Source: Schmidtea polychroa (taxonomy: Eukaryota). From it: a stretch of DNA of 64,000 nt. Shown piece after piece: positions 1-64,000 of this stretch; the first letter of the stretch is position 1, and each line of letters begins with the position of its first letter. The notes beneath the pieces are model-generated. The model saw only the letters and a list, made by a program, of their open reading frames with translations. It made no database searches and was not told where the DNA came from. The stretch spans positions 20,646,001-20,710,000 of the forward strand of contig CM097885.1 of NCBI GenBank assembly GCA_044892525.1, written 5' to 3'. The position numbers and the translations under genes were made by a program.

Positions 1-5
1 TGATA

Positions 6-2081
6 ATGGATGGCGACAAACGACTGATGTGCTTACCGGAAAGTAGGCGGAAAGAAATTATGATTCAATATCATGACGGTAAATTGGGCGGACATATGTC
101 AGCTAAGAAAACAGAAGCAAGGCTCAAACAGAAATATTACTGGCCAAATATGAGCAATGACGTGAAAGAATGGATAAAGAACTGCTTGATATGCGCAACC
201 AGAAAAACAACGGGCAGTAAACTAAAGCCGCCATTGAAACCAATGCCAATACCGCCAGAACCAATGACAATGATCGCAATGGATGTAGTTGGACCACTAC
301 CAGAGACTAACAGTGGAAATGTGTATATATTGGTAATAACTGATTATCTGACTAAGTTCCCTGAAGCATTTGCGATGCCAGACCAAAAAGCACGAACGGT
401 TGCAAGGATATTAGTGGAAGAGATCTGCTGCAGATATGGAACTCCAAAACAAATCTTAACTGACCAAGGAACAAATTTCATGAGCGAGATAATAAATGAA
501 GTGACAAATTATTTTAGAATTGCCAAATTGAGAACCTCGCCATACCACCCGCAAACGAATGGTCAGACAGAAAGATTTAACGGCATACTAATAGACATGA
601 TGTCAAATTACGTGAGTAAACATCAAAAGGACTGGGATGAATATATTAAGTTGTGTCTAATGGCTTATCGAATGTCAATACACTCAGCAACGAAAATGAG
701 TCCGTTTAAACTCATGTATGGAAGGGAATGCAACATGCCGATGGATCTCGAATACCAACCGCCAATCTCACAATATATGGAAATAGATGATTATGTGACA
801 AAGTTCAAAGAGAGAATGCAAGAAATATGGAAAACCGCAGGGATGAACATCCGATTCAACCAAGAAAGTTATAAGGAATTGCATGATAAAAAGAAGAACG
901 TGCAAAACCATCAATTTAAAGTCGGAGATTGGGTTATTATAGAAACACCCGAATTAATCCCAGGAACAGCAAAGAAATTACAACGTAATGGCAGAGGGCC
1001 ATATGAAATCATCTATGTAAACGAGAACAACGCTAGAGTGAAGTTGGTTAACAACCCACTAATTAGACCCATTTATGTGAATACATGTCGATGTAAAGCA
1101 GTAGCGAAAACTGCCACTAAAGACCCAGAAACAAGGAAGATAATCACGAGATCACAAACAAATGCCACAACGGAATCAGAAGTAAGCGGTAGATTAACTA
1201 GATCACAGACAAGACGGATATTCATGCTGAGGGGAGAAACAAGCGGCAGCACCAATAAAGGAACCGAAGCAGAAAGCGAAGCTGACGCAATGGCAAGGAG
1301 CCAAGCAACATGGAATATGACAGTAAAAATAGCACGAGAAATTGTGCCAGAATGGGCTGATATAACCAATAAATACCAAGTATTACGCAAACTAATGATA
1401 GTAGCAGAAAGATATGCGAAAGGATTAAGATATGCCGAAGGATTACAAATACCGATTCAAATATATGAACTAATCCGGAGGTTACCAATCATGTTCCTAA
1501 CAAGTGATTTGAGCAATAATTGGCCAATCCATCATGCAGTCGAAGCAGGACAGGAAAAACGAGCATTAGAGATCATACGTATAATGGAAAACTGCAAACA
1601 ATCGACAAACGTCAAAAACAGTAAAGGGAAAACTCCATTGATGAAAGCCATAGCAATAGGCGCGTCAAGGGAAGTACTCAGAGAATTATTGAGAACGGGA
1701 TCTACGTTGAAAGAAAAAGATAACAAACAACGAACCATCTTACGTTACGCCGTCAGGTCAAAAAGACCTAGCATACTAAACTTCATCACGGGAAATGCAA
1801 CAACCGAAGAAGCCGAGGTGTTGGGACAGAGCATTGAACCAATTCTGGAAGCCATCAGAGGAAACTTAGACAGAACAGCAGCAATATTGACCAAATGGAA
1901 ACAAAACGAATTAAGAGCGGAAGTAATTGATATAAATCAATTCCAAAACAACGAAAATATCGTACTAAGAAGCGCTACATACGATGAAAAAGCAACTAGA
2001 AATACTAGTGTGGGAATGGCACCGGAAACAACGGAAATATCAAGGGACCAAAGAAGAACGAGAAAGTATCCACAACGATAA
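6..2081 (+). CDS. Pol C-terminus: integrase (H2C2 zinc domain, DDE core, C-terminal GPY/F-SH3-like region) fused to ankyrin repeats
   Basis: HDGKLGGH...CLIC zinc motif; DVVGP / TDQGTNF / TERFN catalytic core; GPY motif; ankyrin-type repeats NWPIHHAVEAG, GKTPLMKAIAIGASREVLRELL and QRTILRYAVRS. 5' end is truncated by the window. Confidence 0.95.
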   Translation: MDGDKRLMCLPESRRKEIMIQYHDGKLGGHMSAKKTEARLKQKYYWPNMSNDVKEWIKNCLICATRKTTGSKLKPPLKPMPIPPEPMTMIAMDVVGPLPETNSGNVYILVITDYLTKFPEAFAMPDQKARTVARILVEEICCRYGTPKQILTDQGTNFMSEIINEVTNYFRIAKLRTSPYHPQTNGQTERFNGILIDMMSNYVSKHQKDWDEYIKLCLMAYRMSIHSATKMSPFKLMYGRECNMPMDLEYQPPISQYMEIDDYVTKFKERMQEIWKTAGMNIRFNQESYKELHDKKKNVQNHQFKVGDWVIIETPELIPGTAKKLQRNGRGPYEIIYVNENNARVKLVNNPLIRPIYVNTCRCKAVAKTATKDPETRKIITRSQTNATTESEVSGRLTRSQTRRIFMLRGETSGSTNKGTEAESEADAMARSQATWNMTVKIAREIVPEWADITNKYQVLRKLMIVAERYAKGLRYAEGLQIPIQIYELIRRLPIMFLTSDLSNNWPIHHAVEAGQEKRALEIIRIMENCKQSTNVKNSKGKTPLMKAIAIGASREVLRELLRTGSTLKEKDNKQRTILRYAVRSKRPSILNFITGNATTEEAEVLGQSIEPILEAIRGNLDRTAAILTKWKQNELRAEVIDINQFQNNENIVLRSATYDEKATRNTSVGMAPETTEISRDQRRTRKYPQR

Positions 2082-3909
2082 AAAAGAGATAATTAAAAAA
2101 TACGAAGAGATGATCAAAGCGACAAATGTCGAGGACGACATTTTTTGGAAAACCCCGGGTGAGAGGAATGACGATGGTGATGACGACGAAAAAACAGAGG
2201 ATAACGACAAAAACCCAGAGGGAAATGACAGAAAACGGAATCCAGAAGGTGGAGAAACAACGGACGATGATGAGGAGTTGGAAGAAGACGAAGAGGACCA
2301 ATGCCGAGGTGAAGATCAAGGATTCGACAAAACAGAAAACAAAAAGCGAAAGTCCCCACTACACAGCATAGTATTTCGGAATCAAATCCAGCCAATCCTA
2401 CTACAAAGAATATTTATAATACTAACATCTATCTGTTTAACGGAAACAAAAAATATGAGAATCGTAAGAGAAGCTTTCCAAGAAGGCGAAGTATTTATGA
2501 TAAAAGTCAGCGATTACGACGGAAACGCCGTCGGAATATGTGTGCAACTAATGGAAGGAACAGGGGTAAGTTGTGATTTCAGATCGATAACAAAAGGAAA
2601 GATCTTTAGCAGCCAAAAAAGAGACCCCAGGCTATGCGGAGATTATGACATCTGTAGGGACATAACAACAGAGGAAATGGAACTAGAAAGAGCCAATGAA
2701 ACCGGAGTACATTTCCAACTTAACATTTTGGAAGAAGGTATCGAAATAGAAGATAAAGGGAGTCGATCAATTACACATGTATGCATCAGAGAAGACAGAG
2801 ATATATGCATAATAACAGATACGACACAAGACCACAAATTCTTCTGGGGAGAAGTCAAACCAAATACCCCTACTGTGGTATACGCAGGAACACAAGGGAT
2901 AGTAGTATGTAAAGGAACAAGAACTGCACCAAGAAAAGACAAACCAAAGAGTATGGCAATGAAACAAGGTCCATTGATGGAGATAGCAACCAAGAAGCCA
3001 AACAAATCGGTTAGTACAAAAACAACAACAGAACAAAATCAAACCGAATTAATAAAAACAACAACATGGATTAACGAAGTAATTAAAGACGAAAGACGGG
3101 AAGTGCAGATAACTATCAACCTCAACAAGAAAGGTGAAGAGGTAATTACAGTCAAAAACCAAGAAGGAGAACCAATAATAAGGATATGTGTAATGGATAA
3201 GACGGGAATAATCGACTGTACAACAACACCGATAGACAAAGATGCAGACGTTAAAATGGAGACAGGGAAACGGAAAGAGCGATACCAAGTATGTATCCTT
3301 AAGAATGGAAGAGGAACCAGCGTATGTCAACCAATAACTCGACAAAAACCCCAATTAATAAACATACCGTGGATACCCCGAGATCAGGAAGGGGGAGAGA
3401 AACGGGAAAATCACAGCCACCTAACAGAAAAAGAGAAGGAACGATTACATCAAGCATTCAAGAAAATCAAAGCACCAGAAACAAACACCACAGGTAGTAC
3501 AATATTAACGACAGTAAAAACAAATAATGGAACAACGATAATCACAAAGATGATATGGATAACTAGCGCGATAGTAAGCACGATAATAGCGTTAGCAATG
3601 ATTCAGTGGATAAGAACCACCAAAAGATGTAAACAAAAACCGAGAAACCGAAGAGAATGGCCAAAGGTAGAAAAATTTGAATACGGTATTCCAACGGAGA
3701 ATCTGAATCTAGAAGAATACGAGGTGGTAGAGGATTCCGGATCCAGCGGATTGTGGATGTCGGAATTACCAAGAATATCCACACCCAACGAATGGACACA
3801 CGAAGTCGATATATACCGACTAACAAACGAAAGATATGGGGGATGCGCACGTTGCATTCCGGCCCCATGGCGACACTGGTATAACAAGAGGAGGAGCTGT
3901 TGTAAATAA
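1984..3909 (+). CDS. Acidic linker plus repeated Cys-pair beta-rich domain plus single TM helix (membrane protein in env-like position). Overlaps the pol end in the +1 frame
   Basis: 641 aa ORF with a D/E-rich tract; hydrophobic ILLQRIFIILTSICL; four similar motifs (ICVQLMEGTGVSC, VCIREDRDICII, ICVMDKTGIIDC, VCILKNGRGTSVC); TM MIWITSAIVSTIIALAMIQWI followed by a basic stop-transfer segment. Confidence 0.7.
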   Translation: MKKQLEILVWEWHRKQRKYQGTKEERESIHNDKKEIIKKYEEMIKATNVEDDIFWKTPGERNDDGDDDEKTEDNDKNPEGNDRKRNPEGGETTDDDEELEEDEEDQCRGEDQGFDKTENKKRKSPLHSIVFRNQIQPILLQRIFIILTSICLTETKNMRIVREAFQEGEVFMIKVSDYDGNAVGICVQLMEGTGVSCDFRSITKGKIFSSQKRDPRLCGDYDICRDITTEEMELERANETGVHFQLNILEEGIEIEDKGSRSITHVCIREDRDICIITDTTQDHKFFWGEVKPNTPTVVYAGTQGIVVCKGTRTAPRKDKPKSMAMKQGPLMEIATKKPNKSVSTKTTTEQNQTELIKTTTWINEVIKDERREVQITINLNKKGEEVITVKNQEGEPIIRICVMDKTGIIDCTTTPIDKDADVKMETGKRKERYQVCILKNGRGTSVCQPITRQKPQLINIPWIPRDQEGGEKRENHSHLTEKEKERLHQAFKKIKAPETNTTGSTILTTVKTNNGTTIITKMIWITSAIVSTIIALAMIQWIRTTKRCKQKPRNRREWPKVEKFEYGIPTENLNLEEYEVVEDSGSSGLWMSELPRISTPNEWTHEVDIYRLTNERYGGCARCIPAPWRHWYNKRRSCCK

Positions 3910-4031
3910 TGTATAAATGGAATGATAAAAGTAGTGATAATAGTAGTAACATGTACAAAATAAAAGTAGTAAATTAAAACAATATGTAGAAAATCAAAAA
4001 CAAGTATGATGACCATGTATTATAAATAGGA

Positions 4032-4487
4032 ATGAACCAGAGAAACGAAGAGCAGGAACACCCAAATGGGATACCACATGTTGTTGAAGTAAGAGAACAG
4101 CCGCTTATGAATGTACATCCAGTAGACATGATGGAGATGAACGTGCCAAACCAGCCGAGTCAGCCAACAGGATACATGTGGAGGGCACAGTGTGAATTAA
4201 TGACCCAATTGACAAATCAGACTCAAGAGCACTGGGTACGAAACCAAACGGCGTTGATAGAGAGTATTAATAGAAATGCAATATATATTACAAAAATAGA
4301 GGAACAACACCAAATAATCGCGCAACTGGAATATAATAACAATCAGTTAATAAGCCAAATCAGATGGCAAGCGGAAGAAATTAGAAGGTTACACCAAAAT
4401 CGACAACATGATGATATTGCCAGTTTAGTCGAATGGATGACCGGGCTACCAGGAACTGGGGAACCGGACTCGACGGTAGATGTATAG
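4032..4487 (+). CDS. Small Q/N-rich coiled-coil cargo protein, unknown function
   Basis: 151 aa ORF with ATG preceded by AG, heptad-like central segment, and the same composition as its neighbours. Confidence 0.65.
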   Translation: MNQRNEEQEHPNGIPHVVEVREQPLMNVHPVDMMEMNVPNQPSQPTGYMWRAQCELMTQLTNQTQEHWVRNQTALIESINRNAIYITKIEEQHQIIAQLEYNNNQLISQIRWQAEEIRRLHQNRQHDDIASLVEWMTGLPGTGEPDSTVDV

Positions 4488-4576
4488 GAGAGAAAGGAGT
4501 GAAATGTAAATAATCCTGTAAATAAATAGAGTTATAATCAAGTAGAAATCCCAAGATTAAAAATCATCATTGTAGA

Positions 4577-6001
4577 ATGCAAAACAAAGCGGAAGAGAAC
4601 CGGAGAGAAGCAGAGGAACAAAAGATTAACTATGAATTGATGAGAAAATATCAAGCCAAGCCGGACGAGTTCGAAGAGAGGCTATTATGTGCCGATGCAG
4701 CATGTAGAAGACTACTGATTGGAGCAAGTCAAACTCGATGCGGGTGTAGATTATGCCGAGGGTGTGATATAAGATTAGCCAAGCTAAAGCGAGAAACTTG
4801 TCCAGGATGTGGAGAAGCATTTAAGTTGGTTCCCACTGGCACGATACCGGATAGAGCAATGAACCGAGAAATCAGAGAAGTGAAAATAAGATGCACCCAA
4901 AGGTCATGCGAATGGACAGGTCGAGTAAAGGAGTTAAGAGCCCACACAGACGTATGCGAATATCTAGAATTGGAATGCGAAGCATGCACGGTAAAGTTTT
5001 TTCGAAAAGAGAAAACCAAACATAAAGGGGAATGCGAAGCGCGAACGGAAAAATGCGAATTTTGCGGAGAAACTGCTAATTGGAGAGAAATCGAAATGGA
5101 ATATCGAAACGCAGTAGAAAGACGGATTTGCGACGAATATACAGGGAGATGCCCAAACGAGTGTGGAGAAATTAACAACGTCAGATTAAATGAACATTGG
5201 GAGATATGCACGAGAAAGACGATAAAATGCCCAATGGTAACATTCGATTGTAGAGTACAATTACCAGCAGAAGAAATGAAGAAGCATGTGGAGGAGAATA
5301 CATTCGAGCACATGCAAAAGATGATGAGAGCAATAGAGTTAACAGCAAGGGCAATCGAAGATGTTAAAGACGAACTCAAATCACATAAAATCATGATAAA
5401 AGAAATGCTGAGCTCACAGGAAAGCTTCGAAAATACGAGAGAAGCCGTAACACAAAGGATGTTGAAATTAGATGACAAATTAGTCGAAGTAACTAAACTA
5501 CAAACCAAATGGACTGCAAAGGAACTGACAACAGAGGAACTACCAATATTGCCATATATGTGGAAAATCCAAGGAATAACAGAAATAATGGAGCAAGCAA
5601 AGCAAGGAATCCGGACAACGATAGTGAGCAAACCATTCTACGCCAAGAAACATGGATACAAGATGAAATTGAGATGGTTTCCAAATGGTGAAGGAAAGTT
5701 TAAAGATCGGTGCATGTCCATGTATATGCAAATCTGTAAAGGAGATTTTGACGACCTAATAGCATGGCCATTCCGACATAGATTAAAAATATCTCTCTTA
5801 GGATCAAAAAAGACACATATAATGTGCTGTCGAGCATCCAGTCCAGCATGGAATAAACCGAGTACAGAGGTTAATCCTGCGGTAGGAGTAGCAGAGTTTA
5901 TGCAGCTATACCAATTTAATGAAGGGTCCTACATAGAAAAGGACACTATATTCTTCCTAATCGAACTAGACGAGGAAGGACCAACAATAGAAATACGATA
6001 G
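4577..6001 (+). CDS. TRAF-family protein (variant RING, TRAF zinc fingers, coiled coil, MATH/TRAF-C domain)
   Basis: RING-like CADAAC..CGCRLCRGC..CPGC; TRAF zinc fingers (CTQRSCEWTG..HTDVC; CPNECG..HWEIC; CPMVTFDC..H); MATH hallmarks YMWKIQG, SKPFY..HGYKMKLRWFPNG, SMYMQICKGDFDDLIAWPF and IEKDTIFF. Confidence 0.95.
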   Translation: MQNKAEENRREAEEQKINYELMRKYQAKPDEFEERLLCADAACRRLLIGASQTRCGCRLCRGCDIRLAKLKRETCPGCGEAFKLVPTGTIPDRAMNREIREVKIRCTQRSCEWTGRVKELRAHTDVCEYLELECEACTVKFFRKEKTKHKGECEARTEKCEFCGETANWREIEMEYRNAVERRICDEYTGRCPNECGEINNVRLNEHWEICTRKTIKCPMVTFDCRVQLPAEEMKKHVEENTFEHMQKMMRAIELTARAIEDVKDELKSHKIMIKEMLSSQESFENTREAVTQRMLKLDDKLVEVTKLQTKWTAKELTTEELPILPYMWKIQGITEIMEQAKQGIRTTIVSKPFYAKKHGYKMKLRWFPNGEGKFKDRCMSMYMQICKGDFDDLIAWPFRHRLKISLLGSKKTHIMCCRASSPAWNKPSTEVNPAVGVAEFMQLYQFNEGSYIEKDTIFFLIELDEEGPTIEIR

Positions 6002-6141
6002 ACGGATAGAAGGGAACTGTAAATATTTTGTAAAAACGATGTAAAGCAAATATAAAATTATTGTATACAGTAAAGTAACTTACCAAAACTATAAAAATTA
6101 GAAAAAGAAAATGCAAAAAGAAATGATGAAATTTATTATAG

Positions 6142-7320
6142 ATGATTAATCAAGAGAAACCGAATATCCGAAAGAAAACGATCACAATGAGAGAGGAAGA
6201 GGACAATACATCACCTAGAGAAAGAATGAAGGATGCGGAACTCAGCAAAACAAAACCAAGTAGTTACGCGTATTATCGAAGAATGGGAAATGATTATAAT
6301 TTGGTACATGAAAATTTGAAACTGGGAGATAATGAACAATTCAGATGTGAGAACCAGAGATATCTGTCATTTGAACATCAGACCATTTTCACCAAGGAAC
6401 AGAGCCGAGCGCTAGCACGCGACGGATTTTTCTTCTCCGGAAAACCAGATATACCCGATCAAGTAACGTGTCGTTTCTGTAAAGGGAAATTAGCAGAATG
6501 GAAAAAAGGAGAACACCCAAAGGAGGAACACCGTAAACGATTTCCAACTTGTCTATTCGTACTGGGATTTGATGTACACAACAAACCGGAAATCAAATAC
6601 GAAGCCTTGGAGAAATTGAAAACTGAAGACGAAAAAGGAGGGAAAATGAGCATCGCGATAACCAGAATCGTTGACGAATATGTTCCAACTTGTGAAGGTG
6701 AATTCCTCACGCAAATAGCAGATAACAGAATGAAAACGTTCGGAGATGATACGAGAGGACCTGAACTAGCAATAAGAGGATTCTTCCTAACAGAAAAGCA
6801 AATACTCAAGTGTGAAAGATGCGAAAGCCAACAGAAATTACCGGAAGAAGGCATACCAGAAATTAGACATCAAGCATGGTGCCTGTACCACAACGAACAA
6901 GAAACCGAATACCCAGAAGTGCTAGTAACAGAGGAAGAGGTTGACGAAGTGGTAGACAAACCCAACATGTGCAGAGCGTTGAAAGCAGCCGGAATAGGCA
7001 CGACAAGGGCAAAGAACATGATTAGAGAGAGACTACAGAAAAACGTACATATACCAACAACAACGTACGATATGATCAGAGCGATAACTCAGTATAGAGA
7101 AAAACCTGAAACAAAAATAAAAGAAGAATCAATGGTCAAAGCAGCTATCTTACGAGATATCAAATGTACTATGTGTTGGGAGAGGAGTGTAGAAGTTATT
7201 CATATGCCATGCGGACATTTGATCGCATGTGCTACGTGTAGTAGAAAAGTAAAGGAATGTCCGATGTGCAGACAGAGGATTGCGCAGCGAATCAAAGGGT
7301 TTCGCTACGCCGATCAATAA
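6142..7320 (+). CDS. Inhibitor of apoptosis (IAP) protein: one canonical BIR, one degenerate BIR, C-terminal RING
   Basis: BIR LARDGFFF...CRFC-x16-H-x6-C is a perfect zinc signature. The second BIR-like unit LAIRGFF..CERC-x15-H-x3-C is degenerate. C-terminal RING is CTMCWERSVEVIHMPCGHLIACATCSRKVKECPMCR. Confidence 0.95.
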   Translation: MINQEKPNIRKKTITMREEEDNTSPRERMKDAELSKTKPSSYAYYRRMGNDYNLVHENLKLGDNEQFRCENQRYLSFEHQTIFTKEQSRALARDGFFFSGKPDIPDQVTCRFCKGKLAEWKKGEHPKEEHRKRFPTCLFVLGFDVHNKPEIKYEALEKLKTEDEKGGKMSIAITRIVDEYVPTCEGEFLTQIADNRMKTFGDDTRGPELAIRGFFLTEKQILKCERCESQQKLPEEGIPEIRHQAWCLYHNEQETEYPEVLVTEEEVDEVVDKPNMCRALKAAGIGTTRAKNMIRERLQKNVHIPTTTYDMIRAITQYREKPETKIKEESMVKAAILRDIKCTMCWERSVEVIHMPCGHLIACATCSRKVKECPMCRQRIAQRIKGFRYADQ

Positions 7321-7402
7321 CAAAAATTAAAATTCCGTGTATAAAGTGTAGATAATAAATGTATGAAATAATAGTGGTAGTAATAGTGTAATTATTTAGA
7401 CA

Positions 7403-9001
7403 ATGAATAAAGAATCACAAACCTATGTGGAAACCGAGATGCAACAACTGGAACAGTACAAATCCATCATACAAACATACGAAGCAGAAAGAGTAAAGAG
7501 AGAAATAGAAATGTACAAAACCATGTATGAGAAAAAGCAACAAGAATTAGAAGTGGAGAAGGCGGAAGCACTGGCAGCAAAGGAGAAGTGGATGAAACAG
7601 GTAGAGGAATTAACCGAGGATGTGAGAAATACCTCAACATACCAAGAATTGGAGGAAGAGCTCTCGAATTTACGAACTCAGCGGATTATGGAGATAGTTG
7701 GGTTATGCGGAGAGATAATAATGCAGAAGGCACAAATTAGAGAAGCAAAGGAACAATACGAGGAGGAACAGCGTAAATCAGAACGAATAAAATTACAGGC
7801 GCAACAATGGAAGGGGAAAAATGAAACACTCCTAACAAGGCAGAATGATAGCCACGAACATCAAATACGAAATTACAAGGCCGAACTAAAAGAAGTAAAG
7901 GGCAAATGCGCAATGATGAAAGAAAAATGGGAAAGATGCAAAAAGACCCTAAACGAAGTCAGAGGGCAAGGGAGGAGAACACCGCATAGAGAACCAATTG
8001 TTAAAGATAACGTATTAGAACGAATTAACACACAAATAAAGATACAAGCTCAGAAATGGAAGTATAAATACCTAGGAAGTCAAACTCAAGTGCTCTATTG
8101 GAAAATCAGTAGCAAGGAACAACTGCGATTACGAAAAGCAGACCAAGAATTTTACGAAACAAGAGCTGCACAGCGAGAAGAAGAGGAAGTAGAGTGGAGA
8201 AAACGACAGCAGAAATTCGAAGAAACCGAAAAGTGTCTCAAGCACCAAGCCCGAAAATGGAAAGAGAATTGGAAAGAAACCAAAGAGGAATTAAGACAGT
8301 TGCCTATGAAACTGATGGAAAGAGACGAATTTAAAATGTGGGAAATGATAGAAAACCAAAAGGAGGAGATCAGCCGATTGAGTAGAGAACATAGAATCAA
8401 GACGCGGACCAGCGACGGTAGACGGAGAGTTATAAAGAAACAGACTCGAGAAATAAGAAGATATGAATACCAGGAAAAGAGATGGGAACAACAATTGACA
8501 GACCAAGATCGACAGATCCGACAATTTCAAACAGAGGTAGAGGAAGCTAATCAAGAGATGAACGGATATAAAGGTATGTACACCCAAAGGGATGTGAATT
8601 GGAAGCATCAGATTGCGCTTAATGCGAAATGTAGAGAGGAGTGCGATAAGGCAATTCAACAAGCCAAACAGGAAACCGAGATAATAAAACGATGCTTCGA
8701 AGAAAATGAAGCGAATCTGAGAGCAGAAATCGAGAAGTTGAAAATGCTTGAAAAAACCCAACGATTGGAAGAGGAATTGGATGAGATGATAGAAAACGAA
8801 AGTAGATTAACGTTTCTGTTGGATGAAGAAATAAACATCTCAACGGAATTGCGGGAGGAAGTAGATCGGTTAAGAAGACAACCACCAATATTATTAATGC
8901 CACTCTACCCGATCCCGTTGCAAGTGCCACAGCCTGCCGAAGTCACAACAGATGAAGGCTTCGAAGAAAATAACGAACAAAATAACGAAACATGGATTTA
9001 G
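7403..9001 (+). CDS. Long coiled-coil cargo protein (532 aa)
   Basis: E/K/Q/R-rich helical sequence throughout with a Pro-rich tail; no catalytic motif recognised. Confidence 0.75.
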   Translation: MNKESQTYVETEMQQLEQYKSIIQTYEAERVKREIEMYKTMYEKKQQELEVEKAEALAAKEKWMKQVEELTEDVRNTSTYQELEEELSNLRTQRIMEIVGLCGEIIMQKAQIREAKEQYEEEQRKSERIKLQAQQWKGKNETLLTRQNDSHEHQIRNYKAELKEVKGKCAMMKEKWERCKKTLNEVRGQGRRTPHREPIVKDNVLERINTQIKIQAQKWKYKYLGSQTQVLYWKISSKEQLRLRKADQEFYETRAAQREEEEVEWRKRQQKFEETEKCLKHQARKWKENWKETKEELRQLPMKLMERDEFKMWEMIENQKEEISRLSREHRIKTRTSDGRRRVIKKQTREIRRYEYQEKRWEQQLTDQDRQIRQFQTEVEEANQEMNGYKGMYTQRDVNWKHQIALNAKCREECDKAIQQAKQETEIIKRCFEENEANLRAEIEKLKMLEKTQRLEEELDEMIENESRLTFLLDEEINISTELREEVDRLRRQPPILLMPLYPIPLQVPQPAEVTTDEGFEENNEQNNETWI

Positions 9002-9129
9002 TCGAAGGGAGATGTTACATGTAAAAAAAAAAAAAAAACCATAAAGCCAAAACCAAATAAAATTACAAAACCAAAAATTCAAAATAAAAGGGGGACGAAA
9101 GGAAATATGATGTGTATATTTTTGTAGAT

Positions 9130-9894
9130 ATGAATTATTTAAAAGAAAGAGAATCAACGAGTAACGCAAGAAAATCAATTGACCAACCTGAACAAAGCCA
9201 GAATACGATACCAATCAAACAAGAACCGATGAAATATTATAGCAATAAATGGAGAGTCAGCAAGTTGTTCAAAACAAAAATTGCAAATCAAAATGTAGAG
9301 ATTACGAGATTGAGACAGCACATTGTTCAATGAAGACGATTAATAAACACTGTCAAGCAAGAAATTTTGAGGGAAATAAATGAATCGAAACTAAAAGAGA
9401 CGGAAAATAAAAACCTGAGACAAGAGATAGTAGAGTTGAGAGCTCAGGCAGTAATCGAAGACTATTGGAAATCAGAAACAAGGAAGTTGAAAAAGATTGT
9501 GAATATCGACCAAGTTTATATCAAACAATTGGAAGCACAATACGCTTATGCAAAAACGAAAATGCGAGAAAGTAAAAAGGTCGACAAGAGAAACGCAAAA
9601 CTCAAGGAGGAGATCAAGGAACAAAGAGAAGAAACAGAAAAACAATGGAAGTTGAAAGAAAATTACCGGAGAATCCTAAATCAAAAACGACGAAGCATGC
9701 AAGCATTGCAGACGGCAATAACCATCAAGCAGAGAAAATGGAAAAGTAAAGAGAAGCAATTACAAGAAATACCGGAATTAAAGAGACAGTTGATAGCAAC
9801 GCAACTCGAAGTAATAAGAATGAACGAGTTGAGCAAAAGACGAGCACCTGAACCTCCCGTAAAGTTAAGGGATGAGGTCGGTGACTCCCAATAA
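9130..9894 (+). pseudogene. Coiled-coil cargo ORF interrupted by one in-frame TGA (9331-9333)
   Basis: ORFs 9112-9333 and 9367-9894 are in the same frame, separated by a stop and 11 open codons. The likely ATG is at 9130, after TTTGTAG. Confidence 0.7.
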
Positions 9895-9970
9895 ATGAGA
9901 CAAAATAACTGTGTAAATAAATTGTAAATAAAGCCAAGTAATTATTATTAACGTATATGTATATGTAAAG

Positions 9971-10957
9971 ATGAGAAGCGTAATCGTGGTGATAATTATA
10001 ATGACAATGCCAAGAATCCTGCATGCTGAAGAATCAATGATCAGATGCCAGAAAGAATACCCATACCGTAGAGAAGATAGCACCTGTAGTAGCTTTAAAT
10101 CGATCTGCGAAAAACCCAATGAGGAATGCGAACAAATCAAGTTACAATGTTCGCAATGTCCACAAACAACCGAAAGTTCGACGGAAATGCAAATGGCTCA
10201 GACAATAAAAACAATATTAGAACAAGAAATGAAAGTTATCAGAACCCAGATAACAACATTAGCCAAACAATGTCAAAGTCAGAAATCAAAGAGAGAATCC
10301 CAAACAGATCCAGCCGCAATGAGAATGATGATAAAAATATTAGAGGGGATAAAACAACAAGTAGTAACAGCTACCAATGGACGTTCAAGTAATTACGAAA
10401 TGGTAGTGAAATCTTTAAAGGAAATGAAAGGAAAAATAACTTCCATCATCAAAGAGGAACCCAGCATTAAAAATGAGGTAACGAAAACCTTGAAAGAAAT
10501 GACAAGGGAAATCTTAACGACCATAAACAAAAACCCAATGAACTCCGAGAAGATGATTAAAACCCTGGAGGAAATAAAGAAAGTTGTCACCTCGGAAGAA
10601 AACAAATTCAACAAACCCGAAAAATCAGAGATTATAGATACAACCCAATTGGGAGAAATCGTAAACAAACCCAAAGTAATAGAACCGAGAGAGTCTGAAT
10701 CTCTCACAATATTGATCCTATTAGCGGCGAGCCTAATGATAAACATCACCGTACTGAGCCTGATTGCACTCAAACCCAATTCCAGTAAAGAAAGAAACAA
10801 AACCCTCAAACTAAAAGAACAATCAAGAAGTATTCGTATCCCAATGGAAGAACAGCTAATCCAAACAACGAACCAACCAAGATACTTCAAATCTTCCCCA
10901 AACATTGAAACCAGAGCCGTCATCGAGACGAGATCCCGAACAACAGAGTTCTATTAA
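9971..10957 (+). CDS. Type I membrane protein: signal peptide, Cys-rich N-terminus, helical repeats, TM helix, ~60 aa cytoplasmic tail
   Basis: MRSVIVVIIIMTMPRILHA signal; 6-7 Cys; repeats such as MMIKILEGIK / MVVKSLKEMK / VTKTLKEMT / MIKTLEEIK; TM LTILILLAASLMINITVLSLIAL. Confidence 0.8.
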   Translation: MRSVIVVIIIMTMPRILHAEESMIRCQKEYPYRREDSTCSSFKSICEKPNEECEQIKLQCSQCPQTTESSTEMQMAQTIKTILEQEMKVIRTQITTLAKQCQSQKSKRESQTDPAAMRMMIKILEGIKQQVVTATNGRSSNYEMVVKSLKEMKGKITSIIKEEPSIKNEVTKTLKEMTREILTTINKNPMNSEKMIKTLEEIKKVVTSEENKFNKPEKSEIIDTTQLGEIVNKPKVIEPRESESLTILILLAASLMINITVLSLIALKPNSSKERNKTLKLKEQSRSIRIPMEEQLIQTTNQPRYFKSSPNIETRAVIETRSRTTEFY

Positions 10958-11038
10958 TGTGACATCATGACAGTATAAACATTTCAGGACATTATAAAAC
11001 ATTATCAAACAATCGCGATTTCAAAGACGGAGACTGAT

Positions 11039-11984
11039 TGTGACTAATAACATTGATTCTTGAGCATGATAATTTTATTTTATGTGGACCGACCTCGGTC
11101 GTTCTTTTTCTTCATCTTTCAACCCATCTGTAAAATGTAGTGTAATAGTAGCATTTTTATGTATGTGGGTATTGAGGTCACGACCCTGTAGCTCGTGGAC
11201 CCAATTTGCATGTAGGCACTTGTAATATAGTGCAAGTATTCTGAAAATTAATCTTGTTCATCTTCTGATTTAAATTGCGGGTCGCAATTTTATGGGCCCC
11301 CGAGTGTTTTATGTTGGGCTAGAACTGAATTCTAGACCCAAAATACACATTGTGACTGAAATGTGTAGGTACACAGCAAGTAAAAAAGCACCAAGTATAA
11401 TTAAATATTAAAACCTACACCAAATAAACAATGGTAATTAAACAGAGAAAACAACAAGAATAATAAACACACAAATTAAATAAAATTATACAAAAGCAAG
11501 AAGTTATGCAAAATCTAACTCAAAAATAACCAAATAGACATAGAATTACCAAAAGCAAACTCGAATAACTTAAAAGATGGTAAAAACAGTAAAAAATTCC
11601 AGAAAAACCCAGAACATTCCATTAAAATGGCGATGACCATCACAAAAGCCATAAAAGTTAGAGAAAATAAATAAATTAGTATTAAAAATAATAAATCTTA
11701 AAAAGAAATTCATAAAACACCAGGTGGAATAAAAATTAAATTAAAAGTAAAATAGAATGTTCTGGAACCGTTCCAAATCCATCATGGACGTCAAATTAAC
11801 GAAAAATAATTAAAAAATAAAATTTTAAAAATAAAAACAAAAATTATGGCATAAAAATTGCCATTAAAAATATCGAAATTACAAAATAGAAAATTCTGGA
11901 ATAAAAAGAATTCGAGTTTGTTTTAATGCATCAATACATACACGTGTACAAAATAGGTATATATACTGACACGTTTCAGTCACA
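11039..11984 (+). repeat. Candidate 3' LTR (or its start) of the giant Gypsy element; contains a 17-bp inverted-repeat-bounded sub-segment 11350-11985
   Basis: TGTGAC follows a PPT-like run, and GTCACA occurs at 11979-11984. TTGTGACTGAAATGTGT (11350-11366) matches the reverse complement of 11969-11985 at 16/17. No second LTR is in the window to confirm. Confidence 0.4.
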
Positions 11985-13199
11985 AATCAGCACTTTTTGC
12001 CAATAAATTTTTGTTCAAAGAAAATTTTGTCCAGGAAACTAGCAGTAAGTAGTTTTCCTTTTTGGTATTTATTATTTTTTTCATTAATATTGGTATTTTT
12101 ATGTTTTAAATGTAAAATTATTTTAATGAATTTAATTGATCTTAACCTTTCATCTAACTTAGTTTTACCTTTTTGACTAATCAGCGACATCTTAGTGCGT
12201 CGCTATTTAGTCCTGCATTTAACATTGATTTTAAATGACAATTCACAGGCAGACAAGCAATATATTTTATATAAAATTTTTTTTTGTTTGGTCATCGGAG
12301 GTCGGCCACTTCATGGTTCTACTATGGAGTTGTGTCGGTAAAACCCCTCCGCTATGGCTCCATATATTTATTTATCGGTCGACAGCGATGTTTCGACCCA
12401 ACATTACAATAGGGCTTGTCGTAGCGGTCACAGTGGGGCCGTGTAAGCAATCATTCTTCCCGAGTTCCAATGCAGCACATATTTAAAATCAACATTAAAA
12501 ATCTCATACATTACTTCACACTAAGGTCATAATTGAGTAGATCTCAGACCCAAATTAAACACAGCAATTACAATTCAGTTAATGTAGTCGGTTAAGACCT
12601 CTCCACTTATGCGTCTGTCGAACATCGTTAGTAAATAAAAATTTTTTTTAAAGATGTGAGGATTTTGCTCGGATCTGATTATGATGATAGCATCTCGAAG
12701 TTCGACAAGCGTAAAGGATGGAATAGATTCAATTAAGTATAAAACCCCCAGCGAGTAGTATATATCCTGATCTCAGGATTAAAAGATAGTATTGCCAATA
12801 CCCAAATCAATCAGGAGTTAGGGTTATATTATAACTTCTTTTATTTTTCATTTATAAATCAATATCAATGAAGCATTATTATTTTAGAAAATGTAATATC
12901 ACCAATTATAAACTATTATCGATAAAACCTTTTCAATTTGTAAATAAAACTTTTTATGTAGATGTCTATTCAACTATAAACTTATGTCTATTCAACTGTA
13001 AAGCTATATTAACAACTATAACATAGATATGCGTGATCCTAACTTACTATTCAATTCATCCCTCAATTAGGAATTACAATCGAGAAACTCGTATAAAATT
13101 GTAAATGATCTTATCGATAAAGGATAAATCTTACTTGAGTTTATATACTAGGTCTAAACTAAGAGTCTCCCGCAATCGTTTAACTATGAGTGTATACTT

Positions 13200-14021
13200 G
13201 TTAGCTTATATATAAAACATGGATTAAAGGTATAATCTGATCGTTAAACTACTAAATATATATTGGTTAAATTATAAAAGGTGATTATAATTATGTATAT
13301 AATATAAGTCAAAAATATGCTCTAATCATTAAACCATAAGATGAAGATTAGTTAAATTATAAATTATGACTATAAACTGTATATAAAATCTAAATCAAAA
13401 ATATACTAAACTATAAAGTACCTATTAGATAAAAATATAACTACAAATTATTTATAAAAAATGATATATATAAATTATAAAATAGAATTATAACTTGTAT
13501 AGAAAGTATAAATTAAAAGTATATTCTGATCATGAATTCTAAATTATATCATAAAAGATAGTATATATATAGTTATGTATTAATTATATGAGTAGCTAAA
13601 ATAGAATTATAACTGGTATAGAAAGTATAAATTAAAGGTATATTCTGATCATGAATTCTAAATTATATCATAAAATATAGTATATATATAGTTATGTATT
13701 AATTATATGAGTAGGTTATTCCTAAAAACCCAAACTACAACTAATTATAGATAAAATTTCAATTACCAGAATATAAACTGTAATTAATTATATATAAACA
13801 TTGAGCGTAAATTATAAAGTACAATTCATTATATATGAAACTTATCGGTGTATTATTCCTAAATAGGTAAATTATGAATAAATTTTGGTTACAAAATATA
13901 AATTATAACTAATTATATATTTTGATTATGAAGTACAAAGTGTAAATAATTAGGTAGATTATATAAATATATGGCTCTTAAAAATTTAAATTATAAACGG
14001 TGTAAATTATAAATCATGATA

Positions 14022-14060
<39 letters not shown>
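13200..14060. repeat. AT-rich degenerate TATAAATTATA-type array with a ~107 bp direct duplication, ending in a (TA)n microsatellite
   Basis: Recurrent AAATATAAATTATA units; a near-identical block at ~13479-13590 and ~13598-13710; (TA)n at ~14024-14056. Confidence 0.75.
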
Positions 14061-14061
<1 letters not shown>

Positions 14062-15436
14062 ATATAAATTATCTAGGTATTCCAAAAGATAGTTATAGAT
14101 GAATATTAGTTACAGCAGTAAATGATTACACTCAATTTCCGAGCTTTAAAAAGCTCAATTATAGATAGTCGTATTGCGAACCATTATATACATATTACGA
14201 ATGGTAAAGATCCCTGCAAAATGGTAATATAGCAATCCGAGATATAAATCTGGAAAATGACAAGTACCTATAAGATGCGGTCAAAATTTGTTCTACCTCT
14301 GAATCAGGTATTATAATATGACATTCTAAATCACGGGTGTTAAGGTTTCAACACCCGACAATGTTTTAGCTATTTATACCTCTATTGACTATCAAAATGA
14401 TTATGGGAGTAAAAATCAGTTGTTAAATTATTTCGCACACAAAGTAGAGATTGACCTACAATGTTCCAGTGGTGGCCTGTTTAAAAGTGACCTGAGACTC
14501 GGATCTTCCAAAAATCTTAGCATGATCGCTCCAGGAATAGGGTTTCTAGAAACCGGTGTCGTTCAAGCATAACCTATAAAATCACATCAATAAGGTAATG
14601 ACAAAGGATACCCTAAGCTCTTATAGAATCAATGGTGACGATACAACGTATGAGTGGAATATGGTCTATAAATTAATAGACAACTTACTAAATTCCCATA
14701 AAGCAAAATTCCAAAAACGCCGACGAGAATTGAGGGCAGGTTAACGTTGAAAATCAAAGAAACTTTCCATAGGAGACAGGTCGGAATCATGACCCACTTT
14801 CATGTCAAAACCTGAAAGCGCATATACCTGAATTGCTAAAGTTGTTATGAATATATTAGCAGTATGCACCCCTCGAACGACTTCACCAACGAAGGAGCAT
14901 TGGAACCCAGTTCCACAATAAACCCGTTCGCCAGCGAAATCTTTCTCTAGGGCTAATTACATCAAAATAGCATAAGCTGAATCATAACAATCCAGCCTAA
15001 ATATAATTGCAAATAGAATATATGCCACGATGTAAATAATTATGTAATAATGTTAATTCAATAAAACAACCAGATTTCTGTTTTAATTTTTTCTAATAAA
15101 AGTTAACCAAACCAAAAATTCGACGATTTGGGAACAACCACGAGCAAAATATAAATTTTCGGGGTACAATATTTCTCTTTGTGGTTACTTACTGCACAGG
15201 TAATAATTCGTTAGGATGTTTTCTTCCGATGTTTCTAGGTTGAGGCTATAGGGTGATGATAAGTAACGACTCCCCATTTTTGCTATAAATTTGTCATCTA
15301 ATTCACGACAAGGCACACTATCATCAGTAGGGAGTAACTATTCGCTCGAATCACGGCTTTACGTCTTAGTAGAATGATAAAAAAGATGAAATTTCAAGAA
15401 GAAAATCAGCATTAACCATTTTCATTTAATCATAGA

Positions 15437-15799
15437 ACGTCGCAAGCAAGTGGTCCCGACGAAGCGGAATATAGGCAAATGATAACGCGGCTCCGGACCC
15501 GGTACATCTGGTACCGGATCCACGATTGGAATCGGGGGTTGGACCTAGATAATTATGGTCCGGTCATTCGGAGTGGCCCAGAGCCCGATGCCCCGGCGTG
15601 GGTGAAAGTAGAGCCCACTAACAACGTGCTCCGGGAAGCCCGCGATCGAGCGGCCGATGAGGTAGTAGAGGCCCAAAAGCGGCTGAGGAGACTCGAGCTC
15701 CAACTCAAGGCCGAAACGTTGGGGATAGCTCTTGAAGAGCTGGAGGAGACCGATGCCCCTCCACGAAAACGGGGGAGGCCCCGCAAGAACCCGGCCTAA
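15437..15799 (+). CDS. AT-hook protein, copy 1 (start codon ATG>ACG relative to copy 2; next Met at 15479)
   Basis: C-terminal PRKRGRPRK AT-hook motif, acidic patch and short coiled coil; close paralogue of 19609-19971. Confidence 0.65.
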   Translation, partial: TSQASGPDEAEYRQMITRLRTRYIWYRIHDWNRGLDLDNYGPVIRSGPEPDAPAWVKVEPTNNVLREARDRAADEVVEAQKRLRRLELQLKAETLGIALEELEETDAPPRKRGRPRKNPA

Positions 15800-16089
15800 C
15801 TTATCGACAACCGCGGCCTGAATAAAACGATTTTTACTGATCTTATTTAGTGATATTTTAGTAACATAACGAATTGTATTTCTCTTTTGTTTATCAAACA
15901 TAATCTATCGTGTAGTAATGCAATAAATTATATTTTTTTTTATTTATACTTTGGGCTTTACAGCTAATGGGGCGTATTCATAATTGAGGTGACCCTTTTC
16001 TCATCACCCACTTATAAATTCCATGCATGTACTCTAACCAACTTTGCGCACCAGAAGGCGAATGAGGGGATTTATTATTATTTTCTTCA

Positions 16090-16575
16090 GTGTACCAGTT
16101 ATTGGAAAACCTACGAAAGGACCGCGAACAGGCCCAGCAACAATCCGAGGGTCTCCGAGGTCGGATCGAAAAACTCAAGCTGAAGTATCGAGAACTCCAA
16201 GGTACCTGGTTCAGCCCAGCCGAGATGAAAAAACAGAAGACCCACATCTCGCAAATCCAGACCCAGGCAGAGCAAGACCAACTCGAGATTCGGGCGTTGA
16301 AACTACAAGTACGCTCTCTCGAAAGCAAATTGAATGAAAACCTCATACAAGACGCCCTCCAAGAGCAGATCCGCCCTCTCCAGGTGGAGCTAGCCAGAAT
16401 ATACCCACCAGCCCCGACAGGCAAGCCGAAACGTAAACGGCTCGGGCGGAATACCCGCGACAAATTGAAAAGGGCCTGGCTGGCCGAGCAGGAGAAGTTG
16501 AAAGAGGCTGGGGCCAATCCACGTTCCCAAAAGACGTTCGAGAATGCGACCCTCCTGAATAAACCAACTCTGTAA
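16090..16575 (+). CDS. Coiled-coil protein with basic NLS-like motif, copy 1 (probably a spliced 3' exon)
   Basis: Begins at the acceptor TTTTCTTCAG; KPKRKRLGRN motif; paralogue of 20297-20736. Confidence 0.6.
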   Translation: MYQLLENLRKDREQAQQQSEGLRGRIEKLKLKYRELQGTWFSPAEMKKQKTHISQIQTQAEQDQLEIRALKLQVRSLESKLNENLIQDALQEQIRPLQVELARIYPPAPTGKPKRKRLGRNTRDKLKRAWLAEQEKLKEAGANPRSQKTFENATLLNKPTL

Positions 16576-17199
16576 AACAGTAGTGATTTAATAAATGATT
16601 CTGGTTGTGTAATAAATATATGATCGAACTTTACGTTGACTTAAACCAAAAGGATTGGTAGAAAAGCGTGTGGGAAAACAATCTCGACGAGGGACCAAAA
16701 CAAATCGGACACGTGCCTCCTATCGGCGTCCGTGAACCCATCGAGTACTCGACAATTATAGTGCCTCGATGCGCTCACTTTTTGCGAGTACTCAACCCTT
16801 GGTACAGTACCAACGTTGATTGCTCAACGGGTACCAAGCGGAAAAACAATGTTGTATTCTGGGTTACGCTGGTAACAGCACTTAAACATTCAACCACCAG
16901 TAACCCACCAATATAATGCTTTACCAAGTTGTATAAGTATAACTCATAGACATACAATCATAAAACATAATCGATTTTAAATCTAGCATTCTCAGATTCC
17001 GAGTTAAAATCATAATTTATAAATGTATATAATCTTACTTTATAGCCTTATGCTTTATCTAGTATATACTTCCCTAATGCCTAAACTGGAAACTATAATT
17101 ATATCAGCTAAGAAATCTAGATTAAAAACTATAATTTTTTATAGAACGTGCAAATATCTCAGCCTAAAAATATAACTTATAAAGACTCGAATTATAAAA

Positions 17200-18200
17200 T
17201 ATAATCTTATGCTAATTTTGAAATCTGACTTATAAATATGAGAGGCTATGTATAGATTATATATGTATGATGATAATAAAAAATAAGCCCTAAACCCAAA
17301 ATACGACATATAAATGGTAACTGTATCTCGATTATTAAGTATAAATTATAAATGGTTATATATAAATTATAAATGTATCTTAATTATAAAAATACAATCT
17401 AAAAATAATTATACATAAAATTTCAATTATAGAAATATAATTTATAAATAGTTATATGTAAATTATTAAAATATAATCTATAAAGAATTATACCTAAAAT
17501 TTTATAAAAATATAATTTATCAATAGTTATATACAAATCTGAATTTAAAAATATAAAGTATAAATGGTTATATGTAAATTATCAATGTATCTTAATTATA
17601 AAATACGATCTACAAATGGTTATACATAAAATTTTGGCTATGAAAATATAATTTCTAAATAGTTATGTATAAATTTGGATTTAAGAATATAAATTATAAA
17701 TAGTTACATATAATTATATATATACATGGACCTTAAAAATATAAACTATAAATAGTTAGGGATACACTTTACTTACAAAACTATAAATTATAAATAATTA
17801 TAAAAAAATTTTGATTACAAAATATAAAGTATAAATAGTTATATATAAATTATATACGCATATTGACCATAAAAATATAATCTATATATAGTTACGAATA
17901 AATTTTACTTACAAAAATATAAATTATAAATAATTATATAAAAATATAATTTATAACTAGTAATATATAAATTATAATTGTAGTTTGACTATAAAATACT
18001 AATTATAAACAGTCATATATAACTTCTGATCTTAAAAGGCACGAATTCTAGATAGTTATATAAAGTTACAAATGCAACTAGATTATAAAATAAAAACCAT
18101 AAATAATTATATTTAAATTATGAACGGATCTGGGTTATCGAAATATATATCATAAATAGTACTATAAAATTATGTGTAAGGATGTTAATTATAAGTTTGT
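17200..18200. repeat. Second AT-rich TATAAATTATAAATAGTTAT degenerate tandem array
   Basis: Many imperfect ~40-60 bp units of AAAATATAAATTATAAATAGTTAT. Confidence 0.75.
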
Positions 18201-19608
18201 ATTTTGACTGGAACCTACTTTAAAACTACCTAAATTATGAACTGGGGTTTTGTATTTCTCTTCAGAATATAATCCATAATTACCTATATTATAAACTTCA
18301 TCTATCAATTAAGGATAAATTATAATCCATAAATAAGTGCTGTTCCTGAAACGCAAAAAATTTATTTGAGGATATCATTGTATACTAGCTTAACCTCGCA
18401 AAATAAGTATTAGCATTTGTTATTATTAATTATAATTAAGATCATCACTAGCACTGTTATTATTATCACTATCGTTCCCAAGTTATTACGATCAAGGCTA
18501 ACATCAGCGCTATCGTGCCGAGAATGGGTAGGGTGGTCGGCAAAATTACTAATATTATCATCGCTGGTAACATTTTCCCCTTAACCTGGTTACCGTTTCT
18601 TCATTCCATAATTACCGTTATCCTGAATATCATCATAATTCCCCTTACTGTATCCACAAATTAGTCGCAATAATTGTTAATATAAAATCAGATTTGCACC
18701 ACAAAATTTAGCTTACGTTGAAAAATGGAAAATTACATATCCAAGCATTCAGTGCACGAGTATAGAAATAAAAATTCCAACCCAAACACGCAGCCATGAG
18801 TAAGCTAATAGTCTTCTTTAGGAGGAAACCAACAGGGAGAACGCCACCGATGCGAACTCGGCATTGGAATTTCATGTAAAGATGGGTATAAATCCACGAT
18901 TCCGGGTAAGCTATGAGGCATTTGTGATTCCAACATCGCCGTAGCGTTTATATTAATATTCGTCCGGAAATGGACCAAACAACCTAAACTTCGTATAAAA
19001 ACAAAAAGAAATGGTTACACTGAATATGACAACCCGGTCTAAGTGAGGATGAGGTGGGAAACTAGGTTCCAACAGCTCACCCAGCACCGACGGAGCTGGT
19101 TGATTCAGTAGTTAAATAATTAGTATAAAATAGAAATATTATGTCGATGACATAACAAAAATTAAAAATAAGCCATGGAATTTTCAATAATTAAGACAGA
19201 TAAACAAAGTGCAAATTTTTAAAAATATAAAAGTTGATTTTCTGTAATTAACACGGTCAAATAGGGTTTAGTTTTTAGAAACTAATTTTTTTTTATTTAG
19301 TAAACGTGTTTAACTGTGAATTTGGTAGAGTATTTGCGGTACTGATTTAACAGTGGAAAAGGAAAATTTTTAATTTATAAATTACATAACGGATTTATAA
19401 CCGAGATTTAAATCAATATATGCTTAATTTTGCAAAATCCATAATTTCCCCACAATCTATAACGCAGATTATGATAAGACGATCCACAAATTGACCCACT
19501 CATCATCTTTGCGACTTAGTCGAATGGATAAATCATAGAAACGAAATTCCGAATCTACCAAAAAATTGACACTAATATCTCCTTTAATCGGGCTTATTTA
19601 ATAACAGA

Positions 19609-19971
19609 ATGTCTCAAACAAGTGGACCCGACGAAGCGGAATACAGGCAGATGATCACGCGGCTCCGGACCCGGTACATCTGGTACCGGATTCATGATTG
19701 GAACAAGGGGCTAGACCTGAATAATTATGGCCCGGTCATCCGAAGTGGCCCAGAGCCCGATGCCCCGGCGTGGGTGAAAGCAGACCCCACTAACAATCTG
19801 CTACGAGAAGCCCGCGATCGAGCGGCTATCGAGGTAGAAGCTGCCCAGATGCGGCTGAAGAAAATCGAGCTCCAGCTCAGAGCCGAGGCAGAGGGAGTAA
19901 CCCTCGAAGAGCTGGAAGAGATAGATACCCCTCCACGAAAACGAGGGAGGCCCCGTAAGAACCCTGCCTAA
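19609..19971 (+). CDS. AT-hook protein, copy 2 (120 aa, intact)
   Basis: ACAG|AATG start; PRKRGRPRK at the C-terminus. Confidence 0.7.
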   Translation: MSQTSGPDEAEYRQMITRLRTRYIWYRIHDWNKGLDLNNYGPVIRSGPEPDAPAWVKADPTNNLLREARDRAAIEVEAAQMRLKKIELQLRAEAEGVTLEELEEIDTPPRKRGRPRKNPA

Positions 19972-20296
19972 TCCGCCGGCAGTGGTAACTGGAACAAAAC
20001 TATTTGACTAATTTGATCCAATGATATTGTGTTTGCGTTTGACTTAATTAGTAGCTAGTATGGTAAATTGTAGAATTTTTTTTGTATTTAAATTTTTGAC
20101 ATTATAGTTTGTCATGTGTCTTCTTCATATAATAAATTATCTTTCGGTTATTACATTTGGGCCTTATAACTTATGGGGTGTCTCCAGGATTGAGGTGGCC
20201 CTCCCCATCCTTCATCTATTAATTTTATGCAATTAATCGAATCACCTTTACCCACATGGAAGCGAGCGATGAAATTTTATTATTGTTTTCCTTCAG

Positions 20297-20736
20297 TGTA
20301 CAAATTACTCGAAAATCTACGCAAGGACCGCGAACAGGCCCAGCAACAGGCCGAAGACCTCCAAAGTCGGGTCGAGAAGCTCAAAGTCAAGTGCCGAGAA
20401 CTCGAAGGTACTTGGTTCAGTCCGGCTGAGATGAAGAAACGAATAACACACATCTCGCAACTCCAGACCCAGGCGGAGCAGGATCAACTCGAAATCCGAG
20501 CACTGAAGTTACAAGTGCGCACGCTCGAGAGTAGATTGAACGAAAGGTTCATCCAGGACACTCTCCGAGAGCAGATTCGTCCACTTCCCGTGCAGCTGGC
20601 CAAAATATACCCACCAGCTCAGGCAAGCAAGCCAAAACGTAAACGACTAGGGCGGAATACACGAGAAAAATTGAAAAGGGCCTGGCTGGTCGAGCAGGAA
20701 AAATCGAAAGAGTCTGCAGCCACTCCACGATCCTGA
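20297..20736 (+). CDS. Coiled-coil protein with basic NLS-like motif, copy 2
   Basis: The acceptor TTTTCCTTCAG lies at the same position as in copy 1. Many silent third-position differences separate the two copies. Confidence 0.6.
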
Positions 20737-21565
20737 GGAATGTTTGAGAGTGCGACCCTCCTGGGTGAAACCGACATTGTGATATTGTAGTATTTAAATA
20801 AATAGTTTCATTGTCTGATGGGTATGTGATTAAATTTTGTGATTGTCCAGAGCAAGACGGTTGACAGAAAAGAGTTTGGGAAAGCAATCTCGATAAGGGA
20901 CCGAAATAAATCGGACACATGCCTTCTATCGGCCGTCCGTGAACCCATGGAGTGCTCGACAATTATAGTGCTCTCAACGCGCTCACTTTTTGCGAGTACT
21001 CAACCCCTTGGTACAGCACCAACGTTGATTACTCAACGGGTACCAAGTGGAAAATAATGTTGCATGCTGGGTTACGCTGGTAACAGCACTAAACAATAAT
21101 TATTCGACCACCTGCAACCCACCACTATTATTATTTTGAATATTATAAATGACAATAGTAGTCATCCACGCTAGTAATTTGGTTTTAATTAGTTATTTGT
21201 AGTGCACCCTATGTAGAAGTTTAGACAGACGTCGCGCGCTCTAAAGCCAAAGCGATCCCACAAACCGAAAGAGCCGAAGTATTACTTCGTGAATGCAGGA
21301 GAATAGAGTCGACATGGTCCATATCAGATTATTAAGCACTTTTTCGAAATACGGTCTTAATATAGAATGAATTTTTCTAAATAAAATCTTTATATTAATT
21401 AACTTATTAGGTGTAAAAATCAGCTTAATAAAACTGGAGCTAATTAACTTCTATAAGAATTTAACAAGTAAATTTATATTAAATGAAATATTTCCGTTTA
21501 TGATATATAATTATACTTGTTTAAATATTGTGTTTTCACATTTTTCAAAATCCGTTTCGTCAAGT

Positions 21566-24500
21566 ATGTCAGAAGGAGATAGTAAAAAGCTAACTAGAAA
21601 AGAAAGAAAGAAGCAAATATTTGAACAAAAATGTAACGAAAATAATGCCTTAAGCGATTCTGATGATTTAAATCAATTTGCTTTATCCCAAGCTATTGTT
21701 AATAATAATGTTATTCAAGATAATGCTATTGACATAAAAATCGAAAAGTTTGATATCAGTGCTGCTGGAAAAGAGTTATTTAAAAATGCATGTTTGCATG
21801 TAACTAAAGGAAGAAAATATGGTTTAATCGGTCCAAATGGTCATGGTAAAACTACATTGTTGCGACATATTGCTAATCGAAAGTTACAAATTCCATCAAA
21901 TATTGATTTATTGCTATGTGAACAAGATGTTGTAGCCGACGATACCATTGCCCTTGATGCTGTGCTCAGGTCTGATTCAAAGATGATGGATTTACTTTCG
22001 AAAGTTGAAAAATTAAAGTTTGAAGTTGAAATTAATGCATCTTCTAATGAAGCTATTGACAAACTCAACCATGCGTATGATGAATTAAATGCGATGGGTT
22101 CTAGTGCTTCTGAAAGTAAAGCCAGGCGTATTTTAGCTGGGTTGGGATTTACAGAAAAAATGATGATGAAACCTACAAAATCTTTCTCTGGAGGTTGGAG
22201 AATGCGTGTCAGTTTAGCACGAGCATTGTTTATCGAGCCAACTTTATTGTTGCTAGATGAACCTACCAATCATTTAGATCTAAATGCCGTCATTTGGCTG
22301 GACAAGTATAATTATAAATATATAAATATTCCTTTTAGCAATGGAATTTTAGTTATTTGCAACGTTGGAAAAAGACAATTTTGATTGTTTCTCACGATCA
22401 GTCTTTTTTGGATAATGTTTGCACAGATATTATTCATTTAAATCGAAAGAAATTGGATTATTACAAAGGAAACTATTGTAAGCTTTAATTATTTGCTATA
22501 GTTCTAATATTTAAACATGAATTTTAATTTAAAATGCTAAAGGCTGTGGAATTAATATGATTTTAATTGTGTATTTTATATTATTGGATTTAATTTAATC
22601 AACTTTTAAAATATTTTAATTCTAAAATAAGTTATTAAAATTTTAATCTTATTAAACTTTTATTATTATCATTTTTTATTGACTATACTTAAATTTTTCT
22701 ATTTATTTAAAAATTAAAATTTTGTATATAATTTAAATTGATTATATATTGATTATATGATATTAACTTTTATTAAACGCAATTGGAGATTTAATAAGAT
22801 TATAAGCTCAAAACAGACTTAAAATTTTTTCCCTTGTTGAGATATTTGGAAGCTTTTTATTAATCTGATTTTCAGCTATGTTCAAAGAAATGTTCGTTCA
22901 AAAATTAGTTCAAGATAGGAAAAAATATGACCAACAACAGAAAGATTTGAAAGATATGAAAAAGAAGGGACAGTCAAAAAAAGCTGCTGAAAAACAACAA
23001 AAAGATAATTTGTCTAAGAAACAGGCAAAATCTAATAAGAAAAAGGAGGAACAGGACATTGAACCGATTGAATTATTGGAAAAACCAAAAGAATATCAAG
23101 TGAAAGTAAAAGAAGAAATGAAAAAAAATAAAATTCCACATTTAACTAACAATTATAGTTCGATTTTCCAAATCCTCAAAAATTGAATGGATCGATTCTT
23201 AGCTTGACAAATGTTTCCTTCACTTATCCCGGCACAAACAGTACACTCTTTACTAAGGTTGATTTTGGGGTTGATATGAATTCACGCGTTTCCATTGTCG
23301 GACCGAATGGAGTGGGAAAATCAACTTTTCTAAAGCTCCTCACAGGAGAAATTGAACCGGTAACAGTTTATATTTATTTTGAGATACTATAGACATGTTT
23401 CCAATTTCGCGCTCTCTTCTAATGTTTATTTTTTCTTACTTTACTTCCTCTTCTATTTTTTTTCATTCATCCCTTACTCTTTTCTTTTGTACTCTTTTTT
23501 ATTTTTCTTTCCATACCTTTTCCTTGCTTTTCACCTTACTTCCTTTTTTACTATTTATTTCCCTTTAACTTTTTTCCTCTTACCTTTTTCTTTTTAATGC
23601 CTTCTTACTCTTCACTTTAAATCTTTTCGTTTCCTTTTCTTTTTTTGTACTCTTCACCTTTATTTACCTTTACCTATTTCTTACTTTCTTTTCCAATTAA
23701 TATCCACCAACTTTCTTTTCTTTTTTATCTTTTCCATTCTTTTTCCTTGTTTTTTTCCCTCTACTTTCATTTTTTACTATTTATTTACCTCTTACTTTCT
23801 TTTCTCTTTCCTTTTTAATGCCTACCTATTCCTCATTTTTATTCTCCTTTTTCCTTATAATTTTTCGCTTACTCTTCGTCTTTTTATTTTCCTCTATCAT
23901 TTTTTCACTTTTATTTTTCTTTCCTCCCCTTTTTAATGCTTGCTTACTCACTTTTTCCTTCTCTTCTTTTTTACTAATCTTTTTATGTCTTTTTTCTTCT
24001 CTCATTTCATTGGTCCTGAAATCCAATTATAGGATTGGCCGTTGTCATGCGCATTTATATGAAATATATTCATTCCAGACGGTTGGCGAGAGATCGGTAA
24101 ATCACCGAATTAAACTGGGCAAGTACAATCAGCACTCGGGGGATCAATTGAATATGAAAGAAACACCCGTTGAGTATCTCCGCCGATTGTTCAATTTACC
24201 TTATCAAGAAGCCCGTCAAAATCTCGGACGATTCGGTCTAGAGAGTCACGCTCATGAGATTCCTAATTCCAGCCTGAGCGGTGGCCAGAGAGCTCGAGTT
24301 GCGTTTGCTGAATTGGCTCTCATGAAACCGGATTTATTGATTCTCGATGAACCGACCAACAATTTGGATCTGGAATCGATTGAGGCTCTCTGTATTGCCA
24401 TTGAGAAATACGACGGCGGGGTTGTCATTGTCACTCACGACGAAAGGCTCATCAGACAGACCAATTGTTCTCTATGGGTTGTCGAGGACAGGAATATCAA

Positions 24501-24609
24501 TGAGATCGATGGAGAATTCGATGATTACAGAAAGGAGGTTCTATTAGCACTCAACGAGGAAGTTTCTAATCCATCCGCTGTTGCTGCTGCAGCCGGTGTT
24601 ATGGATTGA
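21566..24609 (+). CDS. ABCF1: ABC-F family translation factor, ABCF1/ABC50-like. Exons 21566-22305, 22353-22477, 22876-23105, 23159-23359, 24079-24609 (608 aa)
   Basis: Two ABC domains (GPNGHGKT and GPNGVGKS Walker A; SGGWRMR and LSGGQRAR signatures; [12 protein letters not shown] and [11 protein letters not shown]), no TM domains. GT-AG introns of 47, 398, 53 and 719 nt restore an open frame of 1827 nt. Confidence 0.9.
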
Positions 24610-24690
24610 TCAGTTGATTGATTTATTGATTGATTGGTTGATTTATTGATTGATCATTTGATTTATTGATTGATCGATTGATTTATTGAT
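24610..24690. repeat. (ATTG)/(GATTGATTTATT) short tandem repeat in the 3' UTR
   Basis: Directly visible tandem units. Confidence 0.8.
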
Positions 24691-25601
24691 CTCAGTGATA
24701 TCATCTGTTTGGTAATAAATATTTGACAGACTTGACTTTGTTTATCAATCAATATTATCCAATTTATATCGATATTTCCACATTTCTTCAATCCATATGG
24801 ATTTCACATTTCCCGATGTTTTCATCAATTCTTCTCTATAATTAATTGCCTATTTTCTCACTTGCTCAGAAATCAATATTTTTACATTTTTCAATAAATA
24901 TTTTAAATAACTTTTTCATGTTTTGTCTAATACATATTCAATGAGCCCAATAAGAAATTGCCCAGTTTCATGTAATCTCATATAGGGTTCAATCTTGATT
25001 TCTATTTTAAATTAATTAGATTTCTTTATTCCGGTACTAGATTGAAAATCCCGAGATTATAAATGAATCACATCTAGAAGCTGGCAATCACAAATATATA
25101 AGGTGAGAAAGGGCTCCAATGCGAGGCAGAACTCTGTAATTCTATAATTTCTTATAGAAATTGAAAATATTTTGTCACCAATATAATCATGAAAATGAAA
25201 AAATCCTGGATCAAGGTCAATTAAATGAATATAGCAAGGGATGTCATTTTCTGTGTTGCAAAGATATAAAAAGATACAATAATAATTCAAATACAACGCA
25301 ATAGGTGCATTGCAAACCAATAAGATTTTATCCGATCAATTTATTATTGTTCCAAAAAATAATTTTCAATTTTGGTATAATATTATAACAAAATGTGTTT
25401 ATTTTTAAACAGACATTCAATAATCATGTATTTCTAACAAATTTATCTAATGTGTTATATTCTTCGATAAAACAAAAATTATATAATCGAATAGTAAAAA
25501 ACCATAACACAATACAACACAAGTTGTAAATCAATAAGATTGTATAGAAATATTATTAATCAAAGTTGTAATTAATCATTAATTTGTTTAAATAAATTTA
25601 A

Positions 25602-26467
25602 AGTTGGATGCTGCAGGAAATGGCAAAAGCAGTTGCGAAAGGCAAGAATCCGGAAATCCGAGAAAAATCAATAAATTGTAAAGTTATCGAAATTAAATTT
25701 GGAAAGCGGGAAAGGTATAGATTAGCTGATGGTCAACAAGATGATGATTGGGGATTTATCAGAAAATGGTTAGAAAGAGTCGAAAAGCATTCGCATGAGT
25801 GAAAACAGAAGTCGTTAAATAATTAATTGGCTAATACAAAACCCGAGCCAATGGAGAACCCGAGAGATGAAGGAAACCCGAGATCGATTAACATGAAAAG
25901 TAAACAAAATGAGAATATTGGAAGGCCATTATCATGACAACATGATTAATGGAGACAAACAAAGTCAGGACTATTACAAAGGAACAGCAAAGGGAGCCAA
26001 TTAATCATGATATGGTGCAAACAACGTTCAAGGAGCCGGTTGTCAAACCATTGTCAGAAAGGAGCAATCAGGTCAAAAACCGATTAATCAAAGTGATTAT
26101 TTCAGTATAAAAGCAAAGTCGAAATTCAAAATAATCGGCATTTTGCCTCAGTTAGGGTACGAAGAAACGAGAATAAGCGAAAGGTAAAAACGAATTAAGG
26201 AGATTAGGGAAAAAGAAGATATAGAATAGGAATACGACAAAGTGAAAAAGGATCAAATCGAAAAAGGAAAACGTTGGTCAAGAGAACCTAAGGAAATAGA
26301 AGGTGAATATTATCTTTTGTCAAAGCATCAACACCGAGCGGAGAATCGGTCAAACTTGAACTTTGATTGTTTATTGTTGAGAGAAATATATTTTTGTGAT
26401 TCAAATATACGTTGGGTAGTTTTTTGTTTTGATTAAAAGGACACGAGGAGTTAGCTAAAACCCAACA
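25602..26467 (+). mobile_element. Solo LTR (Gypsy-type)
   Basis: Termini (A)GTTGG...CCAACA; internal TATAAAA; the 3' part (TTATCTTTTGTCA..GCATCAACACCGAGCG..TTCAAATATACGTTGGGTAG..GGACACG) is shared with the LTR at 54885-55819. Confidence 0.6.
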
Positions 26468-26483
26468 AATTGAAGAGACGAGA

Positions 26484-27353
26484 TCATTGGCAAAAATCTT
26501 TGAAAGTAACAAGTGAGAATTCAAAAGAATAATTTTTTGAGTAGTTTTGAATAAATATTCTATAGTAATTACACAATCCTAAAAAACTCCTAATATGTTT
26601 CACACAATTAGGCGGCTTTACATTTTTAATTGTTTCAATCTTAGAATCATCTGTTTTGATACCTTTTTCATTAATTATATGTCCAAGAAACTTTAATTCA
26701 GATACTAAGAACTGGCATTTCTCAGGGTTAATTTTTAGTCCTGATTTCCTAATTCTAAGGAAAAGTTTATTTATTCTTTCTTTTTCCTCTTCAATAGTTT
26801 TCGAAAAGATTAATATGTCATCTAAATAGACTAATGCTTCATTCCACATCATATCAACAATTATTAATGTCATAAGTCTTTGAAACGTTGATGGTGCGGC
26901 AGCTATTCCAAAAGGCATCCTATTAAAACAAAATTGGCCCTGTCTTGTAGAAAATGCTGTTTTCAATTTACTCTCTTCATCCAATTCAACCTGATAATAG
27001 GCATTTCCAAAGTCGATCGACGAAAAATATTTGGCCCTATACAAAGAATCAAGCATTTCATCAACATTCGGAATTGGAAAAGCTGGTCTAACTGTATTTG
27101 AATTTAAAATCCTTAAATCCAAAAACATCCGAATTTTAGAATTTCTCTTTTTTGGGACACATACTATTGGTGAATTCCAAGGTGATTCGCATTTCTCTAT
27201 AATTTTATTTTCCTCTAGGTTTTTAACAATTTCCTCTAGTTTTTCCTCATAATGCACTGGTTGTCGCCGCGGTTGAATTGGTATTGGGTTGCAAATAGTT
27301 TCTATTCTGTGCTTTAAAATATCTGTTTTGCCTATATCCCATTTATTATACAT
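26484..27353 (-). pseudogene. Gypsy reverse transcriptase, truncated before RNase H
   Basis: SPWNSP, FSSIDFGNAYYQV, MPFGI, YLDD, KINPEKC, FLGH, SFLGLCNYYR. Confidence 0.9.
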
Positions 27354-27381
27354 AAAAATATCTGAGAATTCAACAACTATT

Positions 27382-28041
27382 TCATATATCGGATTGCATT
27401 TTTTTAATTTTCAATATTTCATCCATAAATTTATTTTTATTATTTACTTTTAAAATATTACCAAATTTTGCTTGCAAACTGAGGACATTTTCATTACAAA
27501 ATTCAACTAACTTAATATTTAAAGAATTCGATATATCTATTCCTACAATTACTTCTGGGTATATTTCCTTAGCAACGAAAAATTCTCCAGTTAGTTCTTT
27601 ATCTTTAAACTCTAAACTTAGAGAAACTTTCCCTAAAATCCCTAACATACTACCGTTTGCGCATGATATCTTTCTATTTCCTTCATTAAAAAATTTTAAA
27701 TTCAATTATTCAGCAATCGATTGGGATAAAACACTTATTTTTGCTCCTGTGTCAAATAATGAATTAAAAGTCACATTATTTAATTTAACATTATTAAATG
27801 GTCTACCATCTACATTACAATATCCTATATCATATATATCTTTAATAACATTAACACTCGGTAATTTTAATTTTTTATTAGATATATTTAAAAAACAATC
27901 ATTTTTATCACAATCAGTCACAAATATACAGGCATTCACATTTTGTTCAGTATTAAAATTATTAATTAAATAAAAATCAGAATCAAATTTTTGATTGCGG
28001 AAAAGATCAACATTTAGATTATCAAACAAACACTCAACCAA
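27382..28041 (-). pseudogene. Aspartic protease region of pol, with an in-frame stop
   Basis: LFDTGAKISV active-site motif; ANGSML and IVGID flap/C-terminal motifs in the next in-frame segment. Confidence 0.85.
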
Positions 28042-28087
28042 ACAATCATTACATTCAGAATTATGGTCTTCAAAAAATTATCATTGC

Positions 28088-29281
28088 TTACATGTGATTT
28101 ATCGCTCCTAATATATCCCCTCTGTTTGGAGCTTTGGGATTTCCCCTTATTTCTGATTGTCCATCATAGTCGTTCGGTTCGTCATCATATACTGCAGCTA
28201 CATTTTCTCCATTGTTTAGATCATTTTCTTGATTAAAATGTCTATTGTATCGATTGAAATTCCCATGGTTTTGATTCGAAGTTCTTTGCAATCTCATTTT
28301 GTACTGATTCTGTTTTTGAAAAAACTGAAAACTTAAATGACCTGCTTTACCACAACACGAACATCGAATATTTGGACATTCCCGGCGAATATGACCAATT
28401 TCACGGCATGCGTAACATTGCACTTTTGAATATTGATCTGAACTTTGATTTTGATACCAGTTTCTATTTTGAGGTCTTTCACTGAGATTTCTATTGAAAT
28501 TTCTTTGATAATCTCGTGTTTGATAAGCTCGTCCTTCTTGGAATTGATTTCTTTGTAATTTTGAATATTCATTTTTGTTATCACTTTGATTTCGCGGATT
28601 TCCATAATTATTTCTTTTCTCATTATTATTGTATCGACCGTTTTTCACAATTGACGCGTATGAGGTACTTCCAACGGCTGAAACTTGTTGTATCTTGAAT
28701 TTCTCTTCATTAATTTTCTGTAAAATTCTTTTTATATATTTATTTGCCATTGGACCTTTTTGTACTGGCTCTCCATCATTTCTTAAATCTTCTTTTGATA
28801 ATTTTACTTTCAGTAAATCTTCCGTAAATCTTCCGCAGCATCTTTTTATTTCACGTTTTTCTTCTTCATTATCATGGCAATGTTTTAAGAAGAACGTTGT
28901 CAAATTTGACATTGTTAGGTTGTGCTTCAAGATTTTCTGAACACCTTTCTCAATCTTACTAATGTAAGTTTCTGCATCATCTTCTTTTTTTCGATAATTT
29001 AGCAGCTTTTCCAAATCCTTAGCTAAATCCAAGTTGTCTTCGAATGCTAATCTAAGCCTTTTCGTATAATCTTCTTCATCTCGAATTTTGTCATATTTGT
29101 TGCGGCAATTTTCATCCAAATAAGCTCGAACAATTACTTTTCTTTGACTATTGTCTAGCTGAATAATTGAAAAGTATGATTCAATCTTTTTAATAAATTC
29201 TTCCAAATCATCTTCGATTGAATAGATTTTCGGTTGTGGGAGAATCCGTAATAATTCCTGGGTTGAAAGCGTGGTCGCCAT
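28088..29281 (-). CDS. Gag with CCHC zinc knuckles
   Basis: CYACREIGHIRREC, plus a degenerate second knuckle CSCCGKAGHLSFQF. Confidence 0.9.
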   Translation of the reverse strand: MATTLSTQELLRILPQPKIYSIEDDLEEFIKKIESYFSIIQLDNSQRKVIVRAYLDENCRNKYDKIRDEEDYTKRLRLAFEDNLDLAKDLEKLLNYRKKEDDAETYISKIEKGVQKILKHNLTMSNLTTFFLKHCHDNEEEKREIKRCCGRFTEDLLKVKLSKEDLRNDGEPVQKGPMANKYIKRILQKINEEKFKIQQVSAVGSTSYASIVKNGRYNNNEKRNNYGNPRNQSDNKNEYSKLQRNQFQEGRAYQTRDYQRNFNRNLSERPQNRNWYQNQSSDQYSKVQCYACREIGHIRRECPNIRCSCCGKAGHLSFQFFQKQNQYKMRLQRTSNQNHGNFNRYNRHFNQENDLNNGENVAAVYDDEPNDYDGQSEIRGNPKAPNRGDILGAINHM

Positions 29282-29522
29282 GTAAAGAATAAGAATAATT
29301 GATAAATTCCAAAAACTTTATTTAAGAAATTGTGGTACTATTTATAGTACCCGGTGTGTCGACACCAACACAATCAGCAATAGCTTTTTGGGAAATAATA
29401 ATCAGTGATATAATTTGAGGACCCAGACAATCAAAAATGATAAATCACACATGCAGGCATTACATAATATAGGGTAAACGTTAGGGAAATCAAATATCTA
29501 TTATAATTACATCACAGATACC

Positions 29523-32266
29523 ATGAAAGAGTTTGGAGTAAAGTCAGTGAAAATCGATAATATAGAAACATCATTGATAAACAAAATCTACACTGATGAA
29601 GAAAGAATAAATAAAGCACTAGTGGCGATGTCAGATGAGAATAGTAAAGATATTGAAGGAATGATCAAGGAATACGCAGAATTTTTATGGAATCGAAATT
29701 TGATCTGGGATTTACAAACTTGGTTCGATATGAGATGCGGACAACAGGAGGCCCAATAATGCAACATCCTCGACGTCAACCAATGTGCATGGAGGAAAGG
29801 ATTGAAGAGCTGATAAAAGAGTTAAAGAAAGCAAATGTTATTCGGTGTTGCAAGAGTCCTTGGAATGCTCCATTAGTGATAGTATGGAAGAAAGATGGAT
29901 CCATCAAGATGTGTGTAGATTATCGTGTATTGAATTCCATAACAGAAAAGGAGTCATTTCCGATGCCTAATACCGAATTCTTACTAGACTATCTCGCGAA
30001 TGCAAAAATATTTTCGTCAATATATTTAGGTCAGGCGTATTATCAAGTAGAGTTGGCTCCTGAAATTCAAAAAATGACTGCATTCAGTACAAGAGAAGGA
30101 CAATTTTGATTCAATAGACTACCATTTGGCTTAGCAACAGCCCTTGCGACATTCCAGAGACTGATGCACACAGTTCTAGAAGAAATGCTATTCAAGGGAG
30201 TAGTAGTTTATCAAGATGATATCTTGATATATGGTAAAAGTCAAAAAGAATACGATGAGCTATTAAGGGAAATATTCAGAAGAATTCAAATGGTAGGACT
30301 GAAGATAAATCCAGAAAAATGTAAATTCAATAAAACAGGATTGTGTTTCCTTGGTCACACAGTTAATTAGAAGGGTATTCAGACAAACAGAAAGAAAGTC
30401 GAAGAGATTGAGAAAGCAGAAGTACCAAAATGTTCAAAACAATTGAGATCGTTTTTCGGATTTACGAACTACTATAGAAGATTCATTAAAGACTATGCCA
30501 AAATCGCCGAAACATTATACACTGCAACATCTGGATGCGATAAAGATATAAATTGGACTAAAGAATGCAATGAGAGCTTCCAAACTCTGAAGAGACAATT
30601 GCGCGAAGCACCTATCCTTGATTTTCGAAAAGAAGATAGAACTTTTATCCTAGACACAGACGCTAGTTTCGGAGCCATTGGTGCAGTTTTGAGTGAAATC
30701 ACAGAAGATGGAGAAGAATCTGTCATAGCTTATGGCTCGAGACATATGCCATCACATGAAAAGCGATACTGCTCGCCATACATGAATATTTAGAGAATAT
30801 CTGTACGTGAAAAATTCATAATTCGCACCGACCACAAAGCACTGGTTTTCATGAACACTACAAAAACGCCAATCAGTCCGCAGTTCCAAACATAGTTAGC
30901 TAACCTGTCGGAATATGATTTTGAACTAAAATATCGGAAAGGCGAAGAACATTCGAATGCAGATGGACTATCAAGATTAAAAAGTATGATTTGCACCCAG
31001 TGTCAAACAAGACATGAAGAAGCTAAGAAAGGAAAATCAAAGATTATATATATATACTATCCAAAGAACAGAAGCTATGGAAAAAGCAAGGGAACAACAT
31101 TAAAAGAACATTCGGTTTAGAGAACTGCGAATGATATTGGAAAATGGATGTACACGGGAAAAAAGAATTGTTTTCCTTTTAACGTAAAAAATACACAAAT
31201 TGATGGACAATTAATAACAGTAGAAAAGAACAAAAATATCTTAATGTTAGTCCCAGAAACATTTGCAGGCCTGTAACAACAACCCTATATGAAAAACTCT
31301 GTCACATAGGAGCTAAGAAATTATTTCATTACATGGAAAAGATATTTTATTGACCGAAAATGCAAGAAACAATTCAACTCTATTTACGATGTTGCGAGAT
31401 CTGCTCTAAGAGAAAGATCGATCAGACAAGAACCAAGGAAACATTTATTCCTAGATATAGTTCTGAATTCCTAAAACAGATTGTTATAGATGTGGCTTAC
31501 ATGAAAATAAACGCCATAAAAATATATGGTAGTAATGGTGGACCAGTTTAGCAAACTGATTTCTTTAACTGCAATCACAAAGCAAGATGAAGGGATAATT
31601 TTCAAAACGATACTTAATAGTTAGATCTATCGATTCGGAAAACCGAAGAGCATTTTAACTGATAGAGGCCGCAATTTCGAAGGGAATTTCCTAAGACAGA
31701 AGCTACAGAAACTTGGAATCAAGCAGGAATTCAGTTCACCTTCAGTTCGGTTTAGCCGAACGAGCCATATGAACGATAAGAGATCTTATTACAGCAACAT
31801 TGGCAGATGGATGTGAAGAGAGAAACTGGCACGAACTTCTACCTAGAATAGAATTCACTATAAATAGCAGTCGACAAAGTTCTACAGGTTTATCATCATT
31901 TGATATAATTTATTATTCTTTAACCTACACTCTAAACTGAAACAAGCCGAAATATCAAGAAGCGAAAAAATGGAAGACACGAGATTTAACTCGAGTAGAG
32001 CCGGAGACACTATGAGAGCTATGGATAAGATAAGGATGGACACTCGTGTTTTCGAGGTGGGGGAGGAGGTACTCGTATGTAAAGAACCGCAGAACAGGCA
32101 CAAAGATGGTATGCAATACGATGGCCCATATAAAATCGTCAGATTTCTATCACCTCATCGAGTCGAATTACATTCACAAGAAGAAACGAAAGAAAGAAGA
32201 ATCGAGTGGCTGAAGAAGTGGAAAAATTCTTACGAAGGGGAGAGTTACATATCTGAATTTGTTTAA
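29523..32266 (+). pseudogene. Decayed Gypsy pol (RT-RNase H-integrase) of a related family, ending at a PPT
   Basis: SPWNAP, CVDYR, YQDD, ILDTDAS..IGAVL, ADGLSR, integrase remnants and GPY, broken by several stops and frameshifts; PPT GAAGGGGAGAG at ~32233-32243. Confidence 0.9.
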
Positions 32267-33987
32267 ATAAATTTGAAGATGGATTTAAAGTTGGATTTAA
32301 CTCATACTATTATTATTTCTGTATAATAAATAATTTTCAATTCTTGTAGTCTTTTAATCGGATAAAATAAAATCGGATATTTAAAAATTAAATACTCTCA
32401 TGAGGACCATTAAGTTAGTGTAAAACAAATTAATATATTTTTTTCTAGTTTAATAATAATAGTACTAATAAATAATAATAAATAATCATAAAAGCAATAA
32501 ATAATAATAATAAAATTAACAATGGCTATAAAACTCAAGTTACTTAGGATAAAATATAGATAATTAATAAAATAAATAGTGTTAGGTATTTTGTACAAGT
32601 CGGTATCACTGTCTGACTCCTTTGTGTCCTTTGAAAATAAGTTAAACAACCCAACACAAACTCTTTATTTGAGACTAATACATTTATACTCTGGTTACAC
32701 TTTTTATTGATTCAACGACACTTGATACAACCCTTCTTTTGGTCTGCACTTTTCAATACCACTGTAAATCTTACGTAGGGATAAATCTTCCAATGATATA
32801 TGTCCTTTCTGGTACGCTCGATTTTTAAAATATTCAGTTATCGCTAAGTTTAAAGTTTTCTTTGGTTTTTCTCTCTCAAAATTGTTCGTTAACTTTTCTT
32901 CGACTAATTGGCAATTCTGTTTACTTGACGGTTGCTTTTCTACCCATCTCGTAATTGATTTTACTGTGCTAAATTAGTTCGGATTCAATTTCCCCCGCCG
33001 GGCTTTCTTTTGTGGCTTTGAGGAATTTGCTCGTCTCCTTTGACGGCTTGCCCCAATTTAATTTTAGTTGGCTTTAATTGCCTTTACTGATTTGATTGAA
33101 AATTAAGGTTCTCTCACATCGCTCGGGTTTCCCATTAGCTCAGGTTCTACATTAGTTAATTAATTTTTAATTAATTTTAGTTTTTTGTAATTAATTCCTT
33201 CTAGGTACCCCCCACTGATTTGATTTTATTATAGTTGGACTCGTCTCATTATCGACCGCTATAGTTTAAATTGACCTTAAACTGATCCAATTATCTTAAA
33301 TTGACAATGACCTTAAATTTTGACCCTAAAATTTAATTGACCTATTACACAATATGGCTTTAACCTCAAATGACCTTAACAGAAGAGTAGAAAGTGATTT
33401 AATGAGCTTATCACAAATTATTATACCTCTGTTTATTTCTTATGATACTTCTTGCAACTGTTTTTGACATTATAATTACTTTAATTTTTTTGATTTGTAT
33501 GCTTATTTACCGTATTTATTTGGTGTTTGTTCATGTTTTGATTTTTACTCTACTTAAGCTAGTGTTTGCGTGTTATTTTCAGACACATTATTGATCAGGA
33601 TCTCCATCTTCTTTACGGCAAAGGTCGGTTTTTTCCCGACAAAAGCAAGAAAATAACGTTACCTAAGAATATGAAAGGTAGTTACGGACTTGAAATAAAA
33701 GTAACTGTAATATAAAAGATATTCTAATAAAAGAGAATTTTTAAATAAATTATTCCATCATGGAAGCTTTCTTAAGAAAACATACAGAATAATTTATCTT
33801 ATTTTTAAATATAAACTTAAGGAGCTCCATAAATTTGAAATATTTTGTTAAGCGTTTAATTTTTTAATTATTACCTATTTATTTTTCCCCATAAAAATAT
33901 GCTGATTTTTCAATCTGCAATTCAATAAAACCAAGTCTGGGTCATCATCGGTCTGGGTCATCTTCGTATAGGTTGTTCAACTGTTGC

Positions 33988-35257
33988 AGTAGAGAGAAGT
34001 GTGCTCCATGACTCATCGTTTTTTGTCATTTTTTTGCACACCCCCCCGATGACTCAGCGCAAAACAAAGACATATGACTCATCGATGACTCATCCATAGC
34101 AACAGCGGTAACTGGGTCAAGGTTATATGACTCATCCATAGCAACTGGGTCAAGGTCACATGACTCATCCATAACAACCGCGGTAACTAGGTCAAGGTCA
34201 TTCTATTTTTAGTAACTAGGCCAAGGTCATTCTATTTTTAGTAACAATGTCACGTGACGTCATCGATGACTCATCAAGGTCATTCTATTTTTAGTAACTA
34301 GGTCATGTGACGGCATCGATGACTCGTCAAGGTCATTCTATTTTTAGTAACAAGGTCATATGACTCATCATTTTTGGAACAAAGCCAACTGACTCATTAT
34401 TAAAGTATGTATGACTCATCATTTTTTAAACAAAGACATATTTAATATTTAAATAAATACATTTAAACAAATATTTAAATAAATACATTTAAACAAATAT
34501 TTAAATAAATACATTTAAACAAAAATTTAAATAAATACATTTAAACAAATATTTAAATAAATACATTTAAACAAATATTTAAACAAAGACATTTAATCAA
34601 ATATTTAAGTACATTTAAACAAAGACATATAGACAAAGACTCATCGATGACTCATAGTTTAGATAGGGGGTTTCTTTTTTTTTGCATACTCCCCCCCCTT
34701 GTATGACTCATCGATGACTTTTTTGAACAAAGACCAATCATTTATTTTTAAAAGAAAGACTCATCACACGACTCTAATTTTTAGAAGACTTCTTTTTTGG
34801 TAAACCAAAATTTATTGNNNNNNNNNNNNNNNNNNNNNNNNNNNNNNNNNNNNNNNNNNNNNNNNNNNNNNNNNNNNNNNNNNNNNNNNNNNNNNNNNNN
34901 NNNNNNNNNNNNNNNNNNNNNNNNNNNNNNNNNNNNNNNNNNNNNNNNNAAAAAGTTTGTTTTCATAAAATTTATTTCATAAATCATATAATTTGTTTTC
35001 ATAAAAACTGGTTTCATAAAAAAAAAAAAATAAAAATTAATCATAAAAAAATTTCATTATAAAAAAATTTAAATCATAAAAAAATAATAATTACCTCATT
35101 TGAAAAGATGTACAAAGTATCGATAACATCTAACCAATCAGAATTGGATATTATCGATGCTTTGTTTTCTGAATATGACTCATCGATGATTCATTGTTAC
35201 TAACTGAGTAATTTCTACTCACATAAAGACATGCAATACAAGTGCAATACAAGTGCA
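33988..35257 (+). repeat. Left terminal inverted repeat (>=1.27 kb; inner end lost in an N gap)
   Basis: Reverse complement of 49528-50659 apart from sub-repeat copy number. Confidence 0.95.
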
Positions 35258-35560
35258 NNNNNNNNNNNNNNNNNNNNNNNNNNNNNNNNNNNNNNNNNNN
35301 NNNNNNNNNNNNNNNNNNNNNNNNNNNNNNNNNNNNNNNNNNNNNNNNNNNNNNNNNNNNNNNNNNNNNNNNNNNNNNNNNNNNNNNNNNNNNNNNNNNN
35401 AATCAACAAAATATATTTAAATTACAAATTTACAATTTTACATTGTCATTTTTACAAATGTCTGTTGCATTGATTGTTTCTTACAATCTTGGCTTCATTG
35501 ACAACTATTAATAATAAAAAATAATAATTATAATAATAATTATTATTATTACCGAAATGA

Positions 35561-38500
35561 TCAGTAATCTTCTCCGTCAAAATTGTCGTCATCATCATAT
35601 ATAAAAGTGTCCCCTATCCGATAATGCCCATATGCCAAACTCTTGTTTTTCAATTTCCAATACCGCTTGTCATCTCTATTTGTCAGCGCCTTCTTAATGT
35701 TTTTTATGCTGTACAATTGATGATTTTTGGATGCAATGCGGAATTGTGGCACAGAGTAAACCTTATTGTTAAAATAACAATCACGATAGGAATTGTGATC
35801 TAAGCCAGTATCTTTCAACGTGACAGATTTTGCTTTAAGAGTTTCTTTATCACCTAATAAGCTGTAACACTTGGGACGAAGAAACACCCACTCCTTATAT
35901 CTCAATCCTTTATTCTCGTCTTTGAATTTTCCAATGACGGAATCTAGTGCTCTACTATATAAAGGATGTTGTGGGTTATAATTAGATGTGTCAAGCAAGG
36001 AGTCACGAATCATGGCAGGTAAGAGAATTTCAAGACTACAATTTTTAATTTCCAAAAAGAAAGAGTCTGTATCACTAGCTACTATATTAATTTCACAGTT
36101 AATCTCATCGCGATATTTTTGCAATTCATTATACTGCAACTGATACATTCTCAGTTTAGAAAGATCAAGTACAGTTTGCCCGATGTAGCTGGGCCTATCT
36201 AAACATACAGACTCTTTCATAAGCAAAACCGAAATCAAATCATCGTCTATCCTAGTAGATTTCTTAAATGCCGGTTTTGAGGCATATGTGATAAGTTTTT
36301 GTGCGGAATTGCACAGTCGTAAGTTAATACGTTTTTTCAAGTTCTCAACAGTTTTTCCATACAAACTGTTATTGAGCAACTTGTAATAGTCTTTATCGAG
36401 CGGTGTTATGGATGCGGCTCGTAGTTGTGTGTTGGTATCTATGTATTTCTTGAAGACAGTGCTTTGTGTATACCTAATAGCCCTATGTACCTTGGTAACA
36501 ACAACACCTAACTGAAGAAAGATTTGGAGAAGTCGCCAATGTAAAACATAGTGTGTTTTCGGATCGTGTGTAAGTAGCAACTTCTCCACTTTAGAAAAAG
36601 GTGGGCACATCTTACCAGGAGCTACCGGAAAATCATCTAGTTTGTCATGGATAGATTTCGGTATTTTTAAATCTACTTCTATAGTATAGCCATAATCAAG
36701 TTGATTTAAATCTTCCGTTGTGCACTCAATTAATAATCTCTCTAAAGCAATGTCATCAGTCACCCATTCAAAACCACCGTCGGGAAGCTTTTGTGATAAA
36801 GCCCATCCATACAGGTTGTTGATGTCAATATACAACAACTCTGTATTTTCATCACTACTAACAAAATGTTTATTCACAAACGTTATCCCACCTCTAATCC
36901 CACCTTCAAAGAAATTATACATTTCCATGTCGGTGAGAAGCTCAATCGGTTTATCAAGACTTAACAAAGTAGAACTCCAAGAAAGACTGGGGATACCTAG
37001 GAAATTCAAAGGCTCAAGCCTATTATGAGCAATACTCTTAGCTCGGAATTGCTGAAAAAAGTCAGCCAACAGAAATACATCTAATTTCAAATAGACCATC
37101 ATATAATCCAAAAGGGAATTACATGATGTCTCTTGCCAGATTAGTTTTGCTTTATTGTATTCATCATCGGATACATCACTCCATTTAGGGGGCAATTCTA
37201 ATGTAGAAATTAATACATCAAGGGAAGTTGCTACATCATAAGGGAAAATCCCTTTACTCTTAATAATAGGCCCTCTAAACTCAGATTCTGTCAAAGGTAA
37301 TGTGTTAAGGGTTGAGACAGCATTTTTCAAAGACGAATTTACAAACTGACAAGAATCTATAAATTTCACAGTCAGGGAATCAATATGCACAAAAAGAGAT
37401 AAAAATTTTTCACTTGTCACCGGTATACAAGAAATATGCCAGGACTTATATTTAGCCAAGCCAAATTTGAGGATATGATGGAGATCATACCCTCTCAAAT
37501 TATGAAAGACTACAGGTAGTGTGTGGTATATTTTCCTGGAAAGATTACAAGTGTTGCAAGCAGCACCAAGGAATTGACCGGTAAAGTGATCATGATCCCT
37601 GACTGGTTTAACTAATAATTTTTTACACAAATGACAGTTTGTGCTGTTATTAAAATTAATTTGGTCATTTTCTGTGAATATCATTTTCTTATTTTTATTT
37701 TTATAATAATAGGGAGTTACAATCTTTTTAGCGATATCATTAATTTCTTTTAAAAATTCGTCTATACAAGAAAGGCCTATGAATGATTTATAAAATTTTG
37801 CGCCTGTATTATTATTTATACATAAAAGTCCAGCCGAAATGGGTAAATGTTTCTGATAATATTTAGAATCTTTAGGAAGGATTGCCTCAAAATCGGCATA
37901 AATAACAAAAGGAGGAGTAATCATTTTACTATAGTCTGTGAATTCTAATAATGGATCTTTTGGTAGTGTGTACATTGTGGTTCCTAATTGGTTTCGTTCA
38001 CAAAGACCTTGATGTTTAATAAAACTATCTTCAAATCTGAATCCATTCAGACATCTAGGACACCACTTACAGTAAATACGAACAGAACTTATTGATGAAT
38101 TTCGGCAATTAAGAAAGATGTTTAAATCAGATATAGCGACGTAATGGTAGGTTTTCCGATTCTGTAATAATAACAAATTTAGACAAGTACCTCCTACTAT
38201 TTTACTGCGATAAATTATATCTATAAAAGGATGTTTCATGATGGGACCCGAAATTAACCCAGTTTCGTCATAACTTAAAACATTAATTGAATAACCTGGG
38301 TTTTGTCGTTCAAATTTTGAGATATTTGATAATTTCATTGGCATATCTGCCGGGTTATATATCAGATCTGAAAGGTTATAAGAACTAGGCAGATGACGCA
38401 ATTCATCAGGAGTACTATCATATTTTATAAGAGCCAAAACCGAGTAAAGGAAACAAAATTCGTCATCATTATTTACATTTATTATACATTTTTTCCTGAT

Positions 38501-39388
38501 TAATGTTTTCGGGGTTTCAATATATTTACGACCACTCAACCTACTAATCTTTGAATATTTTGTCACAATAAAACTAATGTATTCTATTTTGTTAATGGTT
38601 CAATTACTTCCCTTTTCATTTATTTTACTAATTTTTTCATTTAAAAGAGAGATACCATCATCAATAAATGTGTCGCTCCATACACGAGCAGAGTTTGAGA
38701 TTATGAAAGACTGAAATTCATCATTTTTCTCAAACTCTACTTTAATACAAAATTGAATTTTTACTGATTTCATTTTATTTACAATTTCTAACAATTTTTC
38801 TATGAGAACGTCAGGAACAGAAAGAATTTTACAATTCAAGGAAGATATATCCAACTTAACTATTACATGGGAACTATTCAGGTCGGAAACTACGTCGACT
38901 ATACCACTACCTACTTGGGGTACAACATCACTATTTTCAAATTCACTATTTTCAAATTCACTATTTTCAAATTCACTATTTATAACTTCACTATTTATAA
39001 CTTCACTATTTACAACTTCACTATTTACAACTTCATTACTTACAACATCATCGTCGTCTTCACTAATGACTATTATTTCTTTCATCTTTTTTGTGGGAAT
39101 TTCTGTGGGAATTTCTAAATGTCTTTTATTACCTATTATTCCTATTAATCTATTGACTGTTTCCATTAATTGTCGATTTTGTAAGTTTTCGGTGTTCCTA
39201 TTATTAGTTGATGATATATATTTTTGATACGCAATTTTGAAAACTGATTTTTTAGAAGGCATATATTGGGTTAAATGATTACGATGTTTATCATAAAATT
39301 CGGTATATGTCGATGTTTCAAGAGTTTGGCATGTAGGACATAACAAGTATGTTTCACTTTTATATTCATGACCATAATATTTTTCCAT
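35561..39388 (-). CDS. Protein-primed family B DNA polymerase (pPolB), ~1275 codons, one in-frame TGA at 38600-38602
   Basis: FADFE-like exo I (IYADFE); RDHDHFTGQFLGAACNTCN; VFHNLRGYD; YIDINNLYG; KLLNNSLYGK; SDTDS. ORFs 38600-39388 and 35561-38566 are in frame (GSN*TINKIEY). Confidence 0.95.
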
Positions 39389-40405
39389 AATATCGTCACA
39401 GTCATGATGTGTAGCACTGTTACAAAAGGTTGGATATTTATAACCTATAAAATAAGTAAAATAGTATTATTATCAAAATTATTATTATTATTATTATCAA
39501 AATTATTATTATTTATTATTACTATATAATCTGAGTTTATACGACAAAATATTCTGTCCCTCCCTTGCTCATAAGTGTATTATATTTAAATTTATTTTAA
39601 TTAAATAAAAACATATTCATTTTCTTTATAAAAATTAATTTCATTATTTGTTTCATAACAAAATTGACTTCATACATTTTCTTTATAACAAAATTGACTT
39701 CATATTAATTTAAAAAATCATAATAATTTAAAGTAAATTAATTTAAAAATCATAATAATTTAAAGCATATTAATTTTAAAATTTTAAAAAACCTACATTT
39801 AGGTTTCTTGCACGCGAGATTGTGTACAGCATTATTTACTAAAAAATCATAATAATAATAATAATTTAAAAATTAAATTTACCATAATTTCCGGAAACAT
39901 TATTTTCAATTCCATTACTTGCTGAAAAATTATAAGTTCCCGAAACACTATTTTCATTAATGTAGACTAAAATATAAATAAAAATAAAAACATATTAAAA
40001 AAAAAATTACCCATACGATTTCTTCGAATCATTTCCTTGATTTCATTTGAAATATTTTGCATTTTGAATAAATGAAAAAGAATTACAAAAACATAGATTA
40101 TATATGTAACGTTTATCCAATCAAAATGCAGATAGGATAGAAAAAATTAACGCACACATATTCATGTCTTTGTTTAAAAAAGAATGAGTCATCGATGACT
40201 CACATAGTAACAAATAATGTCTTTGTTACTCAAATAAAGACATGCAATACAAGTGCATGAAATTNNNNNNNNNNNNNNNNNNNNNNNNNNNNNNNNNNNN
40301 NNNNNNNNNNNNNNNNNNNNNNNNNNNNNNNNNNNNNNNNNNNNNNNNNNNNNNNNNNNNNNNNNNNNNNNNNNNNNNNNNNNNNNNNNNNNNNNNNNNN
40401 NNTTA

Positions 40406-40790
40406 TTAAACAAAATTATACATTGATAACAACCATGCAAGGCAATGTTGGCCACAAGTAATTGAAAATGGATTTTGATACCGAGTTCGATTATATACAA
40501 TAGGTTTACCAATAGTTTGCAATTTACTAATTAATAAATTTGGGTAATAATATCCAAAGGGATCGAATGCATATACTCGGTTTGGTTTCACATATACAGC
40601 AATCCAATGTTCACCTCCTAAACTAGATGTATGAGTATTGACGATTATGGCTTGATTATTTCTCAAATATGGAATTTTATCCAGTGGATAAACTCCAAGA
40701 AATTCGTTTCCCAATAATTGAGTACCAATTCGAGACACCTGAATAGAACTAATCAATAAGTTAAATTATAAAATAAAAATCTTACTCCAT
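40406..40790 (-). CDS. Adenain-like cysteine protease; probable exon 1 at 40786-40790 and a 37-nt intron at 40749-40785
   Basis: IVNTH..GGEHWIAV, FDPFG, and Q..SITCGQHC (His-Asp-Cys). Splicing GTAAG..TTAG gives the start MDSIQVSRIG. Confidence 0.88.
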
Positions 40791-40820
40791 AAAAAACTTT
40801 AATCTTTTAAATTTCTTCAT

Positions 40821-42047
40821 TTATACTAGTACAGTTCGATTTGCAGTAATTTGGATTTCATTTTCAAAAACCCCATAGATTATTACATGGACTGGTTCAG
40901 TAGTTGCTTTACCGAACTTAATATCCAATCTCAAATTGCCACTTTGAGGTAATTGACTTTGATTTAAATCAAAATCTGGAGCCAGAACAAATGTGAAAAA
41001 TGGATAGAATGTTTTGAATTCTTCCAGACTTATACCACAATTAAGATTTTTATCCAAATATCCTAAATTTCTGACAAGACTTTGTATATATGAAGTACAA
41101 TAATTATCATTATCAAAATCTTGAGTATAAGTTTCTCGATAATCAGTATTTTTCGATAATGAAAGAGAAGTTACACTAAAGTGTTTGAATTTTGATGAAG
41201 ATGTATCATAAGATCCGTTATATTGAGCTTCACTTTGAAAAGTTACAAGGATAAAATTAGGCATTCTTCGATCTCCAAATATTTGCTCCTTGTAAAAAGA
41301 TGATGCTCCTTTAGCAATTGCAAATGATACAATTTCTTTTGTTTTTATCGGATAAATTGCATGTTTGGTATTTAATCCAATTTGATGTCCCGCTAATACA
41401 AACGATTCACATCGAACTCTTCGAACCATTAATTTGGCATCGAGTAATATTAATTTAGGTGCTGCACCTGCAACTCCAGTTGATAATGACAATGCAGAAT
41501 CAGATCTTTTCAATCTCATATGTACATTAACACCTGGTAGTAAATATTTGGGTTGATCCATAAAATCCAATTGTAGAGATGAACACATGTTGAAAGTTTT
41601 TGAGCCTTTAATCCACTTTTTTCGATCATCAGATACACAATATCCCATTGGAGTTAGACAAGTATCTTTAGTATCATTATTATAATTTAAAATAGTTTCG
41701 ATAATTGCCTTGTGAGCATATGTATTGTTTCCACCCTCAATTTTAATGTTATTAAATCCAAGAATAACATCTTTAAAGAGAGTATGAAACAAGAAATTAT
41801 TAGGTTCAGTTGTATCATCTGCAGCTAATGCTTTATTGTCTTTATCTACAACTTTTATTTGAACATACAACAAAGTATCGTTCAAATCTAAATATTCTGT
41901 TTGAGAACCATTAATGTAAAATTCCACATCATTTCTACTATCGGTAATAGAATTCATTGGAAATACATCTTCAAATCCTCCATATTCGATAACCGCCTGA
42001 GGCGATGGTCGATCAAATAGACATAATTCAGATTTACCGCAAATCAT
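40821..42047 (-). CDS. Major capsid protein (Polinton PY, double jelly-roll)
   Basis: KSELCLFDRP..VEFYING..YLDLNDTLLY N-terminus; 408 aa; conserved position next to the protease. Confidence 0.85.
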   Translation of the reverse strand: MICGKSELCLFDRPSPQAVIEYGGFEDVFPMNSITDSRNDVEFYINGSQTEYLDLNDTLLYVQIKVVDKDNKALAADDTTEPNNFLFHTLFKDVILGFNNIKIEGGNNTYAHKAIIETILNYNNDTKDTCLTPMGYCVSDDRKKWIKGSKTFNMCSSLQLDFMDQPKYLLPGVNVHMRLKRSDSALSLSTGVAGAAPKLILLDAKLMVRRVRCESFVLAGHQIGLNTKHAIYPIKTKEIVSFAIAKGASSFYKEQIFGDRRMPNFILVTFQSEAQYNGSYDTSSSKFKHFSVTSLSLSKNTDYRETYTQDFDNDNYCTSYIQSLVRNLGYLDKNLNCGISLEEFKTFYPFFTFVLAPDFDLNQSQLPQSGNLRLDIKFGKATTEPVHVIIYGVFENEIQITANRTVLV

Positions 42048-42433
42048 TCTTCAAATATGGTTCCGTGTCCTTTCATTCGTTTGTTTATATGCCTTCTCCC
42101 TCTCTTGCGTTTAGTTCCCATACTTGTTTTAATTTCACTTTCAAATTTACGTTTTACTGGTACCAGTGCTGGTTCAGTTTTAAACATACCAGGTATTACT
42201 TTACTTATTTCAGCAATTGCATTTGATTTCAACGATGGTAATATTTTCTTGTCATTCATAATTACATCTTTTGCAGTTTTCATACCGAAATTACCAATAC
42301 GTTTAAGAATTGGTAACGCAAATCTACCAATTGTTCTCAACCACCCACTTCCGTACTGTTTACCAACAAAATATGGTAATTCGCCACCACTTTGGCTACC
42401 ACTATACATACTAATAATATCAGAATTAGCCAT
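42044..42433 (-). CDS. Small conserved Polinton basic virion-core-type protein (QxGxG motif)
   Basis: QSGGELPYFVGKQYGSGWLRTIGRFALPILK; K/R-rich tail; overlaps its neighbours. Confidence 0.7.
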   Translation of the reverse strand: MANSDIISMYSGSQSGGELPYFVGKQYGSGWLRTIGRFALPILKRIGNFGMKTAKDVIMNDKKILPSLKSNAIAEISKVIPGMFKTEPALVPVKRKFESEIKTSMGTKRKRGRRHINKRMKGHGTIFEE

Positions 42434-43472
42434 CTACTTTACGAAAATGTAGTGTCAAATGAGTTTTTGAATCTTTTGCAAATTCGATTAATTGACCAGA
42501 ATCATCTCTTATATTTATTTCTATATTGTTTATACAGGATGTTGAAACAGGCAAATACATGGGATTTTCTACATTGATTTGTACAACATCATCTTGTTCA
42601 TGTTTCTCAACCCAAATAGATTTCAATAGAGGAACCAAAGAATCACCAACAATTATGGGTTCAATAATATTAGTATAGAGAAACATTTGATGATGAAGTT
42701 TAATTATTTTCGGTTTATTCATACCTACATTTAATTTTCCATCTTGAATATATGTTCCTTTTGATAATCCTAATGTTTTTATTAGATTTTTATCAAAAGT
42801 AATTTCAGTAATATCAGTATTCAAACTGAATTTGAACAAAGTATTGTCTACTAATTCCAATGATTTAAATATTGATCCACAATTCTGAATTAAATATGAT
42901 TGTAATTCCTCCAATTTAGAAATGTATAAATTCTCATTAAACGTATATGTATTTTCAGTTTCACCCTCAAACTCAACTTTCATTGAAATTGTCTCATATC
43001 GCGCTGCTACTTTGGTAAATCTCGGCCGTAGTACTTGGAATATATTAGTATGATTTCTATTACTCTGACTTGTTAATTCCAATCGTTTTGCCATTGCTAA
43101 ACTATCAAATTTTATAGTAAAGGGATGATATTTACATTCAACTATTAAATATTGACGATCAATATACATTTTGACAATTGAATCGGAAGGACCAATATCA
43201 ATTCGATCTTCTACATTATCAATGACAAAAGAGATATTTCTTTGCGTCTCTTTCTTTTTATATTCAATTTTAGCTTTACTATAAATTGGAAAGAGATTGT
43301 ACACAAATGTAAAGTCAAGGAGAGCAACTTCCCAATTACCATTTAAATAAATCGGATTTTGGAGATTGACCATAAATTTACTGGCAGTGTTTTCTGGATG
43401 TATATTCGGACAACTATTACTTGGCAAAATAATGTAAAAATTCATTTTACGAGGTCTCGAGACGATATCCAT
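42426..43472 (-). CDS. Minor capsid/penton protein (Polinton PX)
   Basis: FYIILPSNS..PENTASKF..WEVAL at the N-end; LYTNIIEP..VGDSLVPLL..NPMYLPV..IEINIRDDSG..LTLHFRK at the C-end. Confidence 0.85.
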   Translation of the reverse strand: MDIVSRPRKMNFYIILPSNSCPNIHPENTASKFMVNLQNPIYLNGNWEVALLDFTFVYNLFPIYSKAKIEYKKKETQRNISFVIDNVEDRIDIGPSDSIVKMYIDRQYLIVECKYHPFTIKFDSLAMAKRLELTSQSNRNHTNIFQVLRPRFTKVAARYETISMKVEFEGETENTYTFNENLYISKLEELQSYLIQNCGSIFKSLELVDNTLFKFSLNTDITEITFDKNLIKTLGLSKGTYIQDGKLNVGMNKPKIIKLHHQMFLYTNIIEPIIVGDSLVPLLKSIWVEKHEQDDVVQINVENPMYLPVSTSCINNIEINIRDDSGQLIEFAKDSKTHLTLHFRKVDG

Positions 43473-44623
43473 GATGGGTTTTTATATCCATGCCATTTGA
43501 CATAGTATTGTTTATCCTTACCCACCATTTTAGTTTTCAATATTTTTTGAATTCTAAATACTTTTGGGGGAGGAATGACTTGTAATTCTTGCTCATAAAA
43601 TTTCCCTTGTACAATGTTATTTTCAGAATCTCTGATGACATACATCACAGGGTTCTGGCTAGTATTTATTTTCGAAATTACAAAGACTTCATCACTCCAA
43701 TTTGTATCGAAATTTTTAATAAATGGTGATGCACTAATTTTACTAATTCTAACATGGTCACCAACTTTATATTTCGGTTTTGTAATTTTTTCAGATTTTT
43801 TAGAATAGAATGTTTTTGATGTGATATCAACCGGTCTCAATCCATTAAGTCCTCGATGTGACTAGTTATAACTGGTTATAATTTTTGGTAAAACCAATAC
43901 CCATTTTTTATTACCTTGATACACGAACAATTTCTTTAATCTATCTCTCAAGGTTCTGTTAAATCTTTCAACATGAGCAGCTTTGTATTGAGAATGTACC
44001 GAGTAGTGATTTATTTTCAGTTTATCGAGGATTTGCTTAACTTTACTGTTNNNNNNNNNNNNNNNNNNNNNNNNNNNNNNNNNNNNNNNNNNNNNNNNNN
44101 NNNNNNNNNNNNNNNNNNNNNNNNNNNNNNNNNNNNNNNNNNNNNNNNNNNNNNNNNNNNNNNNNNNNNNNNNNNNNNNNNNNNNNNNNNNNNNNNNNNN
44201 NNNNNNNNNNNNNNNNNNNNNNNNNNNNNNNNNNNNNNNNNNNNNNNNNNNNNTATTAGGATGTCCATTTTTAAATAAAATATTAATAGCTTTGGACATT
44301 TCATCTGCAGATTTTGACTTGACTGGTATTGCTCGTGCAAACCTGCTGTATACATTAATACACGTTAAAATATATTTATACCCCTTGTTAATTTTTGAAT
44401 AGGGTATCATCTCCATCAAATCCATTTGCCACAAATCATTTATTCCATATGTTTTATACGCTCTTGTTGGAAATCTTTTCTGCATTGGTTTGTTCAAACT
44501 GTACGCTAGTTGATTTGATAACCACTTCTGGGTTTCTTTTTTCGAATTCGGAACTCTTTTCATTAATTTTGCCACTCCACCGAAACCGGCTTCGTCTTCT
44601 GGGTTCGTCCAAATCTTCTCCAT
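43442..44623 (-). CDS. Retroviral-type (RVE) integrase with C-terminal chromodomain; one in-frame TAG at 43862-43864; part hidden by an N gap
   Basis: LWQMDLMEM, KAAHVERFNRTL, YKVGDHVRISK and YYVKWHGY; the two ORFs are in frame. Confidence 0.92.
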
Positions 44624-44678
44624 TACAACAGGAAGATTTAAAATTCAAATTAAGATTTGGTAATGATTGACCCATTGT

Positions 44679-45170
44679 TTATGATGATGATTTTAATAAA
44701 CCTGCCCCTCCCAATAAAGATAATGCTATTGGTATCAAGGCTGCAATGAAGCCTCCTTGTTGTTTATATATGATTTTACGCATACGTTTTTTATTTCTAG
44801 TATTTACTAATGATAATAATGGTTTCTTGTGTCTGTTCAAAATCTTTTTATTTGATGTACTTATACGGAATTTACCTTTAACAACTTTAATTAAAATAGC
44901 AAGTAAATCATCAATAACATAATTTGGAAAAGACTGTAAAATATTCATTCTTCTCATACTGGGAGCCTTAAGTAATGCAATGAAAAACGGAAAACTACGA
45001 TGAGAATTACTCGGCGGAATATGATTACTCGGTGGAATACGATTACTCGGCGGAATATTATCAATAAGCAATTTTTTTGATGGTGTGAAACTAGTTTTTG
45101 GTGGAATCTTAACCACTTTTGCAGGTTTCCTTCTTGTAGGTTTTGTCTTTACACGAGTTTTTAGTAACAT
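44679..45170 (-). CDS. Basic protein ending in a GGFIAALIPIALSLLGG amphipathic segment (resembles adenovirus pX-type/Polinton core proteins)
   Basis: K/R-rich body with IPPSN repeats; C-terminal QQGGFIAALIPIALSLLGGAG after a protease-like GG site. Confidence 0.7.
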   Translation of the reverse strand: MLLKTRVKTKPTRRKPAKVVKIPPKTSFTPSKKLLIDNIPPSNRIPPSNHIPPSNSHRSFPFFIALLKAPSMRRMNILQSFPNYVIDDLLAILIKVVKGKFRISTSNKKILNRHKKPLLSLVNTRNKKRMRKIIYKQQGGFIAALIPIALSLLGGAGLLKSSS

Positions 45171-45191
45171 GATTGATAATTTATTTTGGTT

Positions 45192-45815
45192 TTATCTTTG
45201 TTTATATACTATAGCTCCTTCCTTGTTAAATATATCTGTTCTTACTCGTAATTCATCAGGACACTGTTGTGTAAAATCTAGAAAAATATATCCATGTGGG
45301 GATTTTGTTGCATCGACAAATGCATTCATTAAGAAATTTCGATTATTTGGATATGCTTGCCTTGCAAGAAAGTCAATCACTGTAGCATCTCTCGGATTTT
45401 TGAAAACAACTAAATATTGAACATTCAAATTACGAGTTCGGTGAGATCCACCTTGATGAAAAAGATTTTGAGTGATAAAAATTACAGTGACACCTTTATG
45501 TCTACTAATTTTTGTAAACAAATTATTAAAATCCTTTTCTTTATTTGCTTCTTGATATAAATCATCAATAATAATCACATCACCCTGTCGTAATCTAGAT
45601 GACCAGTTTTTATCGAACCCTTTTATGATTGTCATTTTGATTTTACAAAACTGATCTTGTGTCATTCCGCTTTCATCATCAGCTCCCCTATGCCAATAAA
45701 TTTTATTAAATTTTGACTTGAATAATTTTGATTGTAATAATTTACAAACAAACAATGTTTTCCCGCTACCACTCGGGCCAACGATTTGGTATACTGCATC
45801 ATTTCTTAATTGCAT
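45192..45815 (-). CDS. A32/FtsK-type genome packaging ATPase
   Basis: Walker A GPSGSGKT; Walker B IIIDD; ISRH; FITQN. Confidence 0.93.
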   Translation of the reverse strand: MQLRNDAVYQIVGPSGSGKTLFVCKLLQSKLFKSKFNKIYWHRGADDESGMTQDQFCKIKMTIIKGFDKNWSSRLRQGDVIIIDDLYQEANKEKDFNNLFTKISRHKGVTVIFITQNLFHQGGSHRTRNLNVQYLVVFKNPRDATVIDFLARQAYPNNRNFLMNAFVDATKSPHGYIFLDFTQQCPDELRVRTDIFNKEGAIVYKQR

Positions 45816-45923
45816 TTTTTATTTTTAATTTTAAAATATCTAGTTATTGTTTATATTAGATGATTTTAATGAACTCTTGCTAAAGTTGTATATAAAGAGT
45901 AAAATTTCATAAATGATTTAATT

Positions 45924-46361
45924 ATGCTTGCAAATATAAATTATCGAGGAAATTTTGATGTTTCAAAAATGAGGTTCCCACTAGGAAAACCACAGCAAAT
46001 TGTCGATAGAAGCGGGAAATATCCGATAATATTTTTCAAGACTGGCAAATGCAGAATTATGGGATGTAAGGAACCATTGGATATTAATAAATTACAATAT
46101 CGAATCAATAATATTAAAATTCAATCAATTACCGTTACTATGGATATGGGACATACTATCAATTTATACAAAATATCGAGAAAATGTGATTGTATGTTTG
46201 AACCGGAATTGTTTCCGGCATTAAGACTATTAAAATATAACCCTATATGTGTCAATGTGTTTTCAAGTGGAAAGGTTGTCATGCTTGGGTTGAGAAATTT
46301 AGACTATAGGGAATTTGTTAACAATGTTCGGAATGAGTTAAATTCATTGGTCGATTTCTAA
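45924..46361 (+). CDS. TATA-binding protein (TBP)-like protein, 145 aa
   Basis: Two TBP half-repeats: IIFFKTGKCRIMGCK, and FEPELFPAL..VNVFSSGKVVMLG. Confidence 0.8.
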   Translation: MLANINYRGNFDVSKMRFPLGKPQQIVDRSGKYPIIFFKTGKCRIMGCKEPLDINKLQYRINNIKIQSITVTMDMGHTINLYKISRKCDCMFEPELFPALRLLKYNPICVNVFSSGKVVMLGLRNLDYREFVNNVRNELNSLVDF

Positions 46362-46450
46362 TTGGTTAATTTCTAATTGGTTAATAATAATAATATTAAC
46401 TGTTTATTGTTTAGATGTCATTAATAATGTATACTAGCGCGGCAAAATCA

Positions 46451-46824
46451 ATGTCTGAGATCGATAATTACGGTAAATTTTTAATTTATATATATTTTTT
46501 ATATATTTTATAGATGAATATTCCAAAGTGATGTTAAATTGCCTCAAGTATTTCTATCCTCAATTGAATGAAATTCTGAAGGACAGGGATCCAGAGATTA
46601 TACCAGATTTGGTATACAATGCAACAAGAATCTGGATGTTCGATATATTAAATCAATTCCAATGGGATATCAAGATCGACAGAATGCAGAAAGAAATGGA
46701 ACCAGAATATCCATGTATCATTGGATGCAGTTGTTGTGCTGATCGTTATCAGCGATATGTAGAATGGAATTTAGTAAAAACACTTAGAAGATATTACTAT
46801 TCTAGGATTGTTGATTTAAATTAA
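46451..46824 (+). CDS. Unknown small protein, two exons (46451-46472, 46514-46824)
   Basis: A 41-nt GT..AG intron joins MSEIDNY to DEYSKVML in frame; CIIGCSCC motif. Confidence 0.6.
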
Positions 46825-46876
46825 TAAATATTTTTTATGTATTTTGTTTTTTTTTTTTTATATATTGATGACCAAA

Positions 46877-46917
<41 letters not shown>

Positions 46918-47141
46918 TAATAATAATAATAATCATACATGTGCAACATTAATGCAATTTAAACAAAGACACATTAATGCAAACCATGTGCAACATTGAT
47001 GCAATTTAAACAAAGACATGTGCAATACAAATGCAAAGCATGTGCAACATTGATGTAATTTAAACTTTAATCTGATTGGTTGTTCCATTTATTTTGAAGG
47101 TATAAAAACCCTGTACCATTTCATTTTAATCATAATTCACG

Positions 47142-47549
47142 ATGGTCAAGAAAAGCACTGAAAAACCGAAAGATGAACTTGTTCAGCCTGTTCAAATGTT
47201 CCACAACTACAAAATGTATTTTTTAAAAGAAGAAATCAATATGAAATTGGTTGCACCGGTCAAGTTAATTCCAACTCAATTTCAATTCTTATCCGGCACG
47301 CTTTCAATGGTAGATGTTAAAACCATAGATGATGTTTTCAAACGGTTGAATTCAAATCTATCATGTAATCAAAATGCATGGTTCAACAACCGATATGCAA
47401 AATTTTATGATGCCTTTGATGAAATCAGTTTCAAAGAAAACGAAAATTGGTATATAACAATTGCAATCCAAGGATATAAAGTCGATAATAATGATGTGTA
47501 TTCTCCAATTTGGAAAATTATGTCTGCTAGGCTTTCACAACTATTTTAA
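47142..47549 (+). CDS. Unknown 135 aa protein, possibly an OB-fold ssDNA-binding protein
   Basis: Intact ORF with upstream CCAAT and TATA boxes. The beta-rich aromatic C-terminus (YITIAIQGYKV..YSPIWKI) suggests an SSB; this is inference only. Confidence 0.55.
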   Translation: MVKKSTEKPKDELVQPVQMFHNYKMYFLKEEINMKLVAPVKLIPTQFQFLSGTLSMVDVKTIDDVFKRLNSNLSCNQNAWFNNRYAKFYDAFDEISFKENENWYITIAIQGYKVDNNDVYSPIWKIMSARLSQLF

Positions 47550-47701
47550 TGTATTTAATAAATGTATATAATGTATTTTAATAAATGTATTTAATGTATT
47601 TAATCTTATTTATTTTATTAATATTAATGCAACAGTAATGCAAATTTAACAAAGACATTCTATAAACAAACTTACATTATAGTTTAAAAGTGTTAATAAA
47701 A

Positions 47702-48130
47702 ATGACTACAGAAAAAGGTTAATTTTGATTAATAACTTACCGAATTATTTATTATTTAGAAATTGTAATCAACTTTTTGTTGGAAAAATTGGCAGAAATA
47801 GCTGGTGTAAATGTTGAGGATATATTATCTGTTGCAAATGCATTAAATATAGGCTGGATAGTTGAAAGTCAAGATTCAGGATTTGATGAAAGTGAAGTGA
47901 GTCAAGAAACTGATGTAGAAATTGATGGAGAAAATGATGGAGAAAACACCCAAGAAATTAGTGAAAACACCCAAGAAATTAGTGAAAACATCCAAGAAAT
48001 TGATGGAGAAAACATCCAAGAAATTGATGGAGAAAACAATCAAGAACAACCTAACGATTGTATAGATCATGTAGTTGATAATATTATGAAATGTGGAGAT
48101 GACTATTGTGAATGTGTTAATAAATGTTAA
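47702..48130 (+). CDS. Acidic repeat protein, two exons (47702-47717, 47760-48130)
   Basis: A 42-nt intron joins MTTEK to EIVINFLLEK in frame; ENTQEIS/ENIQEIDG repeats; C-terminal CGDDYCEC. Confidence 0.6.
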
Positions 48131-48172
48131 ATTTTAAATTTTGTTTTTTATACATAAGAAAAATAACAAAAA

Positions 48173-48362
48173 TTAATATTTATTTAAATATTTAAATAAC
48201 ATATACAATAAAACAACTCCTGTTGTGAGTTTAATATAGTTTTTCATTTTTCTTTTGATTTCATCAGTTTCTTTAGCATTGCGGGCGAGTTGATTGAGTA
48301 TATCCCATCCGCCATTATCTTCTATCCATGGACTAAACTTGGATTTGATTATCTAAAAAAAA

Positions 48363-48402
<40 letters not shown>

Positions 48403-48703
48403 TTACTTCTAAAGACCACTGATAATAATGTTCTGAGTCATGTTGGCATTTCGCAATGATTATCTTCATGTAGGTGAACCCTACAATAATTCTTGTCCAT
48501 TTCATGTCTTCATCGCAGAGACATTGAAATATATTGTTAAAATAATTCTTCTTTGATTCAAGACAATCCATATCAAGCATTCTCTGGTAGTCGATATGGT
48601 TGCCTTCAATAATTTGTTCGGTCCGATTGACCAGGAAATTGAGGCTGTCGACTATATTCGCTGTGACTAGTCCATTTAGAACGTTTTCAATAAATTTAGA
48701 CAT
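48173..48703 (-). CDS. Bcl-2 family protein, two exons (48407-48703, 48173-48352), 158 aa
   Basis: BH1-like LCDEDMKWTRIIVGFTY in exon 1. After a 54-nt GT-AG intron, exon 2 encodes BH2 SPWIEDNGGWDIL and a C-terminal TM tail YIKLTTGVVLLYMLFKYLNKY. Confidence 0.88.
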
Positions 48704-48812
48704 TTTTTACAATAATTTTTAATATACTGTCTTATTTATACTACTGTGTGTGTAATATGATTCTGATTGGTTGATAGACTATAAATGTAAAACATAATAG
48801 ATTTGATACAAC

Positions 48813-49313
48813 ATGAAAACTATATTTCTATTGCTAATTATTATAAGGAGTGTGTGCTCACACAATACGACAATAACGGTGGAGTCTTTTAATAAATCAA
48901 TATGTATTTGTCCAAATACCGCCAAGTTGATGGATATTTTATATATTCTTGACAAACCAAAATGGGCAAAGCATCCAGGAAAAAGAATATCCCAAAGATT
49001 GGAGAATTTAGAAAACAGCTATGACCTATCTTTTGAATATATACAAAATATAAAATTTAAATTGATTGATCATATTGAGGTTTTCAATAACTCAATTGTT
49101 GAAAATAAAAAGAATATGAAAATTATTGATAAGAAACATGAACATTTGTTAAGAAAGATTGATTTAATAATATTCGAAATTCGAACAATAAAAGAATCGA
49201 TAGAAAATTTGAAAACCAATTCAACGTTACCAATTTCAAACAAGATGGCAGCAAATATGAGTACATCAATATTTAAATGGCCATTGTTAATTTTAAATTA
49301 TTTCATTGTTTAA
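48813..49313 (+). CDS. Putative secreted or GPI-anchored coiled-coil glycoprotein, 166 aa
   Basis: Signal MKTIFLLLIIIRSVCS; five NxS/T sequons; hydrophobic C-tail IFKWPLLILNYFIV; upstream GATTGG and TATAAA. Confidence 0.65.
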   Translation: MKTIFLLLIIIRSVCSHNTTITVESFNKSICICPNTAKLMDILYILDKPKWAKHPGKRISQRLENLENSYDLSFEYIQNIKFKLIDHIEVFNNSIVENKKNMKIIDKKHEHLLRKIDLIIFEIRTIKESIENLKTNSTLPISNKMAANMSTSIFKWPLLILNYFIV

Positions 49314-49527
49314 TAAATGTATTGATTTAAATTATCTTTTGTCTGATATATTATTATTATTATTGGCATAAATATTATTAATTTAATTATTATTATNNNN
49401 NNNNNNNNNNNNNNNNNNNNNNNNNNNNNNNNNNNNNNNNNNNNNNNNNNNNNNNNNNNNNNNNNNNNNNNNNNNNNNNNNNNNNNNNNNNNNNNNNNNN
49501 NNNNNNNNNNNNNNNNNNNNNNNNNNN

Positions 49528-50659
49528 ATGCACTTGTATTGCATGTCTTTATGTGAGTAGAAATTACTCAGTTAGTAACAATGACTCATCGATGAGTCAT
49601 ATTCAGAGAACAAAGCATCGATAATATCCAATTCTGATTGGTTAGATGTTATCGATACTTTGTACATCTTTTCAAATGAGGTAATTATTATTTTTTTATG
49701 ATTTAAATTTTTTTATAATGAAATTTTTTTATGATTAATTTTTATTTTTTTTTTATGAAACCATTTTTATGAAAACAAATTATATGATTTATGAAATAAA
49801 TTTTATGAAAACAAACTTTTTNNNNNNNNNNNNNNNNNNNNNNNNNNNNNNNNNNNNNNNNNNNNNNNNNNNNNNNNNNNNNNNNNNNNNNNNNNNNNNN
49901 NNNNNNNNNNNNNNNNNNNNNNNNNNNNNNNNNNNNNNNNNNNNNNNNNNNNNNNNNNNNNNNNNNNTTTGGTTTACCAAAAAAGAAGTCTTCTAAAAAT
50001 TAGAGTCGTGTGATGAGTCTTTCTTTTAAAAATAAATGATTGGTCTTTGTTCAAAAAAGTCATCGATGAGTCATACAAGGGGGGGGGAGTATGCAAAAAA
50101 AAAGAAACCCCCTATCTATATGTCTTTGTCTATATGTCTTTGTTTAAATGTACTTAAATATTTGATTAAATGTCTTTGTTTAAATATTTGTTTAAATGTA
50201 TTTATTTAAATATTTGTTTAAATGTATTTATTTAAATTTTTGTTTAAATGTATTTATTTAAATATTTGTTTAAATGTATTTATTTAAATATTTGTTTAAA
50301 TGTATTTATTTAAATATTAAATATGTCTTTGTTTAAAAAATGATGAGTCATACATACTTTAATAATGAGTCAGTTGGCTTTGTTCCAAAAATGATGAGTC
50401 ATATGACCTTGTTACTAAAAATAGAATGACCTTGACCTAGTTACTAAAAATAGAATGACCTTGACCTAGTTACCGTGGTTACCACGGTTGCTATGGATGA
50501 GTCATATAACCTTGACCCAGTTACCGCTGTTGCTATGGATGAGTCATCGATGAGTCATCGATGAGTCATATGTCTTTGTTTTGCGCTGAGTCATCGGGGG
50601 GGGGGTAGTGCAAAAAAATGACAAAAAACGATGAGTCATGGAGCACACTTCTCTCTACT
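49528..50659 (-). repeat. Right terminal inverted repeat (>=1.13 kb)
   Basis: Near-identical reverse complement of the left TIR, with an internal N gap at the equivalent position. Confidence 0.95.
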
Positions 50660-50880
50660 TGTTGCAGTTTATAGGGATGAAAGCTTTCGGTTTTGATGAT
50701 ATGTAGCATGGTGGTTCTTGCGACACCGAGCTCACTTGACGATCGTCGCAATGATTTCACTGGACTGTTCTCAACCTTTTCGATGATGCGTAATCGGGTT
50801 TTGTCAGACACTCTTGGAGGGCCACTTCGTTGTTTGTCTAGGACACTGCTAGTTTCACGAAATTTATTTATCTGAAAATC
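50660..50880 (-). pseudogene. Tc1/mariner transposase N-terminal fragment split by the Maverick; the remainder is at ~33945-33987
   Basis: The minus strand reads KFRETSSVLDKQRSGPPR..SLRRSSSELGVARTTM..FHPYKLQQ. Removing the Maverick continues it as LNNLYEDDPDR, matching the HPYKxQxxxxLxxDDxxxR pattern. Confidence 0.75.
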
Positions 50881-51866
50881 AAAATAAAAATTTTTAAAGG
50901 CAAATCATAACTTAAAAAACTTTGGTTGGAATTAAATTTGACAGTTATAGTAACTGATACAATCAAACAATGTTTCATTACTCTATAAAAGAAAATGTAT
51001 TTTATTTTATTCAAGTGAGACATCCGACAAAAAGAGTTTACACCATTACTTTATAAGTTAAAAATGCTAAAGGTAATCAGATGCACTTGTAAACAGTTTC
51101 TGTGTATCGACTTATTTTTTAATCCGCAGAGGTGATTATTATCTTTCATACGCCATGTTTACAAGTTTACAGATTTTTTCTGTGACCAAGCTAATTTGCA
51201 AGTGATGTGATTTCCATTGTATTGGGGAAAGTATGCAGTAGAGTTGAATGAACAATATTGTTTACTTNNNNNNNNNNNNNNNNNNNNNNNNNNNNNNNNN
51301 NNNNNNNNNNNNNNNNNNNNNNNNNNNNNNNNNNNNNNNNNNNNNNNNNNNNNNNNNNNNNNNNNNNNNNNNNNNNNNNNNNNNNNNNNNNNNNNNNNNN
51401 NNNNNNNNNNNNNNNNNNNNNNNNNNNNNNNNNNNNNNNNNNNNNNNNNNNNNNNNNNNNNNNNNNNNNNNNNNNNNNNNNNNNNNNNNNNNNNNNNNNN
51501 NNNNNNNNNNNNNNNNNNNNNNNNNNNNNNNNNNNNNNNNNNNNAAAGTGAACCCAAACAATTCAGAAATAAAATCAAAATTTTATTTTAAAATATTTCA
51601 TTTAATAAATAAGTTAATAATCTACTACTTTTAAAGTTGTAACTAGTGTATAAAAACAAAAATATAATTATATTTAATTAAATCTTCCAAGAAAATAGCA
51701 ATTATATTTTTTCAAGTTGAAAATGAAACGCGAATTAGAAATGTTTTATTTAACCAGTAAGTGAAATACATGCATTGTATAGATTGAATATATGATGTCA
51801 TAAATTAGACTGTAAATTCTGAAAATATTCTACAGTTACTATAGAGACATTAACAGAATAATTCTA

Positions 51867-52271
51867 TTGTTCAATCACGTTCCTAATTTACAAGTTGAAA
51901 TGGATTTTGGTAAAATTAATTTCCGAAACGATACTAAATTGAAAATTGGTAATCCAATATCAAAAAATTTCAATGTCGACACAAAAACCGACCGAATCAT
52001 TCGTAACAACGAGAACCGAATGTCAAAACGAACGGAAATGTTGGAGAGAAACTGTGAAACGTCAAAGAAATATATTGAAAGAGAAATCAAAAGTCTTTCC
52101 ACGGAATTCGTCAATCAACAGTTGAGAATTTTCGTAGTATGGAAAACTTTCGGCATTTTTTTCATCTGGTTAAAATTCAACTAATTTTATAGGATGATCT
52201 TCGGAATATGAAGGAGGATAAAAAATACAAATATCAAGTGCTGACAGATCGCCCAATTAAGAACTCAATTC
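51867..52271 (+). other. Possible exons of an unidentified host gene
   Basis: Open coding-like segments flanked by TAG/GT sites (e.g. AG|GATGATCTT..CAGTTGG|GTAAAT); no family recognised. Confidence 0.25.
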
Positions 52272-53550
52272 AGCAGTTGGGTAAATTTTTTTGAAATTGT
52301 TTTCATTTTGAAAAATCTGAATTCGAATTCCTCAAAAATGTTTTTGCGGTTTTTAGTTTTTCGCTAAAAAATACCATTCTGTTTTTTATGAACTCAGAAG
52401 TTCTGAAAGTATTAGTCAAGACCCATTGGTGGGTTGTCAACTGAGTTTAGGAAGCCGAGGAAAATTTTAAGAATATATTCACCAAGAAATGACCAATTGG
52501 AATTTTGGATATTCGCATATAAACTACTTTTTTTACTCGATTACTTTGAGTTTGTTCTGATAGTTTTGTAATTCTTAATTGAATATAATAAATATAAAAT
52601 AAAAGAAGATAAGCCGATATTTTTATTTATCCTTTCATCCCTTCTTTATTAGTCGAGTGGATCACGAAAAGTTTCTACTTTTACAAAGTGGGTCCCGGTA
52701 GCCGAAATGTTGATAAATCGGAATCATATGAGAATGTTTTTGGCCTGGTAGCTCCTTTACATAAAATGCCCCCCCCCATAAAGGTGCTGGTATGTAGTGT
52801 CGCATGGTTATATTTTTTTAGTTAAATTGTAACCAGCTGAAAAGATGAAGCTATTTGTGTTTTACGAAATTCGTTCAATTAACCTTTTGAAGATATTTAT
52901 TACTTTTTAAACTGATCTGTCATCTTAAAGAACAATTACAATAAAAACATTCTTTGAAAGTTGCTAACTACTATAATGTTTATTTTTTCTCCAATTCGTT
53001 GGCAATAATAGTTTACATTAAGGGTGTCCAAGGTTTTATGGGCTCGAAGAAAAGGTCAGCATTTCTTTTTCAATTCCACTGAAATACGAAAAGAATACGA
53101 TTAGAACAACGTAAAAATAGAACGATCAGATTAATAATAATATGACCCAAACACGCAGTGATGATTCCAAACAGTAAGCAAAGGATGTGTGGCATTGGAA
53201 CATCAATACGTGAAAGGCGCCTAAATTACTTTGCGGAACATTTTAATAATGTAAACATTTACAGCTATAAAAACAAAAAAAGAGAATTTATGAATATAAG
53301 TATATAATATTATTGCATTTTTTAAAAAGCTTGACTATGAATCAGTCAATATATCGATGTTTTTGATATATTTACTGATCCACAGTCCAGCTTTTTAATA
53401 AATACAATGCCAATAGAAAAGAAATCAGTGGTGAAATTTGAAAAAAAAGTTCTTATAATAATATAATATTATGTGTACTAGTGATATTTAAAAATATAAG
53501 CACTCAAGCATTTTCTTATTTTCTATTTTAAAGTTTCTAATAAAAATATA

Positions 53551-53725
53551 CAGTAAAATCTTTTTTTACACGATTTGGAAATAACACGGTTCGTCAAGAA
53601 GAAATTTTAAATTTTTTTACACGTTATTTTTGATTTAACACGAATTCCAAAAAAAATATTTTAATTATTTACATGATTTTACAAGAAATCGTGTAAAAGG
53701 AGACCGTGTAAAAAAGATTTTACTG
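53551..53725. mobile_element. Tc1/mariner-type MITE (175 bp)
   Basis: 21-22 bp TIRs CAGTAAAATCTTTTTTTACACG flanked by TA on both sides. Confidence 0.75.
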
Positions 53726-54884
53726 TATTGTGTCAATAAATTCACTAAGGCCACCGAAAAAATCTTTGCATCGGAGGTCATAACCCTTTAGGCCGGCACT
53801 GCAAATGCGTTATTCTAATATCCACAAAAACAAACAATTTCGAAAAACTCTTAAGTGTATTTCATTTAATGTACGACCTTTGAAAGATACATTTTATTCT
53901 TCAAATATAAATTCATTGCAGTTTAAGTTTACAAGTTCCTAAAACTTTAACAATCACAAGAGTTCCAATTTTACGGTTGAAATTTGCAAGTGGTTTTCAC
54001 TCAACCGGAACGGTGTGAAAATGAAAAAATCAAGAAATTCTCTAGAAATTGAGTGATCATAATAATTAAAATTAAAATTTCATTTTCATTTTATTAATAC
54101 AATATTTTGATTTTTATTAAAAGTTCTGCAATTTATGAGAAATTGTTAACAAATAAAAAAGGCAAATGTAAAATTAAAAGAAAATATAAATTATATTTAT
54201 CACATGATAATTTTAACATTTCATTTATTTTCATTATGACTAAAGAAATCAAATTCGTGTCGTAGCGATAATAACTGACTCCAGGGGCACGATACTTTTA
54301 AATAGAATGCAGTACCTACCTTAAAATACTCTTAATATAAAATACTCTTAAGTCACTACCTAACTACGCATTTACAAAATACTATACATTTTTTTCAAGA
54401 TAAATAAGGACGCAGGTTCAGGTTAGGCTTCGCTCCGATATTATTTTAAGATTATTACTAAATTTTAAATAAGCAACATCTTTAAACTCCAGGACAACCG
54501 GAATTACAATGAGTGTTTCTGTTGCATTTTCTGTACTTTTCGTTTAAAAAATAAAAACGCATCACTATCTTAGAAAAATGAAGTATACAGAAAACAAAAA
54601 CCTTTGTATAATGAGATATTTGATTGATTTACTGCAAACTTGATTTATAACATATTTTACCAGACAAATCAAGAAAGGAAATAATTAATTATGTTAAAAT
54701 AATTATTAATTTAACATACACTTCCTAGAAATTGACCAAAATAAAAATTGAAAATTTCTTCGAGTGACGTCCCTCTTCGCCCATCCCCTCATTACACAAC
54801 TGCATTTAAGGACAGAAATGTCGGGGTTATAAAATAATTAAAAGTAAAATTGAATTATATTTGTAATTAAGGGAATGAGAGAAG

Positions 54885-55819
54885 TGTAAGACTGGTCAGA
54901 GAGAGAGGTAACAATGCGAAGAAATAAAATGGGTAGAAAGGCTCGAGAAGGTACATCAGTACAGGAGAAAAGCACAAAAATGTGAATTGTGGAAAATCGG
55001 TAAAAGATTCATAAATTCGAATTGAAGTCTGGAAAATTGGTTATGGGTGAAGCAGGTAGCAAGGAATAACATAGTGATAGCGAAATTTTCAGAAAGTGCA
55101 ACGAGGAGGGCGAAAAGGCGCGTAAAAGATGAAAAACAAGAAAATACAATTAATTAATCAATTAATTAATTATCTATTAGAAAGAAATCCCGAGTTGGGT
55201 AAACAAAGAGAAAAGTAAACAGAAGAAAAATTTAGGCCTATTATCTTGTGACAATGATTAATGGGAGAAGACCAAGAAAAAGATAGTGCTTGCAGAGAGA
55301 CCCGGGCGGGCCATTAATAACCTTTACTTGTCGGACCATTCTGGGTGACAGCCGAAGCAGATATATAGAGTAGAATGTCAGGAAAGAGATTGGCTTAGCA
55401 ATAACCATTTGTCATCCCGATTTCAGAGAGTATATAAGGCATGGCGAAGATCAGAGCAAACCGGCATTTGGCCGAAGCTAGGAGTTCGAAGAAAACGAGT
55501 GTAGGAAAAGAGAAAAGACGAATTAAGAAGTTTAGAGAAAAAGAAAATATAGAACCAGGAGATACGTAAAGAGTGGAAAAGAATTAAATCGAATAGAAAA
55601 GGAAAGAGTTGGTCAAAAGAAGCTAGGGAATTAAAAGATGAATATTATCTTTTGTCAGGCATCAACACCGAGCGTAGAATCAATCAAACTCATAAAACTT
55701 TGGTTATTGATTATTTTGTTGTCGAGTGAAATATATTTTTGTTATTCAAATATACGTTGGGTAGTTTGTTAGTGGTGATTTTTAAATTAAAGGGACACGT
55801 GGAGTCAGAGGTTACGACT
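54885..55819 (+). mobile_element. Gypsy LTR with upstream PPT relic, related to 25602-26467
   Basis: AAGGGAATGAGAGAAG precedes TGTAAG; TATA (GTATATAAG) at ~55431; shared U5-like block; ends GGTTACGAC. Confidence 0.6.
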
Positions 55820-56558
55820 TGAATTAATAAAACTAAACAGAAATTTTAATCTTAAATCATAATAAAAACAAATGAAATGTTAAAAGGAAACAAAAGCAGA
55901 TTAAAGGTGAACTAGAAATGGGTTTTACTGAAAGTCATTCAATATTCCAACCTAAAAATACAAATAAGTTGTTTATTGAATAAATTTTTATTTTATAATA
56001 ACTACGCTTTTATCTCTTTCAAAAATGATCTTTTTCAATGCCACGTATTTCCTTATTTATGTATTTCATTTTCATTTAGCTCTCGTGTCTCAGATCTTTC
56101 ATTTATTTTCTTTACATGATAATATAAATAATTTCGGAAATTGAAATTTTATAAAAAAGAAAGATTATGATGTACAGCATTATGACTCAATAAATAAAAT
56201 TAATACTCCTCCCCCCCCCCGCCCCACAAGAAATTTGCTGTTGAATAGATATTTATTGAAGGATGCTGACAAATTATCATCAGTGCTTCACAATAAAACT
56301 TATTATAAATTTTTTTTGCTTTATTTGATATTTTCGAACGGAAATGTTATTTAATTAAATATATAATTAAATATAATTAAATATTTTAATTAAATATCCA
56401 GAACATCAAAATCGTTAGAACGACCCTAAACATTTTGAATGAGTTGATACTTTGTTTAAATGTTTAATTTGAGTGCATTTATTTGATTTATTGAGCCATA
56501 AAATGAAGGCCGTTCATTTACATCTGATGATGATATAATGACATGATTATGACATGAC

Positions 56559-56879
56559 ATGATTTACACAACCAACAGAACTCAATATTTAAAATATAAT
56601 GACATTTTGGAATATTTTTTAGAAATACAAAGAGCTAAAAGTGCACTGATGTTTCAGATAGCACGAAAATCAAAATCAAAATTCTTTTCTCATCCAGGAA
56701 TACTGAGACAAAATTCTGTGGCTCCCAACGAATTAGCGGTAATTCACGACGCAGATGATGAAGTCAATATAAACGAAACGTCATTGACGTCTCGGTTAAA
56801 AGTCCAAAGGTATATGCATCTGCGACGAACGAAATCAGCGGCAATGATTAATGAAATAGATATACAAGATAAAGTGTAA
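56559..56879 (+). other. Possible isolated coding exon, unknown
   Basis: 106-codon open frame in an AT-rich background; no motif. Confidence 0.25.
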
Positions 56880-57268
56880 ATATTAATTTTTTGTTTCAAT
56901 TTAAAAATTTAATAACCTTGAAAAGAATTCTAGAGAAAAGTGGAAAATTTATTTCCCCGTTTTTAAATCCTGGAAAACAATTGAGCTTCGATAAAGTGCT
57001 GAAAGAAAACTGTCGAGGTAAATTTTATTATTCGCAATATTGAAATTAATGTGATTTATTGAATAGAAAATCACAGAATTCTTGATAAATTATTACAGGA
57101 TCAGGCAACAACCGATAATCGTTTTATCAAGTTAATTAATATTTTGCAGCCCCTCCACCAATCATCCAAAATAAAATATTTAATTTAAAATAAAGATATG
57201 CATAAAAATGTAAAATATATTTCGTCTTTGTTTTAAATTAGAATTAAAGGAATTATTATCATTATTAT

Positions 57269-57269
<1 letters not shown>

Positions 57270-57348
<79 letters not shown>

Positions 57349-57476
57349 TTAACAAGGACTATCTTATAGTCCAAAGATTTTTTCATTAAATACATTATTT
57401 GCAGCAAAAGGCTTAAATTATCATTTTATTGTTTTAAATAATAAATGCTGCTACCAAGAAATCATCATTTTATATT

Positions 57477-57518
<42 letters not shown>

Positions 57519-57667
57519 TTAAACAATTAAATGATAATCTAAGCCTTTTGCTGCGAATAATATATTTAATACAAATGAAATATATTATTTGCAACAAAAA
57601 GCTTAAATTATCATTTAATTGTTTAAAATTTAATTAATGCTGCTACCAAGAAATCATCACTTTATAC

Positions 57668-57735
<68 letters not shown>
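57270..57735. repeat. Three (AAT)n microsatellites separating a ~200 bp direct duplication
   Basis: Long AAT runs; repeated AAATGCTGCTACCAAGAAATCATCA block. Confidence 0.85.
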
Positions 57736-57747
<12 letters not shown>

Positions 57748-57809
57748 CTATTAAATAAGTCAAAATATTATTAAAATGTAAAACATTTTACCTTTTCAAC
57801 AATAATTTT

Positions 57810-58280
57810 GAGGGACATGTAATTATTTTCTTCTTTGAGTATCATAACCTCAGATTCAATCTTTTTTTCAGATTTCAAAAGTTTTACCGTACAAACTACT
57901 GTTTAATAATTTGTAATAGTTCTTTTCCGTTGTATTCGAGGATTTTACTCGTAATTCTGTTTTGATGTCCACACACCTTTTGAATTTTCACTATTTTCAT
58001 TTCCAATAACATGAATATTTTCAGAAATTTACAAAGCAATACATATTTACATTTTAGGAACAAGTATCAACAAATGTTTCTCTACTTTTGATCCTTCTGG
58101 ACAAATATTTTCAGCTGCAACAGGCAAATCGTCCAACAAGTGATGAATTTCTTCTGGAATATCCAAGCCTATTTCCATAGTGTTTGTTGCTAAGTCATAT
58201 GGGAATATTCCTTTTGAATCCACCATTGATCCATTGAATTGAGAATTTGTCAATGATAAGCCGTTTTAATTTTTCACAGA
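57810..58280 (-). pseudogene. Deleted, rearranged fragment of a second Maverick pPolB
   Basis: SKGIFPYDLAT, LDIPEEIHHLLDDLPVA..KVEKHLL and LYGKTF..NLKKRLNLRL match three separate parts of the 35561-38566 protein. Confidence 0.75.
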
Positions 58281-59982
58281 TTTTGCCAGAGAATCGGTAA
58301 CCCTCTGACCGCGTTTTTTTTTCAAATTTGATTAAAAAAATGTATTTTTATAAATAATGATAGTACGTAGGAATCGGGATGCATAAAATTATCAGCATAG
58401 AAAGACAGCTTGAACGGGGAAATCGCAGAATAGCAACATGAGTAAACATAAATAAATGCGAGCACGTCCAAATCGCGGGACACTCGGTCAGACGGTTAGC
58501 AAACTGGTAGAAATCTCTGAATCTGATTGAAATTCAGTTTATGTTTATAATCAAATGGGAGAATCCTTCACTTACTAACGGAATACGGCTAAGAATCCAT
58601 TTCGGAAATTTATTTATTCTATATTTTAAAATATTGTGTAAATTATATCATCTAAAGTTATGAGATACAACTGGCATCATTCTCAACATGCCTTGGAGGC
58701 TGGACCGAGATACTTACCAGTTAAATAATCATAATACTGAACTTTTATTCTTATTACATAAATAGCATGTCTATTTGATTTCGTGTTATTGTACTGAGTT
58801 GATTTTTTCATGATACAAAGTAACAAACCCCTGCGTCACCTTTGGTTTCATGGGTTTCTTTTGGCCCATCTCTCAACACTTCTAATGCTTCTATTATTTC
58901 CTCAGTGTGCTTGATGCTTCGAACTCATCCCGTTTCACTAGCTCTCTTTACGTTAATTGGAAAATTTTTCTTAAGAACATTCCACCTATGGATGGAGCTT
59001 GAGAAGAATAAGAACAACTTTTCAACAGTGCCAAAGAAAGTAACAAACAGTGCACCAACACCAGTTGCTTGTACACCAGCAAGATTGAGCGAGTGATTAT
59101 TACAAGGAACAAACAGTGCATTGGGATTCATATCCATAAATGTGTCCAGCCATAGGTACCGCATTGTTGTAGCTTTGTCCGTAGCAATTTTCCAGCCTAA
59201 GGCAGCCTGCGTGCAACTTTTCACAAATCAGTTCTGAGATAACATCAGCTGATTTACCATGTAACTGAATAAATTCAATGAAAGACTCTACCACCCAAAC
59301 CACCGTATCTTCGATGTCAACATATGGAATTACTTGAGCCATTTTCTCAGTGTGAGAGATATCGAAAGTCCCGTCAAACATTATAGGAAAATATCTGGCC
59401 TTTTTATTTTATGGATTTTGGCTGATCTAATGTGATCACCGAGTAGGTTGATGAACTCTTTTTGGATCTGTGGAGAAAGATATGACACAATGTATCCACC
59501 TTTCTCATTAACGTTGTGAACATGTTCATTGGCAACTGAGTCATATTTGGCAATTAACTTGAAAATTTCTAGGAAATTCCCACAGTTGTCATTCTTGCTT
59601 AGGTCTTCCAAGTGGCCACACAAGAGTAACATTTGTCTGGCTAGATACATGATGTAATCAAGTATTCTAGTTAAAATTGCCTTCCATTTCTCAAATGACT
59701 TCTGTTGTGCAAGATGGGCAGCAGCATCAATAGTCTCATGTAACGTTTTTTATTGTTTTAAAACATTTTTTTATTAAAAAGAACAATTTTGTTTTAAACT
59801 GATTTGTATTGATTTTTAAAATCATATTTTTGCAAAAGTAGTCTATTAACGATACGCGTCGATTTCAACAAATGTTAAAGATAGGAAAGGGTAGAAAAAA
59901 AGGATCGCATTGGGATAACTTTGGAGAGCCATTTTTGGATACGAATTTAAGACTCCACGTGTTCTATGTAATTACTGTGGCT

Positions 59983-61045
59983 CTAATTTTGCGTCTGCGG
60001 TGGAAAATATGAAGACTCACATTTCCAATTGTAGCAAGACACCACGTAGTGTAGGTCATTTGCCTTTATTTTTAATAAGTGCAACACCTTCTGGTCTTGA
60101 ATTTGCTTATCGTGAATGTAACTCACAATCATTTGCTGATGTGTTAAAGTCTTCGCAAGCCAAGCCATCTCCAAAAGAAGATCTTTTGTCTATGCTTCAT
60201 GCTAGTGCTTACCCACGCAAGACTAAAGAGCAAATGAAAACTTTGGATCGAGCTTTTAACGATGCATGAGTGAACAATTAAGGAAAGCTGCTGCAATTAC
60301 TGTTGGCATTGATGGGGCTACAAATGTTTTATCAAGAAGTATGTCGAACGTAATTGCGCATACTCCGCACCCATGGTTTATTGAGTATCTTCGAGCAGAT
60401 TTACAAAAAGAATCCGCACAAGAGTTGACTGATAAAGTAAAAGATATTCTCGAGCGTCTGAAAAACTTCTCAGGTCAAAAAGCTACAGGATTTATCTCGG
60501 ATTCTTGCTATTTTATGCGATGTACTTAAAAAAGTTTAATTATATCTAAGACTATCAAGAATCAAGGTCTACCAAACAAAATTTACAGTGACTTATGCAA
60601 AGAATATCTTAAAAGGATGCTTGGTATGATTCTCTACTCAGCTTCTAGATGGTCTTCAGTGAATTATATGTTTTTCCGGCTTCAAAGCGTTAAGAAACCT
60701 ATAACAGCTCTTCCTACATGCATCGCAAATGAAAAAGAAGAGCGCTCTATTGATAATACTTTCGAATTATCTTCTTTTATTTCTATTATTATTGATCCTT
60801 CTTTCTGGAAAGGTGTTACTTTTGCGATAAAAAATTGATCCAATTTGCAAGTGTATTGGGACTCTAGAAAGTGAAACTGCAACAATGGCAACAAGATACG
60901 CGAGCTTTGTTTATACTTACATTCAGATTAAGAATGTTCTTGAAGGTGAAAATTGTAATCGCATGCTTGAGCAGCTTATATATCGTTGGACGAGAATTTA
61001 TTCACCAGTACATGCACTGGCCTTTTCTGGGATCCATTCTATTAT
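59983..61045 (+). pseudogene. hAT-superfamily transposase relic (DUF659-like type)
   Basis: GIDGATNV..SNVIAHTP, SRWSSVNYMF..L, RW..IYSPVHALAF; multiple stops. Confidence 0.65.
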
Positions 61046-62430
61046 TTAATGCGAAAAATTACGAGTGAGAATCGGGAATTTAAAGAACGATGGGAAATTG
61101 ATTATATGTTTGTGAAGCAGAAAGAAATTTATCTGTGTTTGATATGCCGGATGAATACTACTATATGTAAAGAATATAATCTGAAGCGTCATTATCAATC
61201 ACAGCATGCAGACAAATATTCGAAATATAATGGTGAGTCGAGAATCGTCATACTTGAAAATTTAAAAAAACAATTTAACCAGCAAACATCAATTATCCCC
61301 CTCGCATGTAAGGTTCAGGATGCATCTGTTTATGCTTCTTATGCAGTTGCAAAAGAAATTGCCAAAGCCAAAAAGCCATTTACTGATGGTGAAATTATTA
61401 AGAAGTGTGCAATTAAAATGGCTCAAGCATTTGGAACTTATGAGGAACTTATGAGAATTTATGAGGAACTCAAAAATGTTGTTTGCATGTATAGTGGTTT
61501 TGAAAAATGCACTGCCATTGTACTTGATGGAGGAAAATCAATGGTCGGGAAAAATATAGGACACGCTGGACTGCTAAAACAAAATGGTATTAATTGTCAA
61601 ATGTTGCATTGCATTATTCACCAGCAAGCTTTATGTGGAAACATTATGGGATTAAGTTGCACGATGAGTACAATTATTAAAATAAAAAATGCAATAAGAG
61701 GCGGAAACCGCGCACTCATTCATCGTAAATTCAAACAATTTCTTGAAGAACTTGATGCCCAATATGGTGATCTACTTTTGCATAGCCAAGTTCGCTGGTT
61801 AAGTGCCGGGAAATGCCTTAAAAGATTTTTTCAACTTCGTAAAGAAATTAAACTTTTTCTTATGGAAACAGAATTGGATTCGTCATTTATAGCCAGTTTT
61901 AATGAAAAAACATTTTTAATTTCATTAGCATTTTTAGCAGATATTACCGAATATTTGAATGTTTTGAACAAAAACTGACGAATTTTTTAAATCAAGGCTG
62001 GAGACAGGGGTAAATTTATTCAAAATGTTTCCAAACGACAAATATCCAAAATTGCGCGATTTGGGCTTAAAATTAATTTCTATGTTTGGTAGTACATATA
62101 TTTGTGAACGAGCATTTTCTGACATGAAATTTATCAAATCTAAATATAGAAATTCAATGACCGACAAAACACTAGAAGAAATTTTAAGAATTTCTTCAAC
62201 TAAAATTGATATAAATATCGAAGTTCTTGTAGCTACCCATATAAATAAGCAGTTTTCACATTAATAAATATTATGTTAATATTTTTTTTCTTTTTTTTCT
62301 TGAACTATGAACTAATAAAATACTAAAAAAAATTATAAATGACTTTTAATTAAAATTTATAGTATATGGCACGCCAAACCTACAAAAAGATAAAATTGGC
62401 ACACATGTACAGAAAAGTTGGACAGCGCTG
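61045..62430 (+). mobile_element. Internally deleted SPIN/Buster-type hAT element
   Basis: WEIDYMF..CLIC..KEYNLKRHY..H, HCIIHQQALC, RWLSAGKCLKRF and MFGSTYICERAFS..KSKYRN; 3' TIR GTTGGACAGCGCTG followed by AACTAGAT (nnnTAnnn). Confidence 0.85.
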
Positions 62431-64000
62431 AACTAGATGAACAAGAAAATCTTTTGCATGCGCTTCCTAACACTATCATTGTCAATCCCAACGATATTCA
62501 TGATTCATTTTTGTTTGGAGATGACAATTAATCTATTCTTTAATTTACAATTTCAAAATAAAAATGATATTTCAATTATATTTTTTTATTTTATTAAATT
62601 TACTTTAATTTCAAACGTTTTTATTTTAAAACAGTTTTATTAAAAAACGTTTTTAAACGTTTTAAAACATTTTATTTTAAATTCAAAAAAAACGAACGTT
62701 TCAATACTCTTGTTTATTTAGCCGCATTTCAAATTCTTTCCACATAGTAAACGCACTGAGGTGATATGAATGGCAATTATGCTCTAATAGTCTGAGATTT
62801 AGCTTTATCCATTCATTAAATCAAGTTAGCTTTCCAAAAGAACTTATCCCTTTGTTCTGTATGAAAGCCTATAAGGAAAGCAATATGCTGCACATTTTAC
62901 AGGAGAAAACGCCAGCCATGTCCTTAAAATGGTTTCACCATTTTCCAAAGTCATGTAAACCCATTCTTTTGAAAATGACCTATCTTAGCTATCTTTTAAA
63001 AACAATATATCCATATTCTACAGTTCCACGGCCCCTTTCTGTTAAAGTTTAGTCTTCAAAGTACCGCCAACAGCTTTAGGCCAGTAGCCAATATCATTGA
63101 AAACTAAAATCTCTTCAGTCTCTGGCTTTAAAGCGACCGCAAGCAAAGTTGCAAATGTTTCTGAAGCAACATCAATGTCCCAAGAAACTGAATCAGGCTC
63201 CCTGTTATCTTTATTGTTTACTCTGACTATACGTGTTTTTTTCTTAACTCATTTGGAGTTGGAATAAAGCTATTTTAAGATAACTTACATAATTTAGATA
63301 TTTGTGTTCGGTGCCAGCTTTAGACAATTTTGAAATAATGCCACTCTAGGTGGTTAATCAGCTTGCGTAATCTGTTAACAAGGGGGTGATCGAAGTGCGA
63401 GCCTTAGACAATTTGGTGCTACATAAAAGGTGCTATATAAAAAGTGATATTAGTAGCACGAAGGACAACAAATTATTTTCAAATATTTTAAAATTTTTCA
63501 TAAATTTGCCACCCTTAAAATAATGTCGCTCAAGGAAGCAGCCTATAATTAAATCCGGCACTTCTTGTGTTAATTTCTAGACCAAATAATATGAACAGAG
63601 TTTGATGCATGTACAGGTACACATTTATGACATGTAGTCAAAAGAAATTGAATAATTAGACATATTCTTGAGTAAATACACCTAGATATAATTAAACACT
63701 TCAACTCTCCTCTAATTTATTTTAAACTTACTTATCTAAACTATGTCACTTGAATCTAACTCATATTCTATCTGGGTGTGGTAGATTCAATTTGGAAATT
63801 ATGTATTTCTTTTAGTAATTTTTAGGGCTTGATAAAAAAGCATGCATTACACCTCTCACAGACTGATGATTAATTTACAGAGAAATTCTGCTACTTCTGA
63901 GAATATGTGCACACATTCAAATTTAACTATTATATCATAACTATTAGATCATCGTTTATATTTTTCCTACAATAGTGGGTCTTTTTCGAGATGGGAAAAT

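Follow-up and report, generated by a model that had tools for sequence, protein, structure and literature searches.

The window analysed here, a stretch of 64,000 nucleotides from Schmidtea polychroa contig CM097885.1, contains the 3' half of a retrotransposon, 36.5 kb long and present in high copy number, that belongs to a known kind, the Burro elements of planarians. The complete element measures 36,556 bp and occurs in hundreds of copies in the genome. Its LTRs, at L012:355-5944 (5') and window 11312-16910 (3'), are 99.68% identical (9 mismatches and 2 gaps over 5,599 alignment columns), and a target-site duplication, ATAT, flanks the element on both sides. All the ORFs described below sit between the two LTRs, confirming the earlier placement of the cargo within the element. 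A survey with the TRAF and IAP genes as query returned 418 candidates, with 40/40 scored matches at 97-100%, and reading frames, gene order and variants were counted in 36 other copies. The following features were identified:

3..1160, + strand: integrase (zinc finger and core) of the gag-env-pol polyprotein (PF17921, E 5.5e-22; rve, PF00665, 3.2e-13)
1503..1800, + strand: two to three ankyrin repeats fused in frame behind the integrase (Ank_2, E 3.5e-8, residues 509-596; shared-variant dN/dS 0.15)
1969..3909, + strand: C-terminal part of the polyprotein, with an acidic linker, a hydrophobic stretch (2386-2442), a Cys-containing domain, a transmembrane span (3550-3606) and a 100-aa tail (dN/dS 0.19)
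4032..4487, + strand: accessory ORF, 151 aa, probable coiled coil of no known family (open in 32/36 copies; dN/dS 0.08)
4577..6001, + strand: accessory TRAF, full-length, intronless, 474 aa, with RING, zinc fingers, coiled coil and MATH (TRAF matches in Pfam and PDB; open in 33/36 copies; dN/dS 0.12)
6142..7320, + strand: IAP, 392 aa, with one clear BIR (E 2.6e-15) and a C-terminal C3HC4 RING (E 3.2e-12), from Pfam and PDB (open in 34/36 copies; dN/dS 0.19)
7403..9001, + strand: accessory ORF, 532 aa, coiled-coil-like (open in 28/36 copies; dN/dS 0.17)
9130..9894, + strand: second coiled-coil-like accessory ORF, with a stop at 9331-9333 in the window copy (open frame of 261-269 aa in 31/36 other copies; dN/dS 0.20)
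9971..10957, + strand: type I membrane protein, 328 aa, with a signal peptide, a six-Cys domain (10046-10159), a helical stalk, a transmembrane span (10709-10765) and a 63-aa tail
11312..16910, + strand: 3' LTR, TG...CA, about 5.6 kb, followed by ATAT

The start of the polyprotein lies outside the window, some 10 kb before it, and this upstream part (L011) contains gag, MATH, env, protease, RT and RNase H. By domain order, env (PF24664, E 7.5e-63) lies in frame between gag and protease. Between protease and RT, where Burro elements have a dUTPase-like motif, Pfam gave no match. A single frame of 4,791 aa, including MATH, is open in several copies and interrupted at several places in the window copy. 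The upstream region supplies parts absent from the earlier note, namely a second MATH domain, a further RING gene, env and a stretch resembling BCL2, and the element encodes three RING-type ligases (TRAF, IAP and the upstream RING). A ubiquitin-like stretch with a weak Pfam match (E 0.009) is located before MATH. The best PDB match of the BCL2-like stretch was Bcl-xL, also weak (E 0.53), with 30/36 of the weak matches named Bcl-xL or Bcl-X-type, and the stretch can be aligned with the part of a third element family that matches Bcl-2.

Integrase and ankyrin repeats share one open frame (window 3-2081), and a break near 1969-2081 splits the C-terminal part from the integrase in the window copy, whilst from ankyrin repeats to transmembrane span a single frame is open in 27/36 other copies. 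The ankyrin repeats reported earlier downstream of the integrase are thus present but are no separate gene, and their assignment to the IkB class fails: IkB is a stand-alone protein with six to seven ankyrin repeats, and here two to three lie within the integrase/polyprotein frame. Similarly, both hydrophobic spans behind the two single-pass membrane proteins of the earlier note are typical of type I proteins, but the first belongs to the split-off polyprotein tail rather than to an ORF of its own. Neither Pfam nor the Atlas gave a usable match for this C-terminal part, and the family of its Cys-containing domain was not found. A PxExT motif in its tail was rejected (altered in 7/36 copies; 28% chance).

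The full-length TRAF and the IAP with intact BIR and RING were correctly recognized from the outset. The TRAF frame (4538-6001) encodes zf-TRAF and MATH (Pfam E 1.3e-27), and its N-terminal RING matches TRAF6, TRAF2 and TRAF5 RING regions in the PDB. A host-type CGC motif in the RING supports a probable host origin. Two host TRAFs (L131 and L132) show 45% and 42% identity to the polyprotein MATH and have groove residues in common with it, whilst the accessory MATH is 30-35% identical to everything compared. Its groove keeps the equivalent of R393, has F at the Y395 position and reads S-P-A at the serine triad, and so departs from the TRAF1/2/3/5-type receptor-binding residues (serine triad plus R393/Y395), a human rule that may not transfer because host TRAFs also deviate (S-T-C, S-A-C). 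In a MATH tree that left out L137 (internal stop), both element domains fell on long branches with weak support and neither was placed, therefore no donor gene is named. A complex predicted for the accessory MATH and the 60-aa tail scored a median of 0.12 against a mark of 0.34 and is given no weight for or against binding. A cluster of host TRAFs is genuinely present in the genome besides the element copies, and host TRAFs govern cell survival in S. mediterranea according to the available text of PMC7586133.

In the IAP, the BIR pattern CxxC-16-H-6-C is accompanied by the C-terminal RING, and the zinc ligands are preserved both in this copy and in 34 (BIR) and 35 (RING) of the 36 others; a second, degenerate BIR-like stretch was seen by eye only. 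Shared variants within the BIR alone (4 N / 3 S, p 0.18) are too few to show selection. Against the PDB, the BIR scored 49.7 bits with XIAP BIR2 and 45.0 bits (4.7 lower) with the cIAP2 BIR1 chain 3m0a_D, which we take to come from a TRAF2-BIR1 complex. Word-indexed protein searches returned two mollusc IAPs as the sole relatives of the IAP, no relative of the accessory TRAF or the last ORF, and no Burro sequence among the matches.

Hydropathy and motif reading gave the last ORF a type I topology with a cytoplasmic TRAF-type motif, PMEEQ at 10841-10855. Its P-x-E-E is kept in 35/35 readable copies and comes up by chance in 6.8% of cases when the tail is shuffled; P-x-E-E is a TRAF1/2/3/5 consensus (PMC6125299). 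The six-Cys domain (spacing 12-6-6-6-2) has shared variants of N/S = 0/11. A cellular homologue (P0004), whose own tail carries a PxExxZ motif, matches the ORF at E 1.5e-6, and a homologous host exon pair lies at G000:C3:118678218, which supports the ectodomain having been captured from an intron-containing host gene. The claim of host gene capture is thus supported for the TRAF, through its CGC motif, and for this membrane protein. The protein bears a weak resemblance to single-domain TNF receptors: in the Atlas, the clusters closest to it are those of Grindelwald, TACI/BCMA, Wengen and Fn14-type receptors (0.75-0.81, a lead only), and with Grindelwald, BCMA, TACI and Fn14, as covered in the available text of PMC8024323, it has in common a signal peptide, one small Cys-rich domain with, as predicted, two C-terminal helices, a transmembrane span and a TRAF-type motif in a short tail. 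In contrast to these, it has a long helical stalk, and whereas Grindelwald has eight Cys (C-x3-C-x11-C-x3-C), the six of the element are spaced differently and do not fit the C2 consensus (PMC8024323, available text). The six-Cys domain had no TNFR match in Pfam, no match among PDB sequences and no fold match, its small model (pLDDT 63.6, two C-terminal helices predicted) returning nothing in fold searches. Searches of genome G000 for Rel-homology, TNF and TACI domains, run without a positive control, gave nothing usable.

The earlier note had overlooked three accessory ORFs (4032-4487, 7403-9001 and 9130-9894, the last broken in the window copy). Homologues in a sister family are 28% identical for the 151-aa ORF and 33% for the 532-aa ORF, which had no Pfam match and is possibly the 'Smc' motif reported for Burro1. 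In 6/7 accessory ORFs, TAG stands 0-3 nt before the ATG (AAG in the seventh) compared with 16/302 background ATGs (p ~1e-5, post hoc), and the sister element has TAG or AAG there in 7/7 ORFs. The recurrence of AG just before the ATG in so diverged a family suggests that each accessory ORF may be carried on a separate spliced mRNA. Four contig sets, taken only tentatively to be RNA, gave no splice joints or loose ends at predicted acceptors among the matches listed, and contigs cross some of these acceptors unspliced. No record that carries the stretch is registered as RNA, and the contigs speak neither to splicing nor to expression level. AATAAA in the spacers was set aside as a poly(A) signal because it is expected by chance at 50% A.

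Every cargo ORF is under purifying selection, a result new to this study. Variants common to at least two copies gave dN/dS of 0.08-0.33 in all eight cargo regions (binomial p <= 1e-7), compared with 0.00-0.03 in RT, IN and env, and contained no stops in any region; a third-position excess agrees with this, a non-coding control stretch also being mildly third-position biased (p 0.02). Cargo gene order is unchanged in 36/36 copies, so that the retention of ORFs, order and non-neutral dN/dS expected of other copies is borne out. Neutral hitch-hiking of host sequence would accord with singleton variants, which lie nearer neutrality (TRAF 0.64, last ORF 0.52) and include stops, and with all seven frames being open together in only 19/36 copies. 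However, shared variants are strongly synonymous and stop-free, and gene order and homology persist in a sister family diverged to 25-33% protein identity, making this explanation extremely improbable and refuting it for the replicating lineage. Selection thus shows that the replicating element benefits from its cargo, without identifying the pathway served.

The proposed identity as a Burro-type Gypsy element was upheld by length, LTRs, polyprotein layout and the MATH/TRAF, BIR and ankyrin parts. Burro1/GYPSM1 of Schmidtea mediterranea, compared by description and not by sequence, likewise exceeds 30 kb with long LTRs; its polyprotein has 4,873 aa (4,791 aa here), and both elements combine Gag with three CCHC knuckles, MATH, a ubiquitin-like and a BCL2-like stretch (both weak matches here), an in-frame env between gag and pol, PR-RT-RH-IN, and ankyrin and BIR motifs (PMC6431247). 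The ubiquitin-like domain of Burro1 lies between MATH and BCL2 rather than before MATH, and the Burro1 text (PMC6431247) is silent on a complete TRAF gene (RING, zinc finger, MATH) behind pol, on a membrane protein of receptor type, on tests of selection and on how the genes are expressed, although some of these ORFs may be drawn in its figure or in the original annotations. In a Burro-like element of Dugesia tigrina, MATH is on an upstream accessory ORF that replaces the polyprotein domain (PMC6431247), whereas the present element has two MATH domains, the accessory one downstream; the D. tigrina MATH being an accessory ORF shows that modules move between polyprotein and accessory genes. The sister family found here resembles that element in having no polyprotein MATH. 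The literature, searched mostly without subscription journals, figures and supplements, yielded no described Burro receptor or spliced accessory genes. The one sister copy examined keeps the gene order and TRAF and is without BIR, polyprotein MATH, Cys domain and PxEE; the RING gene, TRAF and coiled-coil ORFs are conserved between families, but BIR is not. The third family has BCL2 and env, but 30 kb of sequence from each of 3 copies gave no homologue of TRAF or IAP. The cargo is thus modular. BCL2-like domains also turn up in that family and in Maverick-like elements within this genome, which suggests repeated selection for anti-death cargo. Large DNA viruses have captured IAP, BCL2, TRAF and receptor homologues as anti-death or signalling cargo, and complex retroviruses have many spliced accessory ORFs behind pol; the carrier here differs in being an endogenous LTR retroelement of an invertebrate. 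Burro1/GYPSM1 was reportedly described in Jurka 2007 and Grohme 2018, and its death-pathway domains are said to have been noted since 2007.

The pathway-level idea, presented earlier as previously unknown, is therefore not new, because PMC6431247 already names TRAF/MATH, BIR, ankyrin, BCL2 and env as parts of Burro and puts forward an interference with apoptosis and ubiquitination, leaving the role of the death-pathway domains as a possibility awaiting confirmation. We hold it somewhat probable that the accessory genes of this enveloped Burro-type Gypsy element (full TRAF, IAP, host-derived receptor-like membrane protein and coiled-coil proteins), themselves under purifying selection, do not form a single closed circuit but modulate the cell-death and ubiquitin machinery of the host separately. 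Each would be expressed from its own spliced mRNA via the AG before its ATG. The IAP would restrain caspases or their activators through BIR and RING, the polyprotein BCL2-like domain would back it against cell death, and the PxEE tail of the membrane protein would recruit TRAF domains, with host TRAFs or the host-like polyprotein MATH more plausible partners than the element's own diverged TRAF. Cells with an active element would then likely survive long enough to transmit new insertions.

Alternatively, the ligases and membrane proteins could mainly serve replication, through ubiquitin-dependent budding or trafficking of Gag and Env or by destroying host silencing or restriction factors, and their likeness to survival pathways would reflect which E3 scaffolds were available. 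The env, the three RING-type ligases, the weak ubiquitin-like stretch and the conservation between families of the RING gene, TRAF and coiled-coil ORFs, but not BIR, are consistent with this role, which the BIR and BCL2-like domains, being death-pathway modules, render rather unlikely. In the available text of PMC8532177, Burro is a PIWI target, in line with a replication role. To be set against the reading as separate modulators, BURRO1 RNAi left the smedwi-2 phenotype unchanged (PMC8532177), which addresses a different question but gives no sign of a survival effect. That membrane protein, TRAF and IAP form one element-encoded receptor complex signalling survival alone, the self-contained kit of the earlier note, is unlikely and not supported. 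The three genes are adjacent and conserved together in the family, the best Atlas lead is a TNF-receptor type, P-x-E-E is invariant with a counterpart in the P0004 tail, and cIAP2 BIR1 falls little below XIAP BIR2; yet in the sister copy TRAF persists although BIR, Cys domain and motif are missing, the BIR is slightly nearer XIAP BIR2, the accessory MATH has an altered serine triad and Y395 position, the Cys domain has neither a Pfam TNFR match nor the Grindelwald C2 spacing, and the ankyrin part is no more than a short extension of the integrase. In S. mediterranea, moreover, no clear homologue of NF-kB was identified (PMC13563047). A bolder form, in which a TNF-receptor-like protein from a previously unannotated host receptor gene would bring TRAF and IAP together in a survival complex that needs no ligand, its components made from their own spliced (possibly spliced-leader trans-spliced) messages, is quite doubtful; if true, it would constitute a retrotransposon-borne receptor signalling module and operon.

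The six-cysteine membrane protein leads back to a gene for a host receptor without family assignment. Among strong BIR matches in the genome, 29 of the 30 loci checked belong to the element, which also supplies many of the MATH matches; element copies can therefore inflate planarian TRAF and IAP gene counts. Ultimately, the gene list provides concrete targets in an RNAi-tractable animal group.

Over window positions 1-11,000 the plus strand carries a series of purine-rich ORFs, and the 40 kb upstream supplies the rest of an element of 36,556 bp, flanked by ATAT at both ends. Pfam agrees with the integrase, ankyrin, TRAF and BIR plus RING assignments made in the earlier note, and these ORFs do lie inside an LTR pair (L012 and L011 are upstream sequence).

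Features of the element and lesions of its window copy
L012:355-5944, 5' LTR
Just inside the 5' LTR, small RING gene
Upstream of the window, gag with three CCHC knuckles, part of the polyprotein
Upstream of the window, protease, RT and RNase H
Window 3-2081 (+), integrase and ankyrin (Pfam)
Window 4538-6001 (+), TRAF (Pfam)
Window 6142-7320 (+), BIR plus RING, the IAP (Pfam)
Window 11312-16910, 3' LTR
Near L011 783-864, 3764-3995 and 5470-5521, polyprotein frame changes
L011 8419-8421 and 9466-9468, polyprotein stops
Near window 1969-2081, polyprotein frame change

The upstream sequence also contains a viral fusion glycoprotein (E 7.5e-63), a weak ubiquitin-like match and a second MATH domain besides that of the accessory TRAF. 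The two LTRs differ by 9 mismatches and 2 gaps over 5,599 columns; the insertion is recent, and the polyprotein is broken in the window copy. A candidate primer-binding site resembling tRNA-Pro lies 8 nt past the 5' LTR end (L012:5953-5970), and no clear polypurine tract was found ahead of the 3' LTR. The LTR includes a 169-aa plus-strand ORF with no family match (window 16066-16575).

The element is nested in an older related LTR (77-83% identical), the 5' part of which lies upstream (L013:7557-9918) and the 3' part downstream (window 17300-21124). Directly downstream of these nested LTRs lie exons from a host gene for an ABC-F-type ATPase (window 21371-24609; ABCF1-like by eye), followed by pieces of two ordinary Gypsy elements, one on each strand (window 26484-32266). 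A Maverick/Polinton-like element with long inverted terminal repeats (window 33988-50659) has a polymerase-like 1012-aa ORF and A32-like ATPase, integrase-like and capsid-sized ORFs, together with a Bcl-2-like gene interrupted at a microsatellite (window 48173-48706, minus strand). A multi-copy 152-aa Bcl-2 ORF (E 1.3e-7; L184:4705-5160 and L187:5260-5715) likewise lies near integrase-like and capsid-sized ORFs, apparently in another Maverick-like family with anti-death cargo.

Matched against the description in PMC6431247, the architecture, size and 4,791-aa open polyprotein frame place the element with the Burro kind, as the earlier note had suggested. Burro1/GYPSM1 has MATH/TRAF, BIR, ankyrin, Smc and BCL2-like domains, an in-frame env and a polyprotein of 4,873 aa, compared with 4,791 aa here, and its apoptosis and ubiquitin domains have been taken to suggest meddling with those host systems (PMC6431247). 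Our literature search found no account of a Burro-borne receptor, cargo selection or spliced accessory genes.

A DNA search with TRAF plus IAP returned 418 candidates, and all 40 that were scored were full-length at 97-100%. Of the 39 other copies, 36 were compared over the cargo region, three that sit on small contigs being omitted, and 20 over the upstream region; the sample is made up of the copies nearest to the window and is therefore poor in older ones. All 36 were collinear with the window, and an LTR start was visible at the end of 31. Frames were open in 32 of 36 for the 151-aa ORF, 33 for TRAF, 34 for IAP, 28 for the 532-aa ORF, and 31 each for the second coiled-coil ORF and the last ORF; all seven, with ankyrin-to-TM counted as one frame, were open together in 19. 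Because ankyrin-to-TM is one open frame in 27/36 copies, the first of the two membrane proteins proposed earlier is the polyprotein C-terminus, leaving the last ORF (window 9971-10957) as a membrane protein.

Variants were divided into singletons and those shared by at least two copies, with dN/dS calculated on each. Shared-variant dN/dS was 0.00 for IN, 0.01 for RT and 0.03 for env; within the polyprotein-borne cargo it was 0.15 for ankyrin, 0.19 for the tail and 0.27 for MATH, and among accessory genes 0.08 for the 151-aa ORF, 0.12 for TRAF, 0.19 for IAP, 0.17 and 0.20 for the coiled-coil ORFs and 0.33 for the last ORF. No stops occurred among shared variants, and singletons were nearer neutrality (TRAF 60 N/25 S); the BIR alone gave 4 N/3 S, too few to inform. 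Since such counting ignores transition bias, codon positions were checked as well: third positions hold 58-73% of shared variants in all eight cargo regions, and TRAF and last-ORF singletons are spread evenly; a non-coding control, at 50%, itself had a mild third-position bias (p 0.02). Neutral hitch-hiking of the cargo is rejected on the shared-variant dN/dS and this third-position excess, and the expectation that other copies would conserve a selected cargo in the same order is borne out (36/36; dN/dS 0.08-0.33).

Accessory ORFs are separated by AT-rich spacers of 76-140 nt. TAG lies 0-3 nt from the ATG in six of seven and AAG in the seventh, whereas the region as a whole has TAG at 16/302 ATGs and the make-up of the spacers predicts 0.11 (p about 1e-5, the pattern having been spotted ahead of the test). 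The 12 nt preceding the AG are 54% pyrimidine versus 32% elsewhere, the AG is retained in 36/36 copies, and TAG or AAG precedes the ORF in 7/7 cases in a sister family. These AGs read as a series of putative splice acceptors, which could be used from a shared 5' donor or through spliced-leader trans-splicing, a process that occurs in planarians (PMC10899757). Among the matches listed in contigs of four runs, whose RNA status is guessed and which lose rare forms, no splice joints fell at the predicted acceptors.

Whether the last ORF is TNFR-like we judge an evenly balanced question. Its nearest Atlas clusters are Grindelwald, TACI/BCMA, Wengen and Fn14-type (0.75-0.81, under the 0.9 line), and no TNFR match came from Pfam, from PDB sequences or from two fold searches. 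Two C-terminal helices in the predicted model (pLDDT 63.6) are compatible with, and not proof of, the helix-loop-helix module described in PMC8024323, although the cysteine spacing differs from that given there. In the tail, PMEEQ fits Px(Q/E)E, the TRAF-binding consensus in PMC6125299; it is invariant in 35/35 readable copies and expected by chance in 6.8% of tail shuffles.

Among 1.84 billion representatives the last ORF had a single match, P0004 (E 1.5e-6), a 244-aa cellular homologue with a signal peptide, six cysteines as in the last ORF, a TM and a tail. The top match of P0004 in the genome (56%) is a locus at C3:118678218 where a 46-nt GT-AG intron interrupts the cysteine domain; it has no similarity to the element coding region, and later exons were not found within 30 kb. 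The remaining 149 rows agree with element copies, judged by frame length. Given this intron-containing homologue, the ectodomain is, on sequence grounds, host-derived by capture. The RING motif is CGC in all 23 found among 30 other TRAF loci and in the element TRAF, whereas human TRAF6 and TRAF2 have CGH, a comparison covering the S. polychroa genome and human only. Identity to all TRAFs compared is 30-35% for the accessory MATH; the polyprotein MATH reaches 45% and 42% with host TRAFs L131 and L132, and a MATH tree did not resolve donors. At G000:C2:105-124 Mb and L131-L136, two-exon host TRAF genes form a large cluster in this genome, and several intronless full-length TRAFs, which may be host genes or mobile, lie elsewhere.

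The earlier note saw in this cargo a self-contained survival-signalling kit; its observations stand in part and its interpretation is partly supported. A closed receptor-TRAF-IAP circuit, for which the tail motif would provide a contact, seems unlikely. The accessory MATH carries F in place of Y395 and S-P-A in place of the serine triad, and the BIR is marginally nearer XIAP BIR2 than cIAP2 BIR1. The ankyrins are short and joined to the integrase, which does not fit the IkB class to which they had been likened, and PMC13563047 reports only divergent Rel-domain genes in S. mediterranea, with a clear NF-kB homologue not found. The sister family (one copy examined, L189:1566 to L192:2156; near-identical LTRs) also speaks against a self-contained kit: it keeps TRAF and the accessory gene order at 33% TRAF and 86% RT identity, while in this copy BIR and the polyprotein MATH are absent, and the last ORF encodes a type I membrane protein that lacks both the cysteine domain and a TRAF motif. 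Its LTR contains a 254-aa ORF.

A third family (L174-L182) has BCL2 and env, in a 3,050-3,090-aa gag-BCL2-env-pol frame, and none of the element's TRAF/IAP-type accessory genes; a 777-aa ORF follows its polyprotein, with no Pfam family and a DEDDh-exonuclease-like stretch by eye. The element's cargo thus looks like a modular set that changes between families, and the mechanism we somewhat favour is that its products, derived from the host and each expressed separately, would modulate death and ubiquitin signalling.

Follow-up and report, generated by a model that had tools for sequence, protein, structure and literature searches.

In complex retroviruses (HIV-1, HTLV-1 and foamy viruses), one LTR promoter and one major 5' donor near the cap serve many acceptors placed shortly ahead of the accessory start codons; the full-length RNA must escape splicing. 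In the adenovirus major late unit, a common leader is spliced onto many single-gene bodies over a unit of about 28 kb, in which internal poly(A) sites are proven. Pumilio response elements (UGUAHAUA) are octamers in 3' UTRs; their fifth position is free and they are often paired.

Both abundance and expression of Burro elements in planarians are documented (PMC8532177, partial text), and PMC6431247 (partial text) suggests that the apoptosis and ubiquitin cargo interferes with the host. The available part of PMC6431247 holds nothing on the expression of the Burro accessory ORFs (subgenomic RNA, internal promoter), and its mentions of splicing concern other topics.

Host element and cargo ORFs

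The window (the whole 64,000-nt stretch of Schmidtea polychroa DNA analysed) contains a cargo block that is carried by a giant, high-copy, planarian-type retrotransposon. By published description and domains, this is a Burro1/GYPSM1-type gypsy LTR element, 36.5 kb long with 5.6-kb LTRs (the described type exceeds 30 kb and has long LTRs). The polyprotein is broken into several frames in the window copy. Other copies hold an open frame of 4,791 aa (a single polyprotein of about 4,870 aa in Burro1/GYPSM1), with which the summed length of the window pieces agrees arithmetically; the frame at 1984..3909 therefore most likely encodes the polyprotein C-terminus rather than a gene product of its own. 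With this assignment, the cargo ORFs downstream number six.

Pfam searches found zf-CCHC, MATH, Monjiviricetes_fusion and protease domains in the gag-to-protease part and RVT_1, RNase H, rve and Ank in the pol part, i.e. the Burro1/GYPSM1 arrangement of MATH in the polyprotein, an env-like protein between gag and protease, and RT, RNase H, integrase and ankyrin. Of the accessory domains of that type (BIR, RING, SMC-like), BIR and RING were found in one cargo ORF and RING in an ORF upstream; coiled coils in the cargo ORFs were called from composition, an SMC Pfam match being absent. The 563-aa piece at the place expected for the BCL2-like motif gave no match in a Pfam search. Cargo ORF 5 was open in 16 of 20 copies. 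Cargo proteins of a sister family were only 31–33% identical to those of the window family. Feature coordinates are listed in table 1.

Table 1. Features of the element, in window coordinates (negative values lie upstream of the window).
Feature	Position	Strand	Details
5' LTR	-19645..-14056		partner of the 3' LTR at 11312..16910
Pol end	6..2081	+	integrase zinc finger, integrase core, ankyrin repeats; piece of the polyprotein, which is split into several frames here
Frame with hydrophobic stretch near its end	1984..3909	+	most likely polyprotein C-terminal part
Spacer 1	3884..4031	+	148 nt from the commonest stop; TGTA at 3901 and 3910; TAG ending 4029, 2 nt before ATG
Cargo ORF 1	4032..4487	+	151 aa; no Pfam family; 31% identity with a 119-aa sister-family ORF
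Spacer 2	4488..4576	+	89 nt; TGTAAATA at 4505 and 4517; AATAAA at 4521; TAG ending 4575, 1 nt before ATG
Cargo ORF 2, TRAF-type	4577..6001	+	474 aa; zf-TRAF, MATH
Spacer 3	6002..6141	+	140 nt; TGTA at 6018 and 6029; TAG ending 6141, abutting ATG
Cargo ORF 3, IAP-type	6142..7320	+	392 aa; BIR, RING
Spacer 4	7321..7402	+	82 nt; TGTA at 7338 and 7347; AATAAA at 7354; TAG ending 7399, 3 nt before ATG
Cargo ORF 4	7403..9001	+	532 aa; Glu/Lys/Gln-rich, probably coiled-coil; 33% identity over 247 aa with a sister-family ORF
Spacer 5	9002..9129	+	128 nt, A-run, length variable; TGTA at 9020; TAG ending 9127, 2 nt before ATG
Cargo ORF 5	9130..9894	+	probably coiled-coil; in-frame stop at 9331-9333 in window copy
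Spacer 6	9895..9970	+	76 nt; TGTAAATA at 9912 and 9923; AATAAA at 9916 and 9927; AAG ending 9970, abutting ATG
Cargo ORF 6 (last)	9971..10957	+	328 aa; hydrophobic N-terminus and second hydrophobic stretch
3' LTR	11312..16910	+	5.6 kb; TG..CA ends, ATAT target duplication, 99.7% identity with 5' LTR
Predicted promoter core in LTR	11958..11980	+	TATATATA at 11958 behind a CACGTG box; initiator-like TCAGT at 11976; 5' LTR copy at -18999
Predicted leader exon and donor GCA/GTAAGT	11978..12050	+	leader 67 nt here; donor G at 12045
LTR-internal ORF	15418..15799	+	ATG missing at that place in window copy

Spacers and probable acceptor AGs

The spacer lengths first reported (122, 89, 140, 82, 128 and 76 nt) are correct for the window copy; as a family trait the value of 122 nt for spacer 1 does not stand, the polyprotein frame ending at a stop at 3881-3883 in 31/36 copies, which gives about 148 nt. 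Spacer 5 ranged from 107 to 208 nt among copies. The AG claimed 0–3 nt before each of the six cargo starts was present at every position (table 1), as TAG in five spacers and AAG in the last. At positions 1-10957 of the window, AG stood 0–3 nt upstream of 105/300 ATGs and YAG of 32/300; on sampling from spacer composition, the chance of AG at six of six starts was P=0.00097, and of YAG at five or more P=0.0001. Among 37 other copies (88–99% identical), AG was kept at 215 of the 216 covered sites, and the rule recurred in the diverged sister family, copies and homologous sites being related and not independent. Over three subfamilies, AG lay within 3 nt of the ATG at 25 of 26 selected starts (77/229 and 144/448 internal ATGs) and YAG at 21 of 26 (23/229 and 56/448); in 2 cases of this set that had a further in-frame ATG upstream, the Met after the AG was taken, cargo starts of the third subfamily came from the one copy of 12 whose frames were most complete, and neither the polyprotein starts nor the second LTR ORF were included. 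In three other copies of the third subfamily, the first ATG of the last ORF had no AG within 3 nt. The LTR-internal ORF had YAG 1–2 nt before its ATG in each of three LTR variants with unrelated upstream sequence.

The sequence before the AGs was T-rich, as first described (45% T in the preceding 14 nt, 26% in the remaining spacer sequence). Shared variants occurred at 13/120 positions in the 20 nt before the AG and at 176/568 4-fold sites; conservation of the AG taken alone was a weak signal (12 sites, p=0.09 against other spacer sites). Each spacer contained 1–8 upstream ATGs, which splicing to the AG would remove, a fit with splicing of each spacer. AG-to-ATG phases were even (8/8/10 of 26). 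Host introns use similar signals (A/GTAAGT donors, TTTAG or TTGTAG acceptors). By their conservation and their recurrence in the sister family, the cargo AGs are likely to be 3' splice sites.

Predicted LTR promoter, leader and donor

Sequence conservation points to a promoter in the LTR and a major donor close to the cap site. A GT[AG][AG]G donor (GTAAG, GTGAG or GTAGG) was found at TATA+74..87 in 17/17 LTRs holding the promoter block, out of 18 examined (14 different leader strings), with a chance expectation of about 1.4% per LTR. The leader varied in sequence and in length (54–67 nt) among copies, and of one leader variant, 172 occurrences continued with GTAAG and none with a non-G. In the sister family, CCAAT/TATA and a donor at TATA+55..57 were found in 5/6 LTR stretches. 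Five sister-family LTRs lack exactly a 51-nt GT..AG piece behind the donor, a loss explained equally by slippage between 27-nt direct repeats. The 5' LTR copy of the donor, at -18912, lies 22.9–28.9 kb upstream of the six acceptors. YAG was found 34–62 nt past the donor in 11/17 LTRs, so the donor may serve only a short intron; an ATG inside the leader in 16/17 LTRs of the window family leads us to expect short upstream ORFs. Taken together, the conserved TATA/initiator-like block and donor moderately favour cis-splicing of one leader to many acceptors.

A stop-proximal TGTA motif

Every spacer contains a conserved stop-proximal TGTAnA(T/A)A motif of Pumilio type, which is new here. The first TGTA lay 16–18 nt past the upstream stop in 6/6 window spacers and 13–19 nt past it in 8/10 sister-family spacers. 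TGTA[ACT]ATA was observed 6, 9 and 10 times where 0.7, 0.6 and 0.6 were expected, and in a 29-kb sister element the 9 octamers of this form fall without exception in the five spacers. At the 26 stop-proximal sites, positions 6 and 8 were always A, position 7 was T in 20 and position 5 varied; 19 fit UGUAHAUA exactly and the others deviate at position 5 or 7. The motif keeps to one strand and to a set place and is, judging from variants shared among copies (0/40 motif sites, 81/436 other spacer sites, p=4e-4), under purifying selection. The first-pass annotation had overlooked this second spacer rule, which is as strict as that of the AGs.

The motif was present only where another cargo gene follows. 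It was absent after the upstream RING ORF, the LTR ORFs and the last cargo ORF (no TGTA in the 70 nt past the stop at 10957), which a pure model of Pumilio on every mRNA does not foresee, and was found at 0/20 host TRAF 3' ends. The host Pumilio has the repeat residues SRQ-NYQ-CRQ-NHQ-CRQ-NYQ-SNE-NYQ, which we take to be the code for UGUAHAUA. UGUAHAUA past the stop codon and a host PUF protein with a canonical code were both found, and TGTAnA(T/A)A fits the predicted specificity of that protein. Given leader splicing, the reader of the motif would probably be Pumilio; CFIm is a possible but doubtful candidate, and a DNA-binding factor an improbable one. The genome encodes CFIm25, and CFIm 3' processing has been reported without a UGUA signal in host genes (PMC5068929).

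Search for junctions

Among the matches listed for assembled contigs, none had a joint or a loose end at one of the six AGs (a further 320 loose ends and 7 joints lay outside this list). Within the same matches, the contigs gave no SL joined at a cargo acceptor and, in sequences lying outside the LTR, no leader-to-acceptor junction. Three runs, presumed to be RNA, gave contigs that extend unbroken over spacers 2, 4 and 6; full-length RNA is expected under every model. A search with one leader variant per family gave no DNA copy in which leader and cargo start are joined.

Discussion

The signals are best accounted for, with somewhat better than even confidence, by one LTR leader cis-spliced to alternative cargo acceptors, with a Pumilio-type motif behind each upstream stop. 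Transcription would start at the predicted promoter about 650 nt into the 5' LTR, and the donor there would be joined across 23–29 kb to whichever of the six acceptors is chosen, so that a single short leader would yield a family of single-gene mRNAs. Host Pumilio might then bind each mRNA via TGTAnA(T/A)A just behind the terminating ribosome. The 3' end could be formed in the mRNA's own spacer, as in adenovirus late RNAs, or in the 3' LTR, as in HIV. Introns of 23–29 kb count against the leader model, since many AATAAA would have to be skipped.

The first-pass annotation had proposed one LTR-driven precursor, resolved either as an SL operon, its headline, or by alternative splicing from one donor. 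Its acceptors stand as likely 3' splice sites, and of the two routes the latter is favoured by the donor in both families, the even phases and the narrow room before the AGs. An operon, in which the cargo would be cut at built-in 3'-processing signals in each spacer and capped at each AG by the host SL, giving paired Pumilio sites per mRNA, is unlikely. The genes do lie on one strand less than about 300 bp apart (76–148 nt), each downstream gene behind a predicted 3' acceptor, and, in the available texts, SL trans-splicing is described in Schmidtea, genes of flatworm operons are spaced by as much as 300 bp (in S. mansoni the median intercistronic distance is 99 bp), flatworm acceptors are often common to cis and trans splicing (PMC12582326), and Macrostomum intercistronic distances peak near 100 bp (PMC8629364). 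Restriction of the TGTA motif to places where a further cargo gene follows, as for an internal cleavage signal, in a genome encoding CFIm25, also suits an operon. Trans-splicing is favoured by an acceptor without an upstream donor (PMC8629364, partial text), however, and here 17/17 window-family LTRs with the promoter block and 5/6 sister-family LTR stretches carry a cis donor motif. As 3' end signals in the gaps, the TGTA pair is enriched but AATAAA is not (7 observed, 5.7 expected), and in short spacers with an early AATAAA only 20–62 nt separate it from the AG, so that cleavage would hit on or near the branch region, leaving little intercistronic room. Nor is there a preference for the phase (8/26) that would put the ATG ending a published flatworm SL (PMC8629364, partial text) in frame. 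Use of both routes, most transcripts receiving the leader by cis-splicing and a minority the SL at these acceptors, is distinctly unlikely: in the available part of PMC12582326, cis-splicing occurs on average at 66% of SL acceptor sites in parasitic flatworms, but is strongly depleted at operon-resolving sites.

The spacers might instead be small internal promoters, with transcripts starting a few tens of bases before each ATG. We regard this as very unlikely. The motif is strand-specific, fixed in position and conserved, as a DNA element would be, and TATAAA-like words occur in several spacers; TGTAAATA and TGTATA(T/A)A would on this reading act as forkhead-like or TATA-like elements. Yet its distance is held to the upstream stop (16–18 nt) and not to the ATG (about 60 to 130 nt in the window copy), variation at position 5 but not at 6 and 8 suits a PUF protein better than forkhead, and the T-rich YAG at the ATG and the upstream ATGs are left unexplained. 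Least probable of all is translation of the cargo from unspliced RNA by reinitiation or internal entry, the AG being a start-context preference or chance. The unbroken contigs speak for it, as does the presence of an AG within 3 nt at 35% of the ATGs at positions 1-10957; against it, the AG keeps no fixed distance to the ATG (0–3 nt) and, on a strand rich in A, mostly belongs to a TAG that follows a T-rich run, each spacer has 1–8 upstream ATGs, and the pattern recurs in the non-homologous upstream sequence of LTR variants.

The signals yield exact predictions: a single leader of 54–67 nt, acceptors at six given coordinates and, at stop+17, a motif. Confirmation would give an invertebrate gypsy element a splicing programme as elaborate as that of a complex retrovirus or adenovirus, and the stop-proximal octamer would couple the output of the TRAF/IAP cargo to Pumilio of the host or to 3' processing by CFIm. 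Were the operon true, anti-death and signalling cargo would stand under Pumilio, a host stem-cell regulator. For the mode of translation of the six downstream Burro genes, absent from the available part of the Burro account, the signals offer a proposal.

Like complex retroviruses, the element has, as read from sequence, a predicted LTR promoter, a cap-near donor and likely AG acceptors before the cargo starts; unlike them, it is an invertebrate gypsy-type element with at least 8 acceptor-led ORFs and predicted introns of up to 29 kb, and its window ORFs do not overlap and are separated by 76–150-nt spacers, each with its own stop-proximal motif. The predicted common leader on many single-gene bodies over a comparable span recalls the adenovirus major late unit, but this is a retroelement and its internal poly(A) sites are putative. 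The candidate Pumilio sites resemble usual response elements as octamers with a free fifth position, often paired, and matched by the repeat residues of the host protein; they differ in being fixed 16–18 nt past each internal stop of a mobile element. With SL operons of nematodes and flatworms (PMC12582326, PMC8629364 and PMC5832876, partial texts) the locus shares genes on one strand at distances of about 100 nt, each preceded by a likely acceptor, and it differs in the conserved cis donor upstream and the little room between poly(A)-like words and acceptor. The closest likeness by description is to Burro1/GYPSM1 of Schmidtea mediterranea (available text of PMC6431247), in size (over 30 kb), long LTRs, a polyprotein of about 4,800 aa (zinc knuckle, MATH, protease, RT, RNase H, integrase and ankyrin, a fusion glycoprotein standing between gag and pol), and accessory BIR, RING and probable coiled-coil ORFs; by the same description, the window element differs in a second, free-standing TRAF ORF downstream.

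Acceptor-like AGs and a predicted LTR donor

The first-pass annotation had read the cargo block as six or seven downstream genes with six spacers, each ending in AG just before an ATG, and one precursor resolved either by spliced-leader (SL) trans-splicing, as in an operon, or by alternative splicing from one donor. The spacer lengths and AG positions before all six cargo ATGs were confirmed as described (see table), with one qualification: the first spacer measures 122 nt in the window copy and ~148 nt in most copies, 31 of 36 stopping at 3881-3883. Sampling from spacer composition gave P=0.00097 for an AG at all six starts and P=0.0001 for at least five YAG; by comparison, 105 of 300 background ATGs have a nearby AG. 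The AG was present at 215 of 216 covered sites in 37 other copies, with neighbouring bases sometimes shifted, and the sequence before it, which resembles host acceptors, was T-rich (45% vs 26%) and also conserved among copies. When compared, the six spacers were not recent copies of one another.

Across 26 selected starts from three subfamilies, AG lay within 3 nt in 25 and YAG in 21 (~33% and 10-13%, respectively, for internal ATGs as control), in a set that is neither independent nor unbiased, as homologous sites recur, the Met after the AG was chosen in two cases having an in-frame ATG upstream, the third subfamily's cargo starts come from one of 12 copies, and neither the starts of the polyprotein nor the second ORF of the LTR are included. 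In three other copies of the third subfamily, the last ORF's first ATG lacks an AG within 3 nt. The cleanest candidate acceptors belong to one LTR ORF: it is shared by three LTR variants whose upstream sequences are unrelated, and in each a T-rich YAG stands 1-2 nt ahead of the ATG.

Because an identical acceptor could be used in cis and in trans, a donor was sought to tell the two apart. A nearly invariant block (CACGTG, TATATATA, TCAGT) is found ~650 nt inside the LTR, followed by a freely variable predicted leader of 54-67 nt that ends in GT[AG][AG]G in 17/17 block-bearing LTRs (18 examined). One leader variant had GTAAG after it at 172 places; a non-G never followed it. LTRs of the sister family (related elements, L045-L049) carry CCAAT and TATA boxes, with the donor at TATA+55..57 in 5/6 stretches. 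Two other candidate donors, at 14595 and 15199, were set aside because 0/15 other copies aligned at those places, and words resembling donors in the stretch from the primer-binding site to the upstream RING ORF proved not to be conserved. Nor is the leader ATG a start under constraint: 11 LTRs have it in phase 1, five in phase 2 with a stop, and one lacks it.

No retrocopy joining leader to cargo was found in DNA with one leader variant per family. In the LTR of L047, a sister-family stretch, a 51-nt GT..AG piece lies behind the donor, its last 27 nt repeating the leader end, and five sister LTRs (L143-L147) lack exactly this piece; judged on sequence, the loss fits splicing followed by reverse transcription and equally fits slippage between repeats. 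If the piece was spliced, the donor would go and the RNA could be locked in a full-length state.

Positions of the features discussed (negative values lie upstream of the window start)
Feature	Position	Length (nt)	First TGTA after stop (nt)	Remarks
Element	-19645 to 16910			Window 1-16910 is its 3′ half
Upstream sequence pair	-13726, -13702			Two TGTAAATA, ~370 nt 5′ of the RING ORF; in L002, which holds the 5′ LTR
RING ORF upstream of gag	-13347..-12865			160 aa; TAG immediately before ATG; L002
Open Gag frame	-10368..-10059			103 codons without Met ahead of first ATG (14/14 copies); L001, upstream stretch
Spacer 1	AG end 4029	122	17	
Spacer 2	AG end 4575	89	17	
Spacer 3	AG end 6141	140	16	
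Spacer 4	AG end 7399	82	17	
Spacer 5	AG end 9127	128	18	
Spacer 6	AG end 9970	76	17	
Raised depth, run X2	10993-11300			Contig depth ~20-fold higher, loose ends 11153-11155; may be a segment shared among related families, or a 3′ end
3′ LTR	11312..16910			
Predicted promoter core	11958..11980			
Predicted leader and donor	11978..12050			Donor G at 12045
LTR ORFs	15437-16575			Two, with basic C-termini; LTR subfamilies exchange sequence 5′ of them, yet the first ATG keeps its acceptor-like YAG
Older LTR around the insertion	16911-21100			Same family, 79-89% identical; carries the same promoter block and donor; L003/L002
Inverted-repeat element	33988-50659			Long terminal inverted repeats ~16 kb apart; presumably a Polinton/Maverick-type DNA element

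The element, its copies and the sister family

The element has 5.6-kb LTRs (99.7% identical, TG..CA ends) and a target duplication ATAT, and fits Burro1/GYPSM1 by size and domain content, the reference being the domain make-up described in the available part of PMC6431247. By this homology the host is of planarian type. Pfam domains of the polyprotein were zinc knuckle, MATH, fusion glycoprotein, protease, RT, RNase H, integrase and ankyrin; those of the cargo, downstream of integrase/ankyrin, were TRAF/MATH and then BIR+RING. At least 40 copies in the 781 Mb genome, out of 479 candidates, match 3800-7500 at 97-100% identity. The 4,791-aa polyprotein frame is open in other copies and divided into several frames in the window copy, where the ORF at 9130 is also broken (open in 16/20 copies). 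A protein-database search matched only two distant mollusc IAPs; there was no Rfam match within 1-11300 and no tRNA in the stretches L001-L003.

The sister family matches the element at DNA level in pol only (72-75% identity); three cargo proteins are 31-33% identical between the two and the last cargo ORF has no match to the sister family. The cargo layout is the same, with gaps of 55-218 nt.

In two copies of the sister family the Gag frame is likewise open ahead of its first ATG, over 185 and 107 codons, so that a non-AUG or spliced-on Gag start is possible on sequence grounds. An SL-terminal ATG as the Gag start was unsupported: the strong acceptor 499-508 nt upstream of the first Met does not share its phase, and a stop intervenes in the window element's family.

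A stop-proximal TGTA motif

The first TGTA after the stop falls at a nearly fixed distance in the six spacers (see table) and at 13-19 nt in 8/10 sister-family spacers, with a second usually 9-13 nt beyond it. In each of the three sets TGTA[ACT]ATA was ~10 times as frequent as expected from dinucleotide shuffling, and the 6.4 kb of cargo coding sequence contained none. All nine such octamers in 29 kb of the sister element fall in five spacers; the window element has further ones in the AT-rich LTR and leader region. Variants common to two copies affected 0/40 motif sites vs 81/436 other spacer sites, and in 26 stop-proximal sites A was invariant at positions 6 and 8, T stood at 7 in 20, and position 5 varied. 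Of 20 host TRAF 3′ ends, all paralogues of one family, none had the motif. In the sister family (L047) the IAP ORF is absent: the homologue of the 532-aa ORF comes straight after TRAF, and both spacer signals are kept; acceptor-ORF-motif modules therefore appear to be the units in which cargo is gained or lost.

Host Pumilio repeats bear residues that, by the PUF code, match UGUAHAUA specificity. With a ribosome shadow of ~15 nt, a protein on a translated mRNA could stay bound little closer to the stop than these 16-18 nt. CFIm, the 3′-processing factor, remains a rival reader of the motif: the genome encodes a two-exon CFIm25 (L142), and no copy of the motif follows ORFs that lack a cargo gene downstream. 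Against CFIm, UGUA was not found upstream of planarian poly(A) signals, and CFIm59/68 was not detectable in planarians, according to the available part of PMC5068929.

RNA data

Four runs (X1, X2, X3 and X8), all assembled contigs and three of them only presumed to be RNA, were placed on 1800-11300. Among the joints and loose ends listed none fell at the AGs (a further 320 loose ends and seven joints lay beyond those). Contigs drop rare variants and probably clip short leaders as tips, so this absence argues neither for nor against splicing. Spacers 2, 4 and 6 were spanned unbroken, as expected of full-length RNA or DNA; the coverage gaps close to spacers 1 and 6 in X2 and X3 were not counted as evidence. 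X1-X3 agree on letters that only a minority of X8 shows (at place 1946, for example, 8.5% of its depth) and may represent an expressed subfamily or merely another strain. The loose end at 6112, which looked like a variant subfamily, was rejected as such: over 24 nt it matches an unrelated locus by chance. From the sequence features we infer that the cargo mRNAs are spliced.

Weighing the explanations

The most likely arrangement, which we favour with some reserve, is that a single LTR promoter drives a precursor bearing one short leader, which would be alternatively cis-spliced to the acceptor just ahead of each cargo ATG. Splicing would remove the one to eight upstream ATGs present in each spacer, and each cargo mRNA would then carry paired Pumilio-type sites just beyond its stop. 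The two routes first proposed for the precursor fare differently, leader cis-splicing being favoured by the conserved donor motif in the LTR. An SL trans-spliced operon is unlikely, even though SL trans-splicing in Schmidtea and ~100-nt gaps in flatworm operons are described in the available parts of PMC12582326, PMC8629364 and PMC5832876. Against it stand the donor in the LTR, AATAAA at chance level in the spacers, and AATAAA-to-AG distances of 20-62 nt in the short spacers. The phase argument is only mild, because other flatworms tolerate out-of-frame SL AUGs. It consists in AG-to-ATG phases that are even (8, 8, 10), though the Macrostomum SL ends in ATG (available part of PMC8629364). Mixed use of both routes seems less probable still; internal promoters are improbable, and a block that undergoes no processing slightly more so.

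Relation to known systems

The element itself is known. Neither the leader-splicing strategy in a planarian gypsy element nor the stop-proximal motif was found described in the literature searched; among the papers listed, none dealt with how Burro cargo is spliced or trans-spliced, or with Pumilio sites in it. The search was not aimed at Pumilio and its coverage did not extend to the primary Burro paper. The text and supplements of that paper, Grohme 2018, may bear on novelty. The proposed strategy would work much as in complex retroviruses and adenovirus late genes, here in a planarian gypsy element.

Follow-up and report, generated by a model that had tools for sequence, protein, structure and literature searches.

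We analysed a stretch of 64,000 nt from Schmidtea polychroa (assembly GCA_044892525.1, contig CM097885.1, positions 20,646,001-20,710,000 of the forward strand), referred to here as the window, for which the original prediction had proposed a TBP-like gene inside a Maverick. Such an element is present at 33988-50659. It is of complete length (16.7 kb), has AGTAG...CTACT ends and a 6-bp target duplication, TGTTGC, and its terminal inverted repeats of approximately 1.3-1.4 kb are identical in 963 of 970 aligned non-N columns. The element contains the following genes and features:

33988-35400, no strand: left terminal inverted repeat, preceded by TGTTGC; inner end approximate and partly masked
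35561-39388, minus strand: family B DNA polymerase (PolB), with polymerase motifs in the sequence and no Pfam PolB match
40421-40790, minus strand: adenain-type protease (Pfam Peptidase_C5, E=3.2e-7)
40821-42047, minus strand: putative major capsid protein, 408 aa, so named from position and conservation; no Pfam match
42044-42433, minus strand: conserved basic 129-aa ORF, putative virion protein
42426-43472, minus strand: putative minor capsid (penton) protein, 348 aa, so named from position and conservation; no Pfam match
43442-44623, minus strand: rve integrase with chromodomain (Pfam E 2e-6), partly N-masked
44679-45170, minus strand: basic 163-aa ORF, putative virion core protein; no Pfam match
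45192-45815, minus strand: A32-type packaging ATPase (Pfam Pox_A32, E=1.2e-6)
45924-46361, plus strand: TBP-fold protein, 145 aa, with a full C-lobe bearing the EPELFP stirrup and an N-lobe without helices H1 and H2
47142-47549, plus strand: 135-aa ORF, probably a single-stranded DNA-binding protein (SSB-like), with a canonical TATA box and CCAAT upstream
48353-48703, minus strand: Bcl-2-like ORF (Pfam Bcl-2, E=4.5e-4, under the cut-off), with a canonical TATA box upstream
49390-50659, no strand: right terminal inverted repeat, followed by TGTTGC; inner end approximate and partly masked

The terminal inverted repeats, the 6-bp target duplication and the Bcl-2-like cargo, together with PolB, the rve integrase, the A32 ATPase, the adenain protease and the putative capsid genes, are shared with the Mavericks, Polintons and adintoviruses described in the available sections of PMC8502044. 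In this copy the integrase is broken by an in-frame stop at 43862-43864 and PolB by another at 38600-38602. An apparent GT-AG intron follows the second codon of the protease gene and would imply nuclear transcription by RNA polymerase II. Homologues of the 163-aa ORF are found at 17 loci, the window counted in. The 135-aa SSB-like ORF, which adjoins the TBP gene in 20 of 74 loci, gives a model with a pLDDT of 90, and its best fold match, the SSB of phage Enc34, is weak (E=0.08). No Pfam match to TFIIB was found among 14 ORF pieces of the element, a screen that short, masked or very divergent ORFs could escape.

Several smaller features accompany these genes. A conserved 73-aa ORF at 44454-44675 (minus strand) starts with Met-Gly, overlaps the start of the integrase and possibly encodes a myristoylated virion protein. 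On the plus strand, a 97-aa ORF at 46430-46824 seems to possess a further exon upstream, joined by a short intron. Most other subfamilies carry it at 53-69% identity, and we saw it in this genome only. The Bcl-2-like ORF of this copy reaches into an (AAT)n repeat with its 3' end, and a 187-nt piece of terminal repeat, matching the right repeat at 90%, lies between the protease and the polymerase at 40200-40400. Within the terminal repeats themselves (33988-34660 and its mirror at 50100-50659) are many ATGACTCAT palindromes, which we take to be AP-1-like sites, and 26-bp AT-rich tandem units. Elsewhere in the window, positions 6-10957 (plus strand) are occupied by consecutive long ORFs, A-rich and all on one strand. 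Among them are an integrase that has ankyrin repeats, a protein with a TRAF/MATH domain and several orphans, and the whole looks like a large retroelement with cargo.

The compact open reading frame at 45924-46361 matches the Pfam TBP family (PF00352) in two stretches with an E-value of 3e-16 and 59.5 bits, against a curated cut-off of 22.9, and its best sequence match in the PDB is an archaeal TBP (E=2e-11). AlphaFold2, given an alignment of 59 sequences, returned a model with a pLDDT of 95 in which a curved antiparallel sheet forms a two-lobed saddle; the saddle fold expected for a TBP is therefore present in the predicted structure. Superposition of this model on human TBP with VIA-align aligned all 145 of 145 residues at a Z-score of 13.2 and an rmsd of 2.3 Å, and the first unrelated row after the TBPs appeared at Z 6.7. 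In a Foldseek search of the PDB at E<=0.001, TBPs made up 44 of the 44 matches listed, with TM-scores of 0.66-0.78. The two halves of the protein differ: a full TBP repeat makes up the C-lobe, and the N-lobe is cut down. Of the motifs on which the prediction rested, EPELFPAL spans residues 93-100. Two copies of the half-repeat motif are present, in the form FxxGKxxxxG (F38 KTGKCRIMG; F113 SSGKVVMLG), and neither fits the literal IFxxGKxxxxG. The proposed divergent orientation is likewise borne out, since the gene and the A32-type ATPase are arranged head-to-head, their start codons 108 bp apart. The 145-aa protein belongs to the TBP fold family and is not a canonical TBP.

To describe the surfaces of the protein we counted residues across 160 family members in yeast numbering, carried over through the plant-type TBP P0143. 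At the 15 DNA-contact positions that we tabulated, the letters agree with those in Table 1 of PMC12529657. TFIIB contacts TBP through the stirrup acids E186 and E188 (PMC7221094 and PMC10005294, available parts), and comparison of the sequences shows that both are kept: E186 in 150/160 members and E188 in 158/160, as E93 and E95 in the present protein. Three of the four intercalating phenylalanines that mark a canonical TBP are also kept in the 145-aa protein, with F116 found in 155/160 members, F190 in 159/160 and F207 in 159/160. The fourth, F99, is replaced by Pro in 149/160 and was aligned with Pro23 of this protein by both MAFFT and hhalign.

The remainder of the concave face is remodelled. 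V122 is Arg in 155/160 members and T124 is Met in 158/160; N159 has become Ser or Thr (159/160), V161 Thr or Ser (157/160), L205 Asn (159/160), V71 Asn (119/160) and I194 Arg (123/160). Judged from the aligned sequences, the predicted DNA-binding face is fixed family-wide in a new state, and its Arg and Met could impede binding of the usual kind in the minor groove. The altered-specificity mutant TBPm3 carries changes at three sites, I194 and L205 among them (PMC1636458, in part), and the likeness rests on these two because V203 falls in an alignment gap. In the N-lobe, no helix of four or more residues precedes residue 62 in the predicted model, and the linker has 19 residues versus 32. This trimming is graded, with a short linker in 116/160 relatives and a longer one in 44/160. 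The available part of PMC7221094 places the binding of TFIIA, TAF1, Brf1, Mot1 and NC2 on this lobe of TBP. A search of 7987 candidates of 348-2000 aa for fused forms, at E<=1e-10, found none, which is a weak test. The size range of 255-347 aa was covered solely by the family cluster search; in nine longer relatives PF00352 was the only domain seen.

The gene is widespread. The S. polychroa genome contains at least 150 matches to it (150 of 4191 candidates were scored), of which 143 of the 150 are stop-free. Copies chosen by their capsid or protease gene carry versions of the TBP at 53-95% identity, and in this genome the TBP gene lies beside the ATPase in 12 of the 12 stretches so chosen that hold an ATPase; two further stretches (L118 and L125) have neither an ATPase nor a TBP gene. 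Outside this genome we obtained 69 matching proteins at 38-63% identity, one of them at 88%, and 61 clusters (50% identity) score E<=1e-30 against the TBP family. Homologues were expected in related Mavericks, and a Maverick core gene does accompany the TBP gene in 31 of 74 metagenome loci, and in 18 of the 20 of those that are at least 4 kb long. Five of the 74 loci matched at just 25-27% identity, and the two that were examined are two-lobed cellular-type TBPs; all five are excluded from the motif counts. Gene order differs between loci. The dN/dS ratio was 0.16-0.26 in four of four comparisons with other copies of this genome and 0.09-0.60 in 49 metagenome pairs with dS of 0.05-1.5. The TBP gene is under purifying selection, and it is a regular part of a broad Maverick lineage, not an oddity of one copy.

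In a tree of 61 rows picked by hand, computed in a single search and with single exons as the host rows, the Maverick TBP family forms one side of a branch with support of 100/99, apart from cellular and two-lobed TBPs. A recent capture of the gene from the present host was considered and finds no support in this tree of hand-chosen rows and single host exons. The host has TBP genes of its own: three intron-containing genes (L096, L097 and L099; G000:C1:245.0 Mb and 41.96-42.0 Mb), one canonical and two more divergent and 37 kb apart. It also yielded no fewer than 13 matches to a divergent gene without introns that resembles TFIIB (about 301 aa, with a zinc ribbon and a TFIIB repeat); they are grouped in two clusters (G000:C3:38.2-39.1 Mb and C1:23.8-24.2 Mb; L143:4572-5477, L144, L145). 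No other long ORF is common to the three TFIIB-like stretches L143, L144 and L145.

The regions upstream of the packaging and putative virion genes share a non-canonical, TATA-like box, (T/C/G)ATAAAC(A). In this copy the box and the canonical TATA box of the TBP gene are arranged as follows:

42083-42089, minus strand: ATAAAC box, 41 nt before the putative major capsid gene
42528-42534, minus strand: ATAAAC box, 100 nt before the 129-aa ORF
43510-43516, minus strand: ATAAAC box in the 3' end of the integrase, 43 nt before the putative minor capsid gene
44677-44683, minus strand: ATAAAC box directly before the 73-aa ORF (44454-44675) and 59 nt before the integrase ATG
44762-44768, minus strand: further ATAAAC box
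45200-45206, minus strand: ATAAAC box in the 3' end of the ATPase, 35 nt before the 163-aa ORF
45849-45855, minus strand: ATAAAC box 39 nt ahead of the ATPase start; it and the TBP gene's TATA box stand back-to-back
45889-45896, plus strand: canonical TATA box TATATAAA, 35 nt before the TBP start, a putative early promoter

The box thus precedes six genes of the packaging and virion block (ATPase, core, integrase, penton, 129-aa and capsid), and the TBP, SSB-like, Bcl-2-like, 166-aa and PolB genes have a canonical TATA box without it. The 108 bp between the starts of the ATPase and TBP genes hold one of each, back to back. The protease gene of this copy likewise has an ordinary TATA, being preceded by TATAAATG, and no ATAAAC box, which is found before the protease gene at four of seven other loci. 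All loci with virion genes share the one box.

To quantify this distribution we read 120 nt upstream of each gene after removing near-duplicates, short regions and uncertain starts. Among ATPase, core, penton, 129-aa and capsid genes, 51 of 52 such regions contained the box, a count that overstates independence because the ATPases form only two groups at 65% identity; the loci were all drawn via the TBP gene or from this genome and are related to each other. Three hundred shuffles gave a mean of 5.5 and a maximum of 13, the opposite strand gave 0/52, and upstream of TBP genes the box was found in 5/52. Unfiltered counts by ORF cluster were 22/22 for the ATPase, 10/10 for the capsid, 12/13 for the penton, 15/17 for the core and 3/64 for the TBP. 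The 73-aa ORF has the box upstream in seven of seven loci. Exceptions are three of six SSB-like genes that have the box and one penton gene (L068) that does not. Across the window as a whole BATAAAC is not enriched (48 versus 49 expected), and the signal is positional only. In other TBP-carrying Mavericks (L048, L054, L056-L059, L064-L081) the same box also precedes a phospholipase A2-like gene in 7/8 cases and an unclassified gene cluster of about 163 aa in 10/13.

The position and letters of the box are constrained. The base before ATAAAC is T in 36, C in 12, G in 3 and A in none of the 51 cases, and the spacing from the box to the next ATG is 31-57 nt in 38 of 51. In six lineage representatives the ATPase box lies at -33 to -47, with flanks averaging 35% identity. 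Where genes abut, the box forms part of the preceding gene's coding sequence, and does so in two different reading frames. Ile-Asn is encoded as ATA AAC in 23/38 cases near the relevant gene ends versus 37/278 elsewhere. The codon test at the ATPase end gave box-type letters in 20/20, a result weakened because 9/13 [YH]K[QR] peptides elsewhere have identical letters.

We propose that a Maverick TBP made early probably reads the ATAAAC box and recruits host TFIIB and RNA polymerase II to the late genes. Host TBP would start the early genes, that of the element's TBP included, from ordinary TATA promoters. The Maverick TBP would then bind the (T/C/G)ATAAAC(A) box, which we infer to be a core promoter, before the packaging and putative virion genes, and its intact acidic stirrup would bring host TFIIB and RNA polymerase II to the virion genes. 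Loss of the N-lobe surface may allow escape from the host regulators TFIIA, Mot1/BTAF1, TAF1, NC2 and Brf1. According to the part of PMC1636458 available, the TBP N-lobe contacts the 3' half of the box; as this half holds the C, and as F99, V122 and T124 are changed, Arg44 is, speculatively, a candidate reader of the C:G pair. Of the two roles originally suggested for the protein, a late-gene activator or a decoy for host TBP/TFIIB, the activator gains from the promoter-like box before the packaging and putative virion genes, and the decoy has become less likely.

A point against this mechanism is that the box lies one base off the usual TATA and could suit host TBP. The box might then be a real core promoter whose reader is host TBP, one of its paralogues or a different host factor, with the element's TBP acting elsewhere or assisting. 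The form TATAAACA is indeed near a TATA box, no fewer than three TBP paralogues and multicopy TFIIB-like genes are encoded by the host, and the comparison loci are all TBP-linked, with no TBP-less Maverick among them. Our searches for one in viral contigs gave no Maverick locus, whether the query was the ATPase itself, an alignment of ATPases or of capsids, or a degenerate pattern for the ATPase, and a scan of prokaryote genomes gave one match, which is unrelated. We nevertheless regard a host reader as unlikely: the C of the box does not vary, even though ordinary TATA boxes serve the neighbouring genes, and the element's own TBP has a DNA face that is invariant in its new state. GTAAACA, the variant that a forkhead-type factor would prefer by its consensus, occurs in 0/52 regions. 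The first base of the box varies (T, C or G), whereas host TBP prefers T there (PMC1636458, in part).

It is less probable still that the protein is a decoy or repressor that holds host TFIIB, or occupies TATA-like sites, and so damps host or early element transcription. Such a role would suit a nearly invariant TFIIB stirrup on a protein whose N-lobe regulatory surface is gone, and one intercalating Phe is lost, as in TRF2, which also lacks one and cannot bind TATA (PMC10005294, in part). A pure TFIIB sink, however, would not need an invariant DNA face, and it is the fixing of this face across the family that makes a decoy less likely; nor would a decoy explain why the box is mostly limited to packaging and virion genes. 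Moreover, the contact between TBP and TFIIB normally forms on DNA. A non-promoter signal, such as one that directs 3'-end formation of the gene upstream or works at the RNA level, with a coincidental link to the TBP, has in our view the smallest chance of the three. Most boxes do lie near the 3' end of the preceding gene and ATAAA resembles a poly(A) signal, but AATAAA is excluded because the base before ATAAAC is never A, the ATPase of this copy has the box without any upstream gene on its strand, and the spacing to the ATG clusters as described above.

The proposed activation of late genes by the Maverick TBP can be set beside known systems. Canonical cellular TBPs bind TATAWAWR in the minor groove. 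With cellular TBPs (1cdw/5fur, human; 1ytb, yeast; 1mp9, archaeal) the protein shares the two-lobed saddle, the EPELFP stirrup of the C-lobe and the equivalents of F116, F190, F207, N69 and P191. It differs in having 145 versus 180 core residues, no N-lobe helices in the model, the F99 to Pro change plus six more fixed substitutions on the DNA face, and a 100/99 branch that separates the family from host TBPs. The TBP mimics of beta- and gammaherpesviruses act on TATT late boxes with host RNA polymerase II, as set out in parts of PMC12529657 and PMC12197705. KSHV ORF24 has polar changes at the same positions, V122, T124, V161 and L205 (PMC12529657, Table 1, in part), and ORF24, EBV BcRF1 and HCMV UL87 share with the Maverick system a viral TBP fold and a variant TATA box before genes that are here putatively late. 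According to the same two sources, again in part, ORF24 has 752 aa, binds RNA polymerase II directly, needs five more viral proteins, and keeps the four phenylalanines with an altered stirrup (L189 to Asn). The Maverick protein, in contrast, is a bare single domain of 145 aa with a host-like stirrup and no partner seen, lacking the N-terminal domain that binds RNA polymerase II and the additional C-terminal domain of the large herpesvirus proteins, and its box is ATAAAC instead of TATT, with late timing as the presumed counterpart. By analogy, its way of working is probably that of a herpesvirus TBP mimic, although it is not itself one.

The TBP homologues of NCLDVs also have the TBP fold, as the Foldseek matches indicate, and a poxvirus TBP/TFIIB-like factor is reportedly the subject of a published study. 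Like the Maverick protein, the NCLDV TBPs do not keep the N-lobe regulatory signature (PMC7221094, in part). Their stirrup acids have mostly diverged and most giant viruses with a TBP have a TFIIB of their own, according to the same available text, whereas E186 and E188 are nearly invariant in the Maverick family and no TFIIB was seen among the 14 ORF pieces of this element.

A TBP label appears in the Fig. 5 legend of PMC8502044 (2021) for one related virus, which may or may not carry this family, and the same label is present in the preprint 10.1101/697771, each source being available in part. The sections of PMC8502044 examined contain neither a promoter box nor a mechanism. TBP or TATA was not found in PMC11161782 or PMC10120064, in the available main text of 10.64898/2026.06.19.733378, or in the available portions of PMC11131425 (main text and one supplement), and Polinton was not found in the accessible supplements of PMC7221094. 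In literature from which subscription journals were mostly absent, we found no publication that describes a Maverick TBP together with a cognate box.

Taken together, our data lead us to lean, if only slightly, towards a one-protein early-to-late switch across a broad Maverick lineage, in which a respecified TBP would act on its own ATAAAC box through host TFIIB and RNA polymerase II, having shed the surface on which regulators bind. The timing of Maverick capsid genes is poorly known, and particle formation is a long-standing question. If the switch operates as proposed, elements long filed as transposons would run a viral early/late programme, testable with one small protein and short reporters, and the box would serve as a sequence mark for finding virion genes and their start sites. 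Among viral late-transcription systems based on a TBP mimic it would rank as the smallest; it would be convergent with the herpesvirus one and form a natural altered-specificity TBP/TATA pair. For transcription biology, the protein is a naturally trimmed TBP with predicted altered specificity that has kept a host-like TFIIB surface.

What the first reader, a model, noticed from the sequence alone, without database searches (positions are those of the whole stretch)
48173..48703. Maverick encodes a spliced, intact Bcl-2 homologue hidden from the ORF track
Seen: the 116 aa ORF ends in microsatellite-derived poly-Leu. Splicing at GAA|GTAAAT..TTTTAG|ATA (54 nt) adds SPWIEDNGGWDIL and a TM tail. 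Established: WIxxNGGW is the BH2 signature, and BH1+BH2+C-terminal TM is the Bcl-2 architecture that adenoviruses, herpesviruses and poxviruses use to block apoptosis. Inference: a viral Bcl-2 inside the TIRs implies this polintovirus-like element actively counters host cell death. I do not recall this as a standard Maverick gene.
Basis: partly seen in the sequence, partly recalled or inferred. Interest (0 to 1): 0.88.

Follow-up and report, generated by a model that had tools for sequence, protein, structure and literature searches.

The report
Spliced Bcl-2 gene in a Maverick
A virus-like Maverick transposon in this AT-rich animal genome carries an intact two-exon gene for a small Bcl-2-family (cell-death regulator) protein. 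This kind of accessory gene has already been noted in related animal "adintoviruses", so it is a good new example rather than a new kind of thing.

Summary
On the minus strand, exon 1 (48703-48407, 99 codons) is followed by a 54-nt GTAAAT...T-run-TAG intron (48406-48353). Exon 2 (48352-48173) encodes a BH2 motif and a short basic-flanked hydrophobic tail.

Each exon on its own matches only the Bcl-2 family, and the two matches are collinear. A 97%-identical relative has the same intron at 38 nt, so its exon 2 is in frame only if spliced.

The joined 158-aa product aligns across the junction with a Pfam-confirmed Bcl-2 gene from sibling elements (E 3.8e-7). Exon 1 shows dN/dS of 0.10 against an 84%-identical relative.

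The gene lies inside a 16.7-kb Maverick (33988-50659) with roughly 1.3-1.4-kb TIRs and a 6-bp target-site duplication.

Limits:
- No structure could be obtained.
- Splicing and expression are unconfirmed.
- The BH1 glycine is replaced.
- This copy's polymerase and integrase each carry one in-frame stop.
- A pro-survival role is inferred by analogy only.

Bcl2 and IAP homologues in animal adintoviruses were reported in 2021, so this is a new member of a known kind. The extra interest is a second, unrelated Bcl-2 gene type in sibling elements that keeps the cellular GGW intron.

The parts
48407..48703 (-). Exon 1 of the Bcl-2-like gene (ATG to GAA, 99 codons). It covers the N-terminal helices and the BH1-like region.
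   Evidence: Translation. Pfam Bcl-2 profile positions 6-70, E 3.5e-4. Profile against PDB: 21 of 25 weak hits are Bak or Bax at BH1. AF2 of this piece gives five helices, at low confidence.
48464..48520 (-). BH1-like segment (about aa 62-80). Trp and Arg of the W-G-R core are kept and the Gly is replaced by Thr. The most hydrophobic internal helix follows it.
   Evidence: Alignments to Bax and Bak. MAFFT column match to the sibling's ...SWGR.... Hydropathy peak at aa 70-86.
48353..48406 (-). 54-nt phase-0 intron: GTAAAT donor, (ATT)n microsatellite, T-run, TAG acceptor. Its AG is part of the stop codon that ends the 116-aa ORF.
   Evidence: Sequence. Relative L001 has the same donor and acceptor but a 38-nt intron, so its exon 2 is in frame only after removal. 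It is the only strong frame-keeping GT..AG pair.
48173..48352 (-). Exon 2 (59 codons plus TAA): BH2 motif, charged linker and C-terminal hydrophobic tail.
   Evidence: Translation. 94 PDB chains at E <= 10, the 60 listed all Bcl-xL or Bcl-2 (or fusions), best 4qnq_A at E 0.006, with the alignment running into the TM tail. Pfam Bcl-2 profile positions 86-100.
48305..48328 (-). BH2 core (W-x-x-x-N-G-G-W).
   Evidence: Residue-by-residue alignment to Bcl-xL.
48185..48235 (-). Tail-anchor-like segment: a 12-residue hydrophobic core flanked by Lys/Arg.
   Evidence: Kyte-Doolittle 12-residue window scores 2.10 at aa 141-152, with 5 basic residues before and 2 after. Aligned to the Bcl-xL TM region.
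48733..48740 (-). TATAAATA box 30-37 nt upstream of the ATG, also present in relative L002.
48766..48770 (-). CCAAT box in the short divergent intergenic region, also present in L002.
   Evidence: The intergenic region is 85 of 112 columns identical to L002.
48179..48184 (-). AATAAA polyadenylation-type signal overlapping the last codons.
   Evidence: Read directly.
33988..50659 (.). The whole Maverick/Polinton-type element (16,672 nt), holding six runs of N that were left untouched.
   Evidence: TIR arms, termini and TSD, N runs.
33988..35400 (+). Left terminal inverted repeat, with internal short tandem repeats and two N runs.
   Evidence: segments 95-100% complementary to the right arm.
49397..50659 (-). 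Right terminal inverted repeat.
33982..33987 (+). Target-site duplication TGTTGC, left copy. The right copy is at 50660-50665.
   Evidence: Read.
35561..39388 (-). [quoted passage not shown] In this copy it is broken by one in-frame stop, with no frameshift.
   Evidence: A single same-frame tblastn HSP with the continuous sibling ORF of L013 spans it. It is 60% identical to the L004 polymerase, whose product has PF03175 on record.
40821..42047 (-). 408-aa ORF conserved in all siblings (54-65% identity). Presumed capsid-module protein; its family was not established.
   Evidence: No Pfam, PHROG or PDB sequence hit.
42426..43472 (-). 348-aa conserved ORF of the morphogenetic block, with three paralogous ORFs in L004. 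Family not established.
43442..44623 (-). Retrovirus-like integrase (rve core plus chromodomain). As given, it carries one in-frame stop and one 203-nt N run.
   Evidence: Pfam rve and Chromo hits. Two same-frame HSPs with sibling integrases. N run.
45192..45815 (-). A32/FtsK-type packaging ATPase, intact.
   Evidence: Pfam Pox_A32, 28.6 bits against a cutoff of 22.8. 491 relatives.
45924..46361 (+). Element-encoded TATA-binding-protein-like gene, conserved in siblings.
   Evidence: Pfam TBP, E 3e-16. Siblings.
48813..49313 (+). 166-aa ORF transcribed divergently from the Bcl-2-like gene. By eye it has a signal-peptide-like N-terminus, a coiled-coil-like middle and a hydrophobic C-terminus. 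The same neighbour is present in L002.
   Evidence: only weak coiled-coil-type Pfam hits; 91% identity to L002.

Best explanation
The locus is a two-exon accessory gene of an endogenous Maverick/Polinton (adintovirus-like) element. [quoted passage not shown]

Shown here: the gene anatomy, the homology, the shared intron, the position inside the element, and selective constraint.

Inferred: the protein is inserted by its tail into the mitochondrial outer membrane or the ER. [quoted passage not shown] A cell in which the element's DNA is replicating and being packaged would then not undergo mitochondrial apoptosis.

The host is probably a planarian flatworm, also an inference. In that lineage a Bak/Bcl-2/cytochrome c pathway is reported, so such a protein would have a target.
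For: Anatomy.

Homology:
- Pfam Bcl-2 hits are collinear on the two exons: 21.5 bits on profile positions 6-70 and 12.3 bits on 86-100. A rough sum of 33.8 exceeds the 31.4 cutoff.
- Exon 2 alone finds 94 PDB chains at E <= 10; the 60 listed are all Bcl-xL, Bcl-2 or fusions of them, best E 0.006.
- The exon 1 profile gives 21 Bak/Bax chains among 25 weak hits.
- The joined product against the spliced sibling Bcl-2 gives one HSP across the junction: 33.5 bits, E 3.8e-7. Exon 1 alone gives 21.6 bits and exon 2 alone 23.5. Shuffles give a mean of 13.8 and a maximum of 21.2.
- hhalign probability is 86.7%.
- The sibling protein passes the Pfam threshold (40.6 bits) and hits Bcl-xL at 7e-5.

Splicing: relative L001 has the same GTAAAT...TAG intron but 38 nt long, so its exon 2 is in frame only when spliced. 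In L002 the ORF also closes 3 codons after the same position.

Constraint: exon 1 against L002 gives dS 0.80, dN 0.08 and dN/dS 0.10, Fisher p 1.6e-11.

Element: TIRs, a 6-bp TSD, polymerase, integrase and ATPase.

Precedent: Bcl2 and IAP homologues in adintoviruses (PMC8502044).

Host pathway: Bak and Bcl-2 homologues underlie cytochrome c release in S. mediterranea and Dugesia (PMC8998228).
Against: - No confident structure: AF2 of exon 1 alone gave pLDDT 50 and uninformative fold hits. The full spliced protein could not be passed to the structure tools because it has no reference.
- Each exon alone is below the Pfam gathering score.
- The Gly of the BH1 W-G-R core is a Thr in all three relatives.
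- No BH3 or BH4 motif was recognised.
- The hydrophobic tail core is only 12 residues.
- No spliced 158-aa product was found in the protein collections, which include assemblies of sequencing runs. The source genome's own ORFs are also not on record there.
- This copy's polymerase and integrase each carry an in-frame stop.
- Polintons are piRNA-silenced in planarian stem cells (PMC8532177), so this particular copy may be silent.
- The window differs from near-identical L001 by 6 non-synonymous and 1 synonymous change, which looks like relaxed constraint among recent copies.
- The direction of action (pro-survival or pro-death) is not decided by any result here.
Confidence: 0.6

Rival explanations
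1. It is a genuine Bcl-2-fold protein of the element but not a pro-survival one. It might act like Bak or Bax to permeabilise mitochondria and release particles late. Alternatively it might use the fold for something other than apoptosis, such as autophagy, calcium or innate-signalling control.
For: The exon 1 profile's best PDB matches are Bak and Bax rather than Bcl-xL. The BH1 Gly is replaced by Thr in all relatives. The N-terminus is short and has no recognisable BH4.
Against: Those Bak/Bax matches are weak (E 0.14-1.4). BH2 and the tail match Bcl-xL and Bcl-2 best. The adintovirus Bcl2 homologues are described in the literature as homologues of anti-apoptotic proteins (PMC8502044).
Confidence: 0.2
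2. In this genome the gene is only a relic. The copy is a dead, silenced insertion, and the open frame reflects its youth rather than any present function.
For: One in-frame stop each in polymerase and integrase. 6 non-synonymous and 1 synonymous difference to the 97% copy L001. TIRs 95-100% identical by segment, which indicates a recent insertion. piRNA silencing of Polintons in planarians.
Against: This concerns the copy, not the gene family. dN/dS of 0.10 over dS 0.80 shows the gene was kept by selection through most of its history. The splice sites, TATA box and AATAAA signal are all intact here.
Confidence: 0.12
3. The gene is not spliced. The product is the 116-aa ORF, a truncated BH1-only protein with a poly-Leu tail that could itself act as a membrane anchor.
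For: The ORF is open and ends in a hydrophobic run. The 54-nt stretch is a multiple of three.
Against: The read-through tail is not conserved: it is different in L001 and only 3 residues in L002. Exon 2 is conserved (4 codon differences in 49), carries BH2, and in L001 is reachable only by splicing. The joined protein aligns to a sibling Bcl-2 across the junction.
Confidence: 0.05
4. The resemblance is chance in AT-rich, low-complexity sequence and there is no gene.
For: Each single hit is sub-threshold.
Against: Two independent adjacent pieces hit the same family in collinear order on the same strand. There are conserved relatives with dN/dS of 0.10. The alignment score lies about 10 sd above shuffles.
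Confidence: 0.02

Closest known systems
Bcl2 homologues of adintoviruses (animal Maverick/Polinton-type viruses), Starrett et al. 2021, PMC8502044
   Same: An accessory gene of the Bcl-2 family carried by an animal element that has a protein-primed PolB, a retrovirus-like integrase and a packaging ATPase. Those authors also note IAP, TRAF and TBP-like accessory genes, which match what is seen here and in the siblings.
   Different: The paper mentions them in one sentence and in supplementary maps, which were not available here. It reports no gene structure, so the intron, the flatworm-like host context and the two unrelated gene types in sibling elements are not described there as far as I could read.
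[quoted passage not shown]
   Same: BH1-like segment, near-identical BH2 core, charged linker and C-terminal hydrophobic tail in the same order.
   Different: - Only 158 aa, with no long loop and no recognisable BH4 or BH3.
- The BH1 Gly is replaced by Thr.
- The coding intron is not at the conserved GGW boundary (PMC8998228) but 16 codons upstream of it.
- The gene sits inside a mobile element.
Second Bcl-2 gene type in sibling elements (P0124; loci L004-L007)
   Same: Same element family: ATPase 72% identical, same core gene order. It is a small two-exon Bcl-2-family gene with a GTAAAT donor, a 41-nt intron and a TM tail on the last exon.
   Different: - Only 25% identical over 88 aa.
- It sits between the ATPase and TBP genes rather than at the far end next to the TIR, and in the opposite relative orientation.
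- It has the W-G-R core (SWGR) in BH1.
- Its intron is exactly at the cellular BH2 boundary.
This points to a separate acquisition or a very old split.
   Same: The same logic: a virus-borne Bcl-2-fold protein, often tail-anchored, that keeps the infected cell alive.
   Different: None of them came back as a hit in any search here, so no direct relationship is shown. This gene is carried by an integrated 16.7-kb element.
BCL2-like motif of the planarian giant Gypsy element Burro (Arkhipova & Yushenova 2019, PMC6431247, citing Grohme et al. 2018)
   Same: A mobile element of the probable host lineage that carries cell-death-related domains (BIR, TRAF/MATH, BCL2-like). A Burro-like element with IN+ankyrin, TRAF-MATH and BIR-RING ORFs lies in this same window at 1-10957.
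   Different: That motif is a domain inside a retrotransposon polyprotein, not a free-standing tail-anchored gene. No similarity to the Maverick gene was found anywhere else in the window.

Membership tests
Bcl-2 family (Pfam PF00452) | Domain score at or above the curated threshold (31.4 bits) | tested here: inconclusive
   The tools take only the pieces. Exon 1 scores 21.5 bits (profile positions 6-70) and exon 2 scores 12.3 bits (positions 86-100), collinear, for a rough sum of 33.8. The joined protein could not be scanned because it has no reference.
Bcl-2 family (Pfam PF00452) | BH1 motif with the W-G-R core at the start of the central hydrophobic helix | tested here: inconclusive
   W and R are present, but G is replaced by T in the window, P0001 and P0002. 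The hydrophobic helix follows.
Bcl-2 family (Pfam PF00452) | BH2 motif (W...N-G-G-W) | tested here: met
   Aligned residue by residue to Bcl-xL. 94 PDB chains at E <= 10, the 60 listed all Bcl-xL or Bcl-2.
Bcl-2 family (Pfam PF00452) | C-terminal tail anchor | tested here: met
   A 12-residue hydrophobic core (KD 2.10) flanked by 5 and 2 basic residues. The alignment to full-length Bcl-xL runs through its TM. The core is short, so membrane insertion itself remains an inference.
Bcl-2 family (Pfam PF00452) | Eight-helix globular fold around a central hairpin | tested here: inconclusive
   AF2 of exon 1 alone gives five helices but pLDDT 50, and Foldseek finds nothing significant. The sibling P0124 gives pLDDT 44.
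Bcl-2 family (Pfam PF00452) | Conserved coding-exon boundary at the GGW of BH2 (PMC8998228) | tested here: not met
   The window gene reads straight through GGW, and its only intron lies 16 codons upstream. The sibling type has the canonical boundary. This is a gene-structure trait, not a requirement for the protein family.
Bcl-2 family (Pfam PF00452) | BH3 and BH4 motifs | not tested
   No tool result bears on them. None is evident by eye in exon 1.
Maverick / Polinton (adintovirus-like element) | [quoted passage not shown] | tested here: met
   60% identity to the L004 polymerase and 50% to that of L013; PF03175 is on record for the L004, L005 and L008 products. The window ORF's own Pfam scan did not list PF03175. 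One in-frame stop in this copy.
Maverick / Polinton (adintovirus-like element) | Retrovirus-like (rve) integrase | tested here: met
   Pfam rve and Chromo hits, both below their Pfam cutoffs. 65-73% identity to sibling integrases. One in-frame stop and one N run in this copy.
Maverick / Polinton (adintovirus-like element) | Long terminal inverted repeats and a 5-6-bp target-site duplication | tested here: met
   Arms of roughly 1.3-1.4 kb, 95-100% complementary by segment. TGTTGC on both flanks.
Maverick / Polinton (adintovirus-like element) | A32/FtsK-type packaging ATPase | tested here: met
   Pox_A32 at 28.6 bits against a 22.8 cutoff.
Maverick / Polinton (adintovirus-like element) | Double and single jelly-roll capsid proteins and an adenain-type protease | tested here: inconclusive
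   Conserved ORFs of 408, 348, 129 and 163 aa lie in the expected block and are shared with all siblings. No family or PDB hit was found.

The most novel reading that the evidence does not exclude
Closely related flatworm Mavericks have acquired Bcl-2-family genes at least twice. One type still carries the cellular GGW-boundary intron, which points to capture of a genomic host gene. The window's type has a different position, orientation and intron. Both were kept under purifying selection. Together with element-borne TBP, TRAF/MATH and ubiquitin-conjugating genes in siblings, this would mean these 'transposons' are or recently were replicating viruses with a fast-turning host-manipulation module aimed at the Bak/Bcl-2 pathway of a stem-cell-driven animal.
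Probability: 0.3. Interest if true: 0.6.

Novelty: new member of a known kind. Interest (0 to 1): 0.45.

Why it matters
Whether Mavericks are merely transposons or still behave as viruses is an open question. Host-manipulation genes kept under selection argue for a viral life style. Here a cell-death regulator is carried inside the TIRs, is spliced by the host machinery, and shows dN/dS of 0.10. A second, unrelated Bcl-2 gene sits in sibling elements.

This gives a concrete, checkable case of recurrent capture of apoptosis regulators by polintovirus-like elements, probably in an animal with a mammal-like Bak/Bcl-2 pathway.

It is also a practical warning. Such genes are invisible to ORF-only or prokaryote-style gene calling, because the BH2 and TM exon has no start codon.

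Tried and rejected
- **Structure.** AF2 of exon 1 with its 3-sequence alignment gave pLDDT 50, and Foldseek against PDB gave no hit below E 3.6. AF2 of the sibling P0124 alone gave pLDDT 44 and was not searched. The joined 158-aa product has no reference and was not typed, so it was never sent to Pfam, PDB or AF2. It was analysed only in local scripts.
- **Exact look-ups.** Look-ups of three window proteins found nothing, so the source genome is not in that collection.
- **Search for more relatives of the gene.** The word-index search gave 2 hits. The exhaustive HMMER search gave the same cluster plus one repetitive false hit, P0003. IMG/VR and JGI scans gave none.
- **ATPase-based scans.** IMG/VR found nothing. 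The JGI scan gave 80 loci, none with either Bcl-2 type.
- **MAFFT of the exons with P0124.** Exon 2 was misplaced, so alignment A3 was not used.
- **Test for a Burro-type Bcl-2-like domain.** The 532-aa ORF at 7403-9001 gave only a faint Poxv_Bcl-2-like hit (E 0.1) and nothing in PDB, so the idea was dropped.
- **Other checks.** Rfam found nothing in the window. TATAAATA is not a general promoter mark of the element's genes. One literature query was too broad and useless, and another on planarian Bcl-2 also led nowhere.
- **Host identity.** It could not be tested directly. It rests on the Burro-like neighbour and on base composition.

Full report
**1. The observation**

The gene lies on the minus strand. 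The 116-aa ORF (48703..48353) runs from an ATG into an (ATT)n microsatellite, which it reads as poly-Leu/Phe before a TAG. Exon 1 as proposed is 48703-48407 (99 codons, ending GAA). The next bases are GTAAAT. Fifty-four bases later a T-run ends in TAG, and the following frame (48352-48173) stays open for 59 codons to a TAA. That frame reads ...SPWIEDNGGWDIL..., then a charged stretch, then a hydrophobic end.

Joined as they stand, the two exons give 158 aa without an internal stop. Only four GT..AG pairs in the area keep the frame, and the proposed pair is the only one with a good donor and a pyrimidine-rich acceptor. Exon 2 has no early start codon, so the ORF list cannot show it.

A TATAAATA box lies 30-37 nt before the ATG, a CCAAT box lies further upstream, and an AATAAA overlaps the last codons.

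**2. Is it a Bcl-2 homologue?**

- Exon 1 hits Pfam Bcl-2 (PF00452) and nothing else: profile positions 6-70, E 3.5e-4, 21.5 bits.
- Exon 2 hits the same model at positions 86-100 (12.3 bits), so the two matches are collinear. Their rough sum of 33.8 bits is above the 31.4-bit cutoff, while each piece is below it.
- Against PDB sequences, exon 2 alone returns 94 chains at E <= 10. All 60 listed are Bcl-xL, Bcl-2 or fusions of them. The best (4qnq_A, E 0.006) aligns through BH2 and on into the transmembrane tail.
- Exon 1 alone finds only Bax (E 0.72). Its three-sequence profile finds 21 Bak/Bax chains among 25 weak hits. All align at the BH1 region, where those proteins read N-W-G-R and this one reads K-W-T-R.

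**3. Is it spliced?**

Two relatives exist, both short ENA metagenome contigs of about 1x coverage.

L001 is 97% identical. It has the same GTAAAT donor and T-run TAG acceptor, but its intron is 38 nt instead of 54 nt. The unspliced frame therefore stops at once, and exon 2 is in frame only after the 38 nt are removed. Exon 2 is nevertheless conserved, with 4 codon differences in 49. This is an intron shared by a relative, so I joined the exons as they stand, in local scripts only.

L002 is 84% identical. Its ORF closes three codons after the same ...QWSLE position, and the contig ends there, so its exon 2 is unseen. It does carry the same divergent upstream neighbour as the window (91% identity) and the same TATA and CCAAT boxes.

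**4. A second test of the splice model**

Sibling elements found through the packaging ATPase (L004-L007, about 16-kb contigs from 24 or more samples) carry a 125-aa ORF with a Pfam Bcl-2 hit on record. I confirmed that hit at 40.6 bits, and the ORF matches Bcl-xL at 7e-5 in PDB.

That gene has its own 41-nt GTAAAT...TAG intron directly after the second Trp codon of BH2, followed by a 41-codon exon with a hydrophobic tail. This is exactly the boundary reported as conserved in cellular pro-survival Bcl-2 genes (PMC8998228).

Local BLASTP of the window's joined protein against this spliced sibling gives one HSP, aa 46-129, running across the 99/100 junction: 33.5 bits, E 3.8e-7.
- Exon 1 alone gives 21.6 bits.
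- Exon 2 alone gives 23.5 bits.
- 200 shuffles give 13.8 +/- 2.0 bits, maximum 21.2.

hhalign gives a probability of 86.7%. An HMM of the window family picks out the L004-L007 Bcl-2 ORFs as its only hits besides its own family, among all six-frame ORFs of 95 loci.

**5. Selection**

For exon 1 of the window against L002, dS is 0.80, dN is 0.08 and dN/dS is 0.10. There are 26 synonymous changes on 53 sites and 18 non-synonymous changes on 238 sites (Fisher p 1.6e-11). The gene was therefore maintained by selection for most of the time separating these lineages. Between the window and the near-identical L001 there are 6 non-synonymous and 1 synonymous difference. The numbers are small but fit relaxed constraint among recent genomic copies.

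**6. The element**

Inverted repeats of roughly 1.3-1.4 kb (segments 95-100% complementary) bound 33988-50659. The termini are flanked by a 6-bp duplication, TGTTGC.

Inside lie:
- a protein-primed PolB gene, 60% identical to sibling ORFs that have PF03175 on record;
- a block of conserved ORFs of 408, 129, 348 and 163 aa with no family hit;
- an rve+chromo integrase;
- an A32-type ATPase;
- a TBP-like gene;
- several small unique ORFs;
- the Bcl-2-like gene, about 0.7 kb inside the right TIR.

Compared with continuous sibling ORFs, the polymerase and the integrase of this copy each carry one in-frame stop and no detectable frameshift. The integrase also holds one of the six N runs in the element, which I left as they are. 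So this copy is young but probably not autonomous.

**7. Distribution**

The window type of Bcl-2 gene occurs only in L001 and L002. The second type occurs only in L004-L007. The other sibling loci that reach the accessory region have neither. They carry TRAF/MATH (L008) or a ubiquitin-conjugating enzyme gene (L013) instead, while the TBP-like gene is widely kept.

The two Bcl-2 types differ in four ways: position, orientation relative to TBP, intron site, and sequence (25% identity). That points to two acquisitions or a very old split. Many loci are short, so absence is only weakly informative.

**8. Host**

Window 1-10957 holds ORFs with integrase+ankyrin, TRAF-zinc-finger+MATH and BIR+RING domains. 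This matches the unusual domain set described for the giant Gypsy element Burro of planarians (PMC6431247). Together with about 30% G+C, I infer a planarian-like flatworm host. This was not tested directly.

Literature relevant if the inference is right:
- Mavericks are abundant in Dugesia and Schmidtea.
- Polintons are SMEDWI-2 piRNA targets that are derepressed on knockdown and during differentiation (PMC8532177).
- Bak and Bcl-2 homologues underlie cytochrome c release in these worms (PMC8998228).

**9. Mechanism**

Shown: anatomy, homology, shared intron, constraint and location.

Inferred: the tail inserts the protein in the mitochondrial outer membrane or the ER. The protein then acts as a pro-survival Bcl-2 during replication of the element.

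Points against a simple reading:
- the replaced BH1 glycine;
- the weak Bak/Bax-like flavour of exon 1;
- the short (12-residue) hydrophobic core;
- the lack of any transcript or structural evidence.

**10. Comparison and novelty**

Starrett et al. [quoted passage not shown] A later preprint says most mammal-associated adintoviruses encode homologues of anti-apoptotic genes.

What appears new is the spliced gene structure, the flatworm-type context, and the coexistence of two unrelated Bcl-2 gene types in sibling elements, one of which keeps the cellular intron.

**11. What failed**

Both structure predictions were of low confidence and the fold search was uninformative. The spliced protein could not be given to Pfam, PDB or AF2 because it has no reference and I did not type it.

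**12. Slips, for the record**

- Early in my own reasoning I wrote from memory two short Bcl-2 motif strings (4 and 11 letters) of cellular proteins.
- My first notebook entry lists ORF bounds exactly as the ORF tool gave them, before I recognised that two ORF pairs are halves of single genes. Those bounds imply where the two stops lie.
- The sequence list holds these ORF ranges too.
- The script takes in the same ORF bounds and prints them again.

Noticed in passing
window 1-10957 (+): A strongly A-rich run of long ORFs: integrase (H2C2+rve) fused to ankyrin repeats, a TRAF zinc-finger+MATH ORF (4577-6001), a BIR+RING IAP-like ORF (6142-7320), and several large ORFs without hits. The domain set resembles the planarian giant Gypsy element Burro. 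A second mobile element with cell-death and ubiquitin-related genes therefore lies 23 kb from the Maverick.
   Followed up: partly
L004 3408-3940 (-), and the same gene in L005-L007: A second, unrelated Bcl-2-family gene in sibling elements, between the ATPase and TBP genes. BH1 has the W-G-R core (SWGR). A 41-nt intron sits exactly at the BH2 boundary conserved in cellular genes, and the TM tail is on the second exon.
   Followed up: yes
window 45924-46361 (+): The element encodes its own TATA-binding-protein-like protein (Pfam TBP, E 3e-16). It is conserved at 47-57% in most sibling loci, which makes it a near-core gene of this clade.
   Followed up: partly
window 48813-49313 (+); L002 1-303 (-): A 166-aa ORF transcribed divergently from the Bcl-2-like gene. 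It has a signal-peptide-like start, N-x-S/T sites, a coiled-coil-like middle and a hydrophobic C-terminus, so it is a possible membrane or envelope-type protein. The gene pair is kept together in L002.
   Followed up: no
L008 7923-8912; L013 222-719: Sibling elements carry other host-interaction genes in the same variable region: MATH/TRAF in L008 and a ubiquitin-conjugating enzyme (UQ_con) in L013.
   Followed up: no
window 50660-50811 (-) and left flank near 33900-33987: The Maverick appears to have inserted into another repeat. The flank encodes a helix-turn-helix-like N-terminus that, by eye, looks typical of mariner-type transposases.
   Followed up: no
window 34818-34949, 35258-35400, 40265-40402, 44051-44253, 49397-49527, 49822-49967, 51268-51544: Seven runs of N. 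Four sit at mirrored positions in the two TIRs, one is inside the integrase gene and one is in the gap between the 408-aa ORF and the polymerase. They were left untouched and limit what can be said about the integrase.
   Followed up: no
L004 6353-9377: L004-L007 have three consecutive ORFs (332, 345 and 329 aa) where the window and L009 have one (348 aa). At least two of them match the window ORF at 31-34%, which indicates duplication in the morphogenetic block.
   Followed up: no
L001 499-516: The last 18 nt of L001 diverge completely from the window inside the hydrophobic tail. This is either a chimeric contig end or a copy with a different 3' end.
   Followed up: no
window 19609-24609 and 26484-30109: ABC-transporter ATPase exons (host gene or pseudogene), and a gag (zinc-knuckle) plus reverse-transcriptase retroelement, lie upstream of the Maverick.
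   Followed up: no
window 47777-48130 (+): A 117-aa ORF convergent with the Bcl-2-like gene, with 42 nt between the two stop codons. It has acidic tandem repeats and a Cys-rich C-terminus, and no relative was found in any locus.
   Followed up: no
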